Source: Candidatus Omnitrophota bacterium
Lineage (GTDB): Bacteria > Omnitrophota > Omnitrophia > Omnitrophales > Aquincolibacteriaceae
Assembly: GCA_022709525.1 (NCBI GenBank)
Contig: JAKLIQ010000006.1
Span: 2,708-66,707 of the forward strand
Length of the DNA: 64,000 nucleotides
Direction of reading: 5' to 3'
Shown here: piece by piece, positions 1-64,000 of the stretch
How the letters are laid out: every line of letters starts with the position of its first letter
Numbering within the stretch: the first letter of the stretch is position 1
Notes under the pieces: model-generated
The model's input: the letters and a program-made list of their open reading frames with translations, nothing else
The model's database searches: none
What the model was told of the DNA's origin: nothing
Translations under genes and position numbers: made by a program

Positions 1-1
1 G

Positions 2-280
2 GGGTTTTTACCGATCGAGCGGGCCTGGATGGACAAGTGGGTTGCCGACGGGCAGGTGGATATTTTCCGCGAATTCCATAAAGAACCGGGGCATTACAGC
101 TGGTGGGACCTGAAATCCGGCGCCCGTGACCGGAATGTCGGCTGGCGGATCGATTATCATTTTGTGACCCAGGATCTTGTCCCGAAGATCAAAAGCGCCA
201 CGATTCTTCGGGATGTGATAGGGTCGGACCATACACCTGTTTTAATAGAATTAAAACCGGGAATCGGGACTCGTTCCTAG
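2..280 (+). CDS. Exodeoxyribonuclease III (EEP family) C-terminal fragment, 5'-truncated by the window edge. The last 5 codons and the TAG stop come from a GGGACTCG repeat.
   Basis: ORF open from nt 2. Tail ...RDVIGSDHTPVLIEL matches the ExoIII/APE C-terminal SDH[AT]PV motif. Ends ...KPGIGTRS* inside repeat 260-337. Confidence 0.55.
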   Translation, partial: GFLPIERAWMDKWVADGQVDIFREFHKEPGHYSWWDLKSGARDRNVGWRIDYHFVTQDLVPKIKSATILRDVIGSDHTPVLIELKPGIGTRS

Positions 281-337
281 GGACTCGTTTGGGCTCCTCG
301 TTTTACAAGGGGCGAGTCCCGAGCTACGAGTCCCTAC
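260..337. repeat. GGGACTCG palindromic miniature element: two direct GGGACTCG units, a spacer, then two inverted CGAGTCCC units.
   Basis: gggaatcgggactcgttcctagggactcgtttgggctcctcgttttacaaggggcgagtcccgagctacgagtccc. Confidence 0.85.
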
Positions 338-345
338 TTTAAAAA

Positions 346-804
346 ATGAATTCACTCAAAAAACAAATACTCATCAACGCTCCGCTTGAAAAGACCTGGG
401 CGATCCTTGCGGATGTGTCGCGGACACCCGAATGGGTGGACGGCGTCAAAGAAAGCGAGCGGACCGGCCCGGTGCGCGAGGGCAAAGGCGCGCGTTGGCG
501 CGAAAGCTGCGTCCTCGACCGTCAACACATCGAAGTCGAGCACGAAATGACCGTTTGGGAGCCCATGAAGAAAGCCGTCATCCAAAGTTCGCTTCCCATG
601 AACGGCTCGATGACGCGGACGCTTGTCCTGCATCAAAAGCCGGAAGGTGTTGAGATCTCCGTGGAATTTGCTTGGGACCTCGGGATCGCCGGGATGATCT
701 TAGGAGAAGAAAAAGTTCGCAAGATCCTCGATCAAAGCTTTACGAATACGCTCGCCAACTGGAAAGATTTAGCAGAAAAACCGGGACTCGGGACTCGTTC
801 CTAG
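346..804 (+). CDS. SRPBCC (START/Bet v1/polyketide-cyclase fold) family protein. C-terminal ...KPGLGTRS* is supplied by a repeat.
   Basis: 152 aa. Bet v1-like pattern (INAPLEKTWAILADVSRTPEW...). Stop TAG lies inside repeat 782-849. Confidence 0.55.
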   Translation: MNSLKKQILINAPLEKTWAILADVSRTPEWVDGVKESERTGPVREGKGARWRESCVLDRQHIEVEHEMTVWEPMKKAVIQSSLPMNGSMTRTLVLHQKPEGVEISVEFAWDLGIAGMILGEEKVRKILDQSFTNTLANWKDLAEKPGLGTRS

Positions 805-849
805 GGACTTGTTTTTGGTTTCTCGTCTTTTTTCGAGGGGCGAGTCCCT
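782..849. repeat. GGGACTCG palindromic miniature element between convergent genes.
   Basis: cgggactcgggactcgttcctagggacttgtttttggtttctcgtcttttttcgaggggcgagtccc. Confidence 0.85.
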
Positions 850-854
850 TTATT

Positions 855-2966
855 TTAAGCGGCTTTTTCGGGAAGTTCCTGCGACAGCATCTCGGAAACA
901 AGATTCTCCAGAAGCGCCAGGAATTCCGGGTTTTTGGCGGACTGGTACAGGTTCGGGTTCAAGGCGATGATCCGGTAAAGAACGAGCGAGATGGGCCGTT
1001 CCGGCAGCACCACATACACACCGCTTTTATAACCTTCCTTCATGATCGCGAACGGGAATTTTTTCGCGAATCGCTGGAATTTCGGGGTTTGGTTCATCAG
1101 CGTATCCAGATCCTCGACCTCAAAACGCTCGATCCCCCGGGAAGCCAGAAAGATCTCGGGAACTTCCGCGAGAGGCACATCCTGGACCAGAACGAGAAAA
1201 TCGTTGCTCTTGACGATCCCTTCGATCAAGCCCGGGACTTTTTCATCTTCGAGAAGTCTCTTTAAAATACTGACCTGCGAGACCAGCATGGCTTTGCCGT
1301 GAACGCCTTGGATCCTTTCAAACCAGCCGCGGACGATACGAAGCTGTTCCGCGCCCCCCAGGAGCTTGAATGATGTCTCGTCGAAGGTTGTGGCGGGAAG
1401 CGCCGCGCGGCGCGTGGCGGTCTGTGAAAGGGGGGAATTTCCGGTGAACGCGGCCACGGCTTTGCGGACATCGTTGGTCGCGAGAAGGACTCCATAGCTT
1501 GCTTGGAACCTATCGTCGAACCACTCAAGCGCATTTCGGAGTTCCGAAAGCGTCTGATCTTTCACCCTGTCGAGACCCGGCCTTAACCCTGTAGAGACCG
1601 GGTCTCTGAGGGGTCCGCCCATTCTTTGGGCGTAAAGCTTTTCATTCATGGAGGCGCCACCAAGGTCCGGGGCGACGGTGATATAAGAGATCCCCGACTC
1701 TCGGAATTTCTGGGACAATCCGTCCGTATGAAATCCGCCCGTGACGACCGCGATATTGCCGGCCAAAGCAGGATCGTTCATGATCTTTTCAAAAAAGATA
1801 TCATCGCGTTTTTTGACCGTGTCGTAGAAATCAAGCGACAAGACAAGCTCCTCGGCCAGACCGATCCCCGCCAGCTCGGGCTCAAGCGCGATCTTTTCAT
1901 TCTCGTAGATCTTAAGGTCTTTCGGCATGGCTTTAAGGAGCAGCAACCGTTCCGCCAGGTAGAACCGTTCGGTCTTATCCCATAGGGCCTGTTCCTCGGT
2001 GGTTTTGATGAGCTTTTCAAGGACGCGGCCGGTCAAAATTTCGATCTGGGACATCAGATCTTCGAGAGAAATACGGTCCTGTAACTGGTAAATGCGGTTC
2101 AGTTTTTTGATCTCGGGGTAAAGGAGCATTTTCTCTTCCGGGATCTTGCCGCCGCGGACCAGCTCCTCGAGATTCCAGGAGGAGTTCTTGTATTTCTGCA
2201 TCAGGTCGCGGACTTCGGCCTCAAGCCGCTCTTTCGAGACTGATTTTTCTTCCGTCATGATCTCCTGAAGAAGCGCGATCTGGTCGAGGTCGGAGTAAAT
2301 GGCGCCAATACTTTCCGCAGTTTTTAAAAGCAAAGGAAAAAATTTGCCAAGGTCCGAAGTTTCGCGGAATTCTCCGAAGGCCTTCCCGAAATTCTGAAGT
2401 TCCGGCCCCCAGACCGATCCCTGGGAATTTTTTAACGAAGCGCCGTAATCAAGGAGTTTTTGGCGGATCTCCGGCTCTTTTTGAAGATGGGCGAGGAATA
2501 GCTGGCGGTTCTTTTCATACAAAGCGGCGTCTTCCATCCCGATGAGCATGATCGGTTCGGGCGACATGATCGCGGCATGAACGGGTCCGGAGATTCTATC
2601 GTCCTCCAACAGTGCATTAGCAAGAAGCATTTTCTCGCGCGAAGTTGGGATCGCATGGCTTTTGGGAAGGGAAGTTGAAGACCAGGCGCCTTCAAGCGCG
2701 GCTTTTTCAACGCCAAAGACGGTTCGCAGCCGCTCTAAAAGCGCCGCGATATTCTGCTGCGCGATCATATGCGCGTGAACATCCTGGATCTGGATGATGA
2801 TCCTCGGGCTCCCGCCGCCAAAACGCTCCTGAACCTTTCCGATCCCTTCAGGCGCCGCAAAATCGGCAAGGTCCGGAAGAGCTTCAGCTGTTTGCGCGCC
2901 GGCGACGGGGGAAAAGATCAAGGAAAGGACAAGCGAGGCAAAAAGAGGTTTGAAGATCATTCTCAT
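855..2966 (-). CDS. Stand-alone paralogue (703 aa) of the giant-protein N-terminal domain. Secreted or anchored TraB/GumN/Tiki-like domain protein plus a C-terminal extension.
   Basis: N-terminal signal MRMIFKPLFASLVLSLIFSPVAGAQT. Motifs IIIQIQDVHAH...LEGAW...VVTGGFHTDG...ISYITVAP are collinear with giant 1 (LIHIQEAHAN...LLEGAG...LITGGFHTDG...SSYIGITP) and giant 2 (LIVHLEDAHG...VEGGLG...LITGGFHSEG...VSYVRIAP). GGAGG lies 5 nt upstream of the ATG. Confidence 0.8.
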   Translation of the reverse strand: MRMIFKPLFASLVLSLIFSPVAGAQTAEALPDLADFAAPEGIGKVQERFGGGSPRIIIQIQDVHAHMIAQQNIAALLERLRTVFGVEKAALEGAWSSTSLPKSHAIPTSREKMLLANALLEDDRISGPVHAAIMSPEPIMLIGMEDAALYEKNRQLFLAHLQKEPEIRQKLLDYGASLKNSQGSVWGPELQNFGKAFGEFRETSDLGKFFPLLLKTAESIGAIYSDLDQIALLQEIMTEEKSVSKERLEAEVRDLMQKYKNSSWNLEELVRGGKIPEEKMLLYPEIKKLNRIYQLQDRISLEDLMSQIEILTGRVLEKLIKTTEEQALWDKTERFYLAERLLLLKAMPKDLKIYENEKIALEPELAGIGLAEELVLSLDFYDTVKKRDDIFFEKIMNDPALAGNIAVVTGGFHTDGLSQKFRESGISYITVAPDLGGASMNEKLYAQRMGGPLRDPVSTGLRPGLDRVKDQTLSELRNALEWFDDRFQASYGVLLATNDVRKAVAAFTGNSPLSQTATRRAALPATTFDETSFKLLGGAEQLRIVRGWFERIQGVHGKAMLVSQVSILKRLLEDEKVPGLIEGIVKSNDFLVLVQDVPLAEVPEIFLASRGIERFEVEDLDTLMNQTPKFQRFAKKFPFAIMKEGYKSGVYVVLPERPISLVLYRIIALNPNLYQSAKNPEFLALLENLVSEMLSQELPEKAA

Positions 2967-3221
2967 GGCGTTCCTCCGTTGGCAAGGATATATATAACGC
3001 AGAACCTGTTTAAAATCAACAAGTTATGCCTATTTTTTCATCCAGAAGCTCTATTTTCTTATATAGCAGAAAATAGCAATATTATCTAATAAACCGCTTC
3101 TGGGAAATATATTGAGCATGGGTTGTTAAATACTTTTTCAACCCCTTGAAATTTGAGAAACTTGTGTTACCTTTCCCATGAGTTTTCTCAATTCCAGGTT
3201 CCGAAAGGGCAAGATCAACGC
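2967..3221. promoter_or_regulatory. AT-rich divergent promoter region between the 703-aa paralogue (-) and giant gene 1 (+). Contains the GTGTTACCTTT motif (3164-3174) also found upstream of giant gene 2.
   Basis: About 35% GC against about 55% for the flanks. Small inverted repeat ctattttcttatatagcagaaaatag. Motif is shared with 36021-36031. Confidence 0.4.
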
Positions 3222-6200
3222 ATGGATTGTCTTAAGAATTTAAGGCGGTTTTTGGCGGGTATTGTCGCCTTCACATTCTTCGCGACGAACACTCTCACCC
3301 CAACTCCGAGCGCCTATGCGGCGAACGTAGAGTCTCCGTCCTTTGTTTCTTCTTTTAAGATCCCCGCAGAATTCGGCAAAGTCACCGATATTTTCTTAGG
3401 GACTCGGGACTCGTTCCTAGGGACTCGTAGCACAAAGAACTCAAACGAGTCCCGCGTATTAATTCATATCCAGGAAGCCCACGCCAATTATGACGCCCAG
3501 AAGAATATCCGGAATATCCTTGAGTATTTATCCCAAAATTACGGTATCAAGCTCGTCCTTTTAGAAGGCGCCGGGAACAAACTCCAGCCCGAACTTTTCA
3601 GGTTTTTCCCGCAGGACGCGGAACTTCAGCAGGCGGTGAATGACAAGCTGATGGAGATCGGCGAACTGAACGGCGCGGAAGTGTTTATGATTGAAAATAC
3701 GGGACTCGGGGCTCGACCCTTGGGACTCGATAAAACTAGGAACAAAAACGAGTCCCTAGTCCCTAGTGACGAGTCCCGCTCCGAAAGCGTTGCCGCTTTC
3801 GGTGTTGAGAATACAGCCGCCTATGTCAAAAATCTCGCTAGCTACCGGGAGGTTTTTGAAGGACGCAAGATCGCGGATGATTTTCTCGGAGCTTTCTATA
3901 CCCGATGGCAGAGATCGGCCGACCTTTCCATGAATAAATCCCTGCGCGAATTCCTGGGCCGCGAGACGGCATTCGAAGAGGATCGCGTTCCGCTCCAGGA
4001 TTGGCTGGAATCCTTGAAGAAAACGGCTTCCCGGGAGCTCGAACTGGACCTTGATAATGTTCGCGTGCAAAACGACTGGCCCGTGCTTGTCCGCTACTTT
4101 CGGCTGAAGCAGATCGCCCCGAAGATCAATGCGGCAAAAGCCCGGCAGGAAAAAGAAGTATTTTTACAGGACCTCAAAGCCCGCCGGATCCCTTCGGAAC
4201 TCCTTCAGGAGATCACAAAACTCCTCGAGCACAAAAAAGACGGGGACCTTCCTCCTTACAAAACCCGTTTTGCCTTCGAAAAACTCATGGATCTTCTGCC
4301 GACGGATTATTCGTTCGAACAATACCCCAATTTTAAGCTGCATCTCCAGCAGTTGATCCTTTTAAGCGAGCTCCAGAGCGATCAGCTTCAGGAAGAGATT
4401 GCGAAGCTCACCGAAAAACTCACAGTCCGTCTTACTCAAACTGAAAATGATAAACAACTCGTCGCGGTTTTGCATGATTACCGCCTTGTTAAAAAATTAT
4501 TTCAGCTCGAATTGAATCGTGGTGAATACCAGCAGCTTTTATCCCGCAATGTTTCACCCGCAAACATTATTAAGGGACTCGGGACTAGTTCCTCGGGACT
4601 CGGGAATCCAGGAAAAACGAGGAGCGAGTCCCGAATGACGAGGCTCGAGCTTCTCTACGGGACGGCAATCCGGTTTTACGAGGGAGCGATCGAGCGTGAG
4701 CATTGGATGATGCAAAAAGCGCTCGAGCGGATGCGGGAACGTAAACAGGCCAAGGCGGTCCTGATCACCGGCGGTTTTCACACCGACGGCTTTAGGGAAA
4801 AGATCCTCGCCGGCGGCAGTTCCTATATCGGGATCACCCCGCGCATCGGCGAGATCACCGCTGATTCTCAGAAGAATTATATTCAAACCTTGTTGGGTTT
4901 GAACGGGACTAGCGCCTCGCACCTCGGGACTCGTAAAAACGAGGAACAAAAACAAGTCCCGAGTCCCGAGTCCCGAGTCCCTGTCGCTGTAAGCGACATC
5001 GCTGCCACCCCTCGCTCTGACATCCGGCTCATGGCGGAAACGGGAGCGCTCGATCACTCCTTAAGCCGCATCGAGGCCGCCTCGATCGACATCGTTGCTT
5101 CTACTCGTCCCGAAAACCGCGAAACCTACCAAGCCCAATTAACCCAAGGCATTCAAACCATTAAAGACGAAGTTTTTAGTGGGCCAACTTCTACCGTACG
5201 CGCCGAAATGCGGAGAGCAATCAGGGTCGAGATTCCGGAACAGGTGAATAACGCCTTGAATTTGGAGCAATACCTTCGCAGTCTTTTGGGTAAAGCGGAG
5301 TACGGAACGCAAAATGTAACGCTCGAAGCGATCGCCGCGGGTGAATGGCGCATTGTCCTCGTTACCCAAAAAGGAGAAACGATCCCTACTTCCAATATGG
5401 CCCTCGCAAGTTCGATTCTTTCCGAGAAGGGCTATCATAACGGCATTCGCGATCTTCAAGCTATTGAATTCCATCCTCGCTCCGAAATGCGGGAGCGGAT
5501 CCTGCTTGTCGATGACAGCGAATCGGACCGCGCGCTCTTTCGGGTTATCCTGGAAAGCAAAAAGTATGAAGTGGTTGTTGTTGAAAGCGCCGAAGAAGCT
5601 CTCGAAGAGTACGCAAGAGCCAAAAAAGAAGGGAAGCCCTTCGCTGCCGTTGTTTCTGATTGGAATATGCCGAAAATGAAAGGCGACGAGCTGGCGCGCC
5701 GGATCACGGACGTGCCCTTTATCCTTCAAAGCTCGAACATCCTTGAGGACGGCACCGCGGAGAACCCCGCCGAACAGAAGATCCTGGATGAACTGGCCGC
5801 CTTAAACCCTTTTTTCAGGACCCATTCCAAAAACGAGCTGGGATTTTTGGCCGAGAAGCTGGCGGGACTCATTTTTGCCGCGAAACCCCCCGTTTTAAGC
5901 TTTTTGGAAATGCACAGCGCATTTACCGCGATCGCCAAAGAAGCCGCCGGCAACGATGATCTTGTCAAATTCATCAATGATAAATGGGAGCCCTTTTTGA
6001 CCACGGGCCCACTCACGAAAACAAAAGAGAAACCTTTAAAAACCGGGCAGGACTGGCAGCAATATTTCCTGAAATTGGGCCGCTTGAACCACGACCCCGA
6101 TATCGCCGCCGAAGCCTACAGACGCTTTCAGGCAATGGTGAAAAAAAATACAGGCAAGGAGTTGCCGCCCTTGCGCGAGGGGCCCCGCCAGCGTTCTGAA

Positions 6201-9200
6201 ATACGCACAACGGCAAAAAAAGCTGCTGATGCAAAACGAACCATCAAAAATATCGCGGATTATGTTCGGCCCGAACAAGGACAGAAAAAAGGGATCGGAA
6301 AGATCACGATACCTTATTACAAAGGCGGTGTCGAAATCAGCTATCGATTCGAACGTCTTAAAGAAAAAAAGAAAGAAATTATCGAAGTTTTCAAGAATTT
6401 GATAGCGGCTTTGGAACTCGAAGCTGAGGAGGAGCCGGAAATAGGCAGGCATTTTGAAGAGGGTATGAGCCATCAGGACCTCGTAGGCGTTTTCCGTTAT
6501 GACTTGGAGCAGAACCATATTTTTATGTTGCTTGCTTGGCTCAAAGCGTTGGGATTTCTGGACCTTTCCCCGACCCAGCAGGCGCTTTTGGAAAAAATGA
6601 AAGAAACTAAAAGCGCAGACAAGATCAAGCTCTACCCTAGAATCTTAAATATTGATTTAAAAGTTTTAAAACCCGAAGTTGAAAAATCGAGCGTCACAAG
6701 AGAAGCCGAAGAAGAGGATCTCGAGCCGGACGCAAACGACCTTGAAGGCGAAGACGCGGAAGCGCGCGCAGAAGTCAGGGCCTCTCAACCTGCCGGGAAA
6801 ACCGGTTTCGGCATCTTTTATCGTTTTAAACTTGCCCTGGCCATCGGGATCATCGGACTCTGGTCCGCGATCATGGCGCGGGCCCAGACCGTATTTCCCG
6901 GCAAACCTTACCTCGAGCATTACGCGGGGCTTTCCGGATCAGGGTCGATCGCGCAATATAGCAGCGCTCATTTCAAATGGAATTTCCGCATTTGGAACCC
7001 CGGCTACTCATTAGCCGTTTATAATTTTGGAACAACCGCTCAAGGCCCGCAAAATCTAAGCGGTTACACCAGTTTTAGTTGGGACGTCCGCTCCTACATT
7101 AACAACACCACAGGCCATCAGGGTGTTTTCCGGGTCGAATTCAAAGACACGGACGGCGATATCGCCAGCAAGACCGTTAGCGGCATTTATAGCAACTATC
7201 AGACCGTTACGATCACTTTGGCGGAACTTCTCGCCAGCAATCCTGCCTACAACCCTCAAAACACCAAAGAGATCGTTTGGGTCGCGGACAGCAATGCTTA
7301 TATGCCAGATGACTATGAAGGGTGGGCTGAATTTAAAACGGGCGGGCTTTTCTTCACCACGAATATTTCTCCCAACGCCTCTTATACCCTTTATGACACG
7401 ACCGAGCTTCCCGAAGGGACCGAAGGCGCGGTGGACCCTGTCACGGTCTATCCCGTCGGCGCGTCGGTGACAGCCAGCAATCAGGACCACGGGATCGCGT
7501 TCACTTATAACACGGGCGGCCAGACATGGGCCGGCGCCGGCATGGCGTTCGATGATTTCGGAACAGTACCTGTCGGCACAGGGGATTTGAGCGGTTTTTC
7601 GAACCTTGTTTTTGGCATTAAGGCCACCGGGACCACGCAGCTTAAGATGGAAATCGTGGATAGCGCCGAGAACAAGGAATATGTCTACTTAAACGGCATG
7701 AATGCCGGGTACCAGACATGGGTCATCCCGATGAGCTTTTTTGCCGGCATCGATCTTGAGAACGTCAAAGTCATTTATTTTATCGTCGAGGGCGCAGGCA
7801 AAAGCGGCACCGTCTCTATTAACCACATTCCCGAGACGATTGACATTACTGGCGTCAGACGTCAGCAAAATAATGATGTCGTCACTTTTTCAAGCATTTC
7901 AGGGCTTACCTATCGCGTGGATCAGAGCGCGGCCGGCCTTGTCAGTCCGAATTGGCAGACAGGCGCCACCACAAGAGCTCTCGGCCCCTCCGCGACGATC
8001 ACCAACAGCACCGGGTCTTCTTCTAATACCGTTGTGACACGGGTGATTTATAACCGTTCTGAGGCGAGGGAAGAAAAAACCCCGGCCTATAAGATCAAGT
8101 CGGAAGAAGTAAGCGTTTATGATCCGTCTAGTCCGAAAAGCGAGCCGTATGCCGTCGCCATGGACCTTGTTGAAGAGGTCCGGATATCCGAGACAAGAAC
8201 AGTTTATTTCAAAAAAGCCGCTTTTGAGGAGGCCTATGAAATTTATCTTAAGGGCGTGCCCAACGCTCTCGGCCTTTTGAAAGAAGGCGTCAGGACCCGA
8301 ATAGGCGATCTTCCGTTCCGTTTTATCGCCCGGGAAGGAAAACTGATCATCCTGGCGGAAAAACCCGGCATTGTTGTGATGAAGAAAATCCCGCAAACAG
8401 AAGCCGCGATAGCCAAGAAAACGCCCTTAGCCGCGAAAGCGCCGCTTCGGATCAAAAAATCCGAACTTACCAAGATCCAGGGAGAGGGAAGGAGCCGCTC
8501 CGAAGCGCGGCTTGATATCGAAAAGGAAATGTTCAAAAGTTTTTCGGAGCTTTCTTCCGACCTGCGGGTAAAGCTCAAGACCGAATGGAGCCGTTTCAGG
8601 CGTTTCGGCGGCAACTCACTTGAAAAAGCGCTGCGTGAAGACAATGAGGCGGGCGTTTTAACCCTCCTGGAATATTACTGGGAATTCGTCGGGGAGAAGA
8701 TCGTGCCTCCCGATGTCCTTTCCGGCAAGGTATCGATGGTGGCCCTGTCGCTGACCGGGGCTTGCGTTATGGGGCTCGTGGGTCTGACAGAAATACCGGT
8801 CCACGCCTTATTGATCAACCTTTCGATCTGGAGTTTTATCGCGGCAAGCGGTGTGTTCGCGGTTTCTTTGGCCGGAAGCCTTATTGGCAATCGGATGAAA
8901 CATAGCGAACTGGCCCGCGTCGATCACCTCATCAAATTAATGAGAGAGCTTATGGTCCGCCGGAACCATCTCCCCCTTTCGACTTTGGAGGAAAAAACGC
9001 TTTCGGGCGCATCTTCCGGCGCTCCCGTCGAAGCGGTTTACCGGCCGCCCCGAATGATCCAATTTTCGGAGCCGTTTGTGGAAGGCGAACGTCCCGGTAA
9101 AAGACCGCCTGAAGTGGAACCGCCTGCCCGTGCCGAACTAAGAGGTTTTGGATTCGATGTTCCGGATTGGGCCGTTGGAAGCGCTTCGAACTACCTCAAG

Positions 9201-12200
9201 CTTCAGGGTTTTGAGGAAACGGATCTTCGCGACGCAAAGGTTTTGGTCAAGAAAAGATCTGACGGAATGGTTTACAATGTCACGCTTCCTTCCGAATTTT
9301 CGCAGCCCTTTGACGCTTTAGACACGCTTCTTAAAGAGATCGAGATATTAGAAGTTTCCCAGATCAGCCACATCGAAGTTGAAAGCCGCGCGTACATCCT
9401 GAAACACTTACTTGCCATAGCCCGGGGGTATGACCAGGAAGCCGCCCAAAAGGCCGGTGCGTTGCTCCGAAGACTCAATAAGCCCCATTCAGCCGCCGCC
9501 GCGATGGAAGAAGCCAAAAAACTTATTTCATCGTCTCGATCCGAAGCAAGAGCCGCCGGAACCGAAGAGAATCCCGCTTTTGAAAAGATCAGAAAGGCCG
9601 TCGTGGAGCTTGCTTTCGAATTGGCCCAAAAGCCGTGGTACAAGGTCCCCAAGGCCGGAGAAGATTTTGACGCGATGGTCAGGATCTTGTCGGAGCACAA
9701 CCAGAAAAGGATCCTCGGGATCGTCGCCTCAAGGATCGAACAATTCGCCGGCGAGATCAGAAGGTCCATGAAAGACGGTTCCACCTGGAAAATGCTCCGA
9801 AGCCGCTATGAGACGGCGCTTGACGCGTCGCGGAAGGTTTCCGGGGCCCCGTCCTCTCTTGAGGAACTTATCACGGAAATGCCTTTTGTTTTTGTGGACC
9901 GTATCGTCCAATTCGGGAAGGCACAAAGGCCTCTCGAAGAAAGATTGGCGCAGGCCGTAGAAGCGCTTGCTGAGATCCAGCGGGGTTCTTACGGATTGGA
10001 GAACGCAAAGACGGCGCATGAGCTCGAAACCAGACTCAGCCGCCGCGGCAGCGAGAGATTTATGGATGTCCTGGAAAGCGCGGAAGATTTCTCTCGCGCC
10101 GTCTTATCCCAGCGCTCCGAAGTCCGCGACAACACCAATACCATTGACGGCTATACGGTCGTCAGCCGCCAACTTGAAGCCGGCCTTGACCGCAGCATTC
10201 TTGAAGCTCTTAACAAAAAACTAAGCCGCCGGTTCCCTAATCTGGGGCATATGATCCGTCGTTATGTGGGGCTTGTCGCCGAAACAACGCTGACGGGCGG
10301 GTTGGGCGCGTTGATGCATGACCTTTTTCCGGCATGGGGGAAGAATTTTGGCTCCCAGGAAAAACGCGAAAAGGACCTTGTGGCGATCAATGTTGTTTAT
10401 GAAAGCATCAAAGGGCAGCGGTATGCGAAGTATTTGCCGGCGGAGATCCAGGAGGGAAGAAAAACGCTCGGGGATTACCTGCGCGGCGTTCTCAAATCCG
10501 ATAAAAGTCTCAGTCTTTCTTTTGAGCTCGAAATAGGGGACGATTTTAGAAGGAAGGCCGCCGACGAAGAGCGTTTTGCCGCCTCGTATGGCAGCGCCGA
10601 ATACCGTGTTTTCGCCCATAAAGCCAAACAGATCATCGGACAAAAGATCTATGTGGAGGTCTATCCGACCGAAACGCATTTTGGCCGTGTTCCCAACTAC
10701 TATGTGGACGCCTATTTTATTGACAACGAAGGCGAAAAAATCAGCATTTTTGACGAGGTCTATCCCGACGCGCCGCATGGGCACCCTAATTTGTGGCGCG
10801 ATGTCCATATGGCCGTTTACAGTTTGGCAAGCCAGCATCTCCTGGAAAAGCTTCGCAGGAAAGGCGTTGTTAAGAGCAAATTCCTTTTTGTGGATAACGA
10901 AGTTTTTGTCAGCACGCCCACGCCCCTTTTCCCCGACGCGATCCATCATCACGTCAACCACACGGTTTTCCGTCCCGGGCTTTACATGCCGGATGAAGCT
11001 TCCTATGAAATGCTCGGATTCCCGGAGGTGCAGCGCAAATACATCGTCAAGGACGGGAAGATCAACATCATTGATGCCGTCGGGATCTCTTCCCATCTGA
11101 TCACCGGGGTCGCCTTGTATGAACACACACCGGTCCTGGCCAAAGACATCATGGCGGCCCATGTCCATAAACTCGAAAGTTACAACAAAGAAGGCGTCCG
11201 CAACACCAACGGGGTTTATCTCGAACAGTGGCAATCGCCCCTTTTGACGGATCTGATCAGCCAGTACAAAGCAAAGATCGGCTTGGAGCCGGAGGATTCC
11301 AACCAGGCGTTCTATCGAGAGATCCAGAAAACCACCCACGCGAGGATCCTGGAAGAATTCGAAGAGAAAGCGGAATTCATCAAGGCGGTCCATGCGGCCG
11401 AACTCCTGCTTTGGCTTAAGGAAGACCAGAATTATTCTCTTTGGTTCGATGAGATGCTCGAAGCGTTTCAGGGCCAGCGCGGCGTTGCGGGCGGGGAATG
11501 GCATCTTGATATCGCTGACGCGGGGAAATTCGTCGAAGGGTTCCGGCAAGCCGTTCAAGATGCCGTCATAGACCCGGCGGGGTGGCAGCACTTCAAGGCG
11601 GGCCCCATGTTCTTCCTGAAAGAACTCCTCTTGCGGGAGCCCATCATTTCCAATGTCCGTCGACAGGTTTCTTATAAAGGGCCGGATAAATGGCTTGAGA
11701 TCTTAAGAAAACTGCAGCGCGATCCTCACGCCTTGGCTCAGTTCAAAGAAAATGCTCCCCGCGTTATTCTGGGCGGACGCGAATTTGGCGAAGAGGCGCA
11801 CGGCATGTTTTTAGAGATCCAAGGCCTCATCAGAGCCCTTGGGTTGCAAGACCGTTTCGCGACCGTCGACGACTACAATAACTACATTGCCCCGATCATT
11901 TTCCAGGGCGTTTCCGGCTCCGTGATGCTTTCCGACGAATTCCTGGAAGCTTCCGCGACCAGCATGATGAAGGCGATTGCGAACGGGGCGGCTCTGATCG
12001 GGGTTTGGGGCGGAGCGGATCCCGAGATCTTCACGATCGTTGATCATAAAACAAAACGCGAGCTGGATGTTTTTAAAGACCATGTCACCCATGACGAACT
12101 CGTTAAAAATCTAAGAACCGGCGCATGGAAGATCACGAACGGTTTTCTGATCGAATATAGCTCTCAAGAGAACAGCACGCAGCCGGGAGGGGGAAGGCGT

Positions 12201-15200
12201 CCGTCCGCCGATTCGCTTCTTCGCGCTCTTTTAGACCTGAACGAGCAATACCAGGATCCGGAAGCGAGGCGCCGGCTTCAATTCAATACGCTCGCATCTT
12301 CTTTAAAGGTCGATATGGCCGAAGGGCAAGCGCTGGCCCACAAAATGTTGTGGGAAGAGGCGATCAGGATCCTTCAGGAAGAGGACAAGGTTTTTGAAGG
12401 GCTGAAGATCTCCCAAGAGGACTCGGAGGCCCTTCTTTCCCGCTCGATCCGCGGCCAAGGTATTGTGGATTTTATCGAGGAATTCCGTTATCTGCGCATG
12501 AAGGGCCGTGAAAGTTACGACCGGGTCGCTTTTTACGCGACACAGGGGCTTCAAGGGAGCATTTTTGGTTTTCTCAATGAATTTTTTAAAGATTTTGACC
12601 ACACGCTCGAACCTGTCATCCGCAAGATCCATGAACTTTCCGTTCGCGCCGAAACCACGACCAACCTTCAGGAGAAAGTCATCGCCAATCTGGAAGCTCT
12701 GGAGATCGTGGAGCGGCTCACGGTGGAAGTTTCCGTCGCTCTTTTTGAGCATTATGTGCTTTCCGGGGATAAGGCGCTCGAACCGTATCTTGCCAAGCCG
12801 ATCATTCGCGAGAATCTGGCCCGCTATTTCGATGAACACGCAGTCGCGCTTGAATCGATCGCTAAAAAGATCCCGGGTTATACCGTTTCAATAGGCGATA
12901 AAAATTACCTCGTGGCACTAAATCTCGGCGAATTCAGTTACGTTGGCCCTTCGGGAGAAAAAGCGCGGGGCGATTTTTACGGCGAAGAAGGCATTAAGGC
13001 CCTTATTGGGGAAGAAGCGGCCAAAAACGATGCGAGCATTTTCCAGCTTGTGGATGCGATCACAGATCAGCGTTACGGCACTTATCCCGTCTGGAAGATG
13101 ATGGAAAGATTTCCGATCGGCGTGCCTTATCCCGGGGTTCAAGTTCTTCGCGTCGAAGATACAGGCCAGCAGTCGGAAGAAAAAGAAACAAGGCTTCGCA
13201 ACGACATTCTGCATTATCTCGAAGCCCTGGCCAACAATCGCCTGGTGAGCGATGGAAAACCGATCACTCAGTTGCTGCTCCAGAAGATCCAGACGGTTGT
13301 GGAGGATCCGGCCAAGCTTTCCAAAATGCTCAAGGTCGTGGCTAACCTCTCTCGCGAAGAGGCCATTGTCAAGTTTACCCGGGGCGGCGTTCCCGCAGTC
13401 ATGGCTTTTATCGCTATTTTGTCGCCGGAACTGCTTGAAGATGTCAAACATTGGAATCCCGATGTTTATAAAAAACTAAATGCGGTGATCCAAGATCCCG
13501 CGTTTGAAAAGAACTTCAAAGAAGGGAAGATCTGGTTCCATAAGGTGGACCGCGACAGCGCCCTTGTCATTTCAAGGAACCTGCCCGGACAGGATATCCC
13601 GCCCGTGATCGTCCCGATCCATTTCCCGGACAGGCCTTACCGCGCCGATGACGGAAAAGCCTGGTTCAGGTTGCTTGATGTGCGGAATTTAGGCGTTGAG
13701 AACTCTGACAAGATCGAATATCAAGTTTATGACGCCATCCTTCAAAAGGCTTATGAGCCGAAAACCGGCGCCAAGCTTCATAGCGAAAAATGGCATTTAG
13801 GCGTTCCCGTTGAGGGCGCGGGGTACCGGTTTCAAATCCTACAGGTCCAACTCGTCAGCGCCGCCCGTTCGGAAACCCGCGGAGTAAGCAATGAAGAAAC
13901 CGAGGAATGGACAAAACATATCAATGACTGGATTAAGCATACCCCTGAAAAAGTACTTATTTTGGGGCTGGGGTTTGTGGGTCTTACAAAGCTTGTACTC
14001 GGAGTGACGGATCATGGATGGGATGCTGTCGGCCTGGAAATCGTTCCCTCCAAAGCGAACATGATCTCGCAAGGCGGAATGCCTTTTTTTGCGGACATGA
14101 TGGAGCCGGAGTATGATAAGGAAGGGAAAATGAAAGATCCAGGCCTGCTTCAAACCGCCATCGAAAGCGGAAGATTTCATGTTACCTCAAGCTACGACGA
14201 AGCTCTGAAAGACCCCGAGAGAGACATTATTTTTCTCGCCGTTCAAACCCCTCAAAGCAACGATGGACGGGCGGATACATTTTATCTTGAATACGCCGTG
14301 CGAGAAGTCGCGCGAAGGACTTTCAGTTATCCCAGAATCATTGTAGGGAAAAGTACGGCACCTCCCAAAACTACCGTGGAAAAACTCAGAATCTCTGTAG
14401 AGGAAGCTCGCGCAGAGAGAATGCAGGAAGTTTTCATCAAACAGCTTCATGACGCATCAATGCAGACAGAAAGATCCGGGGACGAGGCAATCTTCAAATT
14501 AGTACAAGGCTTTCTTTCGGAACAGCTTATAAAACAAAAAATGGTTTTAGATTCCGAAAAATCTTACCTGGAAGCAGTAAGCCGGGAAGACTGGGCGGGC
14601 GACGTCAGACGAACAGAAAAAAAATTAAGAACAATTCATAGGGATAATCCTGAAAATATTAAGACGACCCTTGATTTACTTCGCGAGACAATCGGAGAGG
14701 GGAAATTTAATTCTCTTTTCAACAGCAAGGAAATTTTAGACCAAACAATCCCCATTGAATTTGCTTGGGAACCGGAATTTTTACGTGAAGGAAAAGAGGT
14801 CGTCGACGATCGTGGAGAAGCCGGGCGCATAGTGATCGGAGCCGAAAACCTTAAGGCGGCGCAAAAGGTCAAAGCCCTCTACGAACATTATAACCCCAAT
14901 CTGAATCCCCCTCGTCAGCAAGTTCCTATTGTTATCACAGATCTTGCAAGCGCTCAAACCGTCAAGTATGCCGCTAATACTTACCGCGCGATAAAAATAT
15001 CTTTCATTAATTATATCGGCTGGCTTTGTCAGGTGATGGGTTACGATGTGAATAAGATAGCAGATATTATAGGAATAGAAGGCAATGTTCGAAGGGCGTT
15101 TTTAAATGCAAGTCTTGGTTTTGGCGGATCGTGTTTTCCTAAAGATTTGGCGGCTTTTGTTAAATTATGTAGGGAGCTTGGCCTTTTACCCAATTTGGTA

Positions 15201-18200
15201 TTAGACGCTCTTGCGGTCAATGAAGTTCAGATAAGGAGGTTCGTGAATTTAATTGTCAAACAATTAGACGGCGTCAAAGATAAAACCATTGTTGTGCTTG
15301 GCGGTGCTTTTAAACCCGAAACGAGCGATACGCGAGATTCCAGAGCCGTTCGCGTCATGCAGGATCTGTTGCAAAAAGGAGCCAAGATCAGGGTTGTAGA
15401 TCCTAAAGCTATACCGGAGCTTCAAAGAATGTTTAAGGCGTATCCCCCCGGAGTCATTGAATACTTCGAGAATTTAGATGATTTTGAAAACGTCTTTAAA
15501 GAAGCAGACGGCATTGTACTCGCTACAGAGTGGGAAATATTTAGAGATAAAAGAATAGATCCTAAAAATGGAAAAATGGATTTTGAAAAAATAGCGGCAC
15601 TTTTTACTCATAGACAGTCACTTCCTCATATTTTTGACGGCCGAAACTTATTTGAAAGAAAAGCAGTTAAAGAATTTGGCTTTTCGTATATTGATATTGG
15701 ACGCGCCGAATTACTTAAATCAGACAAAGAACATGTCGCATTTGCAAAACAAGTCAAAGAAGTTTTTCTGGCAGGGAGAGTTTCTCATATCAATGATGTC
15801 GCAGAACTTGCAGAGAAAACCGGAGCCAACGCCTTGGATATCCGAAAAGGATTTGGGTTAGATCCCGTCGTCGGAGAGAGCTATTTAGATCCCGGCATTG
15901 GTTGGGGCGGTCATGACCTTGTGAATTCGCTCCGAGCTCTTGAGAAGCAATCTTGGGATAATATTAAAGATTTGTTGGATGAATATCGCGAAGCCAGGAA
16001 AGATTTTATGAAGCAGTTTGGTTTTAGCGAAAATGAGTTTCCTGATGACGAAAACAGAGTTCCTTTCGTAACAGCTAGCCGCGAAATCAACAAAAAGCAG
16101 ATCGGACTTTATTTAAATAAGGTCAAAACTATTTTAGGCCCTGATCTTAACGGAAAGGACATAACGCTCATCGGTTTGGCCTATAAGATCGGCACTTATT
16201 CTCTCGAAGAATCGCCTTCTATTCATCTCATCGAGGCTCTTTTGCAAGAAGGGGCGATCGTTCATATTGCGGATGAAAATCTTGCTGCTACCGCCAATAC
16301 GAAGGATTATTTTAGCAGATTTCAACACGGAAAATTCGTAGAAAATATTCGCCTTTATAACAATCTTTCCGACGCAATTGTCAATGGGAAGGATTTGCAA
16401 GTTTTAGTGAATCTTTCAGAACGCTACTCTGAAGAATCAGAATGGGCAAAACTCGGATTAAAGAAAGTTTTAGACGCCAGACATTTTTTTAATGATCCGG
16501 TTTCTCTTAAAAAGACGGGTATCAGTTATTTTGCTTTAGGGATACCCGAGGTGAGTTTAGCTGAGGAAGAAGTGTTGAGGCAAAGGGAAATGGAAAGTCG
16601 CGCTGTTCTGAGCCAAATGCAAAAAGCGATTGTCTTTTATAAAGACAAAGTTATGATCGAAGAAAGGGAAGATGAAACATATAAAGTTACCGCATTTGTA
16701 AAAATAGAGGATTCCTGGCTACAAAGAGCCGATTTTTATATTTTTTATGGACCTTATCCCCATGAGCGTCAAACTTTTGATTGGTATGCCCAAGAAGTTT
16801 TGGGCGGGAACATTCGAAAGATAGAACAAACACCCGATTTTTATCAGATCAAACTTATTATCTCACCTAAGAACAATTTTCCAGCTGTTGAGGGGAGGTA
16901 CGGCCTTACCCTTTTTGCCGTTCCTAAAACCATGGCAGAAACGGATCCGGGTTTTCGAAAAGTTCGGTTATGGGCCGCTAAGCCTTTTGACGACACTCCC
17001 TTTATCGTACGTCGTACCGAGCGTTCGGAGCTGCGCAGTCCCGTGGAGGATTTCAGGGCGGAGATCGAAGCGGGCAAAGTCACATTCATCATGTTCAAAG
17101 AAGACGCAGTGAGGGGCCGGAACGAAGAGGGATTGATGGTTCCTCAAATGCTCGAGCGGCTTAGAGACCACGGGTTTGAATTGGTGTATCTTGGCGCTCA
17201 GACCGAATTTACTCAGGAACAGGCCCGGGAGTTTTACGCGGTGCATCAGGGCAAGTGGTTTTATGAACCGTTGGTCCAATACATTACTTCAGGGCCCGCT
17301 ATCCCCGCGTTGGTACGGTATCATGGAGAAGGCCCGGCGGTTCAGGCGATCCGCAGCATTCTGCCGTCGTTGCGCCAGGAGTTCGGGATCGAGAAGGGGG
17401 ATCCGGAGCTCAAAAAAGTTGAACGCAACAAGATCCACGCTTCCGATTCACCCGAGAACGTGTTCTATGAAGGCGCGATCGCTTTCCGCTCCGAGCTCCG
17501 GACGCTGGATGTCGAGGCGCTCGTTGCAACGATCGCCGAACCGGTCTCCGCGATCGATCTTTTCAAGAAAATAGGGCAAAATTCCGCCTTAAGGCAGATC
17601 CGCGCTCTGAAAGAACAAATCATCAAGGCATCTTCCGAGTTCAATCAATCCAAACGCCAGGCCGAAGAAGTCCAGGAGATCGGCGATCTGGGGCTCAAGA
17701 TCGCAAAGCTTCTTTCCCAGGAAAATTATTCTCCCGAAAAGACCCAAGGGATCCTTCAAAAGGCGGTTTCAGAACTTTCTGAGGCGTTGGGGCTTATTCT
17801 TAGATTGCTGACTTACGCGGCAACGGCTAACACCAAAAGTATCCAGCCGTCGGTTTCCGTTGAAGCTCAAAAAATGGTCAAGAAGATCGAAGCGGCGATG
17901 GAGCGGCCTGCGCGCGAAAAGAAAGCTACGGAAACGGCGTCTCCCCGTTCCGAACTGCGGAACGTCGCGGCGCTGATCGCGACAGGAGTTGAGGTCAGGA
18001 CGCCCGAGGAATTCTTCCGGCGCAATCTCGAACAGGGCGGCGGCCATGAACAGGGCGTCCGGAGCGTTACGGAAAAGGTCATGGATGGGATCTATTCGCT
18101 TCTGGCTCATAGCTTTGATGCCGCAAAAGTCATTTCCTCCGCTTTCTTTCCGGAAGCTTATGCTCAAGAGATGTTAACCATGGCTTCCAAGCCCGAAATG

Positions 18201-18698
18201 TTCCTCACAAAGATGCGGTTTGCCGCCGCCAAGGCCGCGCTCGGCATTAAAACATTCAGCGCCGGCGATGTGCTTGTGATCGGGAGGGGATTTGCCCTCG
18301 AGCAGGGCGCGATCGCCGCAGTGCGGACGGTCTTTGGCGATATACCCGTTTTAATTTACACAGATCAAGCGGAGGACGTCGGCTTCCTCGAACAACTCAA
18401 TGTCCAGCTTGCCCAAGCCCATCGGCCGCCAGTCCTGGTGGCTCGGAATCCGGATGAAGCGAGAAAACTCCTGGACGAGGAAGCCGCACGGCTCCGCCAA
18501 GCAGGCGTTAGTTCGATCCATTTTAAGGCCATGGTCTACGAAGCGGAGACCCTGCCTGAAGCTCTCCGGAAGCAGCTTTCCGATGTGACGGTCGTGACAT
18601 CCCGCATGTTCAAGCATTTCCTCAATCTTGCCGGCTCCCGCATTGCCGCGCTGGCGCAGGAAGTCCAGGTCAAGTTCGCCTTCGCGCGGTCGGCATAA
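3222..18698 (+). CDS. Giant multidomain protein 1 (about 5,160 aa; the ORF is open from TTG 3153). Order: N-terminal signal/anchor, TraB/Tiki-like domain, REC, TM, CBM-like beta-rich region, 2 TM, GT35 alpha-glucan phosphorylase, UDP-glucose 6-dehydrogenase, nucleoside-diphosphate kinase, shared C-terminal domain.
   Basis: Single uninterrupted 15.5-kb ORF. The first ATG (MDCLKNLRRFLAGIVAFTFFATN...) is followed by a hydrophobic segment. Domain motifs are listed in the separate features. Confidence 0.85.
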   Translation: MDCLKNLRRFLAGIVAFTFFATNTLTPTPSAYAANVESPSFVSSFKIPAEFGKVTDIFLGTRDSFLGTRSTKNSNESRVLIHIQEAHANYDAQKNIRNILEYLSQNYGIKLVLLEGAGNKLQPELFRFFPQDAELQQAVNDKLMEIGELNGAEVFMIENTGLGARPLGLDKTRNKNESLVPSDESRSESVAAFGVENTAAYVKNLASYREVFEGRKIADDFLGAFYTRWQRSADLSMNKSLREFLGRETAFEEDRVPLQDWLESLKKTASRELELDLDNVRVQNDWPVLVRYFRLKQIAPKINAAKARQEKEVFLQDLKARRIPSELLQEITKLLEHKKDGDLPPYKTRFAFEKLMDLLPTDYSFEQYPNFKLHLQQLILLSELQSDQLQEEIAKLTEKLTVRLTQTENDKQLVAVLHDYRLVKKLFQLELNRGEYQQLLSRNVSPANIIKGLGTSSSGLGNPGKTRSESRMTRLELLYGTAIRFYEGAIEREHWMMQKALERMRERKQAKAVLITGGFHTDGFREKILAGGSSYIGITPRIGEITADSQKNYIQTLLGLNGTSASHLGTRKNEEQKQVPSPESRVPVAVSDIAATPRSDIRLMAETGALDHSLSRIEAASIDIVASTRPENRETYQAQLTQGIQTIKDEVFSGPTSTVRAEMRRAIRVEIPEQVNNALNLEQYLRSLLGKAEYGTQNVTLEAIAAGEWRIVLVTQKGETIPTSNMALASSILSEKGYHNGIRDLQAIEFHPRSEMRERILLVDDSESDRALFRVILESKKYEVVVVESAEEALEEYARAKKEGKPFAAVVSDWNMPKMKGDELARRITDVPFILQSSNILEDGTAENPAEQKILDELAALNPFFRTHSKNELGFLAEKLAGLIFAAKPPVLSFLEMHSAFTAIAKEAAGNDDLVKFINDKWEPFLTTGPLTKTKEKPLKTGQDWQQYFLKLGRLNHDPDIAAEAYRRFQAMVKKNTGKELPPLREGPRQRSEIRTTAKKAADAKRTIKNIADYVRPEQGQKKGIGKITIPYYKGGVEISYRFERLKEKKKEIIEVFKNLIAALELEAEEEPEIGRHFEEGMSHQDLVGVFRYDLEQNHIFMLLAWLKALGFLDLSPTQQALLEKMKETKSADKIKLYPRILNIDLKVLKPEVEKSSVTREAEEEDLEPDANDLEGEDAEARAEVRASQPAGKTGFGIFYRFKLALAIGIIGLWSAIMARAQTVFPGKPYLEHYAGLSGSGSIAQYSSAHFKWNFRIWNPGYSLAVYNFGTTAQGPQNLSGYTSFSWDVRSYINNTTGHQGVFRVEFKDTDGDIASKTVSGIYSNYQTVTITLAELLASNPAYNPQNTKEIVWVADSNAYMPDDYEGWAEFKTGGLFFTTNISPNASYTLYDTTELPEGTEGAVDPVTVYPVGASVTASNQDHGIAFTYNTGGQTWAGAGMAFDDFGTVPVGTGDLSGFSNLVFGIKATGTTQLKMEIVDSAENKEYVYLNGMNAGYQTWVIPMSFFAGIDLENVKVIYFIVEGAGKSGTVSINHIPETIDITGVRRQQNNDVVTFSSISGLTYRVDQSAAGLVSPNWQTGATTRALGPSATITNSTGSSSNTVVTRVIYNRSEAREEKTPAYKIKSEEVSVYDPSSPKSEPYAVAMDLVEEVRISETRTVYFKKAAFEEAYEIYLKGVPNALGLLKEGVRTRIGDLPFRFIAREGKLIILAEKPGIVVMKKIPQTEAAIAKKTPLAAKAPLRIKKSELTKIQGEGRSRSEARLDIEKEMFKSFSELSSDLRVKLKTEWSRFRRFGGNSLEKALREDNEAGVLTLLEYYWEFVGEKIVPPDVLSGKVSMVALSLTGACVMGLVGLTEIPVHALLINLSIWSFIAASGVFAVSLAGSLIGNRMKHSELARVDHLIKLMRELMVRRNHLPLSTLEEKTLSGASSGAPVEAVYRPPRMIQFSEPFVEGERPGKRPPEVEPPARAELRGFGFDVPDWAVGSASNYLKLQGFEETDLRDAKVLVKKRSDGMVYNVTLPSEFSQPFDALDTLLKEIEILEVSQISHIEVESRAYILKHLLAIARGYDQEAAQKAGALLRRLNKPHSAAAAMEEAKKLISSSRSEARAAGTEENPAFEKIRKAVVELAFELAQKPWYKVPKAGEDFDAMVRILSEHNQKRILGIVASRIEQFAGEIRRSMKDGSTWKMLRSRYETALDASRKVSGAPSSLEELITEMPFVFVDRIVQFGKAQRPLEERLAQAVEALAEIQRGSYGLENAKTAHELETRLSRRGSERFMDVLESAEDFSRAVLSQRSEVRDNTNTIDGYTVVSRQLEAGLDRSILEALNKKLSRRFPNLGHMIRRYVGLVAETTLTGGLGALMHDLFPAWGKNFGSQEKREKDLVAINVVYESIKGQRYAKYLPAEIQEGRKTLGDYLRGVLKSDKSLSLSFELEIGDDFRRKAADEERFAASYGSAEYRVFAHKAKQIIGQKIYVEVYPTETHFGRVPNYYVDAYFIDNEGEKISIFDEVYPDAPHGHPNLWRDVHMAVYSLASQHLLEKLRRKGVVKSKFLFVDNEVFVSTPTPLFPDAIHHHVNHTVFRPGLYMPDEASYEMLGFPEVQRKYIVKDGKINIIDAVGISSHLITGVALYEHTPVLAKDIMAAHVHKLESYNKEGVRNTNGVYLEQWQSPLLTDLISQYKAKIGLEPEDSNQAFYREIQKTTHARILEEFEEKAEFIKAVHAAELLLWLKEDQNYSLWFDEMLEAFQGQRGVAGGEWHLDIADAGKFVEGFRQAVQDAVIDPAGWQHFKAGPMFFLKELLLREPIISNVRRQVSYKGPDKWLEILRKLQRDPHALAQFKENAPRVILGGREFGEEAHGMFLEIQGLIRALGLQDRFATVDDYNNYIAPIIFQGVSGSVMLSDEFLEASATSMMKAIANGAALIGVWGGADPEIFTIVDHKTKRELDVFKDHVTHDELVKNLRTGAWKITNGFLIEYSSQENSTQPGGGRRPSADSLLRALLDLNEQYQDPEARRRLQFNTLASSLKVDMAEGQALAHKMLWEEAIRILQEEDKVFEGLKISQEDSEALLSRSIRGQGIVDFIEEFRYLRMKGRESYDRVAFYATQGLQGSIFGFLNEFFKDFDHTLEPVIRKIHELSVRAETTTNLQEKVIANLEALEIVERLTVEVSVALFEHYVLSGDKALEPYLAKPIIRENLARYFDEHAVALESIAKKIPGYTVSIGDKNYLVALNLGEFSYVGPSGEKARGDFYGEEGIKALIGEEAAKNDASIFQLVDAITDQRYGTYPVWKMMERFPIGVPYPGVQVLRVEDTGQQSEEKETRLRNDILHYLEALANNRLVSDGKPITQLLLQKIQTVVEDPAKLSKMLKVVANLSREEAIVKFTRGGVPAVMAFIAILSPELLEDVKHWNPDVYKKLNAVIQDPAFEKNFKEGKIWFHKVDRDSALVISRNLPGQDIPPVIVPIHFPDRPYRADDGKAWFRLLDVRNLGVENSDKIEYQVYDAILQKAYEPKTGAKLHSEKWHLGVPVEGAGYRFQILQVQLVSAARSETRGVSNEETEEWTKHINDWIKHTPEKVLILGLGFVGLTKLVLGVTDHGWDAVGLEIVPSKANMISQGGMPFFADMMEPEYDKEGKMKDPGLLQTAIESGRFHVTSSYDEALKDPERDIIFLAVQTPQSNDGRADTFYLEYAVREVARRTFSYPRIIVGKSTAPPKTTVEKLRISVEEARAERMQEVFIKQLHDASMQTERSGDEAIFKLVQGFLSEQLIKQKMVLDSEKSYLEAVSREDWAGDVRRTEKKLRTIHRDNPENIKTTLDLLRETIGEGKFNSLFNSKEILDQTIPIEFAWEPEFLREGKEVVDDRGEAGRIVIGAENLKAAQKVKALYEHYNPNLNPPRQQVPIVITDLASAQTVKYAANTYRAIKISFINYIGWLCQVMGYDVNKIADIIGIEGNVRRAFLNASLGFGGSCFPKDLAAFVKLCRELGLLPNLVLDALAVNEVQIRRFVNLIVKQLDGVKDKTIVVLGGAFKPETSDTRDSRAVRVMQDLLQKGAKIRVVDPKAIPELQRMFKAYPPGVIEYFENLDDFENVFKEADGIVLATEWEIFRDKRIDPKNGKMDFEKIAALFTHRQSLPHIFDGRNLFERKAVKEFGFSYIDIGRAELLKSDKEHVAFAKQVKEVFLAGRVSHINDVAELAEKTGANALDIRKGFGLDPVVGESYLDPGIGWGGHDLVNSLRALEKQSWDNIKDLLDEYREARKDFMKQFGFSENEFPDDENRVPFVTASREINKKQIGLYLNKVKTILGPDLNGKDITLIGLAYKIGTYSLEESPSIHLIEALLQEGAIVHIADENLAATANTKDYFSRFQHGKFVENIRLYNNLSDAIVNGKDLQVLVNLSERYSEESEWAKLGLKKVLDARHFFNDPVSLKKTGISYFALGIPEVSLAEEEVLRQREMESRAVLSQMQKAIVFYKDKVMIEEREDETYKVTAFVKIEDSWLQRADFYIFYGPYPHERQTFDWYAQEVLGGNIRKIEQTPDFYQIKLIISPKNNFPAVEGRYGLTLFAVPKTMAETDPGFRKVRLWAAKPFDDTPFIVRRTERSELRSPVEDFRAEIEAGKVTFIMFKEDAVRGRNEEGLMVPQMLERLRDHGFELVYLGAQTEFTQEQAREFYAVHQGKWFYEPLVQYITSGPAIPALVRYHGEGPAVQAIRSILPSLRQEFGIEKGDPELKKVERNKIHASDSPENVFYEGAIAFRSELRTLDVEALVATIAEPVSAIDLFKKIGQNSALRQIRALKEQIIKASSEFNQSKRQAEEVQEIGDLGLKIAKLLSQENYSPEKTQGILQKAVSELSEALGLILRLLTYAATANTKSIQPSVSVEAQKMVKKIEAAMERPAREKKATETASPRSELRNVAALIATGVEVRTPEEFFRRNLEQGGGHEQGVRSVTEKVMDGIYSLLAHSFDAAKVISSAFFPEAYAQEMLTMASKPEMFLTKMRFAAAKAALGIKTFSAGDVLVIGRGFALEQGAIAAVRTVFGDIPVLIYTDQAEDVGFLEQLNVQLAQAHRPPVLVARNPDEARKLLDEEAARLRQAGVSSIHFKAMVYEAETLPEALRKQLSDVTVVTSRMFKHFLNLAGSRIAALAQEVQVKFAFARSA
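3396..3458. repeat. In-frame GGGACTCG element inside giant 1, encoding ...LGTRDSFLGTRSTKNSNESR.
   Basis: ttagggactcgggactcgttcctagggactcgtagcacaaagaactcaaacgagtcccgcg. Confidence 0.8.
3700..3780. repeat. In-frame GGGACTCG element inside giant 1 (centre in inverted orientation), encoding GLGARPLGLDKTRNKNESLVPSDESR.
   Basis: gggactcggggctcgacccttgggactcgataaaactaggaacaaaaacgagtccctagtccctagtgacgagtcccgc. Confidence 0.8.
4574..4637. repeat. In-frame GGGACTCG element inside giant 1, encoding GLGTSSSGLGNPGKTRSESRMTR.
   Basis: gggactcgggactagttcctcgggactcgggaatccaggaaaaacgaggagcgagtcccgaatgacg. Confidence 0.8.
4905..4982. repeat. In-frame GGGACTCG element inside giant 1 with 4 tandem CGAGTCCC octamers, encoding ...HLGTRKNEEQKQVPSPESRVP.
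   Basis: gggactagcgcctcgcacctcgggactcgtaaaaacgaggaacaaaaacaagtcccgagtcccgagtcccgagtccc. Confidence 0.8.
5494..5860 (+). other. Response-regulator receiver (REC, CheY-like) domain in giant 1.
   Basis: RILLVDDSESDRALFRVILESKKYEVVVVESAEEALEEY...PFAAVVSDWNMPKMKGDELARRI. This fits the DD ... D-x-x-MP-x-M-x-G pattern of REC domains. An RSEMR motif lies immediately upstream. Confidence 0.7.
6803..8050 (+). other. TM helix (6803-6877) followed by a Thr/Gly/Asn/Tyr-rich beta-sandwich-like extracytoplasmic region, possibly a carbohydrate-binding module.
   Basis: FGIFYRFKLALAIGIIGLWSAIMA, then QTWAGAGMAFDDFG...FSNLVFGIKATGTTQLKMEIVD...VKVIYFIVEGAGKSGTVSINHI. Confidence 0.35.
10150..12120 (+). other. 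Glycosyltransferase family 35 alpha-glucan (glycogen/maltodextrin) phosphorylase domain in giant 1.
   Basis: TLTGGLGALMHD (compare GNGGLGRLAAC) at 10292-10327. SDEFLEASATSMMKAIANGAALIGVWGGADPEI (11930-12030) matches the PLP-lysine signature EASGTSNMKFxLNGALTIGTxDGANVE. Confidence 0.7.
13950..16330 (+). other. UDP-glucose/GDP-mannose 6-dehydrogenase family domain in giant 1 (NAD-binding, central and UDP-binding parts, plus a duplicated C-terminal UDP-binding domain). The region is lower in GC than the rest of the gene.
   Basis: KVLILGLGFVGL (GxGxxG), IVGKSTAPPKTT (compare STVPPGTT), GFGGSCFPKDL catalytic Cys at 15118-15150, KTIVVLGGAFKPETSDTRDS. Second copy DITLIGLAYKIGTYSLEESPS. Confidence 0.8.
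17077..17490 (+). other. Nucleoside-diphosphate kinase (NDK) domain in giant 1, bracketed by RSELR motifs.
   Basis: KVTFIMFKEDAV (compare TFIMIKPD), YITSGPAIPALVRYHGEG (compare YMxSGPVVAMVWEG), RNKIHASDSPENV (compare RNIIHGSDSVESA; catalytic His present). Confidence 0.7.
18000..18695 (+). other. C-terminal domain of unknown function shared by both giant proteins.
   Basis: ...SSIHFKAMVYEA...TSRMFKHFLNLAGSRIAALAQEVQVKFAFARSA* in giant 1 against ...RSVHFKAMAGAN...TERTFENFLNIAGVSALVNAMTVQYKATAKSA* in giant 2. Confidence 0.6.
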
Positions 18699-18745
18699 TC
18701 CAAATACCGGGACTGGGTCTGCCTGCCGGCCAGGCAGGGACTCGT
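18699..18745 (+). terminator. GC-rich hairpin immediately after the giant 1 stop. Candidate intrinsic terminator, merged into the repeat complex.
   Basis: gggtctgcctgccggccaggcaggg (ctgcctgcc / ggccaggcag stem). Confidence 0.3.
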
Positions 18746-18882
18746 TCCTCGCCTGGCTCTCATTAATTCTTTATTGGAAGCCAGCGCAGCGCTTTAGTGC
18801 GGGACTTGTTCGGTCTCTCGTTTTTATTTTACGTTTCCCGAGTCCCGAATCCCGTTTTACGCGAATCGGGATTGCGTTATAA
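18705..18882. repeat. Composite array of GGGACTCG-family units and variants (GGGACTTG, CGAGTCCCGAATCCCG).
   Basis: ...cagggactcgttcctcgcctgg...gcgggacttgttcggtctctcgtttttattttacgtttcccgagtcccgaatcccgttttacgcgaatcgggattgcg. Confidence 0.7.
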
Positions 18883-18892
18883 TCCCTCCCTT

Positions 18893-19774
18893 ATGACTAA
18901 CTTTAAAACAATCCCGATTCGGATAGGCCACAGTCCGGATCCTGACGATGCGTTCATGTTCTACGCCCTCGCGCATGAAAAAATTGATATGCGCGGTTTT
19001 AAAGTAGGGCATGTGATCGAAGATATCGAATCCCTCAATCAGCGCGCGCTTAAGGGTGAACTTGACGTGACGGCGGTTTCCTGCCACGCCTATGCTTATC
19101 TTGCGGACCGCTATGCCGTCATGCGTTCAGGAGCAAGCGTGGGGGATAATTATGGGCCGATTCTTGTTGCCCGGGACTCGTCCCTCGGGACTCGTCCCTC
19201 GTTTTCTGGTAAAAAGATAGCCGTACCAGGCAAGTTGACGACAGCGTTTCTTATTTTCCAACTTTTTCTGGATGATGTTTTTAAAAAAACAAGTCGCGAG
19301 TCCCGAGTCCCGAATTTTGTATTCGTTCCATTCGACAAGATCTTTGACGCCGTAAAGAACGGCGACGCGGACTACGGTCTCATCATCCACGAAGGTCAGA
19401 TCACGTATCAAAAACACGGCCTTGAAAAAACGGTGGATCTTGGAGAATGGTGGCATAAAAGAACAAAACTGCCGCTGCCGCTCGGGATCGATGTGATCCG
19501 AAAAGATCTTGGGCAGGAAACCATAAGGTCTTTCGCGGCGCTTTTTAAGGAAAGTATCGAATACGCCTTGAACCACCGGAAAGATGCCTTAGAATACGCA
19601 AGCCGGTTCGGCCGCGGCATTTCCGAAGACCTGAACGACCGGTTTGTCGGGATGTACGTGAACGATCGGACGGTCGATCTCGGCAAGGACGGCGAGGCGG
19701 GCTTCCGGCGGCTTCTAGATGAGGCTTATCGCGCCGGGATCATCCCGGAGAAGGTGAAGCTGGAATTTATATAA
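18893..19774 (+). CDS. mqnD: Menaquinone (futalosine pathway) MqnD/MqnA-family protein, probably 1,4-dihydroxy-6-naphthoate synthase. Carries two in-frame repeat-arm insertions.
   Basis: IRIGHSPDPDDAFMFYAL, GELDVTAVSCHAYAYL, GPILVA, KIAVPGKLTTAFLIF, DYGLIIHEGQITYQKHGLEKTVDLGEWWHKRTKLPLPLGIDVIRKDLG all match the MqnA/MqnD (PBP-like) family. The start is taken at MTNFKT; the track ORF opens at 18797 inside the repeats. Confidence 0.6.
   Translation: MTNFKTIPIRIGHSPDPDDAFMFYALAHEKIDMRGFKVGHVIEDIESLNQRALKGELDVTAVSCHAYAYLADRYAVMRSGASVGDNYGPILVARDSSLGTRPSFSGKKIAVPGKLTTAFLIFQLFLDDVFKKTSRESRVPNFVFVPFDKIFDAVKNGDADYGLIIHEGQITYQKHGLEKTVDLGEWWHKRTKLPLPLGIDVIRKDLGQETIRSFAALFKESIEYALNHRKDALEYASRFGRGISEDLNDRFVGMYVNDRTVDLGKDGEAGFRRLLDEAYRAGIIPEKVKLEFI
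19172..19205. repeat. Solo left arm of a GGGACTCG element (2 units) in frame in mqnD, encoding RDSSLGTRPS.
   Basis: cccgggactcgtccctcgggactcgtccctcg. Confidence 0.75.
19291..19315. repeat. Solo right arm (CGAGTCCC x2) in frame in mqnD, encoding SRESRVP. About 85 bp of native mqnD sequence lies between the two arms.
   Basis: aagtcgcgagtcccgagtcccgaatttt. Confidence 0.75.
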
Positions 19775-19780
19775 TCTAAT

Positions 19781-19859
19781 GGGACTAGGGACTCGGGACT
19801 GGGGACTCGCTTTGGTTCCTCGTTCATTCGAGTCCCGAGGTGCGAGTCCCGAGCAACGA
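19781..19859. repeat. GGGACTCG palindromic element in the intergenic gap before 19867.
   Basis: gggactagggactcgggactggggactcgctttggttcctcgttcattcgagtcccgaggtgcgagtcccgagcaacgag. Confidence 0.85.
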
Positions 19860-19866
19860 GGGTATT

Positions 19867-20466
19867 ATGGCTAACGACGAATTACGCGCTAAAACACAGG
19901 AAATCGCCAAGAAACACAAAGCTTCCTGGATCGAGCTTGGGCAGTATCTTTTCTCGATCTATAAGAACAAGCTTTATAAGGAATGGGGTTACCAGCAGTT
20001 TGAGACCTATTGCCAAAAAGAGCTGAATATCAGGAACACCACCGCTTCCAAGCTTATCCGTTCCTATTCTTTCCTCGAAAAGGAAGAGCCGCGGATCGTA
20101 AAGCCGGACTTCACGGAAGGAGAAACGCCGAAGAAGATCCCGGATTATGAGGCGGTCAATCTCTTAAGACTTGCCAAAAACAACAAGACTATTCCCGCCA
20201 ACGAATTTGCCGAACTCCGGAACGATGTTCTGAACGAGGGGAAGGAACCCAAAGAAGTGCGGGCCGCGGTCAAAAAGATCCTCGAGACCCATGCGCCGAA
20301 AGAAACGCCGGAGATGAAGGACCAGAAACGGGGTTCGATCTTACGCCGGCTGATCGGATTTCTTAATTCGGCCAAAAGCCAACTTGAGGAAGAGGATCTT
20401 GTGCCGGATTATTTACTCAAACAGATCGATACGCTGACGCAGAAACTCGAAGACCAGCTCAACTAA
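19867..20466 (+). CDS. Hypothetical protein (about 200 aa), flanked on both sides by GGGACTCG elements.
   Basis: Start MANDELRAK with GAGGG upstream. The segment ASWIELGQYLFSIYKNKLYKEWGYQQFETYCQKEL might be a DNA-binding/HTH-like region. The rest is a Lys/Glu-rich helix. No confident family assignment. Confidence 0.5.
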   Translation: MANDELRAKTQEIAKKHKASWIELGQYLFSIYKNKLYKEWGYQQFETYCQKELNIRNTTASKLIRSYSFLEKEEPRIVKPDFTEGETPKKIPDYEAVNLLRLAKNNKTIPANEFAELRNDVLNEGKEPKEVRAAVKKILETHAPKETPEMKDQKRGSILRRLIGFLNSAKSQLEEEDLVPDYLLKQIDTLTQKLEDQLN

Positions 20467-20866
20467 GGACGGGACTCGATACTCGTTCCTCGGGACTCGC
20501 TTTGGTTCCTCGTTTTCTCGAGTCCCTAGTCCCCAGCGACGAGTCCCGCTTTGATCGCTTTTTTGCGACCAAAGCTGCTTTTTTAGAGCGCGGCCACTCT
20601 TTCACTTCGCATTCCCGGATAAGCGCGCGCGACCGGTCGCCGCATGTTTCGGAATAAAGCATTTCTACAGGCCTGCGGGTACGGGTATAACGGGACGCTT
20701 TACCGTCTTGATGCATCTTGAAGCGCCGCTCGATATCGTTGGTGATCCCCGTATAAAACGATCCATCGCAGCATTTCAGAATGTAAAGCGACCATGCCTC
20801 CGCGGTTTTCCCAGCGGTTTTTTCTTTTTTAAGACCCGCGAGCATTCGTTTATAGGTGGGATGCAT
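20459..20866 (-). CDS. GIY-YIG nuclease-family protein (UPF0213/YhbQ-like) with a 30-aa repeat-encoded C-terminal extension.
   Basis: WSLYILKCCDGSFYTGITNDIERRFKMHQDGKASRYTRTRRPVEMLYSETCGDRSRALIRECEVKEW. The tail ...RDSSLGTRDSRKRGTKASPEERVSSPVLS comes from the repeat. Confidence 0.65.
   Translation of the reverse strand: MHPTYKRMLAGLKKEKTAGKTAEAWSLYILKCCDGSFYTGITNDIERRFKMHQDGKASRYTRTRRPVEMLYSETCGDRSRALIRECEVKEWPRSKKAALVAKKRSKRDSSLGTRDSRKRGTKASPEERVSSPVLS
20471..20549. repeat. GGGACTCG palindromic element. It overlaps the 3' end of the GIY-YIG gene and encodes its C-terminal tail.
   Basis: gggactcgatactcgttcctcgggactcgctttggttcctcgttttctcgagtccctagtccccagcgacgagtcccgc. Confidence 0.85.
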
Positions 20867-20875
20867 ATCAACAAC

Positions 20876-20952
20876 CGGGACTCGTTCCTCGGGATTCGTA
20901 CCTCAAAAATGAGAAACCAAAACGAATCCCGAGGGGCTAGTCCCGAGTCCCC
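20876..20952. repeat. GGGACTCG-family element (GGGATTCG variant) between GIY-YIG and the SemiSWEET-like gene.
   Basis: cgggactcgttcctcgggattcgtacctcaaaaatgagaaaccaaaacgaatcccgaggggctagtcccgagtcccc. Confidence 0.8.
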
Positions 20953-21221
20953 CTTTTTTTAAATACATGATGGTACTTCACTGTGACGACCACCACACCG
21001 CTGAAAAAGACAAGATTCATCCAGCCAAAAACGCGGAACGCGAAATCCTGGGATTGTAGGGCGGCGGGCGACATCAGAAGGATGCAGATCCACACCCCGA
21101 AGACCCAAACGAGACTGATGTCATCGGCGGATTTCCGTTTGATGATGCGGATGATCAGGGGAACATTAAAAAGAGGCAGCATCGCTCCCGCCCACGCGCT
21201 GATGTGATGTAGAATTTCCAT
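20937..21221 (-). CDS. SemiSWEET/PQ-loop family small membrane transporter (3 TM). The C-terminal ...KKRGTRD* is supplied by a repeat.
   Basis: MLPLFNVPLIIRIIKRKSADDISLVWVFGVWICILLM aligns with the SemiSWEET FLPQVLRVVMTKQTRDISRNMYIMFFLGVVLW pattern. Confidence 0.55.
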   Translation of the reverse strand: MEILHHISAWAGAMLPLFNVPLIIRIIKRKSADDISLVWVFGVWICILLMSPAALQSQDFAFRVFGWMNLVFFSGVVVVTVKYHHVFKKRGTRD

Positions 21222-21227
21222 GAAATT

Positions 21228-22352
21228 TTAAACCTCAAGTTTCTTTGGGAATTTTGTAAGATTAACACAGCCGGTCTTGGTGATCAAAACAACGTCTTCT
21301 AAGCGCACGCCGCCAACCCCTTGGTAATAAAGGCCGGGTTCCACCGTGACGATTTGTCCCGAGCTTAAAATATCGTCGCCAACGCTGATGCGCGGCGGTT
21401 CATGGACATCAAGCCCCAGTCCGTGGCCCGTGCTATGAAAAAATCCCTGCATGCGACCTTTCCTAAGTCCTGTATTGAAGCCAACTTGTGTAAAATACGT
21501 CCGGATCGCTTCGTGGACCTTTTTGGCGCGGGTTCCGGCGCGCAGCATCTTGAACGCGATTTCCTGTCCTTTTCTGACAGCGGCGTACATTTTTTTAAGT
21601 TTCGTGGAAGCTTTTCCGCGGACCACGGTGCGCGTGAAATCCGCGTAATAAAGCGTTTTTTCGCTGCGCGGAAAAATATCCATCACGATCGGCTGATGAG
21701 CGCGAAGCGGGCCGGATCCCCGGTCATGCGGATCGATCGAATGCCGGCCGCAGGAAACGATCGTGTGCTCTCCCGCGCAACCTTCTTCTAAAAGCGTTTG
21801 GTGGATGACTTTTCTTAAGAATTCGGATGTAAGGACTTTGCCGCGGAAATAAAGTTTATCTTTTCGGATCGCCGAACGTTCCAGGATACGGATGGCTTCA
21901 TGGGCCGCTTTTTCTGTCGCGCGAAGCGCCTGCTTGATCGCCGCGATCTCAAAGCGGTCCTTGATGAGACGTTTTTCAAAAAAGATCCCATGTTTGCAGC
22001 AGATTTTAAGACCGGCGCGTTTGAGAGGTTCATAGTACCGAACGGGGAAACTCCCGGGGACGGTCAGGCGTTTTACTTTTTGTTTTTTCAGGAAATAAAG
22101 AACAAGGTCCGCGAAAGAAGGCGGTTTCCCGTATTTTTGTTTATATTCCGAGGCGAGGCGGGAGGTCGAAAGGACTTGATCAACACAGGCTTCTTTTTTA
22201 GCGCGGTCGATCTCAAGATCGCTTACGAGGATGTATTTTTTTCCGCGGATCCGGGCGAAAGCAAAAGCATCGGGCGCGATGAATTTCGTCGCGTAATAAA
22301 GGTCCGCATCCTTTTCGCTTGAGGCGATGATAAGGAGATTTTCCCGTCGCAT
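21228..22352 (-). CDS. pepP: M24-family Xaa-Pro aminopeptidase/dipeptidase.
   Basis: Creatinase-N-like N-terminus. HGLGLDVHEPPRISVGDDILSSGQIVTVEPGLYYQGVGGVRLEDVVLITKTG (pita-bread fold metal ligands). Confidence 0.8.
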   Translation of the reverse strand: MRRENLLIIASSEKDADLYYATKFIAPDAFAFARIRGKKYILVSDLEIDRAKKEACVDQVLSTSRLASEYKQKYGKPPSFADLVLYFLKKQKVKRLTVPGSFPVRYYEPLKRAGLKICCKHGIFFEKRLIKDRFEIAAIKQALRATEKAAHEAIRILERSAIRKDKLYFRGKVLTSEFLRKVIHQTLLEEGCAGEHTIVSCGRHSIDPHDRGSGPLRAHQPIVMDIFPRSEKTLYYADFTRTVVRGKASTKLKKMYAAVRKGQEIAFKMLRAGTRAKKVHEAIRTYFTQVGFNTGLRKGRMQGFFHSTGHGLGLDVHEPPRISVGDDILSSGQIVTVEPGLYYQGVGGVRLEDVVLITKTGCVNLTKFPKKLEV

Positions 22353-22406
22353 AGGGAAAGAGTATCATGTCAAGGGCGCAGCGCGCAACGCCTGTCTGGT
22401 AAAAAA

Positions 22407-22483
22407 GGACTCGTTGCTCGCCCCTCGGGACTTGTTTCGCTCCTCGTTTTTACGAGTCCCTAGTCCCGAGAAACAAGTCCCGG
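22407..22483. repeat. GGGACTCG-family element in the divergent pepP/tkt intergenic region.
   Basis: aggactcgttgctcgcccctcgggacttgtttcgctcctcgtttttacgagtccctagtcccgagaaacaagtcccgg. Confidence 0.8.
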
Positions 22484-22568
22484 TTTTTATCATTGACGCC
22501 ACCCATGAAAGCCGCTACACTTCCATGTCTTTTCCCCCTATACAAATGAGCCGGAGCCTTCATTTTTA

Positions 22569-23387
22569 ATGGAAAAGCTTTCCATCGAACAACTTAAACA
22601 AAAGGCAAGACTGATCCGCCGTCATATCGTCGAAATGACCGGGGCCGCGGCTTCGGGGCACCCGGGAGGTTCTCTCTCCGCCACCGAAATACTGGTCGCT
22701 CTCTATTTTGACCTCATGAACCACAATCCCCAGGACCCGCAATGGCCGGACCGCGACCGTTTGGTCCTAAGCAAAGGCCACGCCTCACCCGCCCTTTATG
22801 CCGCATTGGCCGAGGCGGGATATTTCGACCCCAAGACACTTAAAGATTTCCGGAAACTCGGCAGCCCTCTTCAGGGACATCCGGACCGGCGTAAACTCCC
22901 GGGCGTAGAAGCCTCCACAGGTTCGCTGGGACAGGGGCTTTCCATCGGGATCGGCATGGCGCTCGCGCGGCGGCTTGATCAAAAGAACTATTACACTTAC
23001 GTGATCACAAGCGACGGCGAATTAAATGAGGGACAAACCTGGGAAGCGGCGGCGATGGCGGCCCATCACAAGGTCGATCACCTGATCGCTTTTCTGGACG
23101 ATAACAAATTCCAGCTTGATGATGCCACGGAGAATATTTGCGACATGAGGCCCGTGGCCGACAAATGGAAAGCTTTCCGCTGGCGGACCTTCGAGATCGA
23201 CGGGCATGACCTTAAGGAGATCCTTAAAACCGTAGAAAAAGCCAAAAAGATCAAAGGCCAACCGGTCATCATCATCGCGCACACGGTCAAAGGAAAAGGC
23301 GTTTCTTTTATGGAAGGGAACAACGCCTTTCACGGCGTCGCGCCAACAGAAGAACAAGTCCAAAAAGCTCTGAAGGAACTCGAGTAA
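22569..23387 (+). CDS. tktA_N: Transketolase, N-terminal (TPP-binding) subunit of a split transketolase.
   Basis: GHPGGSLSATEILVALYF...SKGHASPALYAALAEAGYF...GSLGQGLSIGIGMA. Confidence 0.9.
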   Translation: MEKLSIEQLKQKARLIRRHIVEMTGAAASGHPGGSLSATEILVALYFDLMNHNPQDPQWPDRDRLVLSKGHASPALYAALAEAGYFDPKTLKDFRKLGSPLQGHPDRRKLPGVEASTGSLGQGLSIGIGMALARRLDQKNYYTYVITSDGELNEGQTWEAAAMAAHHKVDHLIAFLDDNKFQLDDATENICDMRPVADKWKAFRWRTFEIDGHDLKEILKTVEKAKKIKGQPVIIIAHTVKGKGVSFMEGNNAFHGVAPTEEQVQKALKELE

Positions 23388-23388
23388 A

Positions 23389-24330
23389 ATGGAAAAGAAA
23401 TTCGGAAAAGCCACACGGGACGCTTACGGGGAAGCTCTTGTCGAGATCGGCGGGAAGGACCCCAGCGTGGTCGTCATGGACGCCGACCTTTCCAAGTCCA
23501 CCAAATCCGCGCTTTTCGGCGAAAAATTCCGGGACCGTTTTTTCAATGTCGGGATCCAGGAAGCGAATCTGGTCGGAGTGGCTGCCGGTCTTGCTTCCTG
23601 CGGGAAGATCCCTTTCATCTCCAGTTTTGCGTCCTTTCTGGTCAGTAAAGGTTTCGATCAATTTCGCATGGCGGTCGCTTTTTCGGAGCTAAATGTGAAA
23701 GTGGTCGGTTCCCACGGCGGGATCACGGTCGGAGAGGACGGCGCTTCCCAGATGTCGATCGAAGATATCGCGCTTATGACAAGCCTTCCTGGCTTCGTCG
23801 TGATTTTACCCTGCGATGAAGTGTCTGCGCGGGCGCTTGTTTTCGAAATGGCAAAACATGTCGGGCCCGTTTATATGCGCACAGGACGGCCCAAAGCTCC
23901 GGTCATTTATAAATCCGGGACCGAGTTCAAGATCGGCAAAGGCGTTCGTTTGCGCGAAGGTAAAGACATCACAATCATCGCCAACGGTTTTGAGGTGTTC
24001 GAATCCCTTGAAGCGGCTGATCGGCTGGCGGACGAAGGCATCAGCGCGAGCGTGATCGACATGCATACCGTCAAGCCGCTTGATACGGATCTGATCCTCG
24101 AAGAAGCCAGGCGGACCGGGCATGTTCTGGTCGCCGAAGAGCATCAGATTTGGGGTGGTCTCGGAAGCGCGATCGCGACATTTCTCGCTAAAAAACACCC
24201 CTGCAAGATGGGTTTTGTGGCCATTCAGGATACTTTTGCCGAATCGGGCAAAGCGGAAGAGCTTTTAGAAAAATACGGGCTGACATCCCCCCACATCGTC
24301 AAAACCGCAAAAAAGATCCTGGGGCGTTAA
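23389..24330 (+). CDS. tktA_C: Transketolase, C-terminal (pyrimidine-binding) subunit.
   Basis: RDAYGEALVEIGGKDPSVVVMDADLSKSTKS...FNVGIQEANLVGVAAGLA...SHGGITVGEDGASQ. Confidence 0.9.
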   Translation: MEKKFGKATRDAYGEALVEIGGKDPSVVVMDADLSKSTKSALFGEKFRDRFFNVGIQEANLVGVAAGLASCGKIPFISSFASFLVSKGFDQFRMAVAFSELNVKVVGSHGGITVGEDGASQMSIEDIALMTSLPGFVVILPCDEVSARALVFEMAKHVGPVYMRTGRPKAPVIYKSGTEFKIGKGVRLREGKDITIIANGFEVFESLEAADRLADEGISASVIDMHTVKPLDTDLILEEARRTGHVLVAEEHQIWGGLGSAIATFLAKKHPCKMGFVAIQDTFAESGKAEELLEKYGLTSPHIVKTAKKILGR

Positions 24331-24362
24331 CGCAACATATTCCCGAAGTTCGAGGTCCCAAA

Positions 24363-26006
24363 GTGCCTCTTAAGAAGATGCTCATTTCCTTCCTGGCCGT
24401 TTTTCTCCTTTCTGTTTTTCCTTCTCTCTTCGTCCAGGCCGCCGAAGGCAAAAAAGCCATGGCAGTCACGCCGGACCCTCGCGCGACGCAAGCCGCCTTA
24501 GAGATCCTGGAAGAAGGCGGCAACGCCGTCGACGCGGCCGTGGCGGCTCAATGGGTCTTGAGCGTTGTTATGCCCCAGGCCACGGGGCTTGGGGGAAGCG
24601 GCCTTTTCCTTTTTTACGACATCGGAACGCGCCGCATTCTTTTTTTTGACGGAAGCGCGGCCGCGCCGGCAAAGAGTTCCGCCGATCTGTTTTTCGATAA
24701 GAACGGCGGTCTCCTTCCGTACGCGCCCGACCGGAATACAGGGGGGGCCTCGGTCGGCGTTCCGGGACTTTTAAAATTGGCCGAAGAAGTTCACGCGAAA
24801 TACGGAACGCGTAAATTCCCGTTCGCGAAACTTTTTGAAAAAGCGATCCGCGAAGCGGAAGACGGAACGGAAATAAACAAGCCGCTTGCTGAAGCGCTTA
24901 AAAAGAACGAACAACGAATAGCCCTTACGGGGCCCTTTCCCGCGGTTTTTTCGGAAGAGGAAGGGGTGATCGTTCAGCATGGTCTGGCTAAGGCGTTCCG
25001 CTTGATCCAAGCCAAGGGAACGGACGTTTTTTATAAGGGAACGATCGCGAAGGCGATTGAAAAAGCGGTGCGCAAGGATGCCTATCGCCCCGCTTCTTTG
25101 ACCGGTCGTGCTCTGGGGTCCTACAGCGTGAAAACGCGCGATCCCGTTCACACCACCTATCAAGGATACGATCTTTTCAGCGCGGGTCCTCCCGCAAGCG
25201 GCGGCATGATGCTTTTTCGCGCGCTTCATGTCCTTTCCCGTTTCGGCATGTCGGGTTTCGGGCAGGCGCCGGAGATGTACCACCTTCTCGGGGAGACGCA
25301 AAAGGCGGCTTTGTTCAACCGTTCCGCCGTTGCGGATCCGGATTTTTTTGATGTTCCTTTCGAAGAGGTCCTTTCGGAGGCGTGGGCTGAAAATCATGCC
25401 GCCTCCATTAAATTCGACCGTGTTTCAAAAGAAGGGGAAGTCCCGAAAGAAACTCCGGAAGAAAGCCCGGGAAGGGACGGCGTTTCGGTCATGGTCGTGG
25501 ATCCCCAAGGCAATATTGCAGCGATCTCGTCGACCCTTGGCGACGCGTTCGGGTCCGGTTTGTTCGTGGCGGAATACGGGTTCTTTTTAAATAATCTTCT
25601 CGCGGGTTTCAGTGAAGGGCGGATCTCCGCGGGAGAAAGGCCGCCCGGAAGAGAAGCCCCGACGCTTGTTTTCAAAGAAGGGAGGCCCGCGGTCCTTCTG
25701 GATGCATATGGCCCCAGCGACCCCGCGGCATTGCTTTTAAATATTCTGGTCCAAAAAATCGATTCCGGAGCGTCGTGCGCCGCCGCGATCGAATCCCCCA
25801 GGTTATTGACCCGCGGCAGGACCCTTTTTTTGGAATCCGGGCTCTACCATCAGGAAACAACGCGCTTGAAGCTGGAGCTTTTAGGGCATGCTCTTGAAAA
25901 AAAAGACCCGATCGGTTTTGCGCAAATGGTTTGTTTTGACGAAGGTTCTGATAGAATAGTGGGCGAAAGCGACCCCCGGGGCGGAGGGGAAGCCGCGGGT
26001 TTTTAA
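24363..26006 (+). CDS. Gamma-glutamyltranspeptidase (Ntn-hydrolase) family protein, secreted. The canonical GTTH autoprocessing Thr is not evident.
   Basis: Signal peptide. ALEILEEGGNAVDAAVAAQWVLSVVMPQATGLGGSGLFLFYD (GGT N-terminal signature). The small-subunit junction reads GRDGVSVMVVDPQGN, whereas GGT has GTTHFSVVDxxGN. Confidence 0.6.
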   Translation: MPLKKMLISFLAVFLLSVFPSLFVQAAEGKKAMAVTPDPRATQAALEILEEGGNAVDAAVAAQWVLSVVMPQATGLGGSGLFLFYDIGTRRILFFDGSAAAPAKSSADLFFDKNGGLLPYAPDRNTGGASVGVPGLLKLAEEVHAKYGTRKFPFAKLFEKAIREAEDGTEINKPLAEALKKNEQRIALTGPFPAVFSEEEGVIVQHGLAKAFRLIQAKGTDVFYKGTIAKAIEKAVRKDAYRPASLTGRALGSYSVKTRDPVHTTYQGYDLFSAGPPASGGMMLFRALHVLSRFGMSGFGQAPEMYHLLGETQKAALFNRSAVADPDFFDVPFEEVLSEAWAENHAASIKFDRVSKEGEVPKETPEESPGRDGVSVMVVDPQGNIAAISSTLGDAFGSGLFVAEYGFFLNNLLAGFSEGRISAGERPPGREAPTLVFKEGRPAVLLDAYGPSDPAALLLNILVQKIDSGASCAAAIESPRLLTRGRTLFLESGLYHQETTRLKLELLGHALEKKDPIGFAQMVCFDEGSDRIVGESDPRGGGEAAGF

Positions 26007-26009
26007 ATT

Positions 26010-26090
26010 TTCCGCCAAACAGCGCGGCGGACCCGTCCGACAAAGCGCTGTTGGGACGGACCCGCCAACGCTTTGTGGCGGGCAAATTTC
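26010..26090. repeat. Second small repeat family (REP/terminator-like hairpin ...cccgccaacgctttgtggcgggcaaattt) immediately after the GGT stop. A related copy is at 27990-28040.
   Basis: Shared cgccaaacagcg...ggacccgccaRcgYtttgtggcgggcaaattt. Stem ccgcca/tggcgg. Confidence 0.55.
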
Positions 26091-26101
26091 AGGTTTCAAA
26101 A

Positions 26102-26611
26102 ATGAAGACGACCCTGCATAAAGGAAAACATCTCGATCTGATCCGGGAGGACAACTGGGAATATGTCCGGCGGACCACCTGCAACGGCATCGTGGTGATT
26201 GTCCCCATGACGGCCGATGGCAAGGTGATCTTTGTCGAGCAGTTCCGCAGGCCCGTCGAAGCTCATGTGATCGAATGGCCGGCCGGGCTCGTCAACGACC
26301 GGATCCTGGCAGATCCGGAAACGATGGAAGCCGCCGCTCGCCGGGAGCTTCTTGAAGAGACCGGTTACGAGGCCGAACATTTTTCATTTCTTGTGCGGGG
26401 CCCCGTCTCAAGCGGCTTGAGTTCCGAGATCATCACGCTCTACCAGGCGCTGGATGTCGTTAAAAAAGGACCCGGCGGCGGCGATGCTACGGAATCGATC
26501 CGGGTCCACGAAGTGCCGCTTAAAGAAGCGGACCTTTGGCTTTATGAAATGGAGAAAAAAGGATTTTTAGTCGATCCAAAAGTTTACGTCGGATTGTATT
26601 TTCTGAAATGA
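26102..26611 (+). CDS. NUDIX hydrolase (ADP-ribose pyrophosphatase-like).
   Basis: Nudix box EWPAGLVNDRILADPETMEAAARRELLEETGY (GX5EX7REUXEEXGU). Confidence 0.8.
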   Translation: MKTTLHKGKHLDLIREDNWEYVRRTTCNGIVVIVPMTADGKVIFVEQFRRPVEAHVIEWPAGLVNDRILADPETMEAAARRELLEETGYEAEHFSFLVRGPVSSGLSSEIITLYQALDVVKKGPGGGDATESIRVHEVPLKEADLWLYEMEKKGFLVDPKVYVGLYFLK

Positions 26612-26818
26612 CGGCATCATTTATGAATGCGAAGCAAACATAAATGATAAGCCGGAATTTCACCCAGCACTAATTTTTCAGAACAGAATCAAATGACTTC
26701 AATAGAAAAAAGCGTAACTAATTTAAAAATGATGGAATGCAGCTTTGAAATTAGTGCTGGGTTTAATTCGCCCAGACAACTTACGCTCACTGCGTTCCGT
26801 AAGTTGAGGGCTCATTAA
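26612..26818. promoter_or_regulatory. AT-rich intergenic region with a 15-bp inverted repeat (cacccagcactaattt / aaattagtgctgggt) flanking a 70-bp A/T-rich core, and a second hairpin (aacttacg...cgtaagtt) just upstream of the RBS of the ArsC-family gene.
   Basis: Sequence inspection. GC is far below the window average. Confidence 0.3.
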
Positions 26819-27232
26819 ATGGCGGAGATCACGATTTATCAAAAACCGTCCTGCACGACCTGCAAGGAAGTTTTTCAGATCCTCAAAGAGGCGAATGTCG
26901 ATTTTGATTCAGTTGATTATTTTGTCGATCCGATCCCCAAGACAAAGCTTCAAGAACTGATCCAGAAACTTGGCGTTCGGGTCGAAGACCTGATCCGGAA
27001 AAAGGACCAGCTTTATGAGGATCTCCGCTTGGGTGAAAAACAGCTTACGGAAGGGCAGTGGCTGGATCTTTTGGCCATTTATCCCGACCTTCTTCAGCGG
27101 CCGATCGTCGAAAAAGGCGATCAGGCGATCCTGGCGCGTCCTGCCAGAAAAATAAAAGAATTTCTTGTCCCGCCCACACCTGCGGATATTCCGGCGTCCG
27201 GCGCGACGGAAACGCCGAGCGCTAACCGTTGA
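26819..27232 (+). CDS. ArsC/Spx/YffB-family (arsenate-reductase-like, thioredoxin fold) protein.
   Basis: ITIYQKPSCTTCKEVFQILKEANVDFDSVDYFVDPIPKTKLQELI. Confidence 0.7.
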   Translation: MAEITIYQKPSCTTCKEVFQILKEANVDFDSVDYFVDPIPKTKLQELIQKLGVRVEDLIRKKDQLYEDLRLGEKQLTEGQWLDLLAIYPDLLQRPIVEKGDQAILARPARKIKEFLVPPTPADIPASGATETPSANR

Positions 27233-27288
27233 GAGACAAAAGGATTTTAGTTAAAATACCGCTCTAAAACATTTTTAAGGAGGCCACG

Positions 27289-27975
27289 ATGAACGACCCG
27301 AAAAATTATCCATACCAGGATTCGCAAGAAGCGGTTTTTTCCAACTTCATGCAGCGCGTGTACCAATGGATGGCCATGGGGCTTGCGCTTACCGGCCTTC
27401 TAGCCTTCATGACGCTTCAGAATGTTCCCCTGATGCGTTTTCTTTTAAGCGGGGGGATGTGGCTTTTCTTCATCGTAGAGCTCGGGATCGTGATCTGGCT
27501 CTCGGCGAGCATCCGGAAAATATCCGCCCAAGCGGCCACCTTGGGATTTTTGATCTACTCGGCTTTGAACGGCGTCACTCTTTCCGGGATCTTTCTTTAC
27601 TATACGGCCGCTTCGATCTCCTCGACATTTTTTATCACAGCCATGACATTTGCCGGCGTGAGTATCTATGGATGGGTGACCAAGCACGATCTGACTTCGA
27701 TCGGAAGTTTTTGTTTCATGGCTCTCATCGGAGTGATCATTGCGAGCGTTCTGAATTATTTTTTCCGATCGCCCGCTTTTTATTGGATCGTTTCCTATGC
27801 CGGCGTCGCGGTCTTTATCGGTCTTACGGCTTATGACACGCAAAAGCTTAAAATGATCCACCAAGGCATGCCGAACGCGCCCGAACAGCTCGCCATCTTC
27901 GGGGCGTTGATGCTTTATCTGGATTTTATCAATATGTTCTTATTCCTCCTGCGCATCTTCGGCCGCCGGCGATAA
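27289..27975 (+). CDS. Bax inhibitor-1/YccA-family membrane protein.
   Basis: 7-TM pattern. The conserved C-terminal ...LYLDFINMFLFLLRIFG is typical of BI-1/YccA. Confidence 0.75.
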   Translation: MNDPKNYPYQDSQEAVFSNFMQRVYQWMAMGLALTGLLAFMTLQNVPLMRFLLSGGMWLFFIVELGIVIWLSASIRKISAQAATLGFLIYSALNGVTLSGIFLYYTAASISSTFFITAMTFAGVSIYGWVTKHDLTSIGSFCFMALIGVIIASVLNYFFRSPAFYWIVSYAGVAVFIGLTAYDTQKLKMIHQGMPNAPEQLAIFGALMLYLDFINMFLFLLRIFGRRR

Positions 27976-27989
27976 CAGATCTCAGATCT

Positions 27990-28040
27990 TTCGCCAAACA
28001 GCGTGTCGGACCCGCCAGCGTTTTGTGGCGGGCAAATTTA
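27990..28040. repeat. Copy of the second REP/terminator-like repeat family (see 26010-26090), after the BI-1 stop.
   Basis: ttcgccaaacagcgtgtcggacccgccagcgttttgtggcgggcaaattt. Confidence 0.55.
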
Positions 28041-28053
28041 AAATTTTAAAACA

Positions 28054-28803
28054 ATGATCGACGTTCAATCGCTTACAATGCATTACGGTTCCGTGACCGC
28101 TCTGGAAAATGTTTCATTCCGGGCGAATGCGGGTGAGATCCTCGGCCTTCTCGGGCCGAATGGGGCGGGGAAGACCACCGCCATGAGGATCCTTACAACT
28201 TACCTTTATCCTTCTTCGGGGACCGCCAAGGTTGACGGATTCGATATTTTGGAAGCCCCCATCGAAGTGCGGAGACGCATCGGTTACCTGCCGGAAACCG
28301 TACCGCTTTATACGGATATGCGGGTTGACGAGTATCTGACTTTTGTGGGGAAAGCGCGTTCGCTTGAAGGCGCGAAACTCGCCGAACGGCTTGAAAAGGT
28401 CCGGGAAGCGTGCCGCCTCAAGCCCGTATGGAAACATCTTCTGGGAGAGCTTTCCAAAGGGTTCGGCCAGCGCGTGGGTCTTGCGCAGGCGCTTATTCAC
28501 GACCCCAAAGTTTTGATCCTTGATGAACCCACTTCCGGTCTTGATCCGATCCAGATCATCGAGATCCGGGCGCTTGTCAAAAGTCTCGCCAAAGAAAAAA
28601 CCATTATTTTTTCCACGCATATCCTTCAAGAGGTGGAGGCGCTTGCCGACCGGATCGTGATCATCAACGAAGGGAAACTTGTCGCCCAAGGGACCCGGCG
28701 CGAATTAGCTGAAAAAGTTCCCGATCCCGGGAAATCCCCGCAGGACCTTACTCTCGAAGAGATCTTTATCGGGCTTCTTAAGCCGCAAAAAGCAGTCTCA
28801 TGA
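28054..28803 (+). CDS. ABC transporter ATP-binding protein (GldA-like).
   Basis: Walker A GLLGPNGAGKTT, signature LSKGFGQRVGLAQAL, Walker B LILDEPTSGLD. Confidence 0.85.
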   Translation: MIDVQSLTMHYGSVTALENVSFRANAGEILGLLGPNGAGKTTAMRILTTYLYPSSGTAKVDGFDILEAPIEVRRRIGYLPETVPLYTDMRVDEYLTFVGKARSLEGAKLAERLEKVREACRLKPVWKHLLGELSKGFGQRVGLAQALIHDPKVLILDEPTSGLDPIQIIEIRALVKSLAKEKTIIFSTHILQEVEALADRIVIINEGKLVAQGTRRELAEKVPDPGKSPQDLTLEEIFIGLLKPQKAVS

Positions 28804-31310
28804 AAAAACTCTCTAATTTCACGATTGTCCTGAACAGGGAAATGGCCGCCTATTTTAATTCCGCCATCGCCTACATTTTCATGATCATTTTTACGCTCCT
28901 CAATAACGGTCTTTTCATGACCCAGTTCTTTCTTACGGGCCGCGCCGACATGCGGGCGCTTTTTTACACGCTGCCGGTCTTCCTTTCGGTTTTTTTGCCC
29001 GCGGTCTCGATGCGGCTTTGGGCGGAGGAAAGGCGCGGAAACACGCAGGAACTTCTTTTGACCTTTCCCCTCGCGCCGCAGGAACTGGTGCTCGGGAAGT
29101 TTTTCGCGAGCTTTCTTTTTTATCTCATGACATTAGCCTGCACGTTGCCGATCCCGGTGATGCTTCTCGCGCTCGGCCGTCCGGATATCGGCGTGATCTT
29201 AAGCGGTTATATCGGCGCTGCGCTGCTGGGCGGTTTTTTTCTCGCGATCGGAACGCTCGTGTCGGGTTTTTGCCGCGACCAGATCGTGGCGTTCATTCTT
29301 TCCATGATGATCTGCTTCGGGTTTTATCTTGCCGGGACGGAATTCGTGGCATCCTCGCTTGACGGATGGATCGCGGGGTTCGGGACCTTCCTCCGGCGTT
29401 TCTTGGGCACCGCAGACCATTACGCGACATTCGCCAAAGGCGTGATCGATATACGCGACGTGCTTTATTTCGTCATCGGCAGCGCTGTGGCTTTGGTGCT
29501 TAACGGATTCTGGATCGAAGGACGCATGCGGCCCAAGGCCGCCTCGATCTTTGCCGCCGCCGCCGCGATCTGCGCCGCGATCTTTCTTTTAAGCAACGGT
29601 TTGGTGGCCGATATGCCGCTTGGCCGGTTCGATATCAGTGAGGGAAAAATTTATACGGTTTCCGAGGCTTCCCGGAAGATCTTAAAAAGCCTTTCGTCGC
29701 CCGTTCTTGCGAAATTGTATATTTCTTCCGTCGACAAGATGCCGACGGCGATGAAAACGCTTGAGCAAGATGTGCGGGATAAGCTGGAAGAGTTCCGCAT
29801 CGCCTCCGAAGGCCGGTTCCAATATAAGATCATCCATATGGATGTGGCCGCAGCGGCGGAGAAAACTAAAAAAGAGGATTCTCAGGAAGAGCAGCTCTTA
29901 CAAAAAGGGATCCGCCCCTTTCAGGTTGAATCCATCCAGGCCGACGAACTGGGCGTTCGTCTTGTTTACTCCGGGATCACGCTTTCCTATAGGGAAAAAC
30001 CGGAGGAGATCCTCCCGCAGATCCATCCCGGGAACCTTGATGATCTGGAATACGCCGTTGTTTCCAAGGTCTATCGCATGATGCTGCCTGAGATCCCGAA
30101 AGTCGCGCTGATGGCCCCCTACCAGGAACGCTCCGTCGACCCTAACCTCATGATGCTGCTCCAGCAACTCGGAGGGCAAGTCCCTGAAAGTTATCGCGAT
30201 GATCCGTATGAATATCTTCAAATGGGCCTTGAAGCGGAGGGCTATCCCGTAACCCGTATTTCGATCAGCGAAAAATCCCCGATCCCGGACGGGACCAAAA
30301 CGCTCGCCGTGGTCGGTCCAGGCGGTCTCAATGAACGTCAAAAATATGAGATCAACCGCTTCCTCTGCGAGGGGGGCTCTGTTTTTATGGCCGTCCAAAA
30401 CTACGAATTCAATTACAAGCCCGAAACGGACGGGTCGATCACGCTGGTCCCGAGCGAAAAAGACCCCGGGGTCAACGACCTGCTTTCGGCCTGGGGATTC
30501 GAGGTGAATACCCGCGTGTTGGCCGACGAACAAAGCGAGGCCATCAGCCTCACGGGCAGCGGCCGCTCCGCGCTTTTAGGCGTTTCGATCCCCGTGAAGA
30601 TGCCGGTTCAGATCCTTTTAACCGGCGCGGAAATGAATGAGAGGGTTTCCATCACTTCGCGTCTTCCCGCATTTTTCTATCTTTGGGGCAGCGCGCTTAA
30701 ACTTGATGAAGCTAAGATCAAGTCCCAAGAGCTTAAGATCGAAACTCTTCTTCATTCAAGCAAGCGTTCTTGGACCGTCCCGTTTAAGCCGGGGAGCATG
30801 ACCTCCGAAGATCTTGAATTCAAAGATAAAACCGCGGCCGGCCCTTTCTCTCTCGCCGTGCTTGCGGAGGGAAAATTTGAGAATGCTTTCAAAGGCAAAA
30901 CAACGCCTGATTGGCCCGCGCAAGAAACTTCCGCCGGCGAGCCTTCTTCTGAAGCCGGCTCAAAAGAAAAAAATAAGGAACCCGCCGGGCCTCTTGAGAC
31001 CAAGCCCGGAAAACTTCTTCTCATGGGGGCTTCCACGCCTTTTCAAAAACAACTTATGCAGAACGGAGCCCATTTGAATTTCTTCTTAAATGCGATCGAT
31101 GCCATGACTTTAGGCGATGTGTTGATCGGGATCCGGTCGAAAGGACAAGCGAATCGCGTTCTTCCCAAGATCTCGGCGCCGGTCAAAGTGGCCTGGCGCC
31201 TTTTTGTCGTGTTCTTCATGCCCGCGATTATCGCCCTGCTCGGATTTTTACGGGCCTACATGCGCCGCCGCGCAAAACAGATTTATTTAAAAAATTTAGC
31301 CACCATTTAG
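28800..31310 (+). CDS. Fused ABC-2 permease (GldF-like, 6 TM) and GldG-like large periplasmic domain with a C-terminal TM.
   Basis: N-terminal polytopic ABC-2 segment, then a roughly 550-aa soluble domain ending in the TM WRLFVVFFMPAIIALLGFL. ATGA overlap with the upstream ATPase gene. Confidence 0.6.
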   Translation: MKKLSNFTIVLNREMAAYFNSAIAYIFMIIFTLLNNGLFMTQFFLTGRADMRALFYTLPVFLSVFLPAVSMRLWAEERRGNTQELLLTFPLAPQELVLGKFFASFLFYLMTLACTLPIPVMLLALGRPDIGVILSGYIGAALLGGFFLAIGTLVSGFCRDQIVAFILSMMICFGFYLAGTEFVASSLDGWIAGFGTFLRRFLGTADHYATFAKGVIDIRDVLYFVIGSAVALVLNGFWIEGRMRPKAASIFAAAAAICAAIFLLSNGLVADMPLGRFDISEGKIYTVSEASRKILKSLSSPVLAKLYISSVDKMPTAMKTLEQDVRDKLEEFRIASEGRFQYKIIHMDVAAAAEKTKKEDSQEEQLLQKGIRPFQVESIQADELGVRLVYSGITLSYREKPEEILPQIHPGNLDDLEYAVVSKVYRMMLPEIPKVALMAPYQERSVDPNLMMLLQQLGGQVPESYRDDPYEYLQMGLEAEGYPVTRISISEKSPIPDGTKTLAVVGPGGLNERQKYEINRFLCEGGSVFMAVQNYEFNYKPETDGSITLVPSEKDPGVNDLLSAWGFEVNTRVLADEQSEAISLTGSGRSALLGVSIPVKMPVQILLTGAEMNERVSITSRLPAFFYLWGSALKLDEAKIKSQELKIETLLHSSKRSWTVPFKPGSMTSEDLEFKDKTAAGPFSLAVLAEGKFENAFKGKTTPDWPAQETSAGEPSSEAGSKEKNKEPAGPLETKPGKLLLMGASTPFQKQLMQNGAHLNFFLNAIDAMTLGDVLIGIRSKGQANRVLPKISAPVKVAWRLFVVFFMPAIIALLGFLRAYMRRRAKQIYLKNLATI

Positions 31311-31349
31311 GCCCTCTTGCAAAAAACCGGGTCTTTATAAAGTGTTCTT

Positions 31350-32405
31350 ATGAATAAAAAACAGATCGTTATTTTAGCGATGATCCTTGGTGTTCTCGCG
31401 CTTGGAACGCTTCTCAAGTTATGGGTCCGTTTCGTGGAAGAAAGAGCGATCTCGGCTCAAAAGACCGGAACTGCGATCATGAAATTCGATCCCGCCAAGG
31501 CGGAGCGTATTTTGATAGACCGTCCCGGAAAACAGACGGAGCAGAAGGCGCAATCTTCTCCGGTAGAATTGACCAAGGAAAACAATGTCTGGAAAGTCAG
31601 AAGCCTTTGGGGTGTTGAAGCGGATCCCGCCAAAGCGGAAACCTTGATCCGGACGCTGGGCGCGCTTTCAGGCGAAGTCCGGGGAACAGGCAAGAAACTT
31701 TTTCCGGATTTCGGGATCCGGGAGGACGATGCCATCTCCATCAAGGTTTTTGACGCAGAGAACCGCCCGCTTTCGGATCTTTGGCTCGGGACAAAACAAG
31801 CCGGTAACGGTTATTTTGTCCGTAAGGCCGCCGGTGAAGAAATTTATTTTGTAGAATCCGATATGCCGGGCCTGCTGGCGATCTACACGGGCTTGGCGGA
31901 GGCGGCCCCTTTAAGCGAGAACTGGGCGGACCTCACACTGTTTAACCTTGATCCGGCCAAAGTCGTCAAGATCACGGCCTCCCAGATCAAAGGCGACGAA
32001 AAGACCCTGGTTCTTGGTTTGATCCTGGAAGCCGATCCGAACGATCCTGGTAAGAAGATCTGGAAATTCATGCGTAAGGATATGAAATTCTCTCCTGATC
32101 CCGAAAAAATCGCCGGGTTTTTCGCCGTTTTAAAGGGAATCAAAGCTCAAAAAGTTATGGATCCCGCCGGGAAAGAATATGGCGTTGAAAATCCCGTGTG
32201 GCAGCTTGCGGTAACGGCAGAAGACGGGAAAACAATCCTTAACGCGAGCGCGAAGGATGCGAAAGAAGAGCTCTGTTATGTCAAACTTTCAAACAAGGTC
32301 ACGGTTTTCGGCTTGGCGGCGCATGATTTTGACGATCTGAATGTGGATGATACGCATTTTGTAAAAGAAGCCGTTTCGAAAAACGCGGAAGGGAACCGCG
32401 CGTGA
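31350..32405 (+). CDS. DUF4340-like protein commonly found next to GldG-type ABC genes. N-terminal TM anchor.
   Basis: [25 protein letters not shown] anchor. The operon context is GldA/F/G-like. Confidence 0.45.
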
Positions 32406-33196
32406 AGACCTATCTGGACCTTTTGCGGCACATTCTGGACCACGGAACCGAAAAAAAGGACCGTACCGGGACCGGCACGATCAGCACTTTCGGTTATCAG
32501 ATGCGTTTCGATCTCGCTCAAGGGTTTCCGCTCCTGACCACCAAAAAGATCTACACCAAAGCCGTGATCTACGAACTCCTCTGGCTCCTGAAAGGGGATA
32601 CGAACATCAAATTCCTCAAAGATAACGGCGTGACGATCTGGGATGAATGGGCGGATGTCAAAGGCGACCTCGGCCCGGTCTACGGGGCCCAGTGGCGCGC
32701 GTGGAAAAGGCCGGATGGGACTACCGTCGATCAGATCGCGCAAGCGGTGGAAATGATTCGGAAAAACCCGGAAAGCCGGCGGATCATCGTAAGCGCCTGG
32801 AACGTCGGGGAGATCGAAAAAATGGCGCTTCCGCCCTGCCACGCGTTTTTCCAGTTCTATGTTCTTGACGGAAAACTTTCCTGCCAGCTTTACCAGCGAA
32901 GCGCCGATGTTTTTCTAGGCGTACCGTTCAATATCGCCTCCTACGCTTTACTAACCTTGATGATGGCGCAAATCACGGGGCTGAAACCCGGCGAATTCAT
33001 CCACACGTTCGGCGATGTGCATATTTATGTCAATCACGTCGAACAGGTCAAACTGCAGCTTTCCCGGACGCCGCGGCCGCTGCCTCAAATGAAACTTAAT
33101 CCGGCCGTCAAAAACATCTTTGATTTCAAATATGAGGATTTTACCCTCGAAAATTACGACCCTCATCCGGCCATTAAAGCGCCCGTAGCGGTCTAA
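32402..33196 (+). CDS. thyA: Thymidylate synthase.
   Basis: IWDEWAD...GPVYGAQWR...[13 protein letters not shown]...[21 protein letters not shown]. Confidence 0.95.
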
Positions 33197-33208
33197 AAAG
33201 GAGAGAAC

Positions 33209-33709
33209 ATGCTTTATCACATTGTCGCTGTCGCGAATAACCGCGTGATCGGAAAAGCGAACCAGCTTCCGTGGCATTTTTCAAAGGACCTTCAGCACTT
33301 CAAGAAAACAACGACGGGCCAGACCGTGATCATGGGCCTGAAGACCTTCGAAAGCCTTGGCTGTAAACCGCTGCCCGGGCGCGAAAATATCATTCTCGAT
33401 CGCAGCGGGCAAAAGCCTTACCCGGGGCAGACGTTTTTCTCTTCGCTGGATGATGCTTTGAAGCATGTGAAGACCGAGCACGCTTTTATCATCGGAGGGG
33501 CCGAACTTTACAGGACTTCGATCGATCGCGTTGACGGTCTTTACATCACCCGCATTCACGCCGATTTTGACGGCGACGTGTTTTATCCCGAGATCCCGCC
33601 CGCTTTCAAAGAAATGTCACGATTCAAACTTCAGGACGATCCCGCGCTCGAAGTGATCTATTACGAAAAAGCTACAGTCCACAGTCATCGGACCACAGAC
33701 CACGGCTAA
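33209..33709 (+). CDS. folA: Dihydrofolate reductase.
   Basis: MLYHIVAVANNRVIGKANQLPWHFSKDLQHFKKTTTGQTVIMGLKTFESLG. Confidence 0.9.
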   Translation: MLYHIVAVANNRVIGKANQLPWHFSKDLQHFKKTTTGQTVIMGLKTFESLGCKPLPGRENIILDRSGQKPYPGQTFFSSLDDALKHVKTEHAFIIGGAELYRTSIDRVDGLYITRIHADFDGDVFYPEIPPAFKEMSRFKLQDDPALEVIYYEKATVHSHRTTDHG

Positions 33710-33712
33710 AGC

Positions 33713-34063
33713 ATGTTTAAATTCGAAAATCTGGAAGTTTGGAAAAAAGCTCTATCTTTGACGAAAGATATTCATGATCTAACTCGAAAATTCCCCAGGG
33801 AAGAACTTTTCGTTCTTACAGCTCAGATCAAAAGAGCGGCAGATTCTGTGGGTCTTAATATTGCGGAAGGATCAACAGGACAAAGCAATGCCGAATTTCG
33901 GCTTTTTGTTGGATATGCTATTCGATCCGCGGTGGAAGTTGTCGCATGTCTTTTTATCGGTGAAAAAAGAAATATCATCAAAAAAGAGGATTTCCAACGA
34001 TTATCAGTGGAATCGGAAACCCTCATCAAAATGCTGCAGGCTCTTCGTAAATCATTGAAATAA
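33713..34063 (+). CDS. Four-helix-bundle protein (TIGR02436 / 23S rRNA intervening-sequence protein family).
   Basis: FENLEVWKKALSLTKDIHDLTRKFPREELFVLTAQIKRAADSVGLNIAEGS. Confidence 0.7.
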   Translation: MFKFENLEVWKKALSLTKDIHDLTRKFPREELFVLTAQIKRAADSVGLNIAEGSTGQSNAEFRLFVGYAIRSAVEVVACLFIGEKRNIIKKEDFQRLSVESETLIKMLQALRKSLK

Positions 34064-34067
34064 AACT

Positions 34068-34688
34068 ATGGACTGTCGACCATTAGCTGTGGACCAACTC
34101 TATTTCAAACAGATCCCCGTCGGCTATATGGGGAATTTTGTGTATCTCATCGGGGATAAAAAGAAAAAAGAATGCGCCGTGGTCGATCCCGCCTGGGACG
34201 TGGACGCGGTGTTAAAAAAAGCCACCCAAGACGGCATGACGGTAACGGCGGGGATCCTGACGCATACGCATTTTGATCACGTGAACGGCGTCGAGGACCT
34301 GATTCGCAAGACCGGTGCGAAGATCTACGTCCATGAACTCGAAGCGAAATATCTTAAAAGTATCCAAAAGCATCTTGTCGAGACCCGGGAAGGTTCCAAG
34401 CTTAAGATCGGGGATATCGAGATGACCTTTCTCCATACGCCCGGCCATACCGAAGGCGCGCAATGTATTTTGGTGGGCGACCGGCTCGTGACCGGCGACA
34501 CGCTTTTTGTCGGGGCTTGCGGCCGCTGCGATCTTCCGGGCGGCAGTGAGCAGAAAATAATGCAGAGCTTGAAACGCCTCGCATCCTTGGACGGATCGCT
34601 TAAGGTTTTTCCCGGCCACGCCTATGGCGACGCGGATTCTTCCACGATCGAACACGAAAAGAAAACCAACCCTTTCATGCGATTCTGA
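34068..34688 (+). CDS. MBL-fold metallo-hydrolase (glyoxalase II-like).
   Basis: LTHTHFDHVNG...HTPGHTEGA...D...FPGH. Confidence 0.8.
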   Translation: MDCRPLAVDQLYFKQIPVGYMGNFVYLIGDKKKKECAVVDPAWDVDAVLKKATQDGMTVTAGILTHTHFDHVNGVEDLIRKTGAKIYVHELEAKYLKSIQKHLVETREGSKLKIGDIEMTFLHTPGHTEGAQCILVGDRLVTGDTLFVGACGRCDLPGGSEQKIMQSLKRLASLDGSLKVFPGHAYGDADSSTIEHEKKTNPFMRF

Positions 34689-34693
34689 GGACC

Positions 34694-35188
34694 ATGGACG
34701 CTTTTGATCCCGCCAACAAAGAGGAAGCCGCCGCGCAGCTTTTGCAACAGGCCTATGACCTTCAAATGGCCGGTAAAGTCGACGACGCGATCGCGCTTTA
34801 TCTGAAGTCGATCGCCTCGCAGCCGACCGCCGAGGCGCATACCTGCCTCGGGTGGGCCTATAGTGTCAAAGGCCGGTTCGGGGATGCGATCCGGGAATGC
34901 GAAAAAGCGGTTCGGCTCGATCCCGGTTATGGGAATCCCTATAATGACATCGGCGCTTACTTGATCGAAACAGGCCGGTGGGAGGACGCCATTCCTTGGC
35001 TTGAGAAGGCCGCCGCTGCGGAACGTTATGACGGCCGTTTTTACGCTTGGTACAATTTAGGAAGAGTTTGGGAGCATCAGGGGGACTGGGCGCAGGCGCT
35101 TGACGCCTACCGCCATGCGGCAGAACTTAATCCGGAATATTCTTTGGCCGCAAAGGCCGTCTCAAGAATGCAGTCGATGCTTAACTGA
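34694..35188 (+). CDS. TPR-repeat protein.
   Basis: Repeated AxxxYxxAxxxxP / W..LG TPR-like pattern. Confidence 0.65.
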   Translation: MDAFDPANKEEAAAQLLQQAYDLQMAGKVDDAIALYLKSIASQPTAEAHTCLGWAYSVKGRFGDAIRECEKAVRLDPGYGNPYNDIGAYLIETGRWEDAIPWLEKAAAAERYDGRFYAWYNLGRVWEHQGDWAQALDAYRHAAELNPEYSLAAKAVSRMQSMLN

Positions 35189-35220
35189 ATTGAAGGGACG
35201 AATCCCGAGTCCAAAAAAAT

Positions 35221-35802
35221 TTACCCTTGTAAATTTTTTTCCACGAAATCCCAATTCACCAGATTCCAGAACGTTTCTACGTATTTCGCCCGCGCATTCC
35301 GGTAGTCGATGTAATAAGCGTGTTCCCAGACATCACAGGTCATAAGAGGCGTCTGTCCGTTCGTCAGGGGATTTCCGGCGTTTGAGATCGCTTCCACCCC
35401 GAGCGTTCCGTCACTGTCTTTGACAAGCCAGGCCCAGCCGGAGCCGAAAAGGCCTACCGCCATCGTGGTAAAAAGCGTTTTAAACTCTTCAAAACTTCCG
35501 AACGAAGCATTGATCGCTTCAAGCAGTTTTCCCGAAGGAAGGCCGCCCCCGTTCGACTTAAGACAATTCCAGCAGAACGTGTGGTTCCAAACCTGGGCTG
35601 CGTTGTTGAAAATAGGGCCTTTGGCGGTTTTGATAAGCTCTTCCAGGGTTTTTGAGGCCTCGGGCTTTCCCTCGGTAAGTTTGTTGAGGTTTGTCACGTA
35701 GGCGTTATGGTGTTTGCCGTAGTGGTATTCAAGCGTTTCCTTGCTGATATGCGGCGCCAAAGCGTCCATAGCATAGGGGAGTTCGGGAAGGGTAAAAGGC
35801 AT
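35221..35802 (-). CDS. sodA: Fe/Mn superoxide dismutase.
   Basis: HHxKHH N-terminal motif (HYGKHHNAYV) and DVWEHAYYIDY. Confidence 0.9.
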   Translation of the reverse strand: MPFTLPELPYAMDALAPHISKETLEYHYGKHHNAYVTNLNKLTEGKPEASKTLEELIKTAKGPIFNNAAQVWNHTFCWNCLKSNGGGLPSGKLLEAINASFGSFEEFKTLFTTMAVGLFGSGWAWLVKDSDGTLGVEAISNAGNPLTNGQTPLMTCDVWEHAYYIDYRNARAKYVETFWNLVNWDFVEKNLQG

Positions 35803-36060
35803 AAAAAACCTCCTTTTTCTTAGCGGTTAGCCAGGCTTTTTGGCCACCGCACTAAGGTTAAAAACAAGGCCGTTATTATATCACGCCGGACCATGCCGTA
35901 AAGTTCCAAAATCCTCACAAAATCGACCCTAAAGACTAGAATTTGATGCTATAAAAAGTTATAAATTGAGCGTCTATTTTTTAAATACATTTATAAGAAA
36001 GTTGCTAAGCAGGATATCAGGTGTTACCTTTTAGGAACATTCAACCTGTTGTCCTGTCTG
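35803..36060. promoter_or_regulatory. AT-rich promoter region of giant gene 2. Contains GTGTTACCTTT (36021-36031), shared with the giant gene 1 upstream region.
   Basis: About 35% GC. caggtgttaccttttaggaacattc here against cttgtgttacctttcccatgag at 3162-3183. Confidence 0.4.
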
Positions 36061-39000
36061 ATGTTAAGAAAAGATGGGAAATCAAAAGTGAAGGGGCTAA
36101 GCGCGGTTTCTAAAATGCCAGACCATAACAAGACGACATTCTCTCTTCCGGTAAGGGCTATCGCCATGTTCGTTCTTTTTGCCTTTACGAGCACGACCAT
36201 CGCCTGGTCTGCGCCTTCAGTCGGGACTGAGGTGAAAGAGCTGAGTCGCGAGATAAAGATCAACCAGCTTGCAGAACGAATAACAGTTCCTTCCGAAATC
36301 GGCATCATCAAAGAAATACACACCGCTTCTCCCGCCTCAGCGCTCAGTCCTCAGTTCTCAGGGCTTATTGTTCACCTCGAAGACGCGCACGGGAGCGTGG
36401 AAGCCCAACTCCACCAGGAAGCAATCCTTCGCCACCTTCGAAAAGAGTACGGCCTGGATACGATCTTCGTTGAAGGCGGGCTCGGCGATCTCCGGCCGGA
36501 GCTTTTGAGTTTTCTAGAAGATGAGAAACGGAATAGCGAACTCATCAACAAACTGACCGAAAAAGGATTGGTCGGAGGCGTTGAGCGATTTTTGGCGACG
36601 AAGTCGCCAGACCAGAGACTACAGACCGCAGACCACAGCCTAAAGACAAAAGATTTTAAAGCAATTGCTCCGGTCTCAAGTCTTAAGTCTTCAGTCCGCG
36701 CTTTCGGGGTAGAAAGCGCAGAGCTTTACCGCCGCGAACTTGAACTTTTCCGGGAAGTCTATGCGCACAAAGCCGAAAGCGATCAATTCCTGAACGGGAT
36801 CCGCCGCCAACTTTTAGCGCAAAGCGCTTCCGGTTTTAACAAAGAACTCAAAGCATTCTTCAAGGAATGGCTCTTTCAAGAAGAGGTCCAGAAAGACATT
36901 CTTTCCCATCTTTCCTTCCTTCAGAAATATGCCGTCGAAACACTGAATCTTGATCTGACGGATGCCCGCGAACAGTACGATTGGCCGCAGCTTGTCAGAT
37001 TTTTCAAGTTGAAAAACCTGGAGGGACTCGTTCCTAGGGACTCGGAACTTGCCAGGGATGAAATGCAAAAATTGGCACAATGGCTGAATGATCAAAAGCT
37101 GGATGATCTCAATAAAGAATTGGAATTATTTTTTAACGAGCCCCGAGGAGCGAGCTTCGAGTCCCGCGGCGAAACTTTCAGGACGAGAATGGAAAAATTC
37201 TATGCGAAAGTTTCGCCACGGGGTTTCCGGTTTGAGGACTATCCCGCTCTTACCAAACGGATCGGTTCGATCATCCTAAGCCAGGAGATCCAGACCGGCG
37301 AGCTCCTTCAGGAAATGGAGCGGCTCAACGCGAAGATCCTCGAAGCGCTCGCTAAAACCCAGGAAGAGAAGCGAGGCATTGCGCAATATCAGGAGTATTT
37401 ACTGCTTAAGAAATTGTTTTCGCTTGAATTGACGAGAGAGGAATTTAAACAAATGGGACTCGCTCCTCGCGACTCGCTCCTCGAAAAAACAAGGGGCCAA
37501 GCCGAGTCCCGAATCCCTAGTTCCGAGCCCCCCGCGAGGGAGGTTTATTCCCGCGCGCTTGAGTTTTATGAAATCGCCCAACAGCGCGAAGAAGCTATCT
37601 TCAAGAATATGCTCGCCAAGATGAAAAGCATCAAACAACCGAACGCCGTCCTGATCACCGGCGGTTTCCACTCCGAGGGGCTTTCGGAATTCCTCAAAGC
37701 AAAAGGCGTTTCTTATGTCCGTATCGCGCCCCGCATTTCCGGGAAGATGGACGACGCAAATTATCTCCGGATCATGACTTTGGGACAGTGCGCACCGGCC
37801 GCTCGGTCTTCTGCCCGCTTCGCAACACTCACCAATGATCCTAAAAGTCTCGATGCTGCCACAGTTGAGTTTATTCGCGCGGAGCTTCGTACTTCTATAC
37901 GAGAAATCGCGGACGATGTGATCCCTTCTAATGAGTGGATTATCTCCAAAGACCTCTTGGGACGGCAGTCCGAAGCTATGGTTCCTCGGGACTCGGGACT
38001 CGGGACTGGTTTTAAAAACGAGTCCCTAGGCACAAGCGACAAGTCCCGCGCCGAAGGACGCTCCGAGGCCCGGGAAGAAGAAAAAGATCCGTCCGCTTTG
38101 GAAAAGGAATTTGAAAGATTGTTTCCTTCAAATAAAGAATTAATGCTGGCTCTGTTCGGGGAAATCGTTCTTCAAAATAAGAATATTGAAAAGTTTTTTT
38201 ATCAGCTCATGGCCATTTATGGTCTTGCATCCTGGGATGGCGAACATTATCAATCGACCACCAAAAGGCCCTTGTCTCCGGAGCAGGCTCTTTATTTTGT
38301 TTCTTTGTTGCGCTTGGAGGGAGGAGGATTTTTAGGGGATGAATATGAATTTATTTATAAAACGAAAAAAGGAAAAAGGACCGTCGAAAAAACCGTCGCC
38401 TACACCGATCTCGATCCGGAATACCTGGAATGGGCCGTAAAATACAAGATTCCCATAGAATATTTTCCCCTCACCTATAGCCTCTTTATCGATAAGAAAG
38501 AAGGCCTTCCTCAAACGGGCACCACAAAAATAGCGATCCGAGCCGGGAATCAATTGGGCGAGGAATTGTTTCGCGAGTTTATCGAAAAGCGCGGGCCGCG
38601 CGTTCGCGAACCTCTTGTTAACGCAAAAGGCGTCGATCCCAAAAATCTTCGATGGTTGAAAATTCATCCCGACAGCCATCTAAGCAAGATCGCCGATTCC
38701 CATGGGATCGATCCCAAGGATTTGAAGTTGGGGTTCGAGAAAGAAGGGGATCAACATTCCGTTTACCTTTTTACGGCAAACGAAACTTTTAACGCCGAAG
38801 CGAGTCGGCGGTTTGATGCTTCTCATGTCGCTTCAATTCCGATCGGTTTTGTTTCGATCCGCTATGACGGAAATACCCCTTTTATTTATGGTTATCAGCC
38901 GAGATTCTTTATTCCTTCTCATGGAAAAGAAGACGCGAACGATGTCGTCGGAAGAACTATCAAGGGCGGTATGCTCTTTCTCGAAGCGTTTTTGGAAAAA

Positions 39001-42000
39001 GAAATTTCAAAAATTGTTTCCGCGAAAAAACCAGTTAAAAAACTTCATTTTCCTACCCCTAGCTGGCATTTGGTAAACAGTAAAGTTGCCGGGACAACAG
39101 CTTTTCGATATTACTACGAATTTCCAAAAGAACAGGGATTTCAGCTTGTTCTCGCCACGCCAGAATCCAAGGCCTTTAATATGGGCAAATCTTGGCAACC
39201 TCATTGGCTTCTGGAAAAACATATCGAAAAAAACCGTTCCGAGATGCGCGGAAGCTCGATCTCGGTGAAATGGAGCGAAAAAATCGCCAAACTCAAACAA
39301 ACCCCGGATTATCGGCTGCTTGCCTACCTTTTAAAAAATACGGGCCTTTCGGAGATCGAAAAAAACAGATATATCACTCTTTGGCTCATGATGGCGATCT
39401 CGGCGCCGCTGACCGGCAGCCTGAAATTTGTTTTTGCCGCCGGGGCCGCCTCGCTTGCGGCCGTTTCGCCCTGGTTCGTTATGGCCCCGCCTCTTGTGGT
39501 GTTGCTCTTAAGCCCCCTCTTCCGGCTCGTGTTCTTTGTGGGGCCTTTCTGGGCCGCTTCCGGTTTTAAAATGAAACTCGATTGGCTGATCCCGGCGAAT
39601 TTTGTGCCCGGTTTGGGCGCTTTTATCGCCGTTCCCGCGCAGATCCTCAAATCCTTAAAAGGCGAATACCGGCAATATCAGAACATGTCGGTCAGAAAGC
39701 TCCGGCAGCTTGTCTATCAACTCGACGGCATTCTCTCCGAACACAGAATGAACCTCCCGCAGGAAGACCTGGACGCCATAAGATCCAGACTGCCCATGAT
39801 GGCTTTTAAGGTGCTGGAATTCCAGGCGGCTCATCCCGGGTTTTCTTTAAAAAAGAACGGAAAAGAAAACCCCGAAGCCATCCTCCATCTCGAAAGCGTC
39901 GATCTTTTGCCCGTCCGTCTCGAGAGTTTGATCCGGGAAAAGACGCCCACGATCTTTTTGGGTTCGGGCCAGGAAAGTTTTAATACTCTGCGGCAAAGGA
40001 TCCCGCCAGACCGGTTGCCCGGCCTGGATTTTTATCAATTTGACCTCAGCCAGGAGCCCGGGATCGAGAAAGATTCGATCCAGCCGCTTGCCGCGAGATC
40101 TGAGGCCAGACACAAAGGTTTATTTTCTAACGTAACACCGTTAGATAAGATCGTTGAGAAACACAAACAATGGAACCTCCATAAGGTAGTCGATGTGTTG
40201 GATCGTAAGGCGAGGGAAATAAAGACTTTTTTTTGGTGGGAGCTTTTAGAGCAATGGCGAACCGATGGCGGCTCTTTTTATTTTACCTCTGAAGAGAAAA
40301 ATTTTTCCGAATCATTACGCCGGGCCAGCGATGATCAATTCAAGGAGCAGGTTGAACGTCTTCTCAGGACCTCTTTTGCAAAAAGAGACCTTATTCTTTC
40401 AAGCAAAAAAGACTATCCGACTTTCGATGAACTCATAAACAGCTTTGAAACCGGATTTTTGTCATTTTATTCCAACCTTTTCGGTGTTTTAGCGGATGAA
40501 GCCGTAAGCGGAAGACTTCCTGCGGCGGAAAAGAATTGGAAAGTTTTGATGCCCGAGCTCATTCGTCGTTGGAATGAGAACGATTCAGCCCGCTCGGAAA
40601 TGAGAAATGATATCGAAAAAAATATTGAAAAGATCCTTGAACAGGCGGATGTCCGGATCCGTTCCGGCGATGAGGTAGAGTCAGAGCCGGGAGTTTACGC
40701 GGCAACGCCCCCAGTTTATTTGACCGCTATTGAAAAAGTGCTCCAAATAGATCCTCGCAAAGAATTAATCTTGATCGAAGCAGGACACGCACAGGGACTT
40801 CTCGCCCTAAGACTTGCCATGAAACATCCTAATCTTCGAATCATCGGCATCGAAGGACGCCCCAGTCTTTACGAGGACAGCAAAAAGATCCTTGAGGCCG
40901 CTATAGAGCTTCGCTTTTTAAGACCGGAACAGGTCCATTTTTATGAAGGTGATTTGAATGATGAAGAATTCAGCAAAGACTATGAAGCCGCGGATATCGT
41001 CTATTACTACAACTATGGCGCGGACGATGAGACAAAATTCGCTCTTACCCTGGCGGATCATTTGAAATATGGTGCGCGCGTTGTTGTTTTTGACGGTTTT
41101 TTAGATGGCGGGGAGGCCGATCATTTTAGCCAGGCCTTGCGGGAGACCGAAGTTTTTGAAGGAACGATTGTTCAGGGGGTCCGTAGCATACCTGTTTTCA
41201 AAAAAACGCTGGACACTCAAGATGTCTCTTTAGAAGGGAATCGCTCCGAGGTCCGGAACGAGGCGGCGACCTCAAGGGCTCTTCCCGGCGCCTCGAAACG
41301 CTTTGCGTACGCCGAAGAAGTGGCCCGCGTGGTCGGTCTTTTAGGAGAGCTCCGGCAGCTGGATAATACCCGCGTTCTAGCTCAAACCGAAAACGGGGTC
41401 GGCGAAGAAAACTGGAGCCGGTGGATCCAACACCATATGGCGGGAAAATTGCACGTTTTCTTCGGCTATTGGAATTCTTTCAATGAATCGGGGGACATCG
41501 AGGATCTTGAGACCGCGGAAAAAGGGTTGCAAGAGGCGGAAAATATTTTTGAGAGCCGAAAATCGTTCAAAGAGGCCCTTCAAAACGATTTTGATCATTT
41601 TCACCTGAATCCTCCTTTGGAAAAGGTCAGGAGCGGAAAACCGCTGTTTCCCCTCGAACTTGTCCATTATTTCCTTCACAAAGTTTTTGTCGAAAACCCC
41701 AATGCGCAAAAAAACCGCGAGGTTTATGCCCGCGTCATCCAGGATCTTGAAGAGGCCTTTTATGAGATGCGGGAGGCTTTTGAGAGGGTCAAGACCGAAA
41801 AATATTTTAAAACGGCGGAAGAACTGGAAAAAAATCCGCCGGCCAATGTTTCTTCTCAAAAAGCTTCTTCAGAGGTTCTGCGTCATTTTCGCGTCTATGA
41901 CGGTATGGATGGGAAACTTTACGCGGATCCGCGCGTCTGGTACCGCGAGAATTTTTCGGGCTTCGACCACTTCGCTGCCATTGGGCCCGGGGAAATTGTT

Positions 42001-45000
42001 TTTCTCACCCTCGATGAAGGAGCGACCGGCGCCGTGGCTTCGCTGGGTCATCACGAGTGTCTCTCGTTGGCGATCCGCGCGCGGGCCGGGAACAAGAACG
42101 TGATCGGCCTCGCCCATGTCTTTTATGACATCATGGCCGGAAACTCCCAGGATTCTTACGTCAAGTACCTCAAGATCCTCGATCATCTCCACGCTCAAAA
42201 AGAGTGGTCGGATATCCAGATCATACTGACCGAAAATAACGTTTTTCACGGTTTTCCGAAAGGTATGAATCTGGATGTTCTCAAGCGGGAAGCCGCCGAC
42301 CGCGGCATCCAGGTTTCTTCCGCCGAGGTCTGGAAATTCGGAACGGATGCCTGGGTGGACATCATTGCCACACCCCAAGAGGTTTTTCTTCGGAAAAGGG
42401 AAGGAACGGCTCCTTTCCGTTATGAACCAAAAGATTGGGGCGCGCCAATTCGGACGGACCCGGGCGATCCTCGCACGGTTTCGTTCATGCCTTCCACGCT
42501 CGTCAGTGAGGATGGAGAGGAATTTGAGGTGTCCTACGAGGACGGATCTGTCGACGGTCAAAGAACGATCAAGCTTTTATACGATGGTCAACCGGTCGCG
42601 ACCGTTGATTTCAGGATCGATCCCAAACAGAATGCGGCCATTCTGGATTACAACAATGATGGTCCCAAGCGCTATGTTGGGATCGAAGTAAATCAGTTTT
42701 TTAGCGAACGTTATTCGGGCATTGGTACTGCGCTCATGGGGCTGGCATTCCGCGTAGCGCGCGATGAAGGTATTCCGGAATTTTATGTTCTACATTCCAA
42801 GGCGGATGGTTTTTATGAAAAGCTTGGCATGATTAAGATTCGCGACGGCGTTTTTCGCTTTCCCTTGGAAGATTCTGAAAGGGAGAAACAACGCCTTTCC
42901 TTTCCTCCGCTTCGCATTCGCTCCAACCCCCGCTCCGAATTAAGAAAGAAAAAAGAGGAAGATCCGAATCAATTAAAACTGTTTGAAGCGTCCGAAACAA
43001 AAGAGCTCGATCCCGAAAATGCCCTCATGAGGCAACTGGGCTATGCCTGGGAGCAGATGAAGCAGGCCATTCAAAGCCCCGAAGAACTTGAAAAAGCTCT
43101 CTATGAAAAGATCCCAGCCGTTAAGAAGGCGGTTGAATTCCTCGGGTTCCAGGTCGTCGAAGAGAACAGGAAGCTTTTTGTCACAGATCCCGTTTTCAAA
43201 CGGAAGATCCAATTCCGCGCTTATCAGGTGCTTCTGGCCGCTCATGCCGCGCGGGGCGATGCGATGGTGATCTTGCCGACCGGTCTGGGGAAAACGATCG
43301 TCGCCGTGCTTGTCGTGGGTTATCTGCTGAAACAAGCCCCTCAGAAAAAGATCCTGATCACGGCGAATTCCAACCTGCTCGTTGAACAGCATGCCGACAC
43401 CTTTGATCAATATTTTGAGTCCGACATTATTGCCAAAATAGGCGAGAGCGATAACGAAGAAGGCCGACGAAGCTTGTGGCGAAGAGCGCGCATCGTGATC
43501 GCCACCAACGACCTTGTAGTTGCCGACCCCGGCGTCTTTTTGATCGACGATATAGGTTATTTGATCGTTGATGAAGCGCACAGGGTTGGTGCGGCTCCCG
43601 ACGACCGTTACGCCGGTACCCGGCTCGTTCAGGCTTATCGCGAAAAAAATCCCGATGGCAAATTGCTCGGCTTGACCGCTTCTCCGCGCCCCAAAAAGGA
43701 ACTGAAGGGGTGGCAGCAAAATCTCCGGCTCAGCGATACGGATTTTTTTGCGGCTTCGGAAGAAGACTCGTGGATCTATCCTTATGTGATCAAGCGCAAC
43801 GCCGAGATTGCTCGAGCCGAACGGGACGCCAAATTCCCCCTTCTTTTCATGATCCTCAGATTCCTGGAAGATGTTTTTAAGGTAGTCAGGACAACAGATA
43901 TTCGGGCCGATTTCGAAGATGCCCGTCAGAAAGTCCTGAATGCATGGCTCGAAGAGAATGACGAAAAGATCCAGAAGGTCTTTGACGGATTTTTGCAGGA
44001 TACCGCTCGTCAAGCGGCTGCAAGCAGCCAGCGCGTGTTAATGCAGGAACAGTACGGGCCGGTCTTGGAGCTTATCCGTAAAGTCCGCACAGAACTCGTT
44101 CCTCAGATGTTCGATTTAAAAGCCTCGAAAGCGGTCCGTATCGCGGAATGGGCCGCTCTTTTTGAAAAACCCGTTTTTTCCGACCCAAAATTTTTAGAAC
44201 TATCTGTCGCCGTTCGAACCTCTTTTGAGACGGAGCTTTTCAGAAAAGCAGCTCAAGACCTCGAAACGCTCATCGACAGGCAAAAATACAGGATCTATGA
44301 GCTTTGGCAGCAAAACCTTCAAAAATCCCTTTTGAATGTCAAAGGCGATATGTCCCGGCTGTCTCATGAAAAGATCGAAAGGCTCTGGGAAAAGACCTCC
44401 GAGGAATTCCGCGACAATCCCGACGATTTTGGAGTGGCTTATAAAGCGGCTGTGGAAGCAAAAAACTGGAAGGAAAAAGACAGGCTGGATGTCCTCGTAA
44501 CGCTCAACCAACTTTGGCATCTAAGGGGCGATTGGATCAAATACGGCCCCGAAAAATTCACAGGAACGATCCAGACAAAAGATTTGGAAGCGAAAGCCAG
44601 CTGGAAAAAAAGGACCCGGCCTGCGCTTGAAAGAACGAGCGTCCTTGACGCGGCAAGCTGGTTTCAAAAGAGCCGCGAAATCTTCCCCAAAGAAAAAATA
44701 CTTTTAGACCTGCTTCGACCCGTCCAGGGAAAACCTCACGACAGGACCGCGATCTTTGTTGATGATAAAAAAATGGCGCGGCGTCTCGTAGAGCTGATCA
44801 AAAAAGAATTTCCGGACCTTCGGGTCGCCATGCTCGTAGGACGCGGCATGGGGGGATCCGACGAAGGAATGACCCCCCGCGAACAAGAACGGGTCAGGGA
44901 TGATTTTAATAAAGGGAAATTGGATATTCTGGTGGGAACCGATGTCATGGCGGAAGGCCTGAACCTCCAGGGCCTTCGCCGCGTTATTGAATATACGCCC

Positions 45001-48000
45001 GCCCGGCGCGCCATTGAAAAGATCCAACGGCAAGGCCGCGTTTCTCGCTTTGAAGAGGGTTGGGTACTCAGTCTCGTGACGCCTTGGGACAGAAGCATTT
45101 ATTTTGGAACGCAGCAACGCGTGGAAGCGACCCGTCGGCTTATTCGGGACCTTCAAAAACGCAACCCCTACACGGAATTCCGTTCGGAGACGCGTATCAG
45201 TCTCCGCACTGAGAGAAACGAAGTTCCCGTACGTGCCGAGATGCGGGCGTCGGTTGCCGAAGAGATCGAGGAACGGGTTAGCAGCATGTATGACAAAGGC
45301 GATCTTGAGGTCGGTTATTGGTGGTTCGATTTCGAAGAATATGACGCCCGGCGCAAAGATCCCGACTATCCCACCCTCCCTACAGATCGTATCTCGAAGA
45401 TCCGTGAAGCTATGGAAGAATTCCGGGATCTTAGGACGGATAAAAATCAGATGATCTATGCGCGGAATATTCATTGGATCCTGGGGGTTCCGTCCGTCGG
45501 GATCATGTTGATTCATCTGCTTCTCCTTGCGCAGGGCGATGGGGAGGTCTACTGGAAGACATCCTTCGGTCTTTTAGGGGCAGTGGCTCTCTTGAATTAT
45601 TTCTTCAGCCGGGTGGTCGACTACACGACCAATGAACATCCTTACGAGAAGATCCTTGATATCTTGGAATCCATCGACAGGCAAGGACCGGACGAATCGC
45701 AGGGACCTTCCGTTCGCTCGGAAGCGCGGGATCGCGTATCCCAGCTTGCGCAAAATTTTGTGATCCAAAACCCGAACGGGATCCATCTGCGGCCCGCGGC
45801 CGGCATTGTCAAAATAGCGCAGCAGATCTTTGCGGCGCTCGGCATTACCGTATGGCTGCAAAAAAGTGGCCAGGGAGAACGGGTCCCGGCCCAAAGCGAA
45901 ACAAAAGTCGCCCTCCTTGGGTTGAGGCAGGGTGATTCAGTAACGGTCATTTTGGATTCGCGAGAAGGCGAATCCTATCCCCGCCGGTTCTTTGAAAAGA
46001 TCATGAAGCTTTGGAAGAAACTTTTTAACGACCCCGAAGCGCTCAAGGCCGGTCTTTCCGGGGAGAAAGGCCTCCCGTATTTTAGCGCCATCACTTCCCT
46101 GGTTCCGGAAAAAGACGCATCCCGTCGTTCCGAGATACGGACAAAACATCCGCCGCAGAAACGTGTTATGAAGTTCCGGGACGTCGCCTATTACTACAAC
46201 AATTTTGACAAGGCCGCCGAGATATTCAAAAAGATCCTCAAGGCAAGCGAAAAGGGCGTGATCAACGCCGGAGACCGCATCTGGCGCGAAACGCTTCCCG
46301 CGATCAAAAGTTATTACGATGCCTACAACAAAAGAGGGGAGATCCCTGAAGATTTCAGGGTCATGGCTATGCTTGTCCGCGCCATCATGATCTTTCAAAT
46401 GCTTATGGGCAAGAAAACTTCGATTCCCCAAACATCCAAGCCCGCGAAAAGAAGCGCCGTTTCAGAAAACCATTTTAAAGACCGGTACCGTTTCTGGTCT
46501 GACGCGGCACTATTCAATAAAATCGCCGAAGTCCTCAAGGCCCTGAAAAACCCGGACATGGCCGCCAAGATCCGGGATCCGAAACTGGGACTTCCCCAAT
46601 TCGACACGCCTCAGATGACGCGCCTCAATGAACTGGCCGCTATGGATCGATTCGTTCATCCCGAAAAACTCGAATTGGAGGATATTTTTACCCGCTTTGA
46701 TCGCCGTCATGCTGCGGCCCGAGGAGAGACCTCTTTTCGTTCGGAAACGAGGGAGCCGCTTCTTCTGGATGGTAATGTCAAACTGACCGCGATCCGGGAA
46801 AAACTCTCTGACATCAGCGAACTTCACCTCGACCGGGATATCCGCAAGGCCGTCGCCATGCAGATCCGCCGTGTCATTTTGGCGAAACAGGACCGGCTGG
46901 GATGGGAGGACCTTCAAAAGATCGAAGGGCTGGAAGATCTGAACCTTTCTGTCTTGAAGGAAAATTTCAAATTGCCCGTCAAAACTCCCGTAAGATCCCT
47001 GAAATACAGCCGCCGCTTCGCATGGGGCTTGGCCGGCCTGCTCGCCGCATCGGCACTTTCGATCGCCGGCTGGTTCAAGTGGGAATCTTCTAGAGCAAGA
47101 CAGTCTTTGACAGCAACATTCCAGAAGGCGGGAGACGTCAAAAGCGAGATTTATCAAGATTTGGAAAAAGTTTATTTTGAAAAAATGCCTCTCTATAACG
47201 TTTTTCCAGCTGCGCTTTATAAAGATCCGCTTTATTTCCCGAATCAGGAATGGGGCAATTATCACCTGACTGTTATTGGCGATATTCACACACATCCGGA
47301 CACCCCCGCGCTGATTTTGGATGCCGCCCGTTTGATTGCTGAAGATCCCCAGCAGTGGGTTCTTTTAGTGGAAGGGTATGAGGAGTGGAAAAAGAACAGA
47401 AATGAGAATGCCGTGGATCTGGTACTTCTGGATGAACTTATCAAGAGAACAAAAGCTCCTGTTCTGGATTTTGTTCCATTGCCTAGCGATGCTGATGTTC
47501 TCGAAGGGATCCAGGAACGTCTCGAATTTTCAAAAGAAGAGATTTTAAATATTTCATGTTTTCTTAAACTTGGTTTTTATTTTACCGTGGCTGATGATTC
47601 CGGTCGCCCTCAGGAGTGGGCCTTGGAAAAAACTCTTAACCTTATGTCATCCCGAACAGGCCTACCCAAAGAATATTTTTTAAACCAGCTCACGGCATTG
47701 GCGCAGTCCCTAAAGGATTTAGATGATGTTGGTTTAAAAAAAGTCTGGGAGAAAATAGTTCGCTTTCAGCTTATAGAAATTGAAGCGCGCAACACAGTGG
47801 GTCAAAAACGTGTTCGGGAATTTTTATCAAAATACCCAAACCGTAAGAATATTTTTGTTATTACCGGATCCTTACATCTCCCCATCTTTGATATTCGCTT
47901 ACCTCCCGAGCATCAACCAATGACATTGCCCTATGATTTTTTTACCGAATCTCTGTCGCGTTATTACAGCGTCTTAGAACTCAATGCATCTTCTTTCCGC

Positions 48001-51000
48001 TCGGAAATCCGCGGCGATACGAAAGATTCCGCGTTAGCGTGGTCGCACAAACGCACCAAAGAGCTTTTGGCGGCGATGTCTCCTGCCGTCCAGGATACGA
48101 TCTCCAAATTCTTGAAGGAAAAGATCCTTCGCCACCGGAACAATCGTTTGATGGAATGGAGCAGATCGCTTAAAAATCAAAGTCATGCTGCAAAAATAAA
48201 AAATGATATAGAGCAATGGTCTGGCGGAATAGAGTCCCCAAAGGGTAAGAAAAACGAAGAAATTATAGCCCTAATCGAGCCTTGGCTTGATGGAGATTAT
48301 TTCTGGTTTGATGAGATTGCCTGGAATCCCATCCAGGTAACTGAGTATATGCTACAAGTTTTTTTAAGCCACACGAGCCCGGCTTTTTCAAATTGGGCAG
48401 AAGAGAAAGCCGCTCAATTCAACATGACCCGTGAAGAATTTTTAACCCGGCTTCTGACGGATATCCGCCTGATCGAGCTTCTCGTCATTGTTTTTATGCA
48501 AAGCAACCTTCACTCGACTTTCCCGGGCATGCCGGTGACAATTCTTACCCTCAAAGACGAGGTTCTGGCAAGCGCGACCCATACGGGAGATACGATCGCA
48601 AACGGACAGAATCCACTCGAAACAATCCCCGAAAAGAAAAAAGAACCCTGGCTCGAAGTTCTGAAACGGTCATTTCAGAAACCGCAGCCTGTTTCCAAAA
48701 AAGAGCCCGAAAAAGTCGCTTGGTATAGGCGCGTGATCGCAGTGAGCGAGGAGAAGATCCGCGGTCTGGTGGATGCGAAAGCGCGCGAAAAGGGGACCGA
48801 GGAGTTCCTCGATAGCTTTATTCCGGAATTGATCCATTTCGTCAAGCATTCGCGGGATTTTAAAGCTTCGGAACATGAACTTGTCAGCATGAAAAAAGAG
48901 CTGGATCGATATGTCGGCCTTAAAAATCTTTTTTCATTCATCCCGCGCTCCGATCCGCCTGCAAGGCAGGACGGATCTCCGACAAAGAACTCGACGGATC
49001 CGTCCGGCCCCGTGGCGGACGTCCTGCTTTCCCGGGCGGAAATGCGGATCTCCGCGGCGGAACTCGTCAAGAGGGAACGCCAATTGGATCAATGGGCGCT
49101 TATGGCGGAAGAACTCAAAAAAATAAAGCGCTTGCAGGATACCTCGGAAAAAGCGTTCCGCAGACAACGCGAAAGCATCGCCGAGCAGGTCATGAATTAC
49201 GCGATGTCGGATGAAGTGTTCATGGACCGTTTGATTACCGCCGATTTTGAGGCCGCGGCCGGTATGTTGACATCATTCCCTTACCTGAAAAAAGAAGACC
49301 AGCCGATTTTAAAAGTCATGCTGGAGATCGTTTTCCCGCCCGAAGCGGCGACGCGGCATTTGAAGGCCTCGTGGCTCCAAGTGATCTGCTGCGGCGTTTC
49401 AGGATTAGGTCTTTTTTTAAAAAACATTTTGCGGCCTAAGAAGACCTTTCAAAACGGAACTCAAGGATCAAAAAGCGAAAGCCCCGCAGTTTTTACCGAT
49501 ACCACTTCTTCGGCTGGCCGGCGTTCCGAAATGCGCGCAGAAGAAAAAAACCTGCCGCAGACCGAAGGAAAGCTCTTCAACAACCTTTCGCTGGATACGT
49601 TGGCGGAGACCCTTGCGCCCGTTGTTTTAGATATGCGGGATAGGCGGGAAAATGTTTATGTTGAGGGCAAAAACAAAAGAAGGGAAGTAATTGGAGTTGT
49701 TCGTTTTCAGCCCGGACTTCAGATCGCTCTGGCGCCAAGGTTTGCTGGCAGATCATTTTATAATTCGCATGACGAGTTCGCTCAGAAAGCAGGTTTTACC
49801 GAAACGGTTGATGAGAAAGGATATGCCCGACTATGGTTAACCTTTAATGAAGAAAAAGAACTGATCAGGATCGGCCTCTCCCCGGATGCGGACAAAATCA
49901 TTTCTTCTGATGAAAAGCGAAAACAGCTTGCCGCTCTGGCGCTTATGACAGCCAAGATCTTAAGAAGTCTCGAAGATCACGATCTCGATTTTAAGCTCGG
50001 AGGTTTTGCTTTGGAGATCGGCGGGAGGACGAGTTTATTGGGTGACCATGAACGCAACGCCGTTTGGGGTCAAAGCCAGTCTTCGATCGAGATGCTGGAC
50101 CGGCTTTCGACGCTTGGAACAACCGAACCCGGGGTCCAAGAAATGCGGAGCGAACTTCGCGAAACAACGGGCGATATTGTGTTAAGACAAAAAGGCCGGG
50201 ACATGTGGGAGACCGAGCGCAAGCCCGATAAGATGGTTTTTCATTTCGAAACGCTCGAGATGCAGAAGCTTCCTAAAGGAAGCCAGCGTTCCCGGGCCTA
50301 TGAATTCCGGACTGTTTTCAAGACGTTATTTCCCGCTCTGGCTTATGAAGCTTATAAAGGTGAACGGAGCTTCGCCTTAAATCCCGACCGGATCAACGTC
50401 CTTCTTCTTTCGGAAGGAAAACCCGCCGGCTTTTACAGCTATTCCAAATTACCTTATCAGCGCAACCAGTTGTTGGGTTTCGGCGTGATCCAGGATTATC
50501 GCGGCACTGGCGCCGAAGACGTGCTTTGGGAAGATATCAAAGCCCGCGTTTTTTACAATAACCCCAAGGCCAGGATCATTGTACCGGATATAGCATTGCT
50601 CAATTCCCGGGCCGCGCCGGGCCGGTTTGAAGGCACGGCTGAAGATTTAAAATCAGCCCTAGGCATTGAAGGCGCTGCTCCAAAAGAGGAAAGCAGTGCC
50701 GGACAAGGTGTAAGAGCCGATGAGACGATCGCTCAAGAGCATGCTTTTGAAGCTTATACCAAAAGGATCTTCACGCCTGAATTCTTGAAAAAATACGAAA
50801 CGAAGCTCGCCGAGATGAGAGATGCGATCGGCCTGACTTTAAGGTCCTATGGGCACCAGCTCGTGAACCGGCAGGAAATGGCCAAAGAGATCGTGGACTT
50901 TTTGGAACAATCCGCCGCTACTACTGAAACAAGGCTTTCTTTGGCGAAGCTGCCGCAAGGCGTCACCCAAGAGGGATCAAAGCGAGCCACCTTCTTCTTT

Positions 51001-54000
51001 TTTATAAATGAAGAATATCTGGAATTTATCGGAGGCGCGCGCTATGACGAGAAAGGCGAAGAATATCACCACGGACGCTTGGCTCAGGCCTTTGAGATCG
51101 ACCTCACTCAATTTGACCATGTGCTTATTTACGGTTCTGCGGAAGGCGCCTCTCCGAAAAACCCGGAAGGAGAGATCAGTTTGACATTCTTAGAGAATCA
51201 TTACCCGCAGGAAAAGGGAAAATTCCTGGCGACGCTTCTTGCGGCAGGCGGGGTCCCGCTTTCGAAAAAAATAAATGTCCGGAACAATTCCGTTCCCGTC
51301 AAATCCATCAAAACCCTCGCTGACATGCTTTCGTTTAATGACGGCTCTTCAGCTCCGCGTTCGGAAACGCGCGCGCCGCTCAACTTGACGATTCGATACT
51401 CCCAGGATTTTTATAATGTGATCGCCCGGATGCAGGCGAATGAGCGGTACGCTTTGATGAACCGGCTATATCGATTCCTGAGAAGCGCTCAGCATACCAC
51501 AAGCACCACGGGAGTCGGCAAGCCCTTGACCGGCGGTTTGAACATGTACAAAGAGTTCCAGTGGGGGGATTACAGGATCCTGTTCATTTATAATATCCAT
51601 CGAAATTTTCCGGAAAATGATCCGGCGCGCCGCGAATTCATCCTTTTCCTCTGCTGGTACAAAAAATGGAGCATTGATAGTCAAAAACCTTTGAATGACG
51701 AAGCCCGTAACAATAAAGCCATTCAAAAAATACTGGATCCGGCTTTGCCGCAGGACGGAGAAAAGATCCAACAGCTCCTCAAGTGGTTTTATGAGGAGCG
51801 CGAAGAAAAACCAATAGCCGATCTGGAAGATTTTGATTTTTTAAATCAGGTTGCGCCTTCGCTCCTTTTTTCCCCCATTCAAAAATTAGACCTTGAAGAT
51901 CTAAGGGGGACCCTTGAAGCCAATCTCAAAGTTAAAGAAAGTTTTACGAATGCTCCCATTTTATACTTTGCCATTCACGACATGCAGGCGGCGCTGGAAA
52001 AAGAACCCGACAATTTAGAAAAAGCCGCGCATCTCTGGCTGGGCAAGAGCGGGACAGTGCCGCGGGAAGAAGCCGAGCGGGCGAAGCAGTTTTTAAGGCA
52101 ATGGACCAGCGCTGAATACCGGCTCTTGGCGTTGATCGAAAATGATTTAAAAGAAAATGAATCCGCTCAAGGTTTTCGCAAGGCGCTTGGTAACATTGCG
52201 TGGGTTTATTTCGAACTCGCGGAAAAACCTTTCAGAAAAAAGATCCAGCAGAAAATAGAAGAATGGGCGCAGCGCCGGCCCGAGACCTCCAAAGGGTTGG
52301 GGCAGATCCAAGCGGCCTATGCTCAATTAAGGAAAGGAAATGCGGGGGAAGATGTTTTTTCGAGCCCTCTCGTTGAAAAAATGATCGAAGCGCGGAAGGA
52401 ATGGCTGCGTTCGCCGCCAGTCGTAAAAAAGCCTGTGTTAAAACCGGAACCGGCCGCTGTATCGCCGGCAGAAGTTACGCCTGTTTTGGCGATTCGCAGG
52501 GAGCCGGAACCGGCTTCCGTTCCACCGTCCATCGAGCGCGAACCTTTGAAACTTCCGGACACGCCGGTTGTTAAGGAAGCGATTGGGAAAGCCAAGAAGC
52601 TTTTTGAAGATTGTAAAATCCGGCCCGATCTAATAACGGACGCCAACGCCGAAACCGCTTTGGCCGTAGCGCTGGATCCCCAATACACGTTCAAAGAAGC
52701 GGGAGCGAAGCTCGAGAAGCTTTTTGAATCTTCAATCGGCGAAAATACGGCTAAGGATCTTCGCAAAGAGCTCGAACAGCTCGGTTTTTTAGCGGCTTTG
52801 CATCAAATGAACCAAATCCGGGCCCTTAAACATTTGACACAAATGTTTAGCAAGGCAGAAGTTTCCTTCGAGTCAGGAGACGTTATTCAAGCCGAAACTC
52901 TTGTAAAGTCGGCTATCGTCGCGGATGGTTACGGCCGGCCCACTGAAGGCAAAAGCTCTCTTGATAGCTTATTGGGGAAAATAAAGGAGCTCGAAGAGTC
53001 GATCAAAGCGTTGAAGAAATGGACGGCGGTTCTGCTCGAAAATCCTGAAACCTCGGCGCCCTTATCAAAAGCGGACCTGGATAAATTGGTTGCTGAGTGG
53101 GATGGTTTTTCAAAAAAACAGCAAAAAGCCGCCGAGCATCTTTTGTCTTCCGAAACAAGCCGGGGCCGCTTGAAGGACAACCTAGCAAACTCCTTTTTTG
53201 TCGCCGCTTTTCTCCTGCCGTTTGTTAGGGAGCACAAGGCCAGTTCCGGATGGGTAGAGATTCTCATCAAGGACCCCGCCATGATAAGAGATATGAACAG
53301 AGAGCTTATAAACCGTGGGGCAAAGGTTTTGACCGAGACGCAACATGTTTTCCCCGTAAGCCCAAAAGGGTCTCTCCGTTCGGAGGTAAGAGGAAAAAAA
53401 GAAGTTACGCTCGTCATGCCAAAGGGTCCGTACGTTTTTTCTGATTTTGAAAGTCAAGAAGACCTGGCGCCGGAGGTCAGGGCTTTTGATTTAAAAGATC
53501 ACGACATGGAGTTAAGTTTTAACTTCGAAGCCTTTGATGCTCAGGGGAAAAGCCGGTTCTATTTCGATCGTATTCACAATATACTTTTTTTCAACGGCGT
53601 ACCGCTTGCTTTCTACGGTAAAGAACGGGACGAGAATTCTCCTCTCGAAGAGATCTATCAAACGCCGGACGAATTGGCGGCAGGCCATTCGCCAAGCAAA
53701 GTCGATGCCATCCTTCCGAGCGGCAATTTGGGGCAAAATGATTGGTTCGTTGCTATTGTGGACGACAAGGTTTACCACTATTCGAAGGACCCGCTTGACC
53801 GAGTTTACGACATGCTTCTTGTCAAAGAAGACGGTACGCTTGAGGTCCGCAGCCTTCGATTTAAAGATCAGAAAGGAATGCGCGGGATTTATGATAAAAA
53901 CTATCGTTCGATCCCTTTCAAGATCCGTTACGGGTTTTACGGGCAGCGCCTCGTTAAAGACAGGAAGCTCAATCTTGCGGGGGTCGCCACACAGTTCGAT

Positions 54001-56841
54001 GATCTCAGGCATCTTTTCCGTTTTCCTAGATTCAAATTTTCGGACGACCGAGAAGTCCATCTTGGATTCAGCGACGACGAGGGCGAACTTTACCGGGACC
54101 CTCATAAGATCGAGAAAGCTTTGCGCGGCGAAACCATCGGCCTTTCCTTAAGGCCCCTCCTCGATATGGGGGTTTCTGTCGACCAGGTCGAAGCTATTTT
54201 TGAGGCGTGGGGTTATATTCGATTGGTAATGCCGGTACCGCTCGCGGAATTCAAACCGGGCGAATATTTCATCAACGAAGAGAAGAACATAATCTGGGTG
54301 AAATTACTTCCCGGCATTCATCCGCACAATTTCTTCGGTTTGGACCAAAACGGAAAATTCCTTACCGGCGCTGTCCCGGGCGACACGCATTTTGAAGGGG
54401 CAACCCTCGAAACCCTCGGGAATCATTTGATCGAAAGATATCGGGCCAGGGATATCTTTATTTGGGGGAACGGTAAGGATTCGGTTCTAAGTCTTCCTCG
54501 GGAAAAGGAGGTTTTTGGCGCGAAACATAAGCGCGAAAAATTCTTAAGCGCCATTTTAGTGGTTCCCAAACAATTCCGTTCCGAAACGCGGGAGTCTGAA
54601 ATCCGCGGAAAAGAAGAACAAGCGGTTCTTGATCGCATCGAAGCTTATCTGGCCGCCATGAAAATAGGGGATGAGCTCGAGCTTGACATCATGAAGGCGC
54701 AGTGGATGGATGAGCTCGGGAGGGCGGGAAGCAGGATGATGTGGAGCGATCTTTACGGGATCCTTTCAGTACAGCTTTTTCCAAAATACGGCATTGTCTA
54801 TGAGCCCCACAAGACCGGCGGGTATTTCAAACGTTTTCCAACCAAAGGGCCGGCTCAAGAAAATATTCGCACGCCTGAACTTGCTCCGGCGGAAGAGTTA
54901 AAAATGCAGGCAGAAGCGGAAATGAACCGAGAAGAGCTTCAAGTGCCGGAGGATCTTAAGGATAAGATTTTTATCCATGACAGTCACCGGTTTGCCTATT
55001 ATCAGATCAAAAAAGCCGTGGAAACCCAGAAGATTCCTAGCGGACTGCCGCTTCTTTTGCTGGACCAGCATAGCGACAATAAAGGCATTATGCTGGAAAA
55101 TGTTGCCGAATGGCATGGCATCACATGGAAAATCCCCGCCGAAATGGACCGCGCTTCCGGACAGAACATCCTCGATTCCGGCAACTGGATCAATTATCTT
55201 CAAAAAGACAAATTGGTTGGGCCGGTTTTCTGGGCTTATCCCTATGGTCGTGAAATTTTTATGGGCGAAGGGCAGCAAGCCTTTGAAGCCCAGGGAGCCA
55301 CTCTGCGCAAGATCTTGAAAGATCATCCGGGATCTTTTCAAGACGGCGTAATCCTTTCCCTGGACCTGGATTATTTTGCTTCTCAAGCGAATGACAAAGG
55401 GGAAAAAGGTTACCGGCCGCCCAAGGGCGAGATCAAACAAAAAATGGAAAATATTTTTAATTTGCTCAGAACGTATGGCGTCAAGATCCGTTTGCTCAAT
55501 GCTGCTTATTCTCTGACGCCGTTTTCTTACGCGCCCTCCGACTATAAACCGGAATTTCAGGAAGCCCTCCGGGAAACCATCCGGGCCAATACCGAACTTT
55601 TTGTTCGCTCGGAAGCGCGGAAAAAAGAAAGTTCACAGGAATATACAGAACAGGTTGAAAAGGTTCTTGATCTGCTGGGTGGCATGAAAGCGAGTAAAGG
55701 CCGGGAGAGGCAAAAAGCCTTTGAAAAAATACAGCAATGGCAGAATTGGGTCGCTCCGGAAGATCAATATGCCGCTGATCGTTTTAAACGAAAAGATGAA
55801 AGGGTGTATGCCCCGCTGGAGATCATCACGGGACATTTGAAGAATCCAAGATTCTATCCCGAATTCGAGCAAGAAATTGTTGAATTCTTGTTTTGGGTCC
55901 ATGCGGACGATCAGCCGCTCTTTGAAAAGACCGTCGAAGTTTTATTTGAAGACGCTGCTTTTCAACGTCAAAGTCCTGATGAAGGAAAGCGCAAACAAGG
56001 CGAGGCGAGCACGGGTCTTCTCCGCGAATTATTGATGCAAGCGAGCAGCCGGGATAATAAAACCTTTTTGCGTTATCTGGAAAAAATGTTCCGTGGCCTC
56101 GGGAAAAACCGTTCTACGGCCGAAAAATTCATCGGGGAACTGATGGTCACCCATAAAAATGACGCCATGGGCAGAGGATTGCGCGACGCCTTGGATAAGG
56201 TTTGGCCCTCAAGAGCCGAAATAAGGGTTTCGATGGATGCGGCGGAGGGGACGTTCCGGCAAAGCAAAGTTTCAAAAATGACGCGCTCGGAGTTAAGAGA
56301 TTTATTGGAACAGGTGATGCCAAACGCTTACCCTGAAAAAACCATACAAGCCACCCGTTTTGCCAAAGCGAGGGAAATGCTTGGCGTCAAAACCGTGGAG
56401 ACCCAAGACGCTCTTATCCTTACCAAGGAATTCGCGTTCGATCGTAAAGCCCTGCTGGCGGTTCAAAAAGTTTTCAGCGGTACGGAGATCGTTGTCTTAG
56501 CCGATGAAGACCAGCTTAGTCAAGCTGACCGTGATTTTCTTGACCAACTTCCTCAAGCCAACCGGCCTTATTTGGTCTCTGCTGCCCTTTTGAATCATCC
56601 GAAAGTCTTTTCGGATGCGCTGAGAAAACTCCTGGGCCGTACAGCCGTCGGCCGCTCCGTTCATTTTAAGGCTATGGCCGGAGCGAACGATCCTGCGGCG
56701 GAGCTTTTGAAATCCCAGTTTGACGATGATGCGATCCTTTTGACCGAGCGGACATTCGAAAACTTCCTCAACATCGCCGGCGTTAGCGCTCTTGTAAATG
56801 CCATGACGGTCCAATACAAAGCCACGGCGAAGTCGGCGTAA
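36061..56841 (+). CDS. Giant multidomain protein 2 (about 6,920 aa; the ORF is open from TTG 36049; an alternative ATG is at 36115). Order: signal, TraB/Tiki-like domain, unknown module, 4-TM cluster, methyltransferase-like, GNAT, Hef/RIG-I-like SF2 helicase, 2 TM, HPr-like, TM plus a second TraB/Tiki-like domain, GNAT-like, RelE/ParE-like, arginase-fold, shared C-terminal domain.
   Basis: Single uninterrupted 20.8-kb ORF. The signal-like MPDHNKTTFSLPVRAIAMFVLFAFTSTTIAWSAP segment. Domain motifs are listed separately. Confidence 0.85.
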   Translation: MLRKDGKSKVKGLSAVSKMPDHNKTTFSLPVRAIAMFVLFAFTSTTIAWSAPSVGTEVKELSREIKINQLAERITVPSEIGIIKEIHTASPASALSPQFSGLIVHLEDAHGSVEAQLHQEAILRHLRKEYGLDTIFVEGGLGDLRPELLSFLEDEKRNSELINKLTEKGLVGGVERFLATKSPDQRLQTADHSLKTKDFKAIAPVSSLKSSVRAFGVESAELYRRELELFREVYAHKAESDQFLNGIRRQLLAQSASGFNKELKAFFKEWLFQEEVQKDILSHLSFLQKYAVETLNLDLTDAREQYDWPQLVRFFKLKNLEGLVPRDSELARDEMQKLAQWLNDQKLDDLNKELELFFNEPRGASFESRGETFRTRMEKFYAKVSPRGFRFEDYPALTKRIGSIILSQEIQTGELLQEMERLNAKILEALAKTQEEKRGIAQYQEYLLLKKLFSLELTREEFKQMGLAPRDSLLEKTRGQAESRIPSSEPPAREVYSRALEFYEIAQQREEAIFKNMLAKMKSIKQPNAVLITGGFHSEGLSEFLKAKGVSYVRIAPRISGKMDDANYLRIMTLGQCAPAARSSARFATLTNDPKSLDAATVEFIRAELRTSIREIADDVIPSNEWIISKDLLGRQSEAMVPRDSGLGTGFKNESLGTSDKSRAEGRSEAREEEKDPSALEKEFERLFPSNKELMLALFGEIVLQNKNIEKFFYQLMAIYGLASWDGEHYQSTTKRPLSPEQALYFVSLLRLEGGGFLGDEYEFIYKTKKGKRTVEKTVAYTDLDPEYLEWAVKYKIPIEYFPLTYSLFIDKKEGLPQTGTTKIAIRAGNQLGEELFREFIEKRGPRVREPLVNAKGVDPKNLRWLKIHPDSHLSKIADSHGIDPKDLKLGFEKEGDQHSVYLFTANETFNAEASRRFDASHVASIPIGFVSIRYDGNTPFIYGYQPRFFIPSHGKEDANDVVGRTIKGGMLFLEAFLEKEISKIVSAKKPVKKLHFPTPSWHLVNSKVAGTTAFRYYYEFPKEQGFQLVLATPESKAFNMGKSWQPHWLLEKHIEKNRSEMRGSSISVKWSEKIAKLKQTPDYRLLAYLLKNTGLSEIEKNRYITLWLMMAISAPLTGSLKFVFAAGAASLAAVSPWFVMAPPLVVLLLSPLFRLVFFVGPFWAASGFKMKLDWLIPANFVPGLGAFIAVPAQILKSLKGEYRQYQNMSVRKLRQLVYQLDGILSEHRMNLPQEDLDAIRSRLPMMAFKVLEFQAAHPGFSLKKNGKENPEAILHLESVDLLPVRLESLIREKTPTIFLGSGQESFNTLRQRIPPDRLPGLDFYQFDLSQEPGIEKDSIQPLAARSEARHKGLFSNVTPLDKIVEKHKQWNLHKVVDVLDRKAREIKTFFWWELLEQWRTDGGSFYFTSEEKNFSESLRRASDDQFKEQVERLLRTSFAKRDLILSSKKDYPTFDELINSFETGFLSFYSNLFGVLADEAVSGRLPAAEKNWKVLMPELIRRWNENDSARSEMRNDIEKNIEKILEQADVRIRSGDEVESEPGVYAATPPVYLTAIEKVLQIDPRKELILIEAGHAQGLLALRLAMKHPNLRIIGIEGRPSLYEDSKKILEAAIELRFLRPEQVHFYEGDLNDEEFSKDYEAADIVYYYNYGADDETKFALTLADHLKYGARVVVFDGFLDGGEADHFSQALRETEVFEGTIVQGVRSIPVFKKTLDTQDVSLEGNRSEVRNEAATSRALPGASKRFAYAEEVARVVGLLGELRQLDNTRVLAQTENGVGEENWSRWIQHHMAGKLHVFFGYWNSFNESGDIEDLETAEKGLQEAENIFESRKSFKEALQNDFDHFHLNPPLEKVRSGKPLFPLELVHYFLHKVFVENPNAQKNREVYARVIQDLEEAFYEMREAFERVKTEKYFKTAEELEKNPPANVSSQKASSEVLRHFRVYDGMDGKLYADPRVWYRENFSGFDHFAAIGPGEIVFLTLDEGATGAVASLGHHECLSLAIRARAGNKNVIGLAHVFYDIMAGNSQDSYVKYLKILDHLHAQKEWSDIQIILTENNVFHGFPKGMNLDVLKREAADRGIQVSSAEVWKFGTDAWVDIIATPQEVFLRKREGTAPFRYEPKDWGAPIRTDPGDPRTVSFMPSTLVSEDGEEFEVSYEDGSVDGQRTIKLLYDGQPVATVDFRIDPKQNAAILDYNNDGPKRYVGIEVNQFFSERYSGIGTALMGLAFRVARDEGIPEFYVLHSKADGFYEKLGMIKIRDGVFRFPLEDSEREKQRLSFPPLRIRSNPRSELRKKKEEDPNQLKLFEASETKELDPENALMRQLGYAWEQMKQAIQSPEELEKALYEKIPAVKKAVEFLGFQVVEENRKLFVTDPVFKRKIQFRAYQVLLAAHAARGDAMVILPTGLGKTIVAVLVVGYLLKQAPQKKILITANSNLLVEQHADTFDQYFESDIIAKIGESDNEEGRRSLWRRARIVIATNDLVVADPGVFLIDDIGYLIVDEAHRVGAAPDDRYAGTRLVQAYREKNPDGKLLGLTASPRPKKELKGWQQNLRLSDTDFFAASEEDSWIYPYVIKRNAEIARAERDAKFPLLFMILRFLEDVFKVVRTTDIRADFEDARQKVLNAWLEENDEKIQKVFDGFLQDTARQAAASSQRVLMQEQYGPVLELIRKVRTELVPQMFDLKASKAVRIAEWAALFEKPVFSDPKFLELSVAVRTSFETELFRKAAQDLETLIDRQKYRIYELWQQNLQKSLLNVKGDMSRLSHEKIERLWEKTSEEFRDNPDDFGVAYKAAVEAKNWKEKDRLDVLVTLNQLWHLRGDWIKYGPEKFTGTIQTKDLEAKASWKKRTRPALERTSVLDAASWFQKSREIFPKEKILLDLLRPVQGKPHDRTAIFVDDKKMARRLVELIKKEFPDLRVAMLVGRGMGGSDEGMTPREQERVRDDFNKGKLDILVGTDVMAEGLNLQGLRRVIEYTPARRAIEKIQRQGRVSRFEEGWVLSLVTPWDRSIYFGTQQRVEATRRLIRDLQKRNPYTEFRSETRISLRTERNEVPVRAEMRASVAEEIEERVSSMYDKGDLEVGYWWFDFEEYDARRKDPDYPTLPTDRISKIREAMEEFRDLRTDKNQMIYARNIHWILGVPSVGIMLIHLLLLAQGDGEVYWKTSFGLLGAVALLNYFFSRVVDYTTNEHPYEKILDILESIDRQGPDESQGPSVRSEARDRVSQLAQNFVIQNPNGIHLRPAAGIVKIAQQIFAALGITVWLQKSGQGERVPAQSETKVALLGLRQGDSVTVILDSREGESYPRRFFEKIMKLWKKLFNDPEALKAGLSGEKGLPYFSAITSLVPEKDASRRSEIRTKHPPQKRVMKFRDVAYYYNNFDKAAEIFKKILKASEKGVINAGDRIWRETLPAIKSYYDAYNKRGEIPEDFRVMAMLVRAIMIFQMLMGKKTSIPQTSKPAKRSAVSENHFKDRYRFWSDAALFNKIAEVLKALKNPDMAAKIRDPKLGLPQFDTPQMTRLNELAAMDRFVHPEKLELEDIFTRFDRRHAAARGETSFRSETREPLLLDGNVKLTAIREKLSDISELHLDRDIRKAVAMQIRRVILAKQDRLGWEDLQKIEGLEDLNLSVLKENFKLPVKTPVRSLKYSRRFAWGLAGLLAASALSIAGWFKWESSRARQSLTATFQKAGDVKSEIYQDLEKVYFEKMPLYNVFPAALYKDPLYFPNQEWGNYHLTVIGDIHTHPDTPALILDAARLIAEDPQQWVLLVEGYEEWKKNRNENAVDLVLLDELIKRTKAPVLDFVPLPSDADVLEGIQERLEFSKEEILNISCFLKLGFYFTVADDSGRPQEWALEKTLNLMSSRTGLPKEYFLNQLTALAQSLKDLDDVGLKKVWEKIVRFQLIEIEARNTVGQKRVREFLSKYPNRKNIFVITGSLHLPIFDIRLPPEHQPMTLPYDFFTESLSRYYSVLELNASSFRSEIRGDTKDSALAWSHKRTKELLAAMSPAVQDTISKFLKEKILRHRNNRLMEWSRSLKNQSHAAKIKNDIEQWSGGIESPKGKKNEEIIALIEPWLDGDYFWFDEIAWNPIQVTEYMLQVFLSHTSPAFSNWAEEKAAQFNMTREEFLTRLLTDIRLIELLVIVFMQSNLHSTFPGMPVTILTLKDEVLASATHTGDTIANGQNPLETIPEKKKEPWLEVLKRSFQKPQPVSKKEPEKVAWYRRVIAVSEEKIRGLVDAKAREKGTEEFLDSFIPELIHFVKHSRDFKASEHELVSMKKELDRYVGLKNLFSFIPRSDPPARQDGSPTKNSTDPSGPVADVLLSRAEMRISAAELVKRERQLDQWALMAEELKKIKRLQDTSEKAFRRQRESIAEQVMNYAMSDEVFMDRLITADFEAAAGMLTSFPYLKKEDQPILKVMLEIVFPPEAATRHLKASWLQVICCGVSGLGLFLKNILRPKKTFQNGTQGSKSESPAVFTDTTSSAGRRSEMRAEEKNLPQTEGKLFNNLSLDTLAETLAPVVLDMRDRRENVYVEGKNKRREVIGVVRFQPGLQIALAPRFAGRSFYNSHDEFAQKAGFTETVDEKGYARLWLTFNEEKELIRIGLSPDADKIISSDEKRKQLAALALMTAKILRSLEDHDLDFKLGGFALEIGGRTSLLGDHERNAVWGQSQSSIEMLDRLSTLGTTEPGVQEMRSELRETTGDIVLRQKGRDMWETERKPDKMVFHFETLEMQKLPKGSQRSRAYEFRTVFKTLFPALAYEAYKGERSFALNPDRINVLLLSEGKPAGFYSYSKLPYQRNQLLGFGVIQDYRGTGAEDVLWEDIKARVFYNNPKARIIVPDIALLNSRAAPGRFEGTAEDLKSALGIEGAAPKEESSAGQGVRADETIAQEHAFEAYTKRIFTPEFLKKYETKLAEMRDAIGLTLRSYGHQLVNRQEMAKEIVDFLEQSAATTETRLSLAKLPQGVTQEGSKRATFFFFINEEYLEFIGGARYDEKGEEYHHGRLAQAFEIDLTQFDHVLIYGSAEGASPKNPEGEISLTFLENHYPQEKGKFLATLLAAGGVPLSKKINVRNNSVPVKSIKTLADMLSFNDGSSAPRSETRAPLNLTIRYSQDFYNVIARMQANERYALMNRLYRFLRSAQHTTSTTGVGKPLTGGLNMYKEFQWGDYRILFIYNIHRNFPENDPARREFILFLCWYKKWSIDSQKPLNDEARNNKAIQKILDPALPQDGEKIQQLLKWFYEEREEKPIADLEDFDFLNQVAPSLLFSPIQKLDLEDLRGTLEANLKVKESFTNAPILYFAIHDMQAALEKEPDNLEKAAHLWLGKSGTVPREEAERAKQFLRQWTSAEYRLLALIENDLKENESAQGFRKALGNIAWVYFELAEKPFRKKIQQKIEEWAQRRPETSKGLGQIQAAYAQLRKGNAGEDVFSSPLVEKMIEARKEWLRSPPVVKKPVLKPEPAAVSPAEVTPVLAIRREPEPASVPPSIEREPLKLPDTPVVKEAIGKAKKLFEDCKIRPDLITDANAETALAVALDPQYTFKEAGAKLEKLFESSIGENTAKDLRKELEQLGFLAALHQMNQIRALKHLTQMFSKAEVSFESGDVIQAETLVKSAIVADGYGRPTEGKSSLDSLLGKIKELEESIKALKKWTAVLLENPETSAPLSKADLDKLVAEWDGFSKKQQKAAEHLLSSETSRGRLKDNLANSFFVAAFLLPFVREHKASSGWVEILIKDPAMIRDMNRELINRGAKVLTETQHVFPVSPKGSLRSEVRGKKEVTLVMPKGPYVFSDFESQEDLAPEVRAFDLKDHDMELSFNFEAFDAQGKSRFYFDRIHNILFFNGVPLAFYGKERDENSPLEEIYQTPDELAAGHSPSKVDAILPSGNLGQNDWFVAIVDDKVYHYSKDPLDRVYDMLLVKEDGTLEVRSLRFKDQKGMRGIYDKNYRSIPFKIRYGFYGQRLVKDRKLNLAGVATQFDDLRHLFRFPRFKFSDDREVHLGFSDDEGELYRDPHKIEKALRGETIGLSLRPLLDMGVSVDQVEAIFEAWGYIRLVMPVPLAEFKPGEYFINEEKNIIWVKLLPGIHPHNFFGLDQNGKFLTGAVPGDTHFEGATLETLGNHLIERYRARDIFIWGNGKDSVLSLPREKEVFGAKHKREKFLSAILVVPKQFRSETRESEIRGKEEQAVLDRIEAYLAAMKIGDELELDIMKAQWMDELGRAGSRMMWSDLYGILSVQLFPKYGIVYEPHKTGGYFKRFPTKGPAQENIRTPELAPAEELKMQAEAEMNREELQVPEDLKDKIFIHDSHRFAYYQIKKAVETQKIPSGLPLLLLDQHSDNKGIMLENVAEWHGITWKIPAEMDRASGQNILDSGNWINYLQKDKLVGPVFWAYPYGREIFMGEGQQAFEAQGATLRKILKDHPGSFQDGVILSLDLDYFASQANDKGEKGYRPPKGEIKQKMENIFNLLRTYGVKIRLLNAAYSLTPFSYAPSDYKPEFQEALRETIRANTELFVRSEARKKESSQEYTEQVEKVLDLLGGMKASKGRERQKAFEKIQQWQNWVAPEDQYAADRFKRKDERVYAPLEIITGHLKNPRFYPEFEQEIVEFLFWVHADDQPLFEKTVEVLFEDAAFQRQSPDEGKRKQGEASTGLLRELLMQASSRDNKTFLRYLEKMFRGLGKNRSTAEKFIGELMVTHKNDAMGRGLRDALDKVWPSRAEIRVSMDAAEGTFRQSKVSKMTRSELRDLLEQVMPNAYPEKTIQATRFAKAREMLGVKTVETQDALILTKEFAFDRKALLAVQKVFSGTEIVVLADEDQLSQADRDFLDQLPQANRPYLVSAALLNHPKVFSDALRKLLGRTAVGRSVHFKAMAGANDPAAELLKSQFDDDAILLTERTFENFLNIAGVSALVNAMTVQYKATAKSA
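37020..37050. repeat. Solo left arm (GGGACTCG x2) in frame in giant 2, encoding EGLVPRDSE.
   Basis: gagggactcgttcctagggactcgg. Confidence 0.75.
37133..37170. repeat. Solo right arm (CGAGYYYC variants) in frame in giant 2, encoding EPRGASFESRGE. It lies about 85 bp from the left arm, the same spacing as in mqnD.
   Basis: gagccccgaggagcgagcttcgagtcccgcggcg. Confidence 0.65.
37452..37520. repeat. In-frame GGGACTCG-family element in giant 2, encoding GLAPRDSLLEKTRGQAESRIPSSEPP.
   Basis: tgggactcgctcctcgcgactcgctcctcgaaaaaacaaggggccaagccgagtcccgaatccctagttccgagcccc. Confidence 0.8.
37978..38050. repeat. In-frame GGGACTCG element (3 tandem octamers) in giant 2, encoding MVPRDSGLGTGFKNESLGTSDKSRAE.
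   Basis: ggttcctcgggactcgggactcgggactggttttaaaaacgagtccctaggcacaagcgacaagtcccgcg. Confidence 0.8.
39380..39640 (+). other. Cluster of about 4 predicted TM helices in giant 2.
   Basis: ITLWLMMAISAPLTGSLKFVFAAGAASLAAVSPWFVMAPPLVVLLLSPLFRLVFFVGPFWAASGF...FVPGLGAFIAVPAQIL. Confidence 0.5.
40765..41110 (+). other. Rossmann-fold, class I methyltransferase-like module (weak).
   Basis: ELILIEAGHAQGLLALRLAMKHPNLRIIGIEG...FYEGDLND...ADIVYYYNYG...GARVVVFDGF resembles motif I-IV spacing of SAM MTases. The glycine motif is degenerate. Confidence 0.3.
42560..42860 (+). other. GNAT-family N-acetyltransferase-like module.
   Basis: VGIEVNQFFSERYSGIGTALMGLAFRVARDEGIPEFYVLHSKADGFYEKLGM (motif A R-x-x-G-x-G and motif B). 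Confidence 0.5.
43200..45100 (+). other. Superfamily-2 helicase of the Hef/FANCM/RIG-I-like type, with a roughly 330-aa insertion between RecA-like domains.
   Basis: Motif I MVILPTGLGKT (43264-43296), motif II VDEAH (43568-43582), motif III GLTASPRP (43671-43694), motif V VGTDVMAEGLNL, motif VI QRQGRVSR (45024-45047). Confidence 0.8.
45750..46000 (+). other. HPr-like phosphocarrier domain (PTS HPr fold), flanked by TM helices and RSE[AI]R motifs.
   Basis: FVIQNPNGIHLRPAAGIVKIAQQIF (compare HPr [23 protein letters not shown], with the His15 equivalent present), ...ETKVALLGLRQGDSVTVILDSREGES. Confidence 0.5.
47240..47900 (+). other. Second, internal TraB/GumN/Tiki-like domain in giant 2, preceded by a TM helix. 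It carries the canonical G-x-x-H first motif.
   Basis: YHLTVIGDIHTHPDTP (47262-47309), VLLVEGYEEW, NIFVITGSLHLPIF (47850-47891). Confidence 0.5.
50300..50560 (+). other. Second GNAT-like module.
   Basis: NVLLLSEGKPAGFYSY...LLGFGVIQDYRGTGAEDVLWEDIKARVFYNNPKARIIV. Confidence 0.35.
51500..51680 (+). other. RelE/ParE-like toxin-fold module (weak).
   Basis: LTGGLNMYKEFQWGDYRILFIYNIHRNF...EFILFLCWYKKW resembles the ...R-[IL]-[IL]-[FY]...H-R-x-x-[FY] arrangement of RelE/ParE. Confidence 0.25.
54950..55560 (+). other. Arginase/deacetylase-fold (UPF0489-like) module (weak).
   Basis: KIFIHDSHRF...LLLLDQHSDN...VILSLDLDYFAS resemble the D-x-H-x-D and S-x-D-x-D metal-binding motifs of the arginase/HDAC fold. 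Confidence 0.3.
56300..56838 (+). other. C-terminal domain shared with giant 1.
   Basis: See 18000-18695. ...RSVHFKAMAGAN...FENFLNIAGVSALVNAMTVQYKATAKSA*. Confidence 0.6.
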
Positions 56842-56887
56842 AAAGCCAAAGTTTTTCACTTCATTCTTCTTGAGGTATAATCCCTTC

Positions 56888-58636
56888 ATGACAGATCGGA
56901 AAAAATTCCTGCCTATTTCCAAAGAAGACCTCGCCGAACGCGGCTGGTCGGAATGCGACATTATCTTGATCACGGGAGATGCTTATGTCGATCATCCTTC
57001 CTACGGCACGGCGGTGATCGGCCGCGTTCTGGAGGACGCCGGTTTCCGCGTCGGCGTCATCGCGCAACCCGACTGGAAAACTTCCAAAGATTTTCTCGCG
57101 CTCGGCCGGCCCAGGCTCTTTTTCGGGGTTTCGGCTGGCAACCTCGATTCGATGGTCAGCAATTACACCGCTTCCAAGAAGCCGCGCCGTAAGGATGAAT
57201 ACGCGCCCGGCGGCCGGGGCGGCCTTCGTCCTAATCGCGCTTCGATCGTCTACACAAGCAAAGTTAAAGAACTTTTTTCCGGCGTTCCGGTGGTGCTCGG
57301 CGGCATCGAAGCCAGCCTGCGCCGTCTCGCGCATTTCGATTACTGGGATGAAGCGGTGCGCCGCTCCATCCTTCTTGACGCCAAGGCGGACCTTTTGATC
57401 TACGGGATGGGCGAAAAACAGATCGTCGAGATCGCGCGCCGCGCCCGGGACGGAGAAGAGATCAGAAAAATGGCCGATATCCGCGGCACCGTAAGTTTGC
57501 AAAGCGACTCCAAGGGCTTTGAAGACGCGGTCAAACTTCCTTCTTTCGAGGAAGTCAGTGCCGACCCGGAAAAATTCAATCAGGCGTTCAAATTATTTTA
57601 TGCCGAAAATGACCCGGTCCGGGGGAGGCCCGTGATCCAGCCTCACGGCGGCCGGTTCGTGATCCAGCAGCCGCCCGCTTTCCCGCTTACCACTGCGGAA
57701 CTGGACCATATCTACCAATTGCCTTTTGCCCGTGATTGGCATCCTGTTTATGGTAAAGAAAAGATCCCGGGGTTTGAGACGACGCGATTTTCCATTACCT
57801 CCCACCGGGGATGCGCGGGGGAATGTAACTTTTGTTCGCTTTTCGCGCATCAGGGGCGGATCGGCCAGAACCGCAGCAGGGAATCGATCCTTCGTGAAGT
57901 AAAACTTCTGGCCGGGCTGAGGGAATTCAGGGGCACGATCACCGATATCGGCGGCCCGACGGCCAATCTCTACGGCGCCGCGTGCGACCAGTGGGAGACG
58001 GCCGGGGCCTGCAAGAACAAACAATGCATGATGCCCGCGAAATGCAAACAGCTGAAGCTTGGATACCAAAAAACAGTCGAGTTATGGCGCGAAGTCATGA
58101 AGGTCCCCGGCGTGAAGCATCTTTTTATCCAAAGCGGCTTGCGTTACGATCTTTTGATCGATAAAGAGTCCGACCCATACCTTCAAGCACTTTGCCAAAG
58201 CCATGTGGGCGGGCAGTTGAAAGTCGCCCCCGAACATGCCGCCGCACCGGTTCTTCGGCTCATGAACAAGCCTTCCGTCAAGGCGTATGAAAAATTCGCC
58301 GAACGCTTTAAAATGCTCAGTCAGAAAGCGGGAAAAAACCAATATCTCGTTAATTATTGGGTCAGCGCCCATCCCGGAGCGACCCTGAAAGAGGCGCGGG
58401 AGCTTGAAAAATATCTTCAAGCGCATCGTCTCAGGCCCGAGCAGGTTCAGGATTTTATTCCGTTGCCGATGACCGTTTCAGCGTGTATGTATTACACCGG
58501 CAAGCATCCTTTTACGGGGGAGGCGGTGCCGGTCGTGAAAACTTACAAAGAACGCGAAGCCCAGCGGCTGCTTCTTCAGCCGAAAAAGACAAAAGGCCCT
58601 CTTTTGCGCCATCGAAAGGACTATGATGCGGTATGA
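56888..58636 (+). CDS. ygiQ: YgiQ-family (UPF0313) radical SAM protein.
   Basis: N-terminal ITGDAYVDHPSYG. Radical SAM cluster motif SHRGCAGECNFCS. C-terminal YgiQ-specific region. Start taken at MTDRKKF, preceded by GAGG. Confidence 0.85.
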   Translation: MTDRKKFLPISKEDLAERGWSECDIILITGDAYVDHPSYGTAVIGRVLEDAGFRVGVIAQPDWKTSKDFLALGRPRLFFGVSAGNLDSMVSNYTASKKPRRKDEYAPGGRGGLRPNRASIVYTSKVKELFSGVPVVLGGIEASLRRLAHFDYWDEAVRRSILLDAKADLLIYGMGEKQIVEIARRARDGEEIRKMADIRGTVSLQSDSKGFEDAVKLPSFEEVSADPEKFNQAFKLFYAENDPVRGRPVIQPHGGRFVIQQPPAFPLTTAELDHIYQLPFARDWHPVYGKEKIPGFETTRFSITSHRGCAGECNFCSLFAHQGRIGQNRSRESILREVKLLAGLREFRGTITDIGGPTANLYGAACDQWETAGACKNKQCMMPAKCKQLKLGYQKTVELWREVMKVPGVKHLFIQSGLRYDLLIDKESDPYLQALCQSHVGGQLKVAPEHAAAPVLRLMNKPSVKAYEKFAERFKMLSQKAGKNQYLVNYWVSAHPGATLKEARELEKYLQAHRLRPEQVQDFIPLPMTVSACMYYTGKHPFTGEAVPVVKTYKEREAQRLLLQPKKTKGPLLRHRKDYDAV

Positions 58637-59876
58637 CGTGATCGTGATTGGCGGCGGCCCCGCCGGGTTGATGGCCGCGATCTTTGCGAAGCGGAAGGGG
58701 AAAAACGTCCTCATCTGCGAAAAAATGCCGAAGCCCGGGAAAAAACTTCTTGTGACCGGCGCCGGACGGTGCAATCTCTTAAACGACACGCTCGACACTT
58801 CTTTTTATCACCCCGGCGCGGAAAAATTGGTCGCTTCTGTCCTTGAAAAATTCGGCAAGGAAGCCATGCTCGGATTTTTTAAAGAGCTGGGCCTCGCGAC
58901 TTATGCGGATGAAACGGGCCGGATCTTTCCCGCGACCAATCAAGCCGCGTCGGTCTTGAAAATTTTTGAAATGGAATTGAAGCGTTTGAAGATTCCGATA
59001 GAGCTAAATTGTGAAGTTAAAAATATTCATGCTATTCAAGACGGATTTGAGCTGAAATTGTCTAAAACAACCCCCTCACCTTTATCCTCTCCCCCTTCCC
59101 AAAGGGGGAGAGGGCAGGGTGAGGGGAAATGCGCGGATATTAAATGCAACAATGTTATTTTGTGCGCCGGAGGAAAGTCCTATCCCGCGCTTGGCGCCGA
59201 CGGGAACGGCTATGCGCTTGCCGCCGCGTTCGGCCATACGATTCTCGAGCCGGTCCCAAGCACGGTCCCGCTGACGGTAAAAGATCCCTGGTGTCATTTC
59301 CTGCAGGGCCAGAAGATCCGCGCGGCGGTCACCAGTTTCATTCAAGGAAAAAAGACGCGGACAGCTTCCGGCGAGCTGCTTTTTACGCAATATGGGCTTT
59401 CCGGTACGGCCATCCTCGATATCAGCGAAGAGATCTCAGTCGCCATGAACCGCGAGCACATCAAAGGCGTTGCCGTGAAAGCCGACATGGTTCCGTTCAT
59501 GGAAGAAAAAGAACTTCGCGCCGAACTTTCTAGAAGGTCAAGCCGCGGTTTTGCCGGAGCAGAGCTCACGGAAGGATTATTGCCGCCTAAAATAGGGGAT
59601 CTTCTCCGGAGGACGCTTAAAACCTCCGATCCCGCTTCGCTTGCGAAGATCCTCAAAGAAAAAGAATTCCAGATCACCGGCACGCGCGGTTGGAATGAAG
59701 CGGAATTCACGGCAGGCGGGATCCCGCCGCAGGAAGTCGATCCCGCCACTTTAGAGTCCAACCTTCAAAAAAGGCTTTATCTCGCCGGGGAGATCCTGGA
59801 TGTCGGGGGAAGGCGCGGCGGTTACAATCTCGCGTGGGCCTGGGCGAGCGGTGCTGTCGCCGGAAGCGAGGCCTAA
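58623..59876 (+). CDS. NAD(P)/FAD-dependent oxidoreductase of the HI0933/BaiN family, with an in-frame 57-bp palindromic insertion.
   Basis: DVIVIGGGPAGLMAA (GxGxxG), ...VILCAGGKSYPALGADGNGY..., C-terminal GEILDVGGRRGGYNLAWAWASG. Confidence 0.8.
   Translation: MMRYDVIVIGGGPAGLMAAIFAKRKGKNVLICEKMPKPGKKLLVTGAGRCNLLNDTLDTSFYHPGAEKLVASVLEKFGKEAMLGFFKELGLATYADETGRIFPATNQAASVLKIFEMELKRLKIPIELNCEVKNIHAIQDGFELKLSKTTPSPLSSPPSQRGRGQGEGKCADIKCNNVILCAGGKSYPALGADGNGYALAAAFGHTILEPVPSTVPLTVKDPWCHFLQGQKIRAAVTSFIQGKKTRTASGELLFTQYGLSGTAILDISEEISVAMNREHIKGVAVKADMVPFMEEKELRAELSRRSSRGFAGAELTEGLLPPKIGDLLRRTLKTSDPASLAKILKEKEFQITGTRGWNEAEFTAGGIPPQEVDPATLESNLQKRLYLAGEILDVGGRRGGYNLAWAWASGAVAGSEA
59071..59127. repeat. 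Nested C-rich/G-rich palindrome (cccctcacc...ggtgagggg and cctctccccc...gggggagagg) inserted in frame in the oxidoreductase, encoding TTPSPLSSPPSQRGRGQGEG.
   Basis: ccccctcacctttatcctctcccccttcccaaagggggagagggcagggtgagggg. Confidence 0.7.
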
Positions 59877-61038
59877 GTTCTAGTAAGCCAGACCAGTACT
59901 TCGATATGCTTTGTGCGGGGGAACATATCGAAGGGAATAATGTCGCGGATCGTATAACCGCCGCCGGCTAAGATGGTCTTAAGGTCCCGGATCAGGATTT
60001 GAAGGTCGCAGGCCAGATAGACGATATTTTCCGCGACATTCTCTTTCGAGAAAAATTCCGCAAGCGACGATGCGATGCCCTGCCTCGGCGGGTCAAGGAA
60101 TACAAAAGTTTTTTCCTTGCGGTGTGGCAAAATGAACGCGGGAAAACGTTTTTCGACTTTTCCTGGATGAATACCTCCCAGAGGAACCCCTAACGCTTTG
60201 AAATTCTTCTCCACGCACGACATGCTGTAGGGATTTTCTTCAAAACAATGGATCTCGGGAACCGCGGAAGCGGCCAAAAGCGAAAAAGTTCCGACGCCGG
60301 AATAAAGGTCAAGGAACCTTACCGGGCCGGTCTCCCGGACCCACGCCTCAAGCTGTTCGGCGATAAGCTCTGTCACCGCGAGATTATTCTGGAAAAATCC
60401 CATCGAATTTGTCTTCAGGGAACAGGAGCCGACCCGCACGCTGTAGATCTTTTCGTTGTCGCTTGAAAAAATGCGGCCTTCCTCATCCGTTTTAAAGACC
60501 CGTTTTTCCTCATTTTTCCCCAAAGTGTGCTCTTCGGTGAAGATCTTTTTTAAAGCGTCTTCGGCAAGGAGGCAGTTTCCGATCAGGATCACGGAACGGT
60601 TATCGCGGCCGATGAAACCGAGCCGCTGCGGTTTGTTGCCTTTTTGCCGGGTCCGGTGAAGCGTGATGCTATTGCGGTAGCCGTATTCCTTCGGCCCGCG
60701 TTGGATGGGGCGGATCATAGACGGGTCAAGTTTCAGCGCCTGCCGGAAGCTTTCTTTGACTTGCTCTTCTTTCCAGCGGAGCTCTTCTTCATAGGGAAGG
60801 TGCTGGTACTGGCAGCCGCCGCAGGCCTGGATATAGGGGCATGGAGGAGCGATGCGGCAAGGCGAAGGTTCCAGGACGCGGATCAGGCGAGCTTTGGCGT
60901 AATTGGGTTTTTCGTGGACGATGCGGGCGAGGACCTTTTCGCCGGGAAGCGCGCCTTCGACGAAACAGGCTTTTTTATCGATAAACCCTAGGCCGTCTCC
61001 GCCAAAGACCAGTTTTTCGATCGTGAGCTCAACATTCA
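59873..61038 (-). CDS. rlmD: 23S rRNA (uracil-5)-methyltransferase RlmD/RumA family (TRAM domain, Fe-S Cys cluster, class I MTase).
   Basis: Start MNVELTIEKLVFGGDGLGFIDKKACFVEGALPGEKV (TRAM). CPYIQACGGCQYQHL. DLYSGVGTFSL. C-terminal catalytic Cys motif. Overlaps the upstream gene by ATGA. The track ORF runs on to 61165. Confidence 0.8.
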
Positions 61039-61923
61039 TTCCGCATTCCGCACTGTGGCGGGCATCTCTTTCCACCGCCGGTGCCCCCAAAGCCACTGTT
61101 CGGGATATTGACGGATCTGGCGCTCGAGGATCCCGTTCAGCTGTTCCGTTAAGACAGTTTCCCAATCCGGGCGGTTCCTATCCCACGCGACGGCTTTCTC
61201 AGCGTGGATCTCATAGCGGCCCGGCTCTTTTCTCAAACAATAAGCCGGAACCAGGGCGCATCCCGTTTTTTCGGCAAGCCGCGCGGGGATCGAAGTGGTC
61301 GAGGTTTTTTCCCCGAAGAATTCCGTCCAAAGGCCCTCCCGGCCGGCCCATTGATCGATCAGGATCGCCACACCGCGCCCCTTTTTTAGTTCGCTTAAAA
61401 CCGTCCTGATCGAACTGTCTTTTGAGATAGGATTCACGGTCATGACACGGCGCATGTCATTGATCGCTTCATTCAGGTAAGGGTTCTTGATGTCTTTAAC
61501 GACGACGGACCAGGGTTGGCCCGTGAGGAAAGGAAGAAAGGAAAGGTATTCCCATGACCCGAGATGGGAGATAACGAGCACGACACCTTTTTTTTCGGCG
61601 AAGGCCTTTTCCAGCGATTCATTGCCGAAAAGCTTGAAACGGTCCCGCGCTGTTTTTTTGATCTTCCTGACCGTGAAAAGTTCTGTCATGGAAAGCGCGG
61701 CGCTTTGAAATGCCGAACGGGTGATCTGTTTTTTTCTGTTGTCCGGAAGGGCGCTGCCGAAAGCGTAAGTTATGTTCTCAAAAGCGATCTTGCGGCGCTT
61801 GCTCAGAATAAGATAGCTCAGGTCCCCGAACCGCCGCGTGACCCAATCCGTCACTTCGACGGGGAAAAGCGTCGCAAGCGCGGCCAGAAGGCGAACAGCC
61901 CAATATTGAAGACGATAATTCAT
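61035..61923 (-). CDS. LpxL/HtrB-family lipid A biosynthesis (lauroyl/myristoyl) acyltransferase. An alternative start is at 61947.
   Basis: MNYRLQYWAVRLLAALATLFPVEVTDWVTRRFGDLSYLILSKRRKIAFENI is a typical HtrB N-terminus. HxxxxD-like VISHLGSWE. Confidence 0.7.
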
Positions 61924-61980
61924 CAAAGGATCCTTTTTGGAACGCATCCCACTTGATACGACTGTCCAAAAAGCTTCGGG

Positions 61981-62280
61981 CTTGAGCCCTCGGCAACACT
62001 TCGGGAATCCCCGGCGCGGATTCCCTCGTTCAGTCTCACTCCTCGCTCCCTGCTTACGCAGGACCATGCCCGCTCGTTCATTCGAACGTGCCTTAAGCTC
62101 AACCCTTCGCCTTTTCTGCAGGAGTGAAGACGGAAAGTGTGTTTAAGCGACGTAAGGAGGCCCGAGCGCCACGGTTCCATCAAGCGAGGACCGACGCCCC
62201 CGAGTGCCGCCACGGCTCGGTGGGCCGTGGCAAACGTTCACGAAACACACTTTCCGGCGGAATAAATATATTGCTTTGAA
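61981..62280 (-). other. GC-rich structured intergenic segment between the Fe-ADH terminator and lpxL. Candidate 5'-leader or small RNA of unknown class.
   Basis: 13-bp closing stem ggaaagtgtgttt ... aaacacactttcc (62136-62148 with 62239-62251). Internal 8-bp hairpin gccacggc/gccgtggc. Direct repeat cccgagYgcc(gc)cacgg. Hairpin gggaatcc/ggattccc at 62004-62030. Confidence 0.2.
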
Positions 62281-62289
62281 AACGACCGC

Positions 62290-62340
62290 AGGAAGCGGGA
62301 GATAACCTTCCTTCTTGTGAATCGTAGCATAAAACCGGAA
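62290..62340 (-). terminator. Candidate intrinsic terminator downstream of the Fe-ADH gene.
   Basis: Minus strand: ggaagg-ttatctcccg-cttcc hairpin followed by a T-rich tract (gcggtcgttttc). Confidence 0.3.
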
Positions 62341-62347
62341 AAGAGCG

Positions 62348-63463
62348 TCAGAAAATCTCGTTTAAAATGTATTCGACATCCTGGCGGGTAATGGGTTTGG
62401 GATTCGCCGCCGTAGAGCCGGATGCGAGCGTTTCGACGATGATCTTTTCTTTTTCGGCGAGAGGTTTTCCCTTAAAAGGGGAGGTGATCTTCAGGGTTTT
62501 TTGCAGTTCATGGACTTTTTGCAGGAGATCCATGCCGACCGCCTGGCTCATTAAAGCGTATTTCTGGTTGCCGATGGCTTCCAAATTCAGCTTAATGGAA
62601 GGCGTGAAGCAGATCGAACAAATAAGCCCGTGCGGCACATCATAAAGAACGCCGAGCGGGTGCGCGATGCCGTGGATCACGCCGAGGCGCGAATGGGAGA
62701 ACGCAACACCGGATAAAAAACTTCCGAGCATCAACCCTTCCAGATCCTCATCCCGTTGGGCATTGAGGGCCGGAACGAGGTGCCGGCTGATAAGCTGCAT
62801 GGCCTTCAGCGCCATGCTTTCGCTGAACCAGCTCGCGTATTTGGAAATGAAGGATTCATAGGCCTGGACCCAGGCGTCCATGCCCGAATGACACATGACC
62901 TCAAAAGGCAGGCCTTTAAGAAGTTCCGGATCGAGAATGACTTTTTTCGCGGTAAAACTTTTATCGCGGATGGAAAGTTTTGATCTTTTTTCCGGGTTAA
63001 TGATCACGGCGTTGGGGGAGGCCTCGGAGCCGCTTCCAGCCGTGGTTGGGATCGCGATAAAAGGGATCCCTTTTTCCTTTAGCGAGCCGCCTTCCTGATA
63101 ATAGGCGGGAGTTTCTTTGGCGTTAAAAAGACCGGCCGCGGCTTTTGCAAGATCCAAAACGCTTCCGCCGCCGATGCCGGCGATCCAATCAATTTTAACT
63201 TTGCGTCCTTGCGCGATCACGGCGCGGATCTCTTCAAGCGTCGGTTCGCCGTGCGTACGAGAAAAAAATTCCGCGAAGATCCCAACATTCTTAAAGTCAT
63301 TCTCGACTTTGCCTTTGAGGCCGTTCTTTTCGAACGAAGCGCCGTGAACGATCAAACCTTGGGAACCCAATTCCGGGACTTCTTTGGCGAGGTCGGCAAG
63401 GCCGCCTTTTTTAAAGAGGATCTTCGGAGGAATAAGGGTTTCCTGCGGGAAGACGGGATGCAT
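62348..63463 (-). CDS. Iron-containing (group III) alcohol dehydrogenase.
   Basis: IAGIGGGSVLDLAKAAA (GGGSxxDxAK), AIPTTAGSGSE, metal-binding His cluster VIHGIAHPLG. Confidence 0.8.
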   Translation of the reverse strand: MHPVFPQETLIPPKILFKKGGLADLAKEVPELGSQGLIVHGASFEKNGLKGKVENDFKNVGIFAEFFSRTHGEPTLEEIRAVIAQGRKVKIDWIAGIGGGSVLDLAKAAAGLFNAKETPAYYQEGGSLKEKGIPFIAIPTTAGSGSEASPNAVIINPEKRSKLSIRDKSFTAKKVILDPELLKGLPFEVMCHSGMDAWVQAYESFISKYASWFSESMALKAMQLISRHLVPALNAQRDEDLEGLMLGSFLSGVAFSHSRLGVIHGIAHPLGVLYDVPHGLICSICFTPSIKLNLEAIGNQKYALMSQAVGMDLLQKVHELQKTLKITSPFKGKPLAEKEKIIVETLASGSTAANPKPITRQDVEYILNEIF

Positions 63464-63810
63464 CAGTATTTGATGATAACTGCGGTCACGACAAGGTCTT
63501 CGTTGCCGGCATTACGGATCGAATGGGAAGCGCCTTGCCCGGTAAGGATCGCGTCGCCGGCCGCGACGGGGAATTCTTTGCCGCCGTCGGTCATGATGCC
63601 GCGGCCTTTTTGGATGATGTAGATCTCATCTTCATCCACATGGTCGTGAACGCCGATGCTTGTGCCGGGAGGGAGAATGAGCTCCGAGCAAAGCCGTGTC
63701 CGCGCCTTGATCTCTTCCGGTTTGAAATAATGCCGGACGGTGATCTCGCCCGTGCCGCCGCGCATGTTCTTGCGGACTTCCGTTTCGCGTTCGGACGATT
63801 TTTTAATCAT
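63463..63810 (-). CDS. Cupin-domain protein.
   Basis: GVHDHVDEDEIYIIQKGRGIMTDGG...GDAILTGQGASHSIRNAGNEDL (cupin motifs 1 and 2). Confidence 0.65.
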   Translation of the reverse strand: MIKKSSERETEVRKNMRGGTGEITVRHYFKPEEIKARTRLCSELILPPGTSIGVHDHVDEDEIYIIQKGRGIMTDGGKEFPVAAGDAILTGQGASHSIRNAGNEDLVVTAVIIKY

Positions 63811-64000
63811 GTCGCACCCAAATCAGCGCCCGGCTCTCGTGAGGGCCGGGCATTGGAAAAGGACCGTTAAGGTTTAAAAAGGAAATTCTTGAATCCCCAG
63901 GGATTTTTCTTATCCAGATGCGAGTTCGGGTTTTCGGGGAAGAAGACCTGATAATTCTTAAAAGGCGTCCAGTCGTAAGCTTCGGAAATGAAGGTGCCAA

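Follow-up and report, generated by a model that had tools for sequence, protein, structure and literature searches.

Can a mobile palindrome enter a protein-coding gene, leave its reading frame open and persist as part of the folded product? The question is raised by a 64-kb stretch of Candidatus Omnitrophota DNA, the whole of which we call the window, in which the original prediction described palindromic miniature repeats lying in frame within the N-terminal domain of two giant genes. We took a census of these repeats within the window of this genome, mapped the in-gene copies onto structure models and compared the host genes with orthologues. Palindromic repeats inside genes proved to be real, and they reach a gene that had been overlooked, encoding a menaquinone protein of the MqnA/MqnD family.

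Build and distribution of the palindromes

We counted 47 occurrences of GGGACTCG in the window compared to 2.56 ± 1.53 expected, and none of the 100 dinucleotide-preserving shuffles behind this expectation reached 47. All 47 occurrences fall into about 15 tight clusters in three regions; there are no isolated copies between the clusters, and 40 kb of sequence is free of the motif. The layout of the clusters is constant, with a GGGACTC arm leading through a T-rich center to a GAGTCCC arm; within 160 nt, this order is found in 14 transitions and the opposite order in none. A short motif so strongly over-represented, which stands in frame within genes and forms inverted pairs behind them, recalls DNA-uptake signals such as DUS/USS, which are likewise found in frame in coding sequence and, at terminators, in inverted pairs. 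We give this reading almost no credence, as it is contradicted by the confinement to clusters, by the tandem units, 7-nt lattice and conserved center described below, and by the presence of several unrelated heptamer families in one genome.

On a 7-nt grid, 13 copies can be aligned, with non-repeat heptads and the center in common; homology, and not slippage on the spot, therefore accounts for their likeness. The 22-mer GGGACTCGTTCCTAGGGACTCG is even identical at three places (266-287, 3406-3427, and 37023-37044). The consensus comprises 11 heptads, or ∼77 bp (GGGACTC GGnACTC GnnCCTC GGGACTC in the left arm, GTTTTnG TTCCTCG TTTTTTC in the center, and GAGTCCC GAGTCCC GAGnnAC GAGTCCC in the right arm). 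As a single strand, it is predicted to form an imperfect hairpin with ∼15 to 25 bases paired per arm, and the predicted folding energies lie between −18 and −42 kcal/mol (z −1.4 to −7.6). Most arms hold only one or two adjacent perfect units and usually two or three GGG tracts with other heptads between them; the longest runs, at 4953-4982 and 37984-38009, have four units. Simple-sequence repeats arising in place by slippage would act as contingency loci, where one 7-nt unit more or fewer would change the frame and thereby turn the giant surface genes on or off. A unit length not divisible by 3, the four-unit runs, the position of all giant-gene copies near the 5′ end and the variable-copy heptameric GGGNATC repeats known in Xanthomonas and Nostoc (PMC4692102) are in keeping with this idea, but we judge it very unlikely given the shared non-repeat heptads and center, the scarcity of adjacent perfect units, the presence of the same elements in spacers and in a gene of menaquinone housekeeping metabolism, and the lack of any copy-number difference among independent assemblies of the population. 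These assemblies (JGI, NCBI/ENA, and Logan) are 99.99 to 100% identical over the element regions, and the repeats are not an assembly artifact. These near-identical assemblies revealed no polymorphism in presence/absence or heptad copy number, and so give no sign of recent movement in this population.

About 15 copies are present in the window (Table 1), of which 8 are internal to genes, 4 overlap gene ends and 3 lie in spacers, so that 12 of the 15 lie within or overlap coding sequence and a single repeat family spans the interiors and exteriors of genes. The four gene-end copies all supply the last codons of a gene, and two of them supply the stop codon as well: the upstream Exo_endo_phos gene takes its C terminus (..PGIGTRS) and its TAG stop (278-280) from the left arm of e259, and e783 gives ..PGLGTRS and a TAG stop (802-804) to the Polyketide_cyc2 gene (346..804). 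The long composite copy differs in that its GGGACTC-type arms surround a separate conserved hairpin motif (18750-18790). The array at the end of the DHFR gene, of another family, lies beyond residue 145, where the Pfam DHFR domain ends.

Table 1. Repeat copies and host genes in the window (z, fold z score; residues are those of the modeled domain or protein)
Feature	Position	Strand	Remarks
Compact element e259	259..334		Fold −39.3 kcal/mol, z −3.9
Compact element e783	783..848		Between convergent genes; 7 nt from stop of 703-aa paralogue
703-aa paralogue of giant-gene N-terminal domain	855..2966	-	No internal element; insertion-free reference
Giant gene 1	3222..18698	+	5158 aa as called; ORF open from 3153 (3153..18698, 5181 codons)
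Giant 1 element 1	3399..3453	+	LGTRDSFLGTRSTKNSNESR; residues 33-51; pLDDT<50 at 36-48
Giant 1 element 2	3701..3777	+	GLGARPLGLDKTRNKNESLVPSDESR; residues 134-159; z −3.7; pLDDT<50 at 136-160
Giant 1 element 3	4574..4632	+	GLGTSSSGLGNPGKTRSESR; residues 425-444; pLDDT<50 at 430-440
Giant 1 element 4	4905..4981	+	GTSASHLGTRKNEEQKQVPSPESRVP; residues 535-560, linker after domain; z −3.85; pLDDT<50 from 534
Long composite copy	18709..18853		Spacer between giant 1 and MqnA-family gene; z −3.8
MqnA/MqnD-family (menaquinone) gene	18893..19774	+	PF02621; host of split element
MqnA left purine-rich arm, site 2	19173..19206	+	RDSSLGTRPSF; coil, residues 94-107
MqnA right pyrimidine-rich arm, site 3	19286..19311	+	KTSRESRVP; coil, residues 130-140; z −3.8; duplex z −4.75
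Compact intergenic element	19781..19850		3′ of MqnA-family gene; z −3.45
Compact element	20471..20547		After 199-aa gene; minus strand encodes C-terminal tail of GIY-YIG protein (20459..20866)
Compact element e20877	20877..20951		−41.6 kcal/mol, z −7.6; last codons (..KKRGTRD*) of 94-aa gene (20937..21221, -)
Compact intergenic element e22406	22406..22481		Between divergent M24 peptidase and transketolase genes; z −5.0
One-armed CCACAGA-family array	33672..33705	+	Last ∼13 codons of DHFR gene (..KATVHSHRTTDHG*)
Giant gene 2	36049..56841	+	ORF bounds, 6930 codons
Giant 2 one-armed CTCAGTC array	36342-36361	+	At position of giant 1 element 1
Giant 2 second-family palindrome (CAGACCA ... AGTCTTA)	36609..36696	+	Position equivalent to giant 1 element 2
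Giant 2 split element, left arm	37023..37044	+	Identical to arms at 266-287 and 3406-3427
Giant 2 split element, right arm	37138..37165	+	Pairs with left arm over ∼95 nt of native sequence; z −2.2
Giant 2 compact in-frame element	37455..37531	+	GLAPRDSLLEKTRGQAESRIPSSE; site equivalent to giant 1 element 3; z −1.4, weakest
Giant 2 compact in-frame element	37988..38051	+	PRDSGLGTGFKNESLGTSDKSR

Both orientations of the element exist in the window, as had been noted from the sequence, but the translated centers all have one orientation, the A-rich strand being sense in 7 of 7 (the six compact in-gene copies and the GIY-YIG tail). Likewise, the five copies abutting a gene 3′ end share one orientation relative to that gene (5/5). 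In the alignment, e259, e783, e20877, and e22406 have an A-run on one side and a T-run on the other, and the in-gene copies have no T-run after the hairpin. By their sequence, some spacer copies with such flanks probably double as bidirectional terminators or 3′-end hairpins; the terminator scanner accepts only loops of 3 to 8 nt and sees only sub-hairpins of these elements. Several heptamer families have in common a purine-rich arm first, a pyrimidine-rich arm second and a T-run just ahead of the 3′ arm.

The assignment of the repeats as typical of MITE or REP-like elements found no support. Inspection of the 13 aligned copies revealed neither an obvious target-site duplication at the borders nor a consistent GTAG/CGTC tag, and no transposase, RAYT-like gene or Y1-transposase domain was found among the window genes scanned. 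The exact insertion borders are uncertain because the arms partly replace native sequence. The window gave no match in Rfam at gathering thresholds or in a tRNA scan, and a viral sequence search for the repeat found none. CRISPR-like and G-quadruplex-only readings were set aside; the sister families GTACGGA and GCGCAAC have no G-tracts. We considered the GIY-YIG protein, whose gene is flanked by two elements, as an element-linked nuclease, but the gene has the same syntenic place in an element-free species (locus L127) and thus has no specific link to the elements. Other syntenic loci carry spacer palindromes at equivalent positions that belong to different families. The length differences among GGT orthologues at syntenic loci trace to the N-terminal signal region, with no contribution from heptad inserts; some genes of variable length are therefore unaffected.

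In-frame copies in the giant genes

Giant gene 1 carries four in-frame elements, all in its first 1.8 kb, at coordinates within a few bases of those first proposed. Its structure model has seven segments with pLDDT<50; four of them are the elements, and the rest are the N terminus and two 4-residue stretches, so that all four copies map to low-confidence coils. No element lies inside the 703-aa paralogue, exactly as predicted, and its family (p703) is nearly free of them. The element sites align with gaps in this paralogue and in the orthologues P0122-P0124, which bears out the comparison with genes lacking the inserts; the view of the elements as insertions into a conserved fold stands to that extent, but they are not always simple insertions, since the arms of one element can lie in two different loops around native coding sequence, and one arm in giant 2 replaces native residues with almost no change in length. 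A Foldseek search of the N-terminal domain against the PDB returned nothing significant; weak matches to the erythromycin-esterase-like proteins BcR135 and EreC are a lead only.

In giant gene 2, the “four to five” elements of the original prediction are reached only by counting arms or other families; there are three copies of the GGGACTC family, two compact and one split. The left arm of the split copy has turned native DGKIDxxK into EGLVPRDS with a net gain of 1 aa. In both giant genes, which are 15 to 21 kb long, all copies lie within the first ∼2 kb.

Reading frames are kept, the trait for which the repeats had been likened to Rickettsia palindromic elements (RPEs): all eight internal copies are in frame and free of stops, and each compact copy has stops in one or two of the three sense frames. 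Frame and orientation bias suggest that the intragenic copies are translated into the host protein, and the models suggest that their peptides occupy surface loops compatible with the fold. As an alternative, the in-gene elements might be removed from the mRNA or skipped, as with the “byp” elements of Magnusiomyces mitochondria or the T4 gene 60 hop. Stable GC-rich hairpins in coding sequence are what this would lead one to expect, and the case for translation is itself built from the sequence. Skipping would, however, make constraints on frame and orientation needless, and it is highly improbable in view of the eight in-frame, stop-free copies (a chance of about 0.01 for the six compact ones alone) and of the hydrophilic orientation of the translated center in 7 of 7 cases.

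Exchange of arms at the MqnA sites

The copy in the MqnA/MqnD-family gene, which the first reading of the sequence missed, is split: its two arms pair over ∼80 to 90 nt of native coding sequence. Both arm coils are among the lowest-confidence stretches of the model, and compared to the solved structures 1ZBM and 2CZL, the protein has 5 and 10 additional residues at two sites. Among 105 orthologues, whose heptamer families we read from the peptides with hand-made patterns and checked at the DNA level for 7 loci, site 3 is empty in 26 and otherwise holds GTACGGA (23), GCGCAAC (17), GGGACTC (15), GGATGGC (10), GGGAACG (8), or GGCCACG (4). The species of L127 has an MqnA gene without insert and no such palindromes in 12 kb. 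The phenomenon reaches beyond the giant genes; many heptamer families take part in it, and it is widespread in Omnitrophota.

In each of the 5 insert-bearing species compared at the DNA level, the site-2 arm is complementary to the site-3 arm, although the species carry different families of unrelated sequence (duplex z −2.6 to −7.0), the families at the two sites match in 62 orthologues and mismatch in about 6, and L124 has a compensatory GGAACTC/GAGTTCC change. Heptamer family has almost no association with protein relatedness. Core-protein identity is 0.804 within families and 0.800 between them; a neighbor-joining tree of the cores was too poorly resolved to count replacements, and we used these identities and the closest pairs instead. 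P0047 and P0050 carry different families at both sites and share 98.8% identity elsewhere; three of their five substitutions fall in the 20 residues between the arms, with borders read at the protein level. Similarly, the flanks of L126 and L144 are 87.1% identical, compared to 68.6% for the enclosed segment (p = 0.0012).

We consider it probable that these repeats are a selfish, translated palindromic family analogous to RPEs, with cassette-like exchange. A non-autonomous family on a 7-nt lattice would spread from a common source by copy-and-paste or gene conversion and land in spacers, gene ends and gene interiors. Copies surviving within genes would be those that keep the frame, bring no stops, fall in disordered surface loops and have the A-rich strand as sense, which codes for hydrophilic peptides of Gly, Ser, Thr, Arg, Asp, Glu, Lys, Asn, and Pro; such copies would simply be translated, as RPEs are, into peptides that may be neutral. 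Once established, the arms would remain complementary while heptads are gained and lost, and recombination would swap the arm-segment-arm tract at a site between lineages, so that close relatives have the same loops with different heptamer families. The data themselves show the repetition of the element, the homology of its copies and their hairpin potential, frame and loop position, their absence from the paralogue and from part of the orthologues, the variety of families and mosaic exchange, and from these we infer how the family spreads, that its peptides are neutral and that spacer copies act as terminators.

Not all observations sit easily with this account. No mobility machinery was found among the window genes scanned, a single insertion event would hardly place arms in two loops around native sequence or replace native residues without a change in length, and random insertion does not predict the clustering at the 5′ ends of the giant genes. 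A plain MITE or RPE model also fits poorly with arms that may enclose 90 to 130 nt of native coding sequence, with arms that take the place of native residues instead of adding to them, and with different families in proteins as close as 98.8% identity. The 62 versus ∼6 matching of arms and the compensatory change in L124 could also reflect selection for pairing. On that alternative, the hairpins would be selected nucleic-acid structures, such as factor-bound mRNA or DNA stems, attenuators, terminators or mRNA stabilizers; coding copies would be kept for their pairing, with the peptides a tolerated by-product. Arms that are complementary in all five species though unrelated in sequence, paired split arms in the minimum-energy fold, the arm order and T-run position common to several families, the co-orientation of the gene-3′-end copies and the A-run and T-run flanks of several spacer copies are all what selection for structure would produce. 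We nevertheless regard it as unlikely: site 3 lacks an arm in a quarter of the MqnA orthologues, one species is devoid of arms altogether, mismatched family pairs occur, the p703 family is almost element-free, the in-gene copies lack the T-run, and no sequence is conserved across families for a factor to read. Moreover, transfer of whole tracts accounts equally well for the matched arms. A further possibility, which we hold only tentatively and think rather unlikely, is a hairpin-directed “overwrite” process that writes complementary heptad arrays at two positions, with a long-range stem enclosing the native coding segment and arm-segment-arm cassettes then exchanged as units from lineage to lineage. 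If true, it would amount to a new mobile-element mode, distinct from cut-and-paste or copy-and-paste of a whole element, or to a programmed mRNA/DNA structure in essential genes.

Relation to known repeats and significance

The selfish, translated family that we favor finds its nearest counterpart in RPEs, palindromes found in spacers and in frame in unrelated genes, housekeeping genes included (Ogata et al. 2000, 2002, via PMC10969869). The intragenic share is similar (8 of 15 here, “nearly half” of 44 RPEs in R. conorii; PMC10969869), the peptides in both cases lie in fold-compatible surface loops, and neither has a transposase or known mechanism. The two differ in host phylum, in length (55 to 77 bp here, about 100 to 150 bp for RPEs), in the tandem 7-nt units, in the interchange of many families at given loops, nearly independent of phylogeny, and in arms that may split around native coding sequence and overwrite native residues. 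Because of the other phylum and the heptad build, homology to RPE families is not expected, and the likeness is one of behavior; compared to RPEs, the build is different and the turnover much faster.

By unit, the closest relatives are the GGGNATC heptamers of Xanthomonas and Nostoc, which are reportedly under-represented in coding sequence, prefer four units and have been read as G-quadruplex formers (Rehm et al. 2015, PMC4692102); Xanthomonas has 70 to 75 convergent inverted pairs per genome, potential stem-loops that are common just after stop codons (PMC4692102). The repeats in the window are also tandem 7-nt GGG-N-(A/T)-TC units with a G3-tract on a 7-nt lattice, always in inverted pairs, and GGGACTC is one base from the Xanthomonas GGGAATC. 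Yet neither coding under-representation nor a preference for four units is seen here: more than half of the copies lie inside genes or extend into them, the arms are short and interspersed with non-repeat heptads, a conserved center joins them, and the sister families GTACGGA and GCGCAAC have no G-tracts. Inverted GGGACTC arrays also occur in other phyla, among the matches listed in a genome-collection search with the loose pattern GGGACTCGN{6,13}GGGACTCG; these were mostly from high-GC Actinomycetota, Lysobacterales, and Acidobacteriota, with arrays in Lysobacteraceae, Gemmatimonadaceae, Wenzhouxiangella, and Terriglobia and one Omnitrophota locus (L101). A metagenome search with the specific 22-mer returned 13 loci, too small a set for a census, and their crude stop-to-stop ORF calls are too unreliable for counting in-gene copies.

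With REP/REPIN-RAYT systems, the repeats have in common short hairpins, lineage-specific sequence, inverted pairs and a frequent position after genes. The copying of REPs is attributed to a dedicated hairpin-recognizing enzyme (RAYT). By definition REPs lie outside genes, and they bear a GTAG or CGTC tag (PMC3733652), unlike the present family, of which 12 of 15 copies are in or overlap coding sequence, many of them intragenic, and for which no RAYT gene was found in the window and no consistent tag was noticed; the 7-nt lattice is foreign to REPs. MITEs (ERIC, BOX, Correia, Nezha, and cyanobacterial elements; PMC10969869) are small non-autonomous inverted-repeat elements that can form in-frame fusions, terminators or mRNA hairpins. 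Small size, inverted repeats and in-frame intragenic copies are found here too, but in MITEs the terminal inverted repeats match those of a parent insertion sequence and target-site duplications are produced; we noticed neither, and here the entire element, not its ends alone, is palindromic and periodic. Our search of the searchable literature found no description of these heptad palindromes.

To our knowledge, in-frame palindromes in housekeeping genes had for 25 years been a near-unique curiosity of Rickettsia. The same behavior, now found in a candidate phylum that is free-living or epibiotic, shows it to be what generally comes of hairpin repeats in compact genomes. For annotation, the elements inflate length variation and break the clustering of near-identical proteins, and since they supply gene ends and stop codons, the annotation of Omnitrophota is affected. 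The phylum offers a natural experiment, with at least six heptamer families and hundreds of orthologues in which the same two loops are occupied, empty or swapped. It bears on how disordered loops enter conserved folds, on the tolerance, and perhaps use, of palindromes in coding sequence, on hairpins as recombination hot spots that make genes mosaic, and on which enzyme copies such repeats, a question common to RPEs.

A polarized heptad repeat with in-frame copies in genes

The window, from a metagenome-assembled genome of Candidatus Omnitrophota, contains 47 matches to GGGACTCG, compared with 2.56 ± 1.53 expected from dinucleotide-preserving shuffles (none of 100 shuffles reached 47), and these matches gather in about 15 clusters, all located at 0.2-5 kb, 18.7-22.5 kb, or 37-38 kb. 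Thirteen copies, put in a common orientation and aligned, reveal a 7-nt lattice of 11 heptads, with a left arm (GGGACTC GGnACTC GnnCCTC GGGACTC), a T-rich center (GTTTTnG TTCCTCG TTTTTTC), and a right arm (GAGTCCC GAGTCCC GAGnnAC GAGTCCC). Since the copies have both the T-rich center and nonrepeat heptads (e.g., GTTCCTA) in common, they are homologous, and an identical 22-mer, GGGACTCGTTCCTAGGGACTCG, recurs at 266, 3406, and 37023; slippage in place is not a sufficient explanation on its own. Phase variation through 7-nt slippage fits poorly, and we consider it improbable. The arm order GGGACTC to GAGTCCC is fixed: within 160 nt, the arms follow each other in this order 14 times and never the other way round, so the element is a true unit with polarity and not a set of arrays paired by chance. 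Folded as single strands, the copies form hairpins with energies from −18 to −42 kcal/mol (z against shuffles, −1.4 to −7.6, mostly −2 to −5). Independent JGI, NCBI/ENA, and Logan assemblies carry the same sequence at the elements, excluding assembly error.

Eight copies lie in frame inside genes (giant 1, four; giant 2, three; the MqnA/MqnD-family menaquinone gene, one), four overlap gene ends, and three are in spacers. The four giant-1 elements of the original prediction were recovered within an uninterrupted 5181-codon open reading frame and encode the Gly/Thr/Arg/Asp/Ser-rich peptides it described; of the “four to five” it placed in giant 2, two compact copies and one with separated arms stand, and the remaining arrays are built on other heptamers (see the table). 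All giant-gene copies fall within the first ∼2 kb of genes 15 to 21 kb long, a placement for which no reading considered here accounts. At gene ends, the elements starting at 259 and 783 give the Exo_endo_phos and Polyketide_cyc2 genes, respectively, a ..PG(I/L)GTRS terminus and a TAG stop, which comes from the heptad junction CCTAGGG. The element at 20877 is the source of the ..KKRGTRD* end of a 94-aa gene, that at 20471 forms, over its whole length, the predicted C-terminal end of a GIY-YIG protein, and the DHFR gene finishes, beyond the Pfam domain, in ∼13 codons made up of a one-armed array of another heptamer family.

Of the three sense frames of each compact copy, one or two contain stops; all internal copies nonetheless preserve the frame and are free of stops. 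Considering only the six compact copies, open frames would arise by chance with a probability of ∼0.01. Moreover, all seven translated centers have the A-rich strand as sense, yielding K/N/E/T/R-rich peptides where the opposite strand would give F/L/V-rich ones. Neither constraint makes sense unless ribosomes decode the elements instead of skipping them, so the sequence points to translation, and ribosomal bypass or splicing, which fits poorly, is very unlikely.

Coordinates of elements and neighboring structures (window positions unless a locus from another genome or metagenome, L, is named)
Feature	Position	Strand	Remark
Giant 1, elements 1 to 4	3399-3453; 3701-3777; 4574-4632; 4905-4981	+	Residues 33-51; 134-159; 425-444; 535-560
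Giant 2, compact copies	37455-37531; 37988-38051	+	
Giant 2, split copy (left and right arms)	37023-37044 and 37138-37165	+	
Giant 2, arrays of other heptamers	36342-36361; 36609-36696	+	Positions matching giant-1 elements 1 and 2
MqnA/MqnD-family menaquinone gene	18893..19774	+	PF02621; hosts a copy overlooked in the original prediction
MqnA-family split element	Purine-rich arm 19173-19206; pyrimidine-rich arm 19286-19311	+	Two different loops
Hairpin CGCCTGGCTCTCATT..TTATTGGAAGCCAG	18750-18790		Nested in long element upstream of MqnA-family gene; one copy in window
Same hairpin, Omnitrophota genome fen_1321	L101 6462-6494	−	Beside GGGACTC element
Inverted repeat CGAATCGGGATTG ... CAATCCCGATTCG	18862-18921		Across −10-like TATAAT, ribosome-binding region, and MqnA-family start codon
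Same inverted-repeat structure	L123 ∼9970-10030		Compensatory A-T to G-C change
GCCAAACAGCG repeat family	26007-26101; 27976-28053; L144 13807-14114; 19764-19841		After GGT and Bax1-I genes
NUDIX-ArsC spacer hairpin	26655-26769		22-nt arms, 91% complementary, 71 nt apart
CTCTAAA/TTTAGAG palindrome	L144 14934-15117		184 nt, between transketolase N- and C-subunit genes
Giant N-terminal domain orthologue	L135 183-2273	−	Another metagenome

Insertions in loops and split arms

Giant 1 (3222-18698; 5158 aa as called) and giant 2 (36049-56841; an open reading frame of 6930 codons) have in common a ∼600-aa N-terminal domain without a Pfam match (motifs HIQEAHANYDAQ, LLEGA, and VLITGGFHT), also found stand-alone as the 703-aa paralogue; a fold search with it returned only weak, nonsignificant matches to erythromycin-esterase-like proteins. 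In giant 1 it is followed by Response_reg, UDP-glucose dehydrogenase, and NDK domains. That the giant-1 elements are extra to a conserved fold, as originally proposed, is borne out by the three-way alignment, where they lie opposite gaps in the paralogue, which is itself free of copies and whose orthologues across Omnitrophota are nearly without such inserts. The four positions are indel hot spots among orthologues of the domain: three (P0122-P0124) have no insert there, P0127 carries GGGACTC-type inserts at an identity of only 35%, and the inserts of P0125 and P0126 are peptides matching other heptamers. The orthologue in L135 combines two families in one protein, with the GTACGGA type at three sites plus the GGGACTC type. 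On the AlphaFold model of the domain (mean pLDDT, 73), the giant-1 elements coincide with low-confidence segments (pLDDT of <50 at 36-48, 136-160, 430-440, and 534-600).

Compared with the solved structures 1ZBM and 2CZL, the MqnA-family protein shows additions at two places and no others (+5 and +10 residues). Its model (mean pLDDT, 86) has them as coils 94-107 and 130-140, which belong to the parts predicted with least confidence. Here the element is split, its arms flanking ∼80 to 90 nt that encode a conserved strand-helix (K-I-A-V-P-G-K-L-T-T-A..) also present in solved homologues. The arms are paired in the minimum-energy fold (z, −3.8), and the duplex of the sequences at the two loops (sites 2 and 3) is much stabler than shuffles (z, −4.75). 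Giant 2 has a similar split layout, in which the left arm, EGLVPRDS, stands in place of the native DGKIDxxK, for a net change of one residue. Insertion of an entire palindrome in one event predicts neither split arms nor residue replacement.

Two further structures adjoin this gene. The hairpin nested in the long upstream element has no Rfam match, and the inverted repeat spanning the start codon may serve as an operator or as a hairpin that controls translation.

Heptamer families and tract exchange

Among the best 120 MqnA orthologues (63 to 100% identity), length ranges from 273 to 344 residues, with nearly all variation confined to three sites. The inserted peptides are heptamer arrays in translation, assigned by hand-made peptide patterns to the families GGGACTC (GLGTR.. 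/ ..SPESRVP), GGATGGC (DGGWRMADG / HPPSSILHP), GCGCAAC (ATRNAQRN / VDRCALRG), GTACGGA (AYGVRR / SPYSVLRTPY), GGGAACG (GNGKRETGN / FPVPRSP), and GGCCACG (ATGHGPR / WPVVRGPWP). DNA of six further loci bears out the arrays, with complementary sites 2 and 3 in five species (duplex z, −2.6 to −7.0); the sixth (L127) has no MqnA insert and no such palindromes in the 12 kb examined. In the syntenic L123, L124, and L144, palindromes of other families occupy equivalent spacers, namely, after the MqnA gene, after a 199-aa gene, and between the M24 peptidase/transketolase and NUDIX/ArsC genes, and one genome can hold several families. Most families follow the formula G-N5-C, with CpG where units join, and place the purine-rich arm first and a T-run directly before the 3′ arm; given the exceptions (CTCTAAA and CAAGATC), this layout is a tendency and not a rule.

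The NUDIX-ArsC spacer of the window forms a long hairpin, and those of L123 and L144 hold a GGATGGC-family palindrome. The transketolase subunit genes separated by a palindrome in L144 abut or overlap in the other loci. A second repeat family, GCCAAACAGCG..GGACCCGCCArCGyTTTGTGGCGGGCAAATTT, is not heptad based and looks like a shared terminator-type hairpin.

Of 105 parsable MqnA orthologues, site 3 is empty in 26, and the two sites carry the same family in 62 and different families in ∼6. Family is almost unassociated with core identity (0.804 within versus 0.800 between families); the nearest neighbor belongs to the same family in 31 of 105 (∼18 estimated by chance), and the neighbor-joining tree of the cores is poorly resolved. 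The closest pair, P0047/P0050 (98.8% over 251 core positions), differs in family at both sites, and at the protein level three of its five substitutions fall in the 20 residues between the arms; P0069/P0103 is a similar mosaic. In DNA, L126 and L144 share 87.1% identity over the flanks but 68.6% over the enclosed segment (Fisher P = 0.0012, modest given 21 comparisons), whereas L123 and L126, of the same family, show no such drop. These comparisons indicate exchange of whole arm-segment-arm tracts, for which recombination is the simplest route, and such exchange would account for the usual match between the two arms. In nearly every pairing of these genes (window, L123-L127, and L144), the DNA of the 51-nt native segment between the arms is less conserved than that of the remaining gene, although the encoded protein is nearly invariant; recombination is one possible cause, and a raised local mutation rate in the loop of the long-range stem is another.

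Matched arms are also what would be expected if the stems themselves were functional, the main rival reading, as are the fixed polarity, the uniform orientation of copies lying at the 3′ ends of genes, and one compensatory change (GGAACTC/GAGTTCC in L124). However, many sites are empty or mismatched and there is no conserved sequence, and we regard functional stems as unlikely.

Relation to known repeats and probable origin

The analogy to Rickettsia palindromic elements holds in behavior: like those elements, the Omnitrophota copies are in frame, located in loops, and about half intragenic (PMC10969869). The proposal that they are typical of MITE or REP sequences gained no support: by eye, the 13 aligned copies show neither a target-site duplication at their borders nor a consistent GTAG/CGTC tag, and 12 of the 15 copies lie within or overlap genes, unlike extragenic REPs. 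There is no transposase or RAYT gene among the scanned genes of the window. The GGGNATC heptameric repeats of Xanthomonas and Nostoc, with 70 to 75 convergent inverted pairs per Xanthomonas genome, match in build but, unlike the Omnitrophota elements, are reported to be underrepresented in coding regions (PMC4692102). A role as uptake sequences fits poorly and is the least probable of the readings weighed. Two papers on Omnitrophota giant genes say nothing of palindromes, hairpins, inverted repeats, tandem repeats, or MITEs, and full-text searches with the phylum name plus “palindromic” and with the repeat sequence found nothing relevant; within this literature, the elements appear to be undescribed.

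In a genome scan, inverted arrays of GGGACTC or closely related heptamers that flank 30 to 130 nt were also present in Wenzhouxiangella, Gemmatimonadaceae, Terriglobia, and Lysobacteraceae (L056, L113, L050, L102, L114, and L053), so GGGAnTC-type heptad-lattice palindromes span several phyla. For Omnitrophota, we favor, as the probable explanation, a selfish or neutral palindromic repeat that would be copied to new places throughout the genome; selection would leave the in-gene copies at permissive in-frame loop positions, and copies once established may afterwards be reshuffled by recombination.

Follow-up and report, generated by a model that had tools for sequence, protein, structure and literature searches.

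Two giant genes and their delimiters

The window, that is, the whole 64,000-nucleotide stretch analysed here, is a piece of an Omnitrophota chromosome and contains two giant open reading frames, G1 and G2, in conserved housekeeping neighbourhoods (Table 1). The two giants together carry 29 RSExR motifs, compared with 0.28 expected. RSExR is a putative post-translational processing site, and the modules between the motifs would then correspond to separate proteins. The ends of G1 are conserved N- and C-terminal "frame" modules, and Pfam recognised Response_reg, a Phosphorylase fragment, the N, central and C domains of UDP-glucose/GDP-mannose dehydrogenase (UGDH) and nucleoside diphosphate kinase (NDK) in this ORF, which is called as a 5158-aa gene in an independent assembly. 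A free-standing paralogue of the N-terminal frame module is transcribed divergently from G1; it matches the first modules of both giants (blastp E = 1e-8 to 1e-12) and has an orthologue in the giant-less relative L098.

In module m9 of G1, the GxGxxG and GGSCFPKD motifs of the complete UGDH are intact, and alignment with relatives revealed an insert of about 105 aa (~14406-14747) specific to the copy in the window. The half-UGDH that follows is common to all giant-embedded UGDH modules, and Pfam gives the same pairing for P0001 and L087. The C-terminal extension, without a Pfam match, is found in L002 and P0258 and is missing from L001.

Table 1. Features of the giant genes and their surroundings in the window.
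Feature	Position	Strand	Properties	Basis
Paralogue of N-terminal frame module	855..2966	-	703 aa; QIQDVHAH ... GGFH	blastp
Giant ORF 1 (G1)	3153..18698	+	5181 aa; 12 modules; 11 RSExR pentapeptides	ORF list, motif list
G1 m8, phosphorylase-like	10113..13865	+	native composition; GC3 0.612	
G1 m9, low-GC cassette	13866..17021	+	aa 3572-4623; GC 0.425; GC1/2/3 0.541/0.344/0.390	
RSETR delimiter, 5' side of m9	13866..13880	+		motif list
Complete UDP-glucose/GDP-mannose dehydrogenase	13950..15656	+	E-values 1e-21 to 4e-41	Pfam
UGDH N domain	13950..14420	+		Pfam
UGDH central domain	14949..15224	+		Pfam
UGDH C domain	15294..15656	+		Pfam
Degenerate half-UGDH	15753..16562	+	central and UDP-binding domains, no N domain	Pfam ("2 stretches"), alignment
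C-terminal extension of m9	16584..17021	+	~150 aa	alignment
RSELR delimiter, 3' side of m9	17022..17036	+		motif list
G1 m10, NDK	17022..17486	+	native composition; GC3 0.658	
Giant ORF 2 (G2)	36049..56841	+	6930 aa; 19 modules; 18 RSExR delimiters	
G2 m2, low GC	38059..39234	+	GC 0.435; GC3 0.434 (neighbours 0.557 and 0.652)	
G2 m4 + m5, low GC	40096..41241	+	GC3 0.430 and 0.456	
G2 m7, GNAT-adjacent DEAD/Helicase_C	42931..45237	+		blastn gap against L093, per-module identities
Duplicated delimiter, 3' joint of swapped m7	45181..45246	+	RSETR-ISLRTERNEVPV-RAEMR	junction alignments
G2 m11, low-GC sub-block	47083..47997	+	aa 3679-3983; GC 0.416; GC3 0.38	

Compositional breaks along the giants

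The sequence-only reading had described the UGDH stretch as an AT-rich block at 14350-16950, and GC there is indeed 0.413, compared with 0.523 in the phosphorylase-like module and 0.553-0.558 from NDK to the end of the gene. The limits given can be refined, the maximum-likelihood block spanning nt 14112-17015. Sliding GC3 is 0.23-0.43 within the block and 0.55-0.70 outside; the drop lies mainly at synonymous sites, and every two-fold codon family has moved toward A/T endings. The window also has 22 ordinary genes, with a GC3 of 0.614 (SD 0.029, minimum 0.547), from which m9 is 7.7 SD away. These genes are homogeneous in GC3 (chi2/df 1.3, P = 0.15), whereas the RSExR-delimited modules are over-dispersed in G1 (chi2/df 15.5, P ~ 1e-30) and in G2 (chi2/df 4.1, P = 1e-8). 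Therefore, the notion that composition does not shift significantly along the giants is rejected. In addition, the composition-normalised dinucleotide signature of m9 (delta* 0.0747) was reached by none of 221 same-size windows elsewhere. Two further dips in G1, at ~4203-4502 and ~6303-6752, are driven by GC2 (0.21-0.26) with GC3 near normal.

The edges of the blocks tend to lie at the delimiters, as the sequence-only reading had noticed. For the 5' change-point in G1, the 2-unit support interval (13863-14277) takes in the RSETR motif; this edge is placed 5-82 codons downstream of the motif, the maximum-likelihood position being 82 codons in. The 3' support interval is 16959-17040, around RSELR, and the GC3 change-point falls at codon 4622, 2 codons upstream of that motif. 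Across both giants, six of eight edges are within 5 codons of an RSExR motif, the exceptions being the 5' edges of the G1 block (82 codons) and of the m11 sub-block of G2 (115 codons). The RSExR partition also accounted for GC3 heterogeneity better than length-permuted partitions did (P = 0.0044 for G1, 0.0092 for G2). These data support the view that each giant is a mosaic in composition, built of RSExR-bounded modules as its units.

The bulk GC3 of G2 is 0.559. Its low-GC stretch reported at 38100-39300 corresponds to m2, which has no Pfam match and whose maximum-likelihood edges, codons 676 and 1064, lie near motifs at 671 and 1063. A second stretch, reported at 47100-48500, is real, with its strong part limited to the sub-block of m11. 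A predicted transmembrane helix directly precedes this sub-block, whose end, codon 3983, lies 1 codon upstream of RSEIR (motif 3984). The label "TraB-like" given to it found no backing in Pfam or in profile comparison (hhalign probability 1%); the best fold match, an EreC esterase, was non-significant (E = 0.03, TM 0.22, model pLDDT 61). The low-GC pair m4 + m5 had not been mentioned; its edges, codons 1350 and 1732, are exactly on motifs, and m5 gave a weak methyltransferase hint and nothing more.

Module turnover and comparison with known systems

Modules are exchanged as cassettes, and near-identical genomes show one such swap directly. L093 is about 98% identical to the window; in G2, m2-m5 are 100% identical between the two (3183 nt, 0 mismatches), m6 99.8% and m8-m9 about 98.7%, whereas m7 and its counterpart are 29.5% identical over their full length. 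The blastn gap and junction alignments identify 43017-45237 as the segment in whose place L093 has the diverged homologue. At the 3' joint, L093 has a single RSEMR in place of RSETR ... RAEMR, and the common DNA restarts at the ATG CGG of RAEMR.

Among syntenic relatives the module sets vary further. The order is NDK, UGDH, a short module and the C-terminal module in L001, in which NDK precedes UGDH instead of following it as in the window, and phosphorylase-like, UGDH, two others (X and Y) and the C-terminal module in L002. In L003 and L097 the C-terminal module is the only one in common. Whole giants are missing from L096, L098 and L004, and L096 lacks G2 as a whole. Common modules share only 30-46% identity, compared with 72-96% for the housekeeping genes of the same genomes, and module identity does not track species distance.

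Giants described as "multi-enzyme metabolic clusters" in the same phylum (Nielsen and Lui, 2026, bioRxiv 10.64898/2026.06.07.730766; West-Roberts et al., 2023, bioRxiv 10.1101/2023.11.21.568195) resemble G1 and G2 in that many unrelated Pfam enzyme domains, including response regulators, sugar-metabolism enzymes and GNAT, tile one polypeptide, with highly unique sequences set against a conserved architecture. For those giants, mobility of whole loci was suggested and post-translational cleavage suspected (bioRxiv 10.64898/2026.06.07.730766; 10.1101/2023.11.21.568195), the cleavage points being stated as unknown by West-Roberts et al. (bioRxiv 10.1101/2023.11.21.568195). Neither paper reports a cleavage or delimiter motif, whereas G1 and G2 have RSExR; nor do they report intragenic GC mosaicism or module replacement between near-identical genomes, both of which are found here. 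The published cluster giants are also longer, at least 10 kaa compared with 5.2 and 6.9 kaa.

In Rhs/CdiA polymorphic toxins, a short and conserved peptide motif marks where the cassette begins, comparable to RSExR here. As in G1 and G2, exchangeable cassettes sit on a large conserved gene body, conserved and variable parts differ in GC signature, and exchange is recombination-based within a clade-limited pool. Nevertheless, the Rhs/CdiA swap is limited to displacement of the C-terminal tip (Jackson et al., 2009, PMC2935791), whereas in the giants exchange affects internal modules over the full length of the gene, and the C-terminal module is, on the contrary, the conserved part. The tip is a toxin with a partner immunity gene, and tips that have been displaced collect downstream; the giants carry ordinary metabolic or regulatory enzymes, without immunity genes or orphan tips.

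Viral polyproteins likewise combine many independent domains in one ORF with short recurring boundary motifs and a content that varies between relatives, and Iyer et al. (2017) reportedly described "polyvalent proteins" of phages and conjugative elements as multidomain ORFs with boundary motifs. Short recurring motifs at domain boundaries are the pattern expected of protease processing sites. Unlike these proteins, the giants are chromosomal, belong to a cellular host and lie in housekeeping neighbourhoods, and their cargo is metabolic rather than for replication or anti-defence, cleavage at RSExR being putative. Horizontally acquired genomic islands and mosaic genes such as mosaic pbp show sharp-bordered compositional anomalies, phylogenetic incongruence and recombination that puts a diverged homologue in place of a resident segment, as proposed for UGDH. 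The exchange unit of the giants differs in being a sub-genic, in-frame module with a peptide delimiter at its borders, and hallmarks such as a tRNA, an integrase or direct repeats are missing.

Origin of the UGDH cassette

An exhaustive search of 1.84 billion representatives yielded neither a donor nor a close relative for the UGDH allele in the window, the best identity being 46%. The best ~12 matches all lie within giants of 1.3-5.7 kaa, with bit scores of 307-628 for giant-embedded modules and at most 223 for free-standing UGDHs. In a neighbour-joining (NJ) tree, the giant-embedded modules, including that of the window, form one clade, in which P0259 (in L095) is nearest to it, a grouping without bootstrap support. 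UGDH modules in the same slot, after a phosphorylase-like module, occur in L002, P0258 and P0264 with the same UGDH, half-UGDH and C-extension and with native composition; the AT shift at all codon positions is found only in the copy of the window. Over 761 aligned columns, its GC1/2/3 is 0.551/0.352/0.399, compared with 0.614/0.386/0.576 in L001 and 0.586/0.427/0.580 in L002; FYMINK residues are raised and GARP lowered. Modules adjoining UGDH in the window have a GC above their counterparts in relatives. Homologous RSExR-bounded UGDH modules are present in lower-GC genomes (GC3 0.47 in L091, 0.46 in L092 and 0.42-0.50 in L095).

Since the nearest relatives are all giant-embedded, the best reading is that a resident module gave way to a diverged allele of lower GC, drawn from the pool of the same gene family. 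The giants are probably frames with exchangeable cargo, and the UGDH stretch a cassette allele, most likely imported from a lower-GC Omnitrophota lineage. Several modules would look AT-rich and foreign as a result of cassette exchange among related bacteria. Conserved N- and C-terminal modules enclose a varying series of enzyme or domain modules unrelated to one another, with an invariant R-S-E-x-R between successive ones, and recombination with diverged giants from other Omnitrophota would replace, add, remove or reorder whole modules, with joints either at the delimiter itself or up to a few tens of codons beyond it. The cassette at ~13.9-17.0 kb fills a slot where relatives also have UGDH; its allele probably evolved for long in a lineage of lower GC, where AT pressure was stronger, with amelioration still to come, and the low-GC modules of G2 probably have the same history. 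With a best identity of only 46%, import of the allele is something that we infer rather than observe; the block would have arrived by such a replacement, from a donor of lower GC.

Alternatively, the low-GC modules were always resident and became AT-rich locally, for instance through relaxed codon-usage selection, or through lack of GC-biased gene conversion where divergence had put an end to recombination with alleles in the population. The missing donor, the common occurrence of this module type and slot in relatives and a UGDH divergence no greater than theirs (pairwise identities 46, 38 and 45%) are compatible with such drift. Giant cargo is also somewhat AT-richer than housekeeping genes in general, both in the window and in L097 (GC3 0.48-0.57 in modules, 0.58-0.68 in housekeeping genes), so some in-situ effect on composition may exist, as the bulk of G2 suggests too. 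Nevertheless, within one ORF and transcript the shift is limited to single modules with edges 0-5 codons from delimiters, and the GC of adjoining modules is native or higher. Amino-acid usage has moved as well, as have GC1 and GC2, while catalytic motifs stayed intact, the UGDH dinucleotide signature is distinct, and module replacement is seen directly in the same gene family. Such drift is unlikely.

The sequence-only reading had proposed that foreign modules were spliced into pre-existing giants. Cassette exchange is borne out by the L093 swap and the varying module sets; the idea that UGDH came from an unrelated source as something new to the gene is not. New in-frame insertion of a free-standing UGDH from an unrelated AT-rich organism into a giant without such a module would fit the sharp-edged anomaly, but it is very improbable given the far lower scores of free-standing UGDHs, the place of the copy within the giant-embedded clade rather than among free-standing homologues, and the idiosyncratic architecture and slot common to L002, P0258 and P0264.

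It is scarcely credible that low GC reflects the amino-acid composition or function of a Lys/Asn/Ile-rich protein instead of history. The two other dips of G1 would suit this reading, but the UGDH drop is mainly in GC3, with two-fold codon families all toward A/T, and at 238 columns with identical residues in the window, L001 and L002 GC3 is 0.42 compared with 0.59-0.60, which refutes composition as the cause of this block. Mis-joining of reads from a lower-GC organism, favoured by the compositional jump and nothing else, can be dismissed, since the ORF is open across both joints and independent assemblies carry the same 21-kb G1 region (0 mismatches in ENA ERZ27257456, 3 in a 551-kb JGI 3300010429 contig), which shows that the block is no artefact. 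The low-GC modules of G2 are likewise identical in the assembly of a third project, Logan SRR15237811.

Composition of the giant genes and their modules

The two giant ORFs of the window (overall GC 0.509), G1 and G2, stand among ordinary housekeeping genes (MqnA-like, M24 peptidase, split transketolase, gamma-glutamyltranspeptidase, thyA, folA, sodA, radical-SAM and others). The host belongs to the Omnitrophota: its SodA and MqnA match, at 100% identity, proteins that bear the name 'Candidatus Omnitrophota bacterium', and the syntenic relatives are Omnitrophica MAGs. Each giant is tiled by several distinct Pfam families, none of them dominant: a Response_reg receiver, a Phosphorylase fragment, a full UDP-glucose dehydrogenase (UGDH, three domains) with a second partial copy and NDK in G1; GNAT, DEAD/ResIII, Helicase_C and HPr in G2. 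Both lengths fall under the 10,000-aa cut-off of the Nielsen & Lui catalogue, but the architecture is the same as in its class 1 multi-enzyme giants.

The sequence-only reading had described the UGDH stretch of G1 at 14350-16950 as AT-richer than its flanks, and this difference is real: GC is 0.413 there, 0.523 in the phosphorylase-like module before it (m8) and 0.553-0.558 from the NDK module (m10) to the end. Sliding GC3 runs at 0.23-0.43 within the block and 0.55-0.70 outside, so that the drop is mainly synonymous. The 22 ordinary genes of the window are homogeneous in GC3 (mean 0.614, SD 0.029, minimum 0.547; chi2/df 1.3, P = 0.15), and the UGDH segment, at 0.390, lies 7.7 SD under them, which rejects the view that such shifts are within gene-to-gene variance.

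The same reading had placed RSE-x-R motifs near the compositional transitions. When the giants are cut at RSExR, the resulting 31 modules are strongly over-dispersed in GC3 (chi2/df 15.5 in G1, 4.1 in G2), and the true partition explains more of this heterogeneity than do partitions in which the module lengths are kept and their order is shuffled (P = 0.0044 for G1, 0.0092 for G2), an unbiased test that upholds the association. The jointly optimal low-GC block of G1 spans codons 3654-4621 (nt 14112-17015); the support interval of its 3' edge (codons 4603-4630) lies around RSELR at 4624, and that of its 5' edge (codons 3571-3709) takes in RSETR at 3572. Top-level binary segmentation of G2 gave no change-point, the blocks being too short, and was replaced by a penalised optimal partition with local likelihood profiles. 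These profiles, whose search windows were set with the modules already known, put edges at codons 676, 1064, 1350, 1732 and 3983, next to motifs at 671, 1063, 1350, 1732 and 3984. At module borders, GC3 breaks 0-5 codons from RSExR; among the G2 edges, only one departs from this, a 5' block edge at codon 3679, which is 115 codons past a motif and directly behind a predicted transmembrane helix.

Giant ORFs of the window and the low-GC units delimited within them
Feature	Position (nt)	Length	Remark
G1	3153-18698	5181 aa	ORF list
G2	36049-56841	6930 aa	ORF list
G1 m9	13866-17021		low-GC unit (UGDH module)
G2 m2	38059-39234		low-GC unit
G2 m4 + m5	40096-41241		low-GC unit, missed by the sequence-only reading
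Distal part of G2 m11	47083-47997		low-GC unit

Two further AT dips in G1 (4203-4502 and 6303-6752) were rejected as cassettes, being driven by GC2 and hence amino-acid composition, with GC3 near normal. Beyond the discrete low-GC modules, giant cargo has somewhat AT-richer synonymous sites than housekeeping genes: the bulk of G2 has GC3 0.559 against 0.614, and the modules of the related genome L097 have 0.48-0.57 against 0.58-0.68 in its housekeeping genes. The bulk of G1 is unshifted at 0.602.

To characterise the shift, the window's UGDH module was aligned with those of the syntenic relatives L001 and L002, and 761 columns were compared. GC1/GC2/GC3 are 0.551/0.352/0.399 in the window, 0.614/0.386/0.576 in L001 and 0.586/0.427/0.580 in L002, the window being lower at every codon position. 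Its UGDH has more FYMINK and fewer GARP residues; amino-acid composition as the cause of the low GC is refuted by the 238 columns with identical residues, where GC3 is 0.42 in the window and 0.59-0.60 in the relatives. All two-fold codon families are shifted to A/T endings, and TTA, AGA and ATA are up two- to four-fold. In addition, none of 221 control windows of the same size reaches the dinucleotide signature of the block after normalisation for base composition (delta* 0.0747). Because the shift touches all positions, codon families and the dinucleotide signature while the catalytic motifs are intact, the block bears the signature of functional sequence that evolved for long under stronger AT pressure; its AT shift is neither a protein-composition effect nor decay. 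An assembly chimera is refuted as well: an ENA assembly has the same 21 kb without a mismatch, a 551-kb JGI contig has it with 3 mismatches, and the ORF runs uninterrupted. The exact-match contigs of the window's own genome are identical and hence carry no polymorphism information.

The name 'TraB-like', which had been given to G2 47100-48500, is unsupported. The low-GC unit in this region, the distal part of m11, has no Pfam match at E <= 5, including PF01963 and related TraB/PrgY/GumN profiles, and hhalign gives a probability of 1% against the profile of the giants' N-terminal module. Its single-sequence AF2 model is mediocre (pLDDT 61, pTM 0.54), and the top PDB match of that model, the erythromycin esterase EreC, is non-significant (E = 0.03, TM 0.22). 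The EreC fold is related to TraB/Tiki, so that the model may at most hint weakly, at the level of fold, at TraB kinship. Pfam at lenient thresholds yielded nothing significant for the low-GC G2 modules, the C-terminal extension of UGDH or the N- and C-terminal modules of the giants.

Ancestry of the UGDH module and exchange among relatives

The low-GC block holds the UGDH family domains PF03721, PF00984 and PF03720 (Pfam E = 1e-21, 4e-41 and 7e-30, above gathering scores). In the first copy, the nucleotide-binding GxGxxG (as GLGFVG) and the catalytic-Cys motif GGxCFxKD (as GFGGSCFPKD) both read as intact; the second, half copy is degenerate (GIGWGGHDL). A unique insert of ~105 aa (window 14406-14747, G1 aa ~3752-3865), mostly charged or helical, separates the NAD-binding domain of the window's UGDH from its catalytic core; it is inside the low-GC block and missing in all aligned relatives.

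A word-indexed search and exhaustive HMMER over 1.84 billion representatives found at best 46% identity to this UGDH. The top dozen HMMER matches are all modules within other giants of 1.3-5.7 kaa (P0001 and P0258-P0266), and free-standing UGDHs of ~440 aa rank far lower, with at most 223 bits in the exhaustive search. In a neighbour-joining tree computed without bootstrap, the giant-embedded modules, including that of the window, form one clade apart from the free-standing enzymes; the sister relationship of the window module to P0259, drawn from the same tree without support values, is weak. Giant-embedded modules have a common, idiosyncratic architecture of a full UGDH and a degenerate half made of central and C parts, often with an extension of ~150 aa, and the module directly follows a phosphorylase-like module in the window, L002, P0258 and P0264 alike. 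It is also present in L001, the relatives differing from the window in the allele alone, and is native in composition in L001 (GC3 0.575) and L002 (0.574). The shared slot and architecture together with the native composition in relatives indicate that both the module type and the slot it occupies are old, the deviant allele being the window's alone.

RSExR-bounded UGDH modules do occur in genomes of lower GC: GC3 is 0.47 in L091 and 0.46 in L092, and the P0259 contig, L095, has GC 0.475 and GC3 0.42-0.50. None of these three is a close donor. A metagenome scan with the second half-UGDH as probe (back-translated into very degenerate patterns) returned only two distant (25%) loci, and blastn of the UGDH block against plasmid and phage collections gave no match.

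The G1 slot was compared among relatives with the conserved gene that immediately follows G1 as anchor; the relatives' housekeeping genes are 72-96% identical to those of the window. The giant of L001 ends in the order NDK, UGDH, a short module and the C-terminal module; that of L002 has the phosphorylase-like module, UGDH, two unrelated modules and the C-terminal module; the giants of L003 and L097 share only the C-terminal module; and L004 and L098 have the slot without any giant. In L098, an epimerase gene is found in place of G1. Modules shared by giants of different genomes are only 30-46% identical whatever the species distance: between L001 and L002, TktN is 96% and the UGDH modules are 45% identical. 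The G2 slot was anchored on the neighbouring sodA. L096 (sodA 89%) is collinear on both sides and lacks G2 wholly, sodA standing directly beside the radical-SAM gene, and the contig of P0031 has a 7818-aa giant with other cargo in this slot. Whole giants thus behave as presence/absence polymorphisms in otherwise collinear housekeeping neighbourhoods.

The closest comparison is with L093, a relative with ~98% nucleotide identity as measured over 20 kb. In G2, modules m2-m5 are 100% identical (3183 nt, 0 mismatches), m6 99.8% and m8-m9 about 98.7%, while the helicase module m7 is 29.5% identical over its full length. At the 5' joint of m7, the two genomes stay identical through RSELR and 22 further residues, after which identity breaks down. 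At the 3' joint, the sequence of the window is RSETR-ISLRTERNEVPV-RAEMR against a single RSEMR in L093; NPYTEFRSE is conserved, yet in different synonymous codons, and the common DNA restarts with the ATG CGG codons in the relic RAEMR. By its sequence, this joint looks like a recombination scar left by an incoming cassette that brought its own delimiter. The m7 swap amid neighbours of ~98-100% identity and the differing module sets of relatives bear out the part of the sequence-only reading that has modules moving as units. Since the low-GC modules m2, m4 and m5 are identical in L093, their arrival is older than the split between the two strains. A search for near-identical MqnA variants, as a route to the G1 UGDH block of the L093 strain, found nothing between 100% and 87% identity.

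Two patches in the N-terminal module of G2 (36217-36384 and 36598-36723; aa 57-112 and 184-225) are 30-40% identical to L093 with flanks at 100%, which indicates mosaicism at sub-module scale too, through hypervariable loops or short conversion tracts. Housekeeping identity to L093 (25059-36048) is itself patchy (ABC ATPase 1.000, folA 0.916, thyA 0.961), as is typical of a frequently recombining population.

We propose that the giants are 'frame plus cargo' genes, with conserved N- and C-terminal modules and variable cargo between delimiters, in which recombination with diverged giants of other Omnitrophota would replace, add, lose and reorder cargo modules. The UGDH block is then probably an allele of a resident slot, imported from a lower-GC lineage and still unameliorated. 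The main rival, AT drift of the resident UGDH module in situ, is unlikely. It would agree with the lack of a donor among the sampled sequences, with the slightly AT-richer synonymous sites of giant cargo in general (the bulk of G2, the modules of L097) and with a window UGDH that has no excess divergence. Drift is opposed, however, by a shift limited to single modules inside one ORF, by block edges at delimiters, by adjoining modules that are native or GC-richer (m8, NDK and the C-terminal module of the window are slightly GC-richer than the relatives' counterparts) and by a module swap seen directly. The new insertion of a foreign, free-standing UGDH gene, which is the literal version of what the sequence-only reading had suggested, is highly improbable in view of the shared slot and architecture, the giant-embedded clade and the low scores of free-standing enzymes.

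The delimiter, the frame and possible processing

RSExR occurs at 29 sites in G1 and G2 (11 + 18) against 0.28 expected, all of them in the giants' reading frames, and at none in the window's ordinary genes. RSE is followed by x-R in 28/29 cases, the exception being RSESV at G1 aa 209. Tandem or relic delimiters are seen as RAEGR-RSEAR at G2 aa 667/671, RSETR-ESEIR at aa 6177 and RSEARSEMR in L001, and RAExR sites number eight in total. Homologous giants of other lineages use other motifs: RAExR is found 4 times in P0260, and [GAS]ARL[AS] 5-8 times each in P0262, P0265 and P0266, against at most 0.08 expected and with zero RSExR. Delimiters that differ by lineage would be in keeping with a cognate processing enzyme that co-evolved with them.

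NDK and UGDH normally work as small oligomers. From this, from the strict placement of the motif at module borders and from its lineage-specific equivalents, we infer that RSExR may be a proteolytic processing site. Pfam detected no protease domain in either giant.

At the nucleotide level, the delimiter has the consensus CGY-TCS-GAR-NNN-MGN (for instance at 13866-13880 and 17022-17036). The first Arg is CGY at 25/29 sites (bulk 43%, P = 2e-6) and the Ser is TCS at 24/29 (bulk 42%, P = 8e-6), which hints that the joints have a common ancestry or that a constraint on DNA or RNA acts on top of the peptide motif. Tentatively, the giants could be regarded as in-frame 'cassette arrays', an analogue of integrons in which a conserved frame would hold freely exchangeable enzyme cassettes and a lineage-specific delimiter would act both as processing site and, through its fixed CGY-TCS-GAR, as preferred recombination joint.

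As to the frame itself, the N-terminal module (H-x-x-[ED]-A-H ... GGFH) is homologous between G1, G2 and the giants of other genomes, and so is the C-terminal module. The profile of the N-terminal module had no match among PDB sequences, and its structure model, made from three window sequences, reached a pLDDT of 48 and was not taken to a fold search. The ORF at 855-2966 on the minus strand (703 aa, no Pfam match, divergent from G1) is a free-standing paralogue of this module (QIQDVHAH ... LEGA ... GGFH; blastp E = 1e-8 to 1e-12), and its orthologue is found at 57% identity in the giant-less L098. A short similar tail ends all giants compared: ...FAFARSA in G1 (18660-18695), ...ATAKSA in G2 (56803-56838) and ...ARSA, ...AVSA, ...EISA, ...GKSA or ...QAA in P0001 and P0258-P0266. 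The tail may serve the frame as a conserved signal at the C-terminus.

Comparison with known systems

Of the features by which horizontal islands are recognised, deviant composition is found in the UGDH block, in GC3 as in the dinucleotide signature, where it lies beyond all controls. Absence from the same locus in relatives is not seen for the UGDH module, which is present in L001, L002, P0258 and P0264; it is seen for whole giants, G2 being missing in L096 and G1 in L098. Unlike classical genomic islands, the giants stand without tRNA, integrase or flanking repeats: the window has no tRNA, direct or inverted repeats flanking the UGDH block are only short and at chance level, and no mobility Pfam was detected among the genes near the giants.

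The closest mechanistic analogue of module exchange is C-terminal tip displacement in Rhs/CdiA, in which a short motif separates the conserved part from the variable one and the two differ in GC signature (PMC2935791). Likewise, a peptide motif in the giants marks both the exchangeable part and the compositional break, which is an analogy only, as the motif differs. Unlike Rhs/CdiA, the giants swap internal modules with metabolic cargo and without immunity genes, and their C-terminal module is the conserved part; no immunity gene or orphan tips were found downstream, where MqnA and a housekeeping gene of the radical-SAM type follow. As in a protease-processed polyprotein, a short recurrent motif stands at every domain boundary.

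Omnitrophota giant multi-enzyme genes have been recognised only recently. The two preprints on them describe the sequences as unique, suspect cleavage, consider that whole loci may be mobile, and state that the cleavage points are not known; the delimiter motif, intragenic GC mosaicism and module replacement are unmentioned in both (Nielsen & Lui 2026, bioRxiv 10.64898/2026.06.07.730766; West-Roberts et al. 2023, bioRxiv 10.1101/2023.11.21.568195). That genes evolve as mosaics through cassette replacement is known; the setting and the type of boundary are new here. On the evidence of one 64-kb window and about 20 related loci, the delimiter-bounded module is a concrete evolutionary unit that turns over by recombination even between ~98% identical genomes, compositional mosaicism can be used as a read-out of this turnover, and the invariant RSExR with its lineage-specific equivalents offers a testable handle on processing. 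If modules are released as separate enzymes, the giants would be cellular polyproteins, in effect an operon without intergenic regions, and UGDH, NDK, HPr, helicase and response regulator cargo would be inherited and exchanged operon-like within a single reading frame. Genome annotation and counts of metabolic repertoire and gene-transfer rate would change with it.

Two small genes between the giants, missing from the ORF list, may be recorded from the gene calls of the identical contigs. A 135-aa GIY-YIG nuclease-domain gene (~20458-20865, minus strand) lies between a hypothetical gene and the M24 peptidase, and is also found in L001 and L097. A 23S_rRNA_IVP (PF05635) gene at ~33.7-34.07 kb lies between folA and a metallo-beta-lactamase gene.

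Follow-up and report, generated by a model that had tools for sequence, protein, structure and literature searches.

The MARTX toxins are giant bacterial proteins (3.5-5.3 kaa) with conserved N- and C-terminal regions and variable enzyme modules, which are freed by inter-module cleavage. They are exported by a T1SS, whose signal is C-terminal, have no N-terminal signal peptide, and carry Gly-rich repeats; cleavage after Leu is the work of an internal cysteine protease of the C80 family. Gingipain and HagA are multi-domain polyproteins with an N-terminal Sec signal, processed after Arg or Lys and ending in a conserved C-terminal sorting domain. The sorting domain of the T9SS is a β-sandwich of ~80 aa that is covered by dedicated Pfam and TIGRFAM models and depends on the T9SS machinery.

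Among the Omnitrophota, giants of the 'multi-enzyme metabolic cluster' class have been described as ORFs of great length in which a signal peptide or TM content goes with many metabolic and regulatory Pfam domains, and their cleavage into smaller products has already been proposed (10.1101/2023.11.21.568195 and 10.64898/2026.06.07.730766). According to the former, a preprint, no cleavage points are known for these proteins (10.1101/2023.11.21.568195), and term searches of both reports returned no mention of cysteine depletion, of a punctuation motif or of a chassis with conserved ends. At issue is whether each of the record-size Omnitrophota proteins acts as one chain or gives rise to many products by cutting.

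The window, a 64,000-nt stretch of a Candidatus Omnitrophota contig, encodes two giants, g1 and g2 (Table 1), which represent the same phenomenon in the same phylum as the 'multi-enzyme metabolic cluster' class. Their design is a signal peptide, a conserved N-terminal domain (NTD, ~600 aa), variable enzyme modules and then a C-terminal domain (CTD). Like MARTX, they have conserved ends and variable, independently folding enzyme modules, but they differ in the signal peptide with NTD, the α/β CTD, the R-[SAP]-E-x-[RK] motif and the housekeeping-type cargo. With gingipain and HagA they share the signal, the multi-domain chain and the conserved C-terminal domain, whereas cleavage and sorting are steps that we infer for the giants, and their CTD is a 176-aa α/β domain without a T9SS model match. 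A short, strict motif that recurs at the domain borders of one chain, with unconserved flanks and lineage-specific variants, is reminiscent of viral polyproteins; the giants, however, lie on a cellular chromosome among housekeeping genes, their product is probably exported, and no recognisable viral-type protease was found for them. The Sec signal, the great length of a passenger poor in Cys and a conserved domain at one end that would serve its handling also recall autotransporters and two-partner secretion (TPS), although the giants have no C-terminal β-barrel, TPS β-helix or TpsB neighbour.

Table 1. Features of the two giant proteins and their surroundings (positions in the window)
Feature	Position	Strand	Remarks
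Stand-alone NTD paralog	855..2966	-	703 aa; signal peptide, no Cys, end ...EKAA; NTD profile E 1.8e-37
Giant 1 (g1)	3222..18698	+	5158 aa from ATG at 3222; ORF list
g1 signal-peptide-like N-terminus	3222..3320	+	MDCLKNLRRFLAGIVAFTFFATNTLTPTPSAYA, then A; direct sequence reading
g1 NTD	3321..5027	+	up to RSDIR motif
g1 motifs R-S-E/D-x-R (12)	4620..17960	+	11 RSE.R and one RSDIR; first bases 4620, 5013 (RSDIR), 5478, 6192, 8055, 8496, 9537, 10113, 13866, 17022, 17487, 17946
g1-type pre-CTD linker/sub-element	17961..18167	+	'...GGGHEQGVRSVTEKVMDGIYSLLAHSF...', 69 aa
g1 CTD core	18168..18695	+	176 aa; homology, AF2 model, gene-conversion block
g1 C-terminal tail	18684..18695	+	A-R-S-A-COOH
ABC system	28054-32405		ABC-2 / ABC_transp_aux / DUF4340 type (ABC-2/GldG)
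Giant 2 (g2)	36115..56841	+	6908 aa from ATG at 36115; ORF list
g2 signal peptide and NTD	36115..38073	+	up to first g2 motif RSEAR
g2 motifs R-S-E-x-R (18)	38059..56298	+	first bases 38059, 39235, 40096, 40591, 41242, 42931, 45181, 45715, 46126, 46738, 47998, 49522, 50146, 51358, 53377, 54577, 55606, 56284
g2 CTD core	56311..56838	+	176 aa, end ...ATAKSA; homology

Predicted export features of the giants

The open frame of g1 begins at 3153, upstream of the ATG chosen here, which was picked by aligning family N-termini of the type 'MNCLKxLRRF...'; g2 is identical to the database protein P0003. The N-terminal pattern 'K.LRRFLAG.VA.TFF.TNTL.P.P.A.A' is kept family-wide, and g1 would be cleaved at this signal and exported. 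Cysteine accounts for 0.083% of residues in the giants versus 0.95% in neighbouring genes, a tenfold depletion. Two of the g1 cysteines belong to the part of the open frame that precedes the chosen ATG, one is in a TM-like segment, and the rest are in the UDPGDH module, where one is part of the conserved GGxCxxKD motif. Together, the N-terminal signal peptide and the Cys depletion make the giants look exported, and their obvious export determinants are N-terminal. The hydropathy scan also revealed a few internal hydrophobic hairpins, which make the topology of some stretches of these proteins uncertain.

The C-terminal domain

A preliminary description of this DNA proposed that both giants end in homologous domains, and this is well borne out. 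When the last 400 aa of each protein are compared by BLASTP, a single block is significant: it pairs g1 aa 5014-5181, at 18192-18695 of the window, with g2 aa 6762-6930 at 35% identity over 181 columns and E 3e-21. The whole-protein comparison gives E 3.5e-18, and the similarity is far beyond chance. The strings quoted at that time are indeed present, as 'SIHFKAMVYEAE...MFKHFLNLAG...VQVKFAFARSA' in g1 and 'SVHFKAMAGAN...TFENFLNIAG...VQYKATAKSA' in g2, each running to the stop codon. The limits of the CTD core (the last ~176 aa) were set by the AlphaFold model and by a 539-nt near-identical block in another MAG. This block, which is 99.8% identical, spans exactly the CTD in two paralogous, otherwise unrelated giants of that single MAG, and the CTD thus behaves as a discrete exchangeable unit. 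Since model and block place the start of the g1 core at 18168, the earlier start at 18000 has to be shifted, as it lies within the g1-specific linker. This linker is kept in three g1-type relatives (P0001, the L004 giant and P0019) and is missing in the L005 giant and in g2, where just 4 aa separate RSELR from the core.

An exhaustive HMMER search of 1.84 billion proteins with the CTD profile retrieved 78 cluster representatives, 52 of them at E<1e-10; most of the named relatives are Candidatus Omnitrophota. A word-indexed homology search with both CTDs returned a single syntenic fragment only, and a genome scan with a 10-sequence CTD alignment returned four loci. The end of the CTD is the last residue of the protein in essentially all 78 representatives, and no significant internal copies were found when looked for. 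The initial picture of a constant terminal domain on cargo-variable giants therefore holds. Proteins that seemed to consist of a CTD or an NTD alone turned out to be fragments at contig edges, wrongly called genes or, in one case, a gene disrupted by an IS.

The free C-terminus hardly varies and has the consensus A-[RK]-S-A: the final residue is Ala in 77 of the 78 tails, which end in SA (65) or AA (12), and RSA (34) and KSA (17) are the frequent forms. Across 54 sequences, conservation exceeds 90% at only A25, L137 and A180, the conserved positions belong for the most part to the hydrophobic core, and neither a set of Cys, His and Ser residues nor a Gly-rich loop is conserved. These features suggest that the CTD is a new 176-residue non-enzymatic domain and one constant part of the apparently exported Omnitrophota giants.

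The AF2 model of the CTD (pLDDT 92, pTM 0.84) is an α/β three-layer fold of 5 short strands and 8 helices, in which the last helix and the tail are packed on the domain (pLDDT ~95). As AlphaFold packs the tail helix in this way, the conservation of the tail could be structural rather than that of a signal. The structure search with this model gave no match at E<1e-3 and TM-scores of at most 0.44, and searches of the PDB with sequence profiles, built from the CTD, from the NTD and from its stand-alone paralog, gave noise only. The predicted fold is generic Rossmann-like without a specific relative; the preliminary description had named a match to a known cytoplasmic enzyme fold as what would speak against it, and such a match is absent in the specific sense. 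The fold class itself is usual in cytoplasmic proteins.

It is conceivable that the CTD is a constant cargo delivered by every giant, namely a small sensor or effector that binds a ligand (Rossmann- or SIS-like) and whose function is unrelated to trafficking. A well-folded α/β domain placed after the punctuation motif, as the other modules are, would agree with such a role, and so would the best, albeit non-significant, fold matches, among which are proteins with a SIS domain (GKRP 3w0l; viral GlmS) as well as Rossmann enzymes, and sugar-nucleotide metabolism, which makes up a large share of the giant cargo. However, none of the fold matches passes the above threshold, neither a Gly-rich nor a Ser/Thr phosphate-binding loop is conserved, and the always-last position and the [RK]-S-A ending are left unexplained. 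We therefore regard a constant cargo as quite improbable.

Known secretion and sorting signals

The CTD had been likened to known classes of secretion tags, and this analogy is not supported. The last 400 aa of g1 and g2 give no Pfam match above threshold, 10 CTDs give no consistent NCBIfam match, and in neither set is there a Por_Secre_tail or TIGR04183-type match of the T9SS, whose ~70-100-aa β-sandwich also differs from the α/β fold in the AF2 model. The same predicted fold does not contain the 12-strand or larger C-terminal β-barrel of autotransporters (T5SS). As stated earlier, Gly-rich T1SS repeats are missing: Pfam scans of both giants detected neither an RTX-repeat family, including the nonapeptide type, nor a C80 peptidase of the MARTX kind, nor any other secretion-tag family. 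T1SS substrates have no signal peptide, while the giants have a conserved signal-peptide-like N-terminus. The claim that there is no hydrophobic anchor is likewise correct for the last 250 aa of g1 and g2, where the hydropathy scan found no TM segment of the sortase, exosortase or rhombosortase signals; the giants end in an amphipathic helix followed by ARSA or AKSA. Polymorphic toxins (CdiA / Rhs) have another layout, as the giants are constant at the C-terminus and variable internally. The adjacent dedicated secretion system that had been envisaged is not found beside the giants within the window, where the ABC-2/GldG-type system is the sole ABC system and no cognate ABC/MFP/TolC set for a T1SS occurs. 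The architectural analogy and the low Cys content typical of such substrates are all that would favour a divergent form of a known tag (T9SS CTD, T1SS signal, autotransporter translocator or sortase/exosortase signal), and with the sequence models, the predicted fold, the missing repeats and anchor, the N-terminal signal peptide and the type of the nearby transporter all against it, such a tag is extremely improbable.

The N-terminal domain and its stand-alone paralog

The preliminary description overlooked the NTD common to both giants, as well as the recurrence of the RSELR-type motif. The NTDs (g1 aa 32-629 against g2 aa 36-622) are 29% identical with E 4e-57. The domain was found in 22 of the 32 CTD-bearing proteins of at least 1000 aa (g1 included), several of the others being evident N-terminal truncations, and in all CTD proteins with an intact N-terminus, down to 1164 aa. 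The invariant residues H82, H87, E115, E153, E196, R291, R492 and GGFH517-520 suggest an active site.

The AF2 model of the NTD has a pLDDT of 75. Matches to PF04187 stay below threshold, in 3 of 15 NTDs (best E 0.0079) and in 1 of 52 stand-alone paralogs, and the sole α/β PDB matches in the upper list for the NTD are 3b55 and 2rad (B. cereus BcR135; E 0.8-2.9), which we take to be erythromycin-esterase-like. These weak matches bear on membership of the NTD, and not of the CTD, in the TIKI/ChaN/EreA superfamily.

A stand-alone paralog of the NTD is encoded head-to-head with g1, and this divergent pairing is also kept in L007 and L008. The paralog family comprises 113 clusters, and all source-named clusters but one are Ca. 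Omnitrophota. All 104 full-length members end in A or V after [KR/T/Q]-[AS], and the tail of the paralog beside g1, [KR]-[SA]-[AV], is of the same kind as that of the CTD. The C-terminal 250 aa of the paralog are not detectable as a CTD, and the border motif occurs in the family sporadically, without a single conserved site.

The tails and the NTD raise the possibility that the CTD is an intramolecular partner of the NTD, in which the CTD or its tail docks on the His/Glu site and regulates or completes that enzyme; for example, a processing activity might be kept switched off until synthesis or delivery of the entire chain is complete. The strict co-occurrence of NTD and CTD, which includes the minimal 1164-aa member, the invariant constellation of the NTD, and a stand-alone paralog with its own C-terminal domain and the same kind of tail are in line with this idea, as is an end-to-end alignment of the last 19 columns of both families (hhalign E 0.0065). 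The latter match is weak (probability 5.8%), however, the rest of the C-domain of the paralog is not detectably related to the CTD (probability 1.4%), and the CTD has been swapped between giants independently of the NTD. Such a partnership seems rather unlikely to us, although less so than a constant cargo.

The motif at module borders

As described previously, RSELR precedes both CTDs (17946-17960 in g1, 56284-56298 in g2), but it is not specific to them, being one copy of a motif with 11 occurrences in g1, plus one RSDIR variant, and 18 in g2. The motif of the giants is the strict pentapeptide R-[SAP]-E-x-[RK]. RSE.R was observed 11 times against 0.11 expected in g1 (Poisson p 5e-19) and 18 times against 0.18 expected in g2 (p 4e-30). 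In 31 giants, 272 copies stand against 0-13 for permuted control patterns, and the motif is the top de novo pentapeptide in most giants tested. The motifs flank Response_reg, UDPGDH and NDK in g1 and the DEAD-box helicase and HPr in g2, and all of 50 motifs lie outside Pfam domains (p ~1e-3). The giants thus have a short recurrent motif at domain borders, as a processed polyprotein would.

The variants RSE, RAE and RPE differ by protein and MAG, RPE being used in both giants of one MAG. We had considered that the CTD tail mimics the motif (RSA versus RSE), and dropped this idea because tail and motif variants do not co-vary, giants with RAE or RPE being without matching tails. Phosphorylation of the Ser residue was ruled out because position 2 is Ala or Pro in some giants. 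Nothing relevant on RSELR or RSExR turned up in the literature.

Proposed role of the C-terminal domain

We tentatively conclude, with a probability of about 0.4, that an Omnitrophota-specific class of giants has in the CTD an invariant last module without catalytic function, and that this module acts in the handling or recognition of a polyprotein that is exported and probably processed by proteolysis. The giants would be exported through Sec and cut behind residue five of the motif, which is basic; the candidate protease is either an NTD-type enzyme or an unlinked protease with Arg/Lys specificity. The CTD might then be released as a piece of ~180-250 aa, and a putative partner, either a receptor or an NTD-type protein, may recognise the terminal helix together with the free tail and thereby sort or dock the piece or control processing. 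The CTD would then act as C-terminal sorting domains do, but outside any known tag family.

Several results argue for this role as a handling module: the strictly terminal position without internal copies, the missing catalytic constellation in a fold without a specific relative, the Ala-ending tail together with the tails of the stand-alone paralogs, the discrete 539-nt block, the coupling of NTD and CTD, the export signature and the punctuation motif. Against it stand the packing of the tail in the model, the cytoplasmic fold class, the internal hairpins with their bearing on topology, and the tail that does not co-vary with the motif variant; moreover, no receptor, secretion system or protease was identified. 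Because the CTDs of g1 and g2 are only 35% identical, one receptor for both would need to accept considerable sequence differences.

A farther-reaching version takes the giants to be true cellular polyproteins, which are Sec-exported and cut after R-[SAP]-E-x-[RK] by an NTD-type enzyme (their own NTD or the head-to-head paralog), releasing active cytoplasmic-type enzymes as a programmable set, presumably in a host or prey cell, with the [RK]-S-A tail of the CTD as a signal for the same machinery. This version appears somewhat doubtful; if true, it would provide the first concrete cleavage code for Omnitrophota giants and a new design of bacterial effector delivery.

The CTD has led to a defined chassis of signal peptide with NTD, CTD and a border motif that varies between proteins and MAGs. 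With its strict motif, this chassis makes the question of single or cut chains directly testable, by looking for new N-termini after the motif. It also gives a rule for splitting giants into modules for structure prediction, and flags a conserved partner gene, the stand-alone NTD paralog.

The variable modules are intact cytoplasmic-type enzymes, such as UDP-glucose dehydrogenase, NDK, HPr and a helicase, which retain their catalytic residues. Housekeeping-type enzymes are therefore found intact in a cysteine-free, apparently exported protein, and this pattern bears on the dealings of ultra-small, possibly predatory bacteria with other cells. The giants of the family range from 1.2 to at least 11.7 kaa.

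A constant C-terminal domain

The two giant proteins of the window, giants 1 and 2, align over their final ~170 aa with 35% identity (pairwise alignment, E 3e-21). The homology claimed in the preliminary description is thus borne out; the sequence strings it quoted are found in both proteins, and an RSELR copy does precede each domain. When 1.84 billion representative proteins were searched exhaustively with HMMER, 78 proved to have this C-terminal domain (CTD, core ~176 aa), 52 at E<1e-10, and the matches finish at the final protein residue in essentially all cases. Many of these proteins span 2,000-7,248 aa, and the short matches, where checked, come from mis-called genes or are fragments at contig edges. 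A word-indexed search gave a single syntenic fragment as its sole match. The genome scan and database names assign the family to Candidatus Omnitrophota; the protein encoded beside giant 1 has a 100% identical counterpart at NCBI from a Ca. Omnitrophota MAG, and the scan found two CTD loci in one other MAG.

We tentatively regard the CTD, with a probability of roughly 40%, as an invariable handling module at the end of a motif-punctuated polyprotein; the giants would be exported and cleaved at the motif, and the CTD would act with a partner. The most striking conserved feature of the domain is its free C-terminus, with Ala as the last residue in 77 of the 78 representatives (consensus A-[RK]-S-A). 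Two otherwise unrelated giants of the MAG binchicken_co117_27 have in common a 539-nt block of 99.8% identity, whose extent matches the final ~176 codons exactly, with ~10 nt more, and whose flanks are unrelated. Because the block is limited to the CTD, the boundary of the domain is fixed and the domain is exchanged as a unit; such a block points to gene conversion or cassette exchange.

In the AlphaFold2 model (54 sequences; pLDDT 92, pTM 0.84), a long helix at the N-terminus leads into an alpha/beta core of five strands, and two helices form the C-terminal part. Foldseek detected no structural relative at E<1e-3 in the PDB and BFVD (TM-scores <=0.44), the sub-threshold matches being generic Rossmann, flavodoxin or SIS-like folds, and the PDB sequence-profile matches are de novo designed Rossmann folds only. 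Pfam has no above-threshold match in the C-terminal 400 aa of either giant, nor NCBIfam a consistent one among ten CTDs. Conservation is chiefly that of the hydrophobic core, exceeding 90% only at A25, L137 and A180, with neither a Cys/His/Ser set nor a Gly-rich loop among the conserved positions of the alignment. Judged by these positions, an enzymatic role of the CTD is unlikely. That the CTD binds a ligand and is carried as 'constant cargo' seems improbable to us.

Between the last motif copy and the CTD, giant 1 carries a conserved sub-element, 'GGG..G.R.VTEK..DGI.SL.AH.F', also found in its relatives of the giant 1 type, the database proteins P0001 and P0019 and the giant of locus L004, and missing in giant 2 and the L005 giant.

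Features of the window and of related loci (window positions unless a locus is named)
Feature	Position	Strand	Remarks
Polyketide_cyc2 gene	346-804	+	
Stand-alone NTD paralog	855-2966	-	703 aa; signal peptide; no Cys; E 1.8e-37
Giant 1, open frame	3153-18698	+	5181 aa (ORF list)
R-S-E-x-R copies, giant 1	4620-17960		
Hydrophobic segment, giant 1	~8730-8855		aa 1860-1901
RSELR before CTD, giant 1	17946-17960		
Pre-CTD sub-element, giant 1	17961-18167		
ABC-2-type transporter operon	28054-32405		between the giants; ATPase; permease fused to ABC_transp_aux/DUF7088; DUF4340
Giant 2, open frame	36049-56841	+	6930 aa (ORF list)
R-S-E-x-R copies, giant 2	38059-56298		
Hydrophobic segments, giant 2			aa 1127-1167, ~3143
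RSELR before CTD, giant 2	56284-56298		
Shared 539-nt block	L004:10001-10550; L005:2022-2565		
Broken annotations	L006:10001-13212; L010:1-6615		

The N-terminal domain and its stand-alone paralogs

The giants also share an N-terminal domain (NTD) of ~600 aa (29% identity, E 4e-57), preceded in both by a signal-peptide-like segment. Wherever the N-terminus of a CTD protein is intact, the NTD is present, down to the smallest member of 1164 aa. In the main rival explanation, which we consider rather unlikely, the CTD serves the NTD of its own chain as partner or regulator. The invariant NTD pattern is H, H, E, E, R, GGFH; kinship with the TIKI/ChaN/EreA superfamily is a weak lead.

One stand-alone paralog lies head-to-head with giant 1. 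Its family, a conserved one, comprises 113 clusters, the source-named ones all from Omnitrophota but one, and is likewise Cys-poor; without exception the 104 full-length members have A or V as last residue, most often within KAA, KSV or KSA. The head-to-head pairing recurs in two distant genomes, whose giants of 11,695 and 6,228 aa resemble giants 1 and 2 in that they begin with the signal peptide and NTD, carry the motif and are depleted in Cys. The order of Polyketide_cyc2 gene, paralog and giant is kept in loci L007 and L008.

The punctuation motif

The RSELR ahead of each CTD is a copy of a strict pentapeptide, R-S-E-x-R, found 11 times in giant 1 (plus one RSDIR; 0.11 expected, p 5e-19) and 18 times in giant 2 (0.18 expected, p 4e-30). 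Across 31 giants, R-S-E-x-R reaches 272 copies versus 0-13 for permuted patterns, and by de novo count it is the top pentapeptide in most giants tested. The sequence on either side is unconserved. Copies lie at module borders, bracketing NDK (motifs at residues 4624 and 4779, module 4644-4780) and HPr (3223 and 3360, module 3235-3304) and flanking response-regulator, UDP-glucose dehydrogenase (UDPGDH) and helicase modules; not one of 50 copies is located within a Pfam domain (p ~1e-3).

Codons vary at the motif, and selection therefore acts at the protein level. Since RAE.R (database protein P0024) and RPE.[RK] (both giants of one MAG) replace Ser with Ala or Pro, the Ser at position 2 is not required, and this speaks against a phospho-site. 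The combination of Pro at position 2 and K/R at position 5 points to recognition in which P1 is basic, so that cleavage would follow position 5. We propose the motif as a candidate cleavage or docking code of Omnitrophota giant proteins. Literature searches on the motif returned nothing relevant.

Synonymous usage in giants 1 and 2 is biased at two positions, the first Arg being CGY in 26/30 sites (background 43%, p 9e-7) and Ser TCN in 28/30 (background 66%, p 6e-4), and variable at the remaining ones. Either a shared origin of the linkers or a function of the DNA itself in module shuffling might account for this bias.

Proposed export and genomic surroundings

Cys content is 0.083% in the giants versus 0.95% in neighbouring genes, a roughly tenfold depletion across the whole of both. 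Of the six Cys in giant 1, two are upstream of the chosen start, one is in a TM-like segment and the remaining three belong to the UDPGDH module, where the conserved GGxCxxKD motif includes one of them. The motifs of NDK, HPr and the receiver are likewise intact. Cys depletion with intact enzyme motifs is consistent with an exported chain that has active enzymes as its cargo. Inside the giants lie hydrophobic hairpins and a lone TM-like segment; portions of the chains may be membrane-embedded.

The preliminary description had likened the CTD to T9SS CTDs, T1SS signals and polymorphic-toxin trafficking domains and had suggested a search for a dedicated secretion system nearby. The domain lacks the defining features of T9SS, T1SS, T5SS and sortase-type tags, and no recognisable secretion system was found among neighbouring genes within the window, which are ordinary chromosomal ones (MqnA-like gene, transketolase, GGT, ThyA, DHFR, SodA, ABC-2/GldG-type transporter). 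The ABC-2 operon has a GldA/F/G-like make-up rather than that of a T1SS and has no established connection to the giants.

In function, MARTX toxins and the gingipain/HagA polyproteins come closest to the family, which belongs to neither.

Multi-enzyme giant proteins of Omnitrophota have been described in two preprints, with cleavage suspected (10.1101/2023.11.21.568195; 10.64898/2026.06.07.730766). Neither a cleavage site nor a conserved terminal chassis nor Cys depletion came up in term searches of these preprints, and the former states outright that cleavage-point information is missing.

Public annotation of such genes can be broken. At L010 a 204-aa gene and numerous small genes on the opposite strand are listed in place of a continuous ORF of >2204 aa, and at L006 the giant gene ends after the NTD, directly before a DDE-transposase gene, consistent with interruption by an IS insertion.
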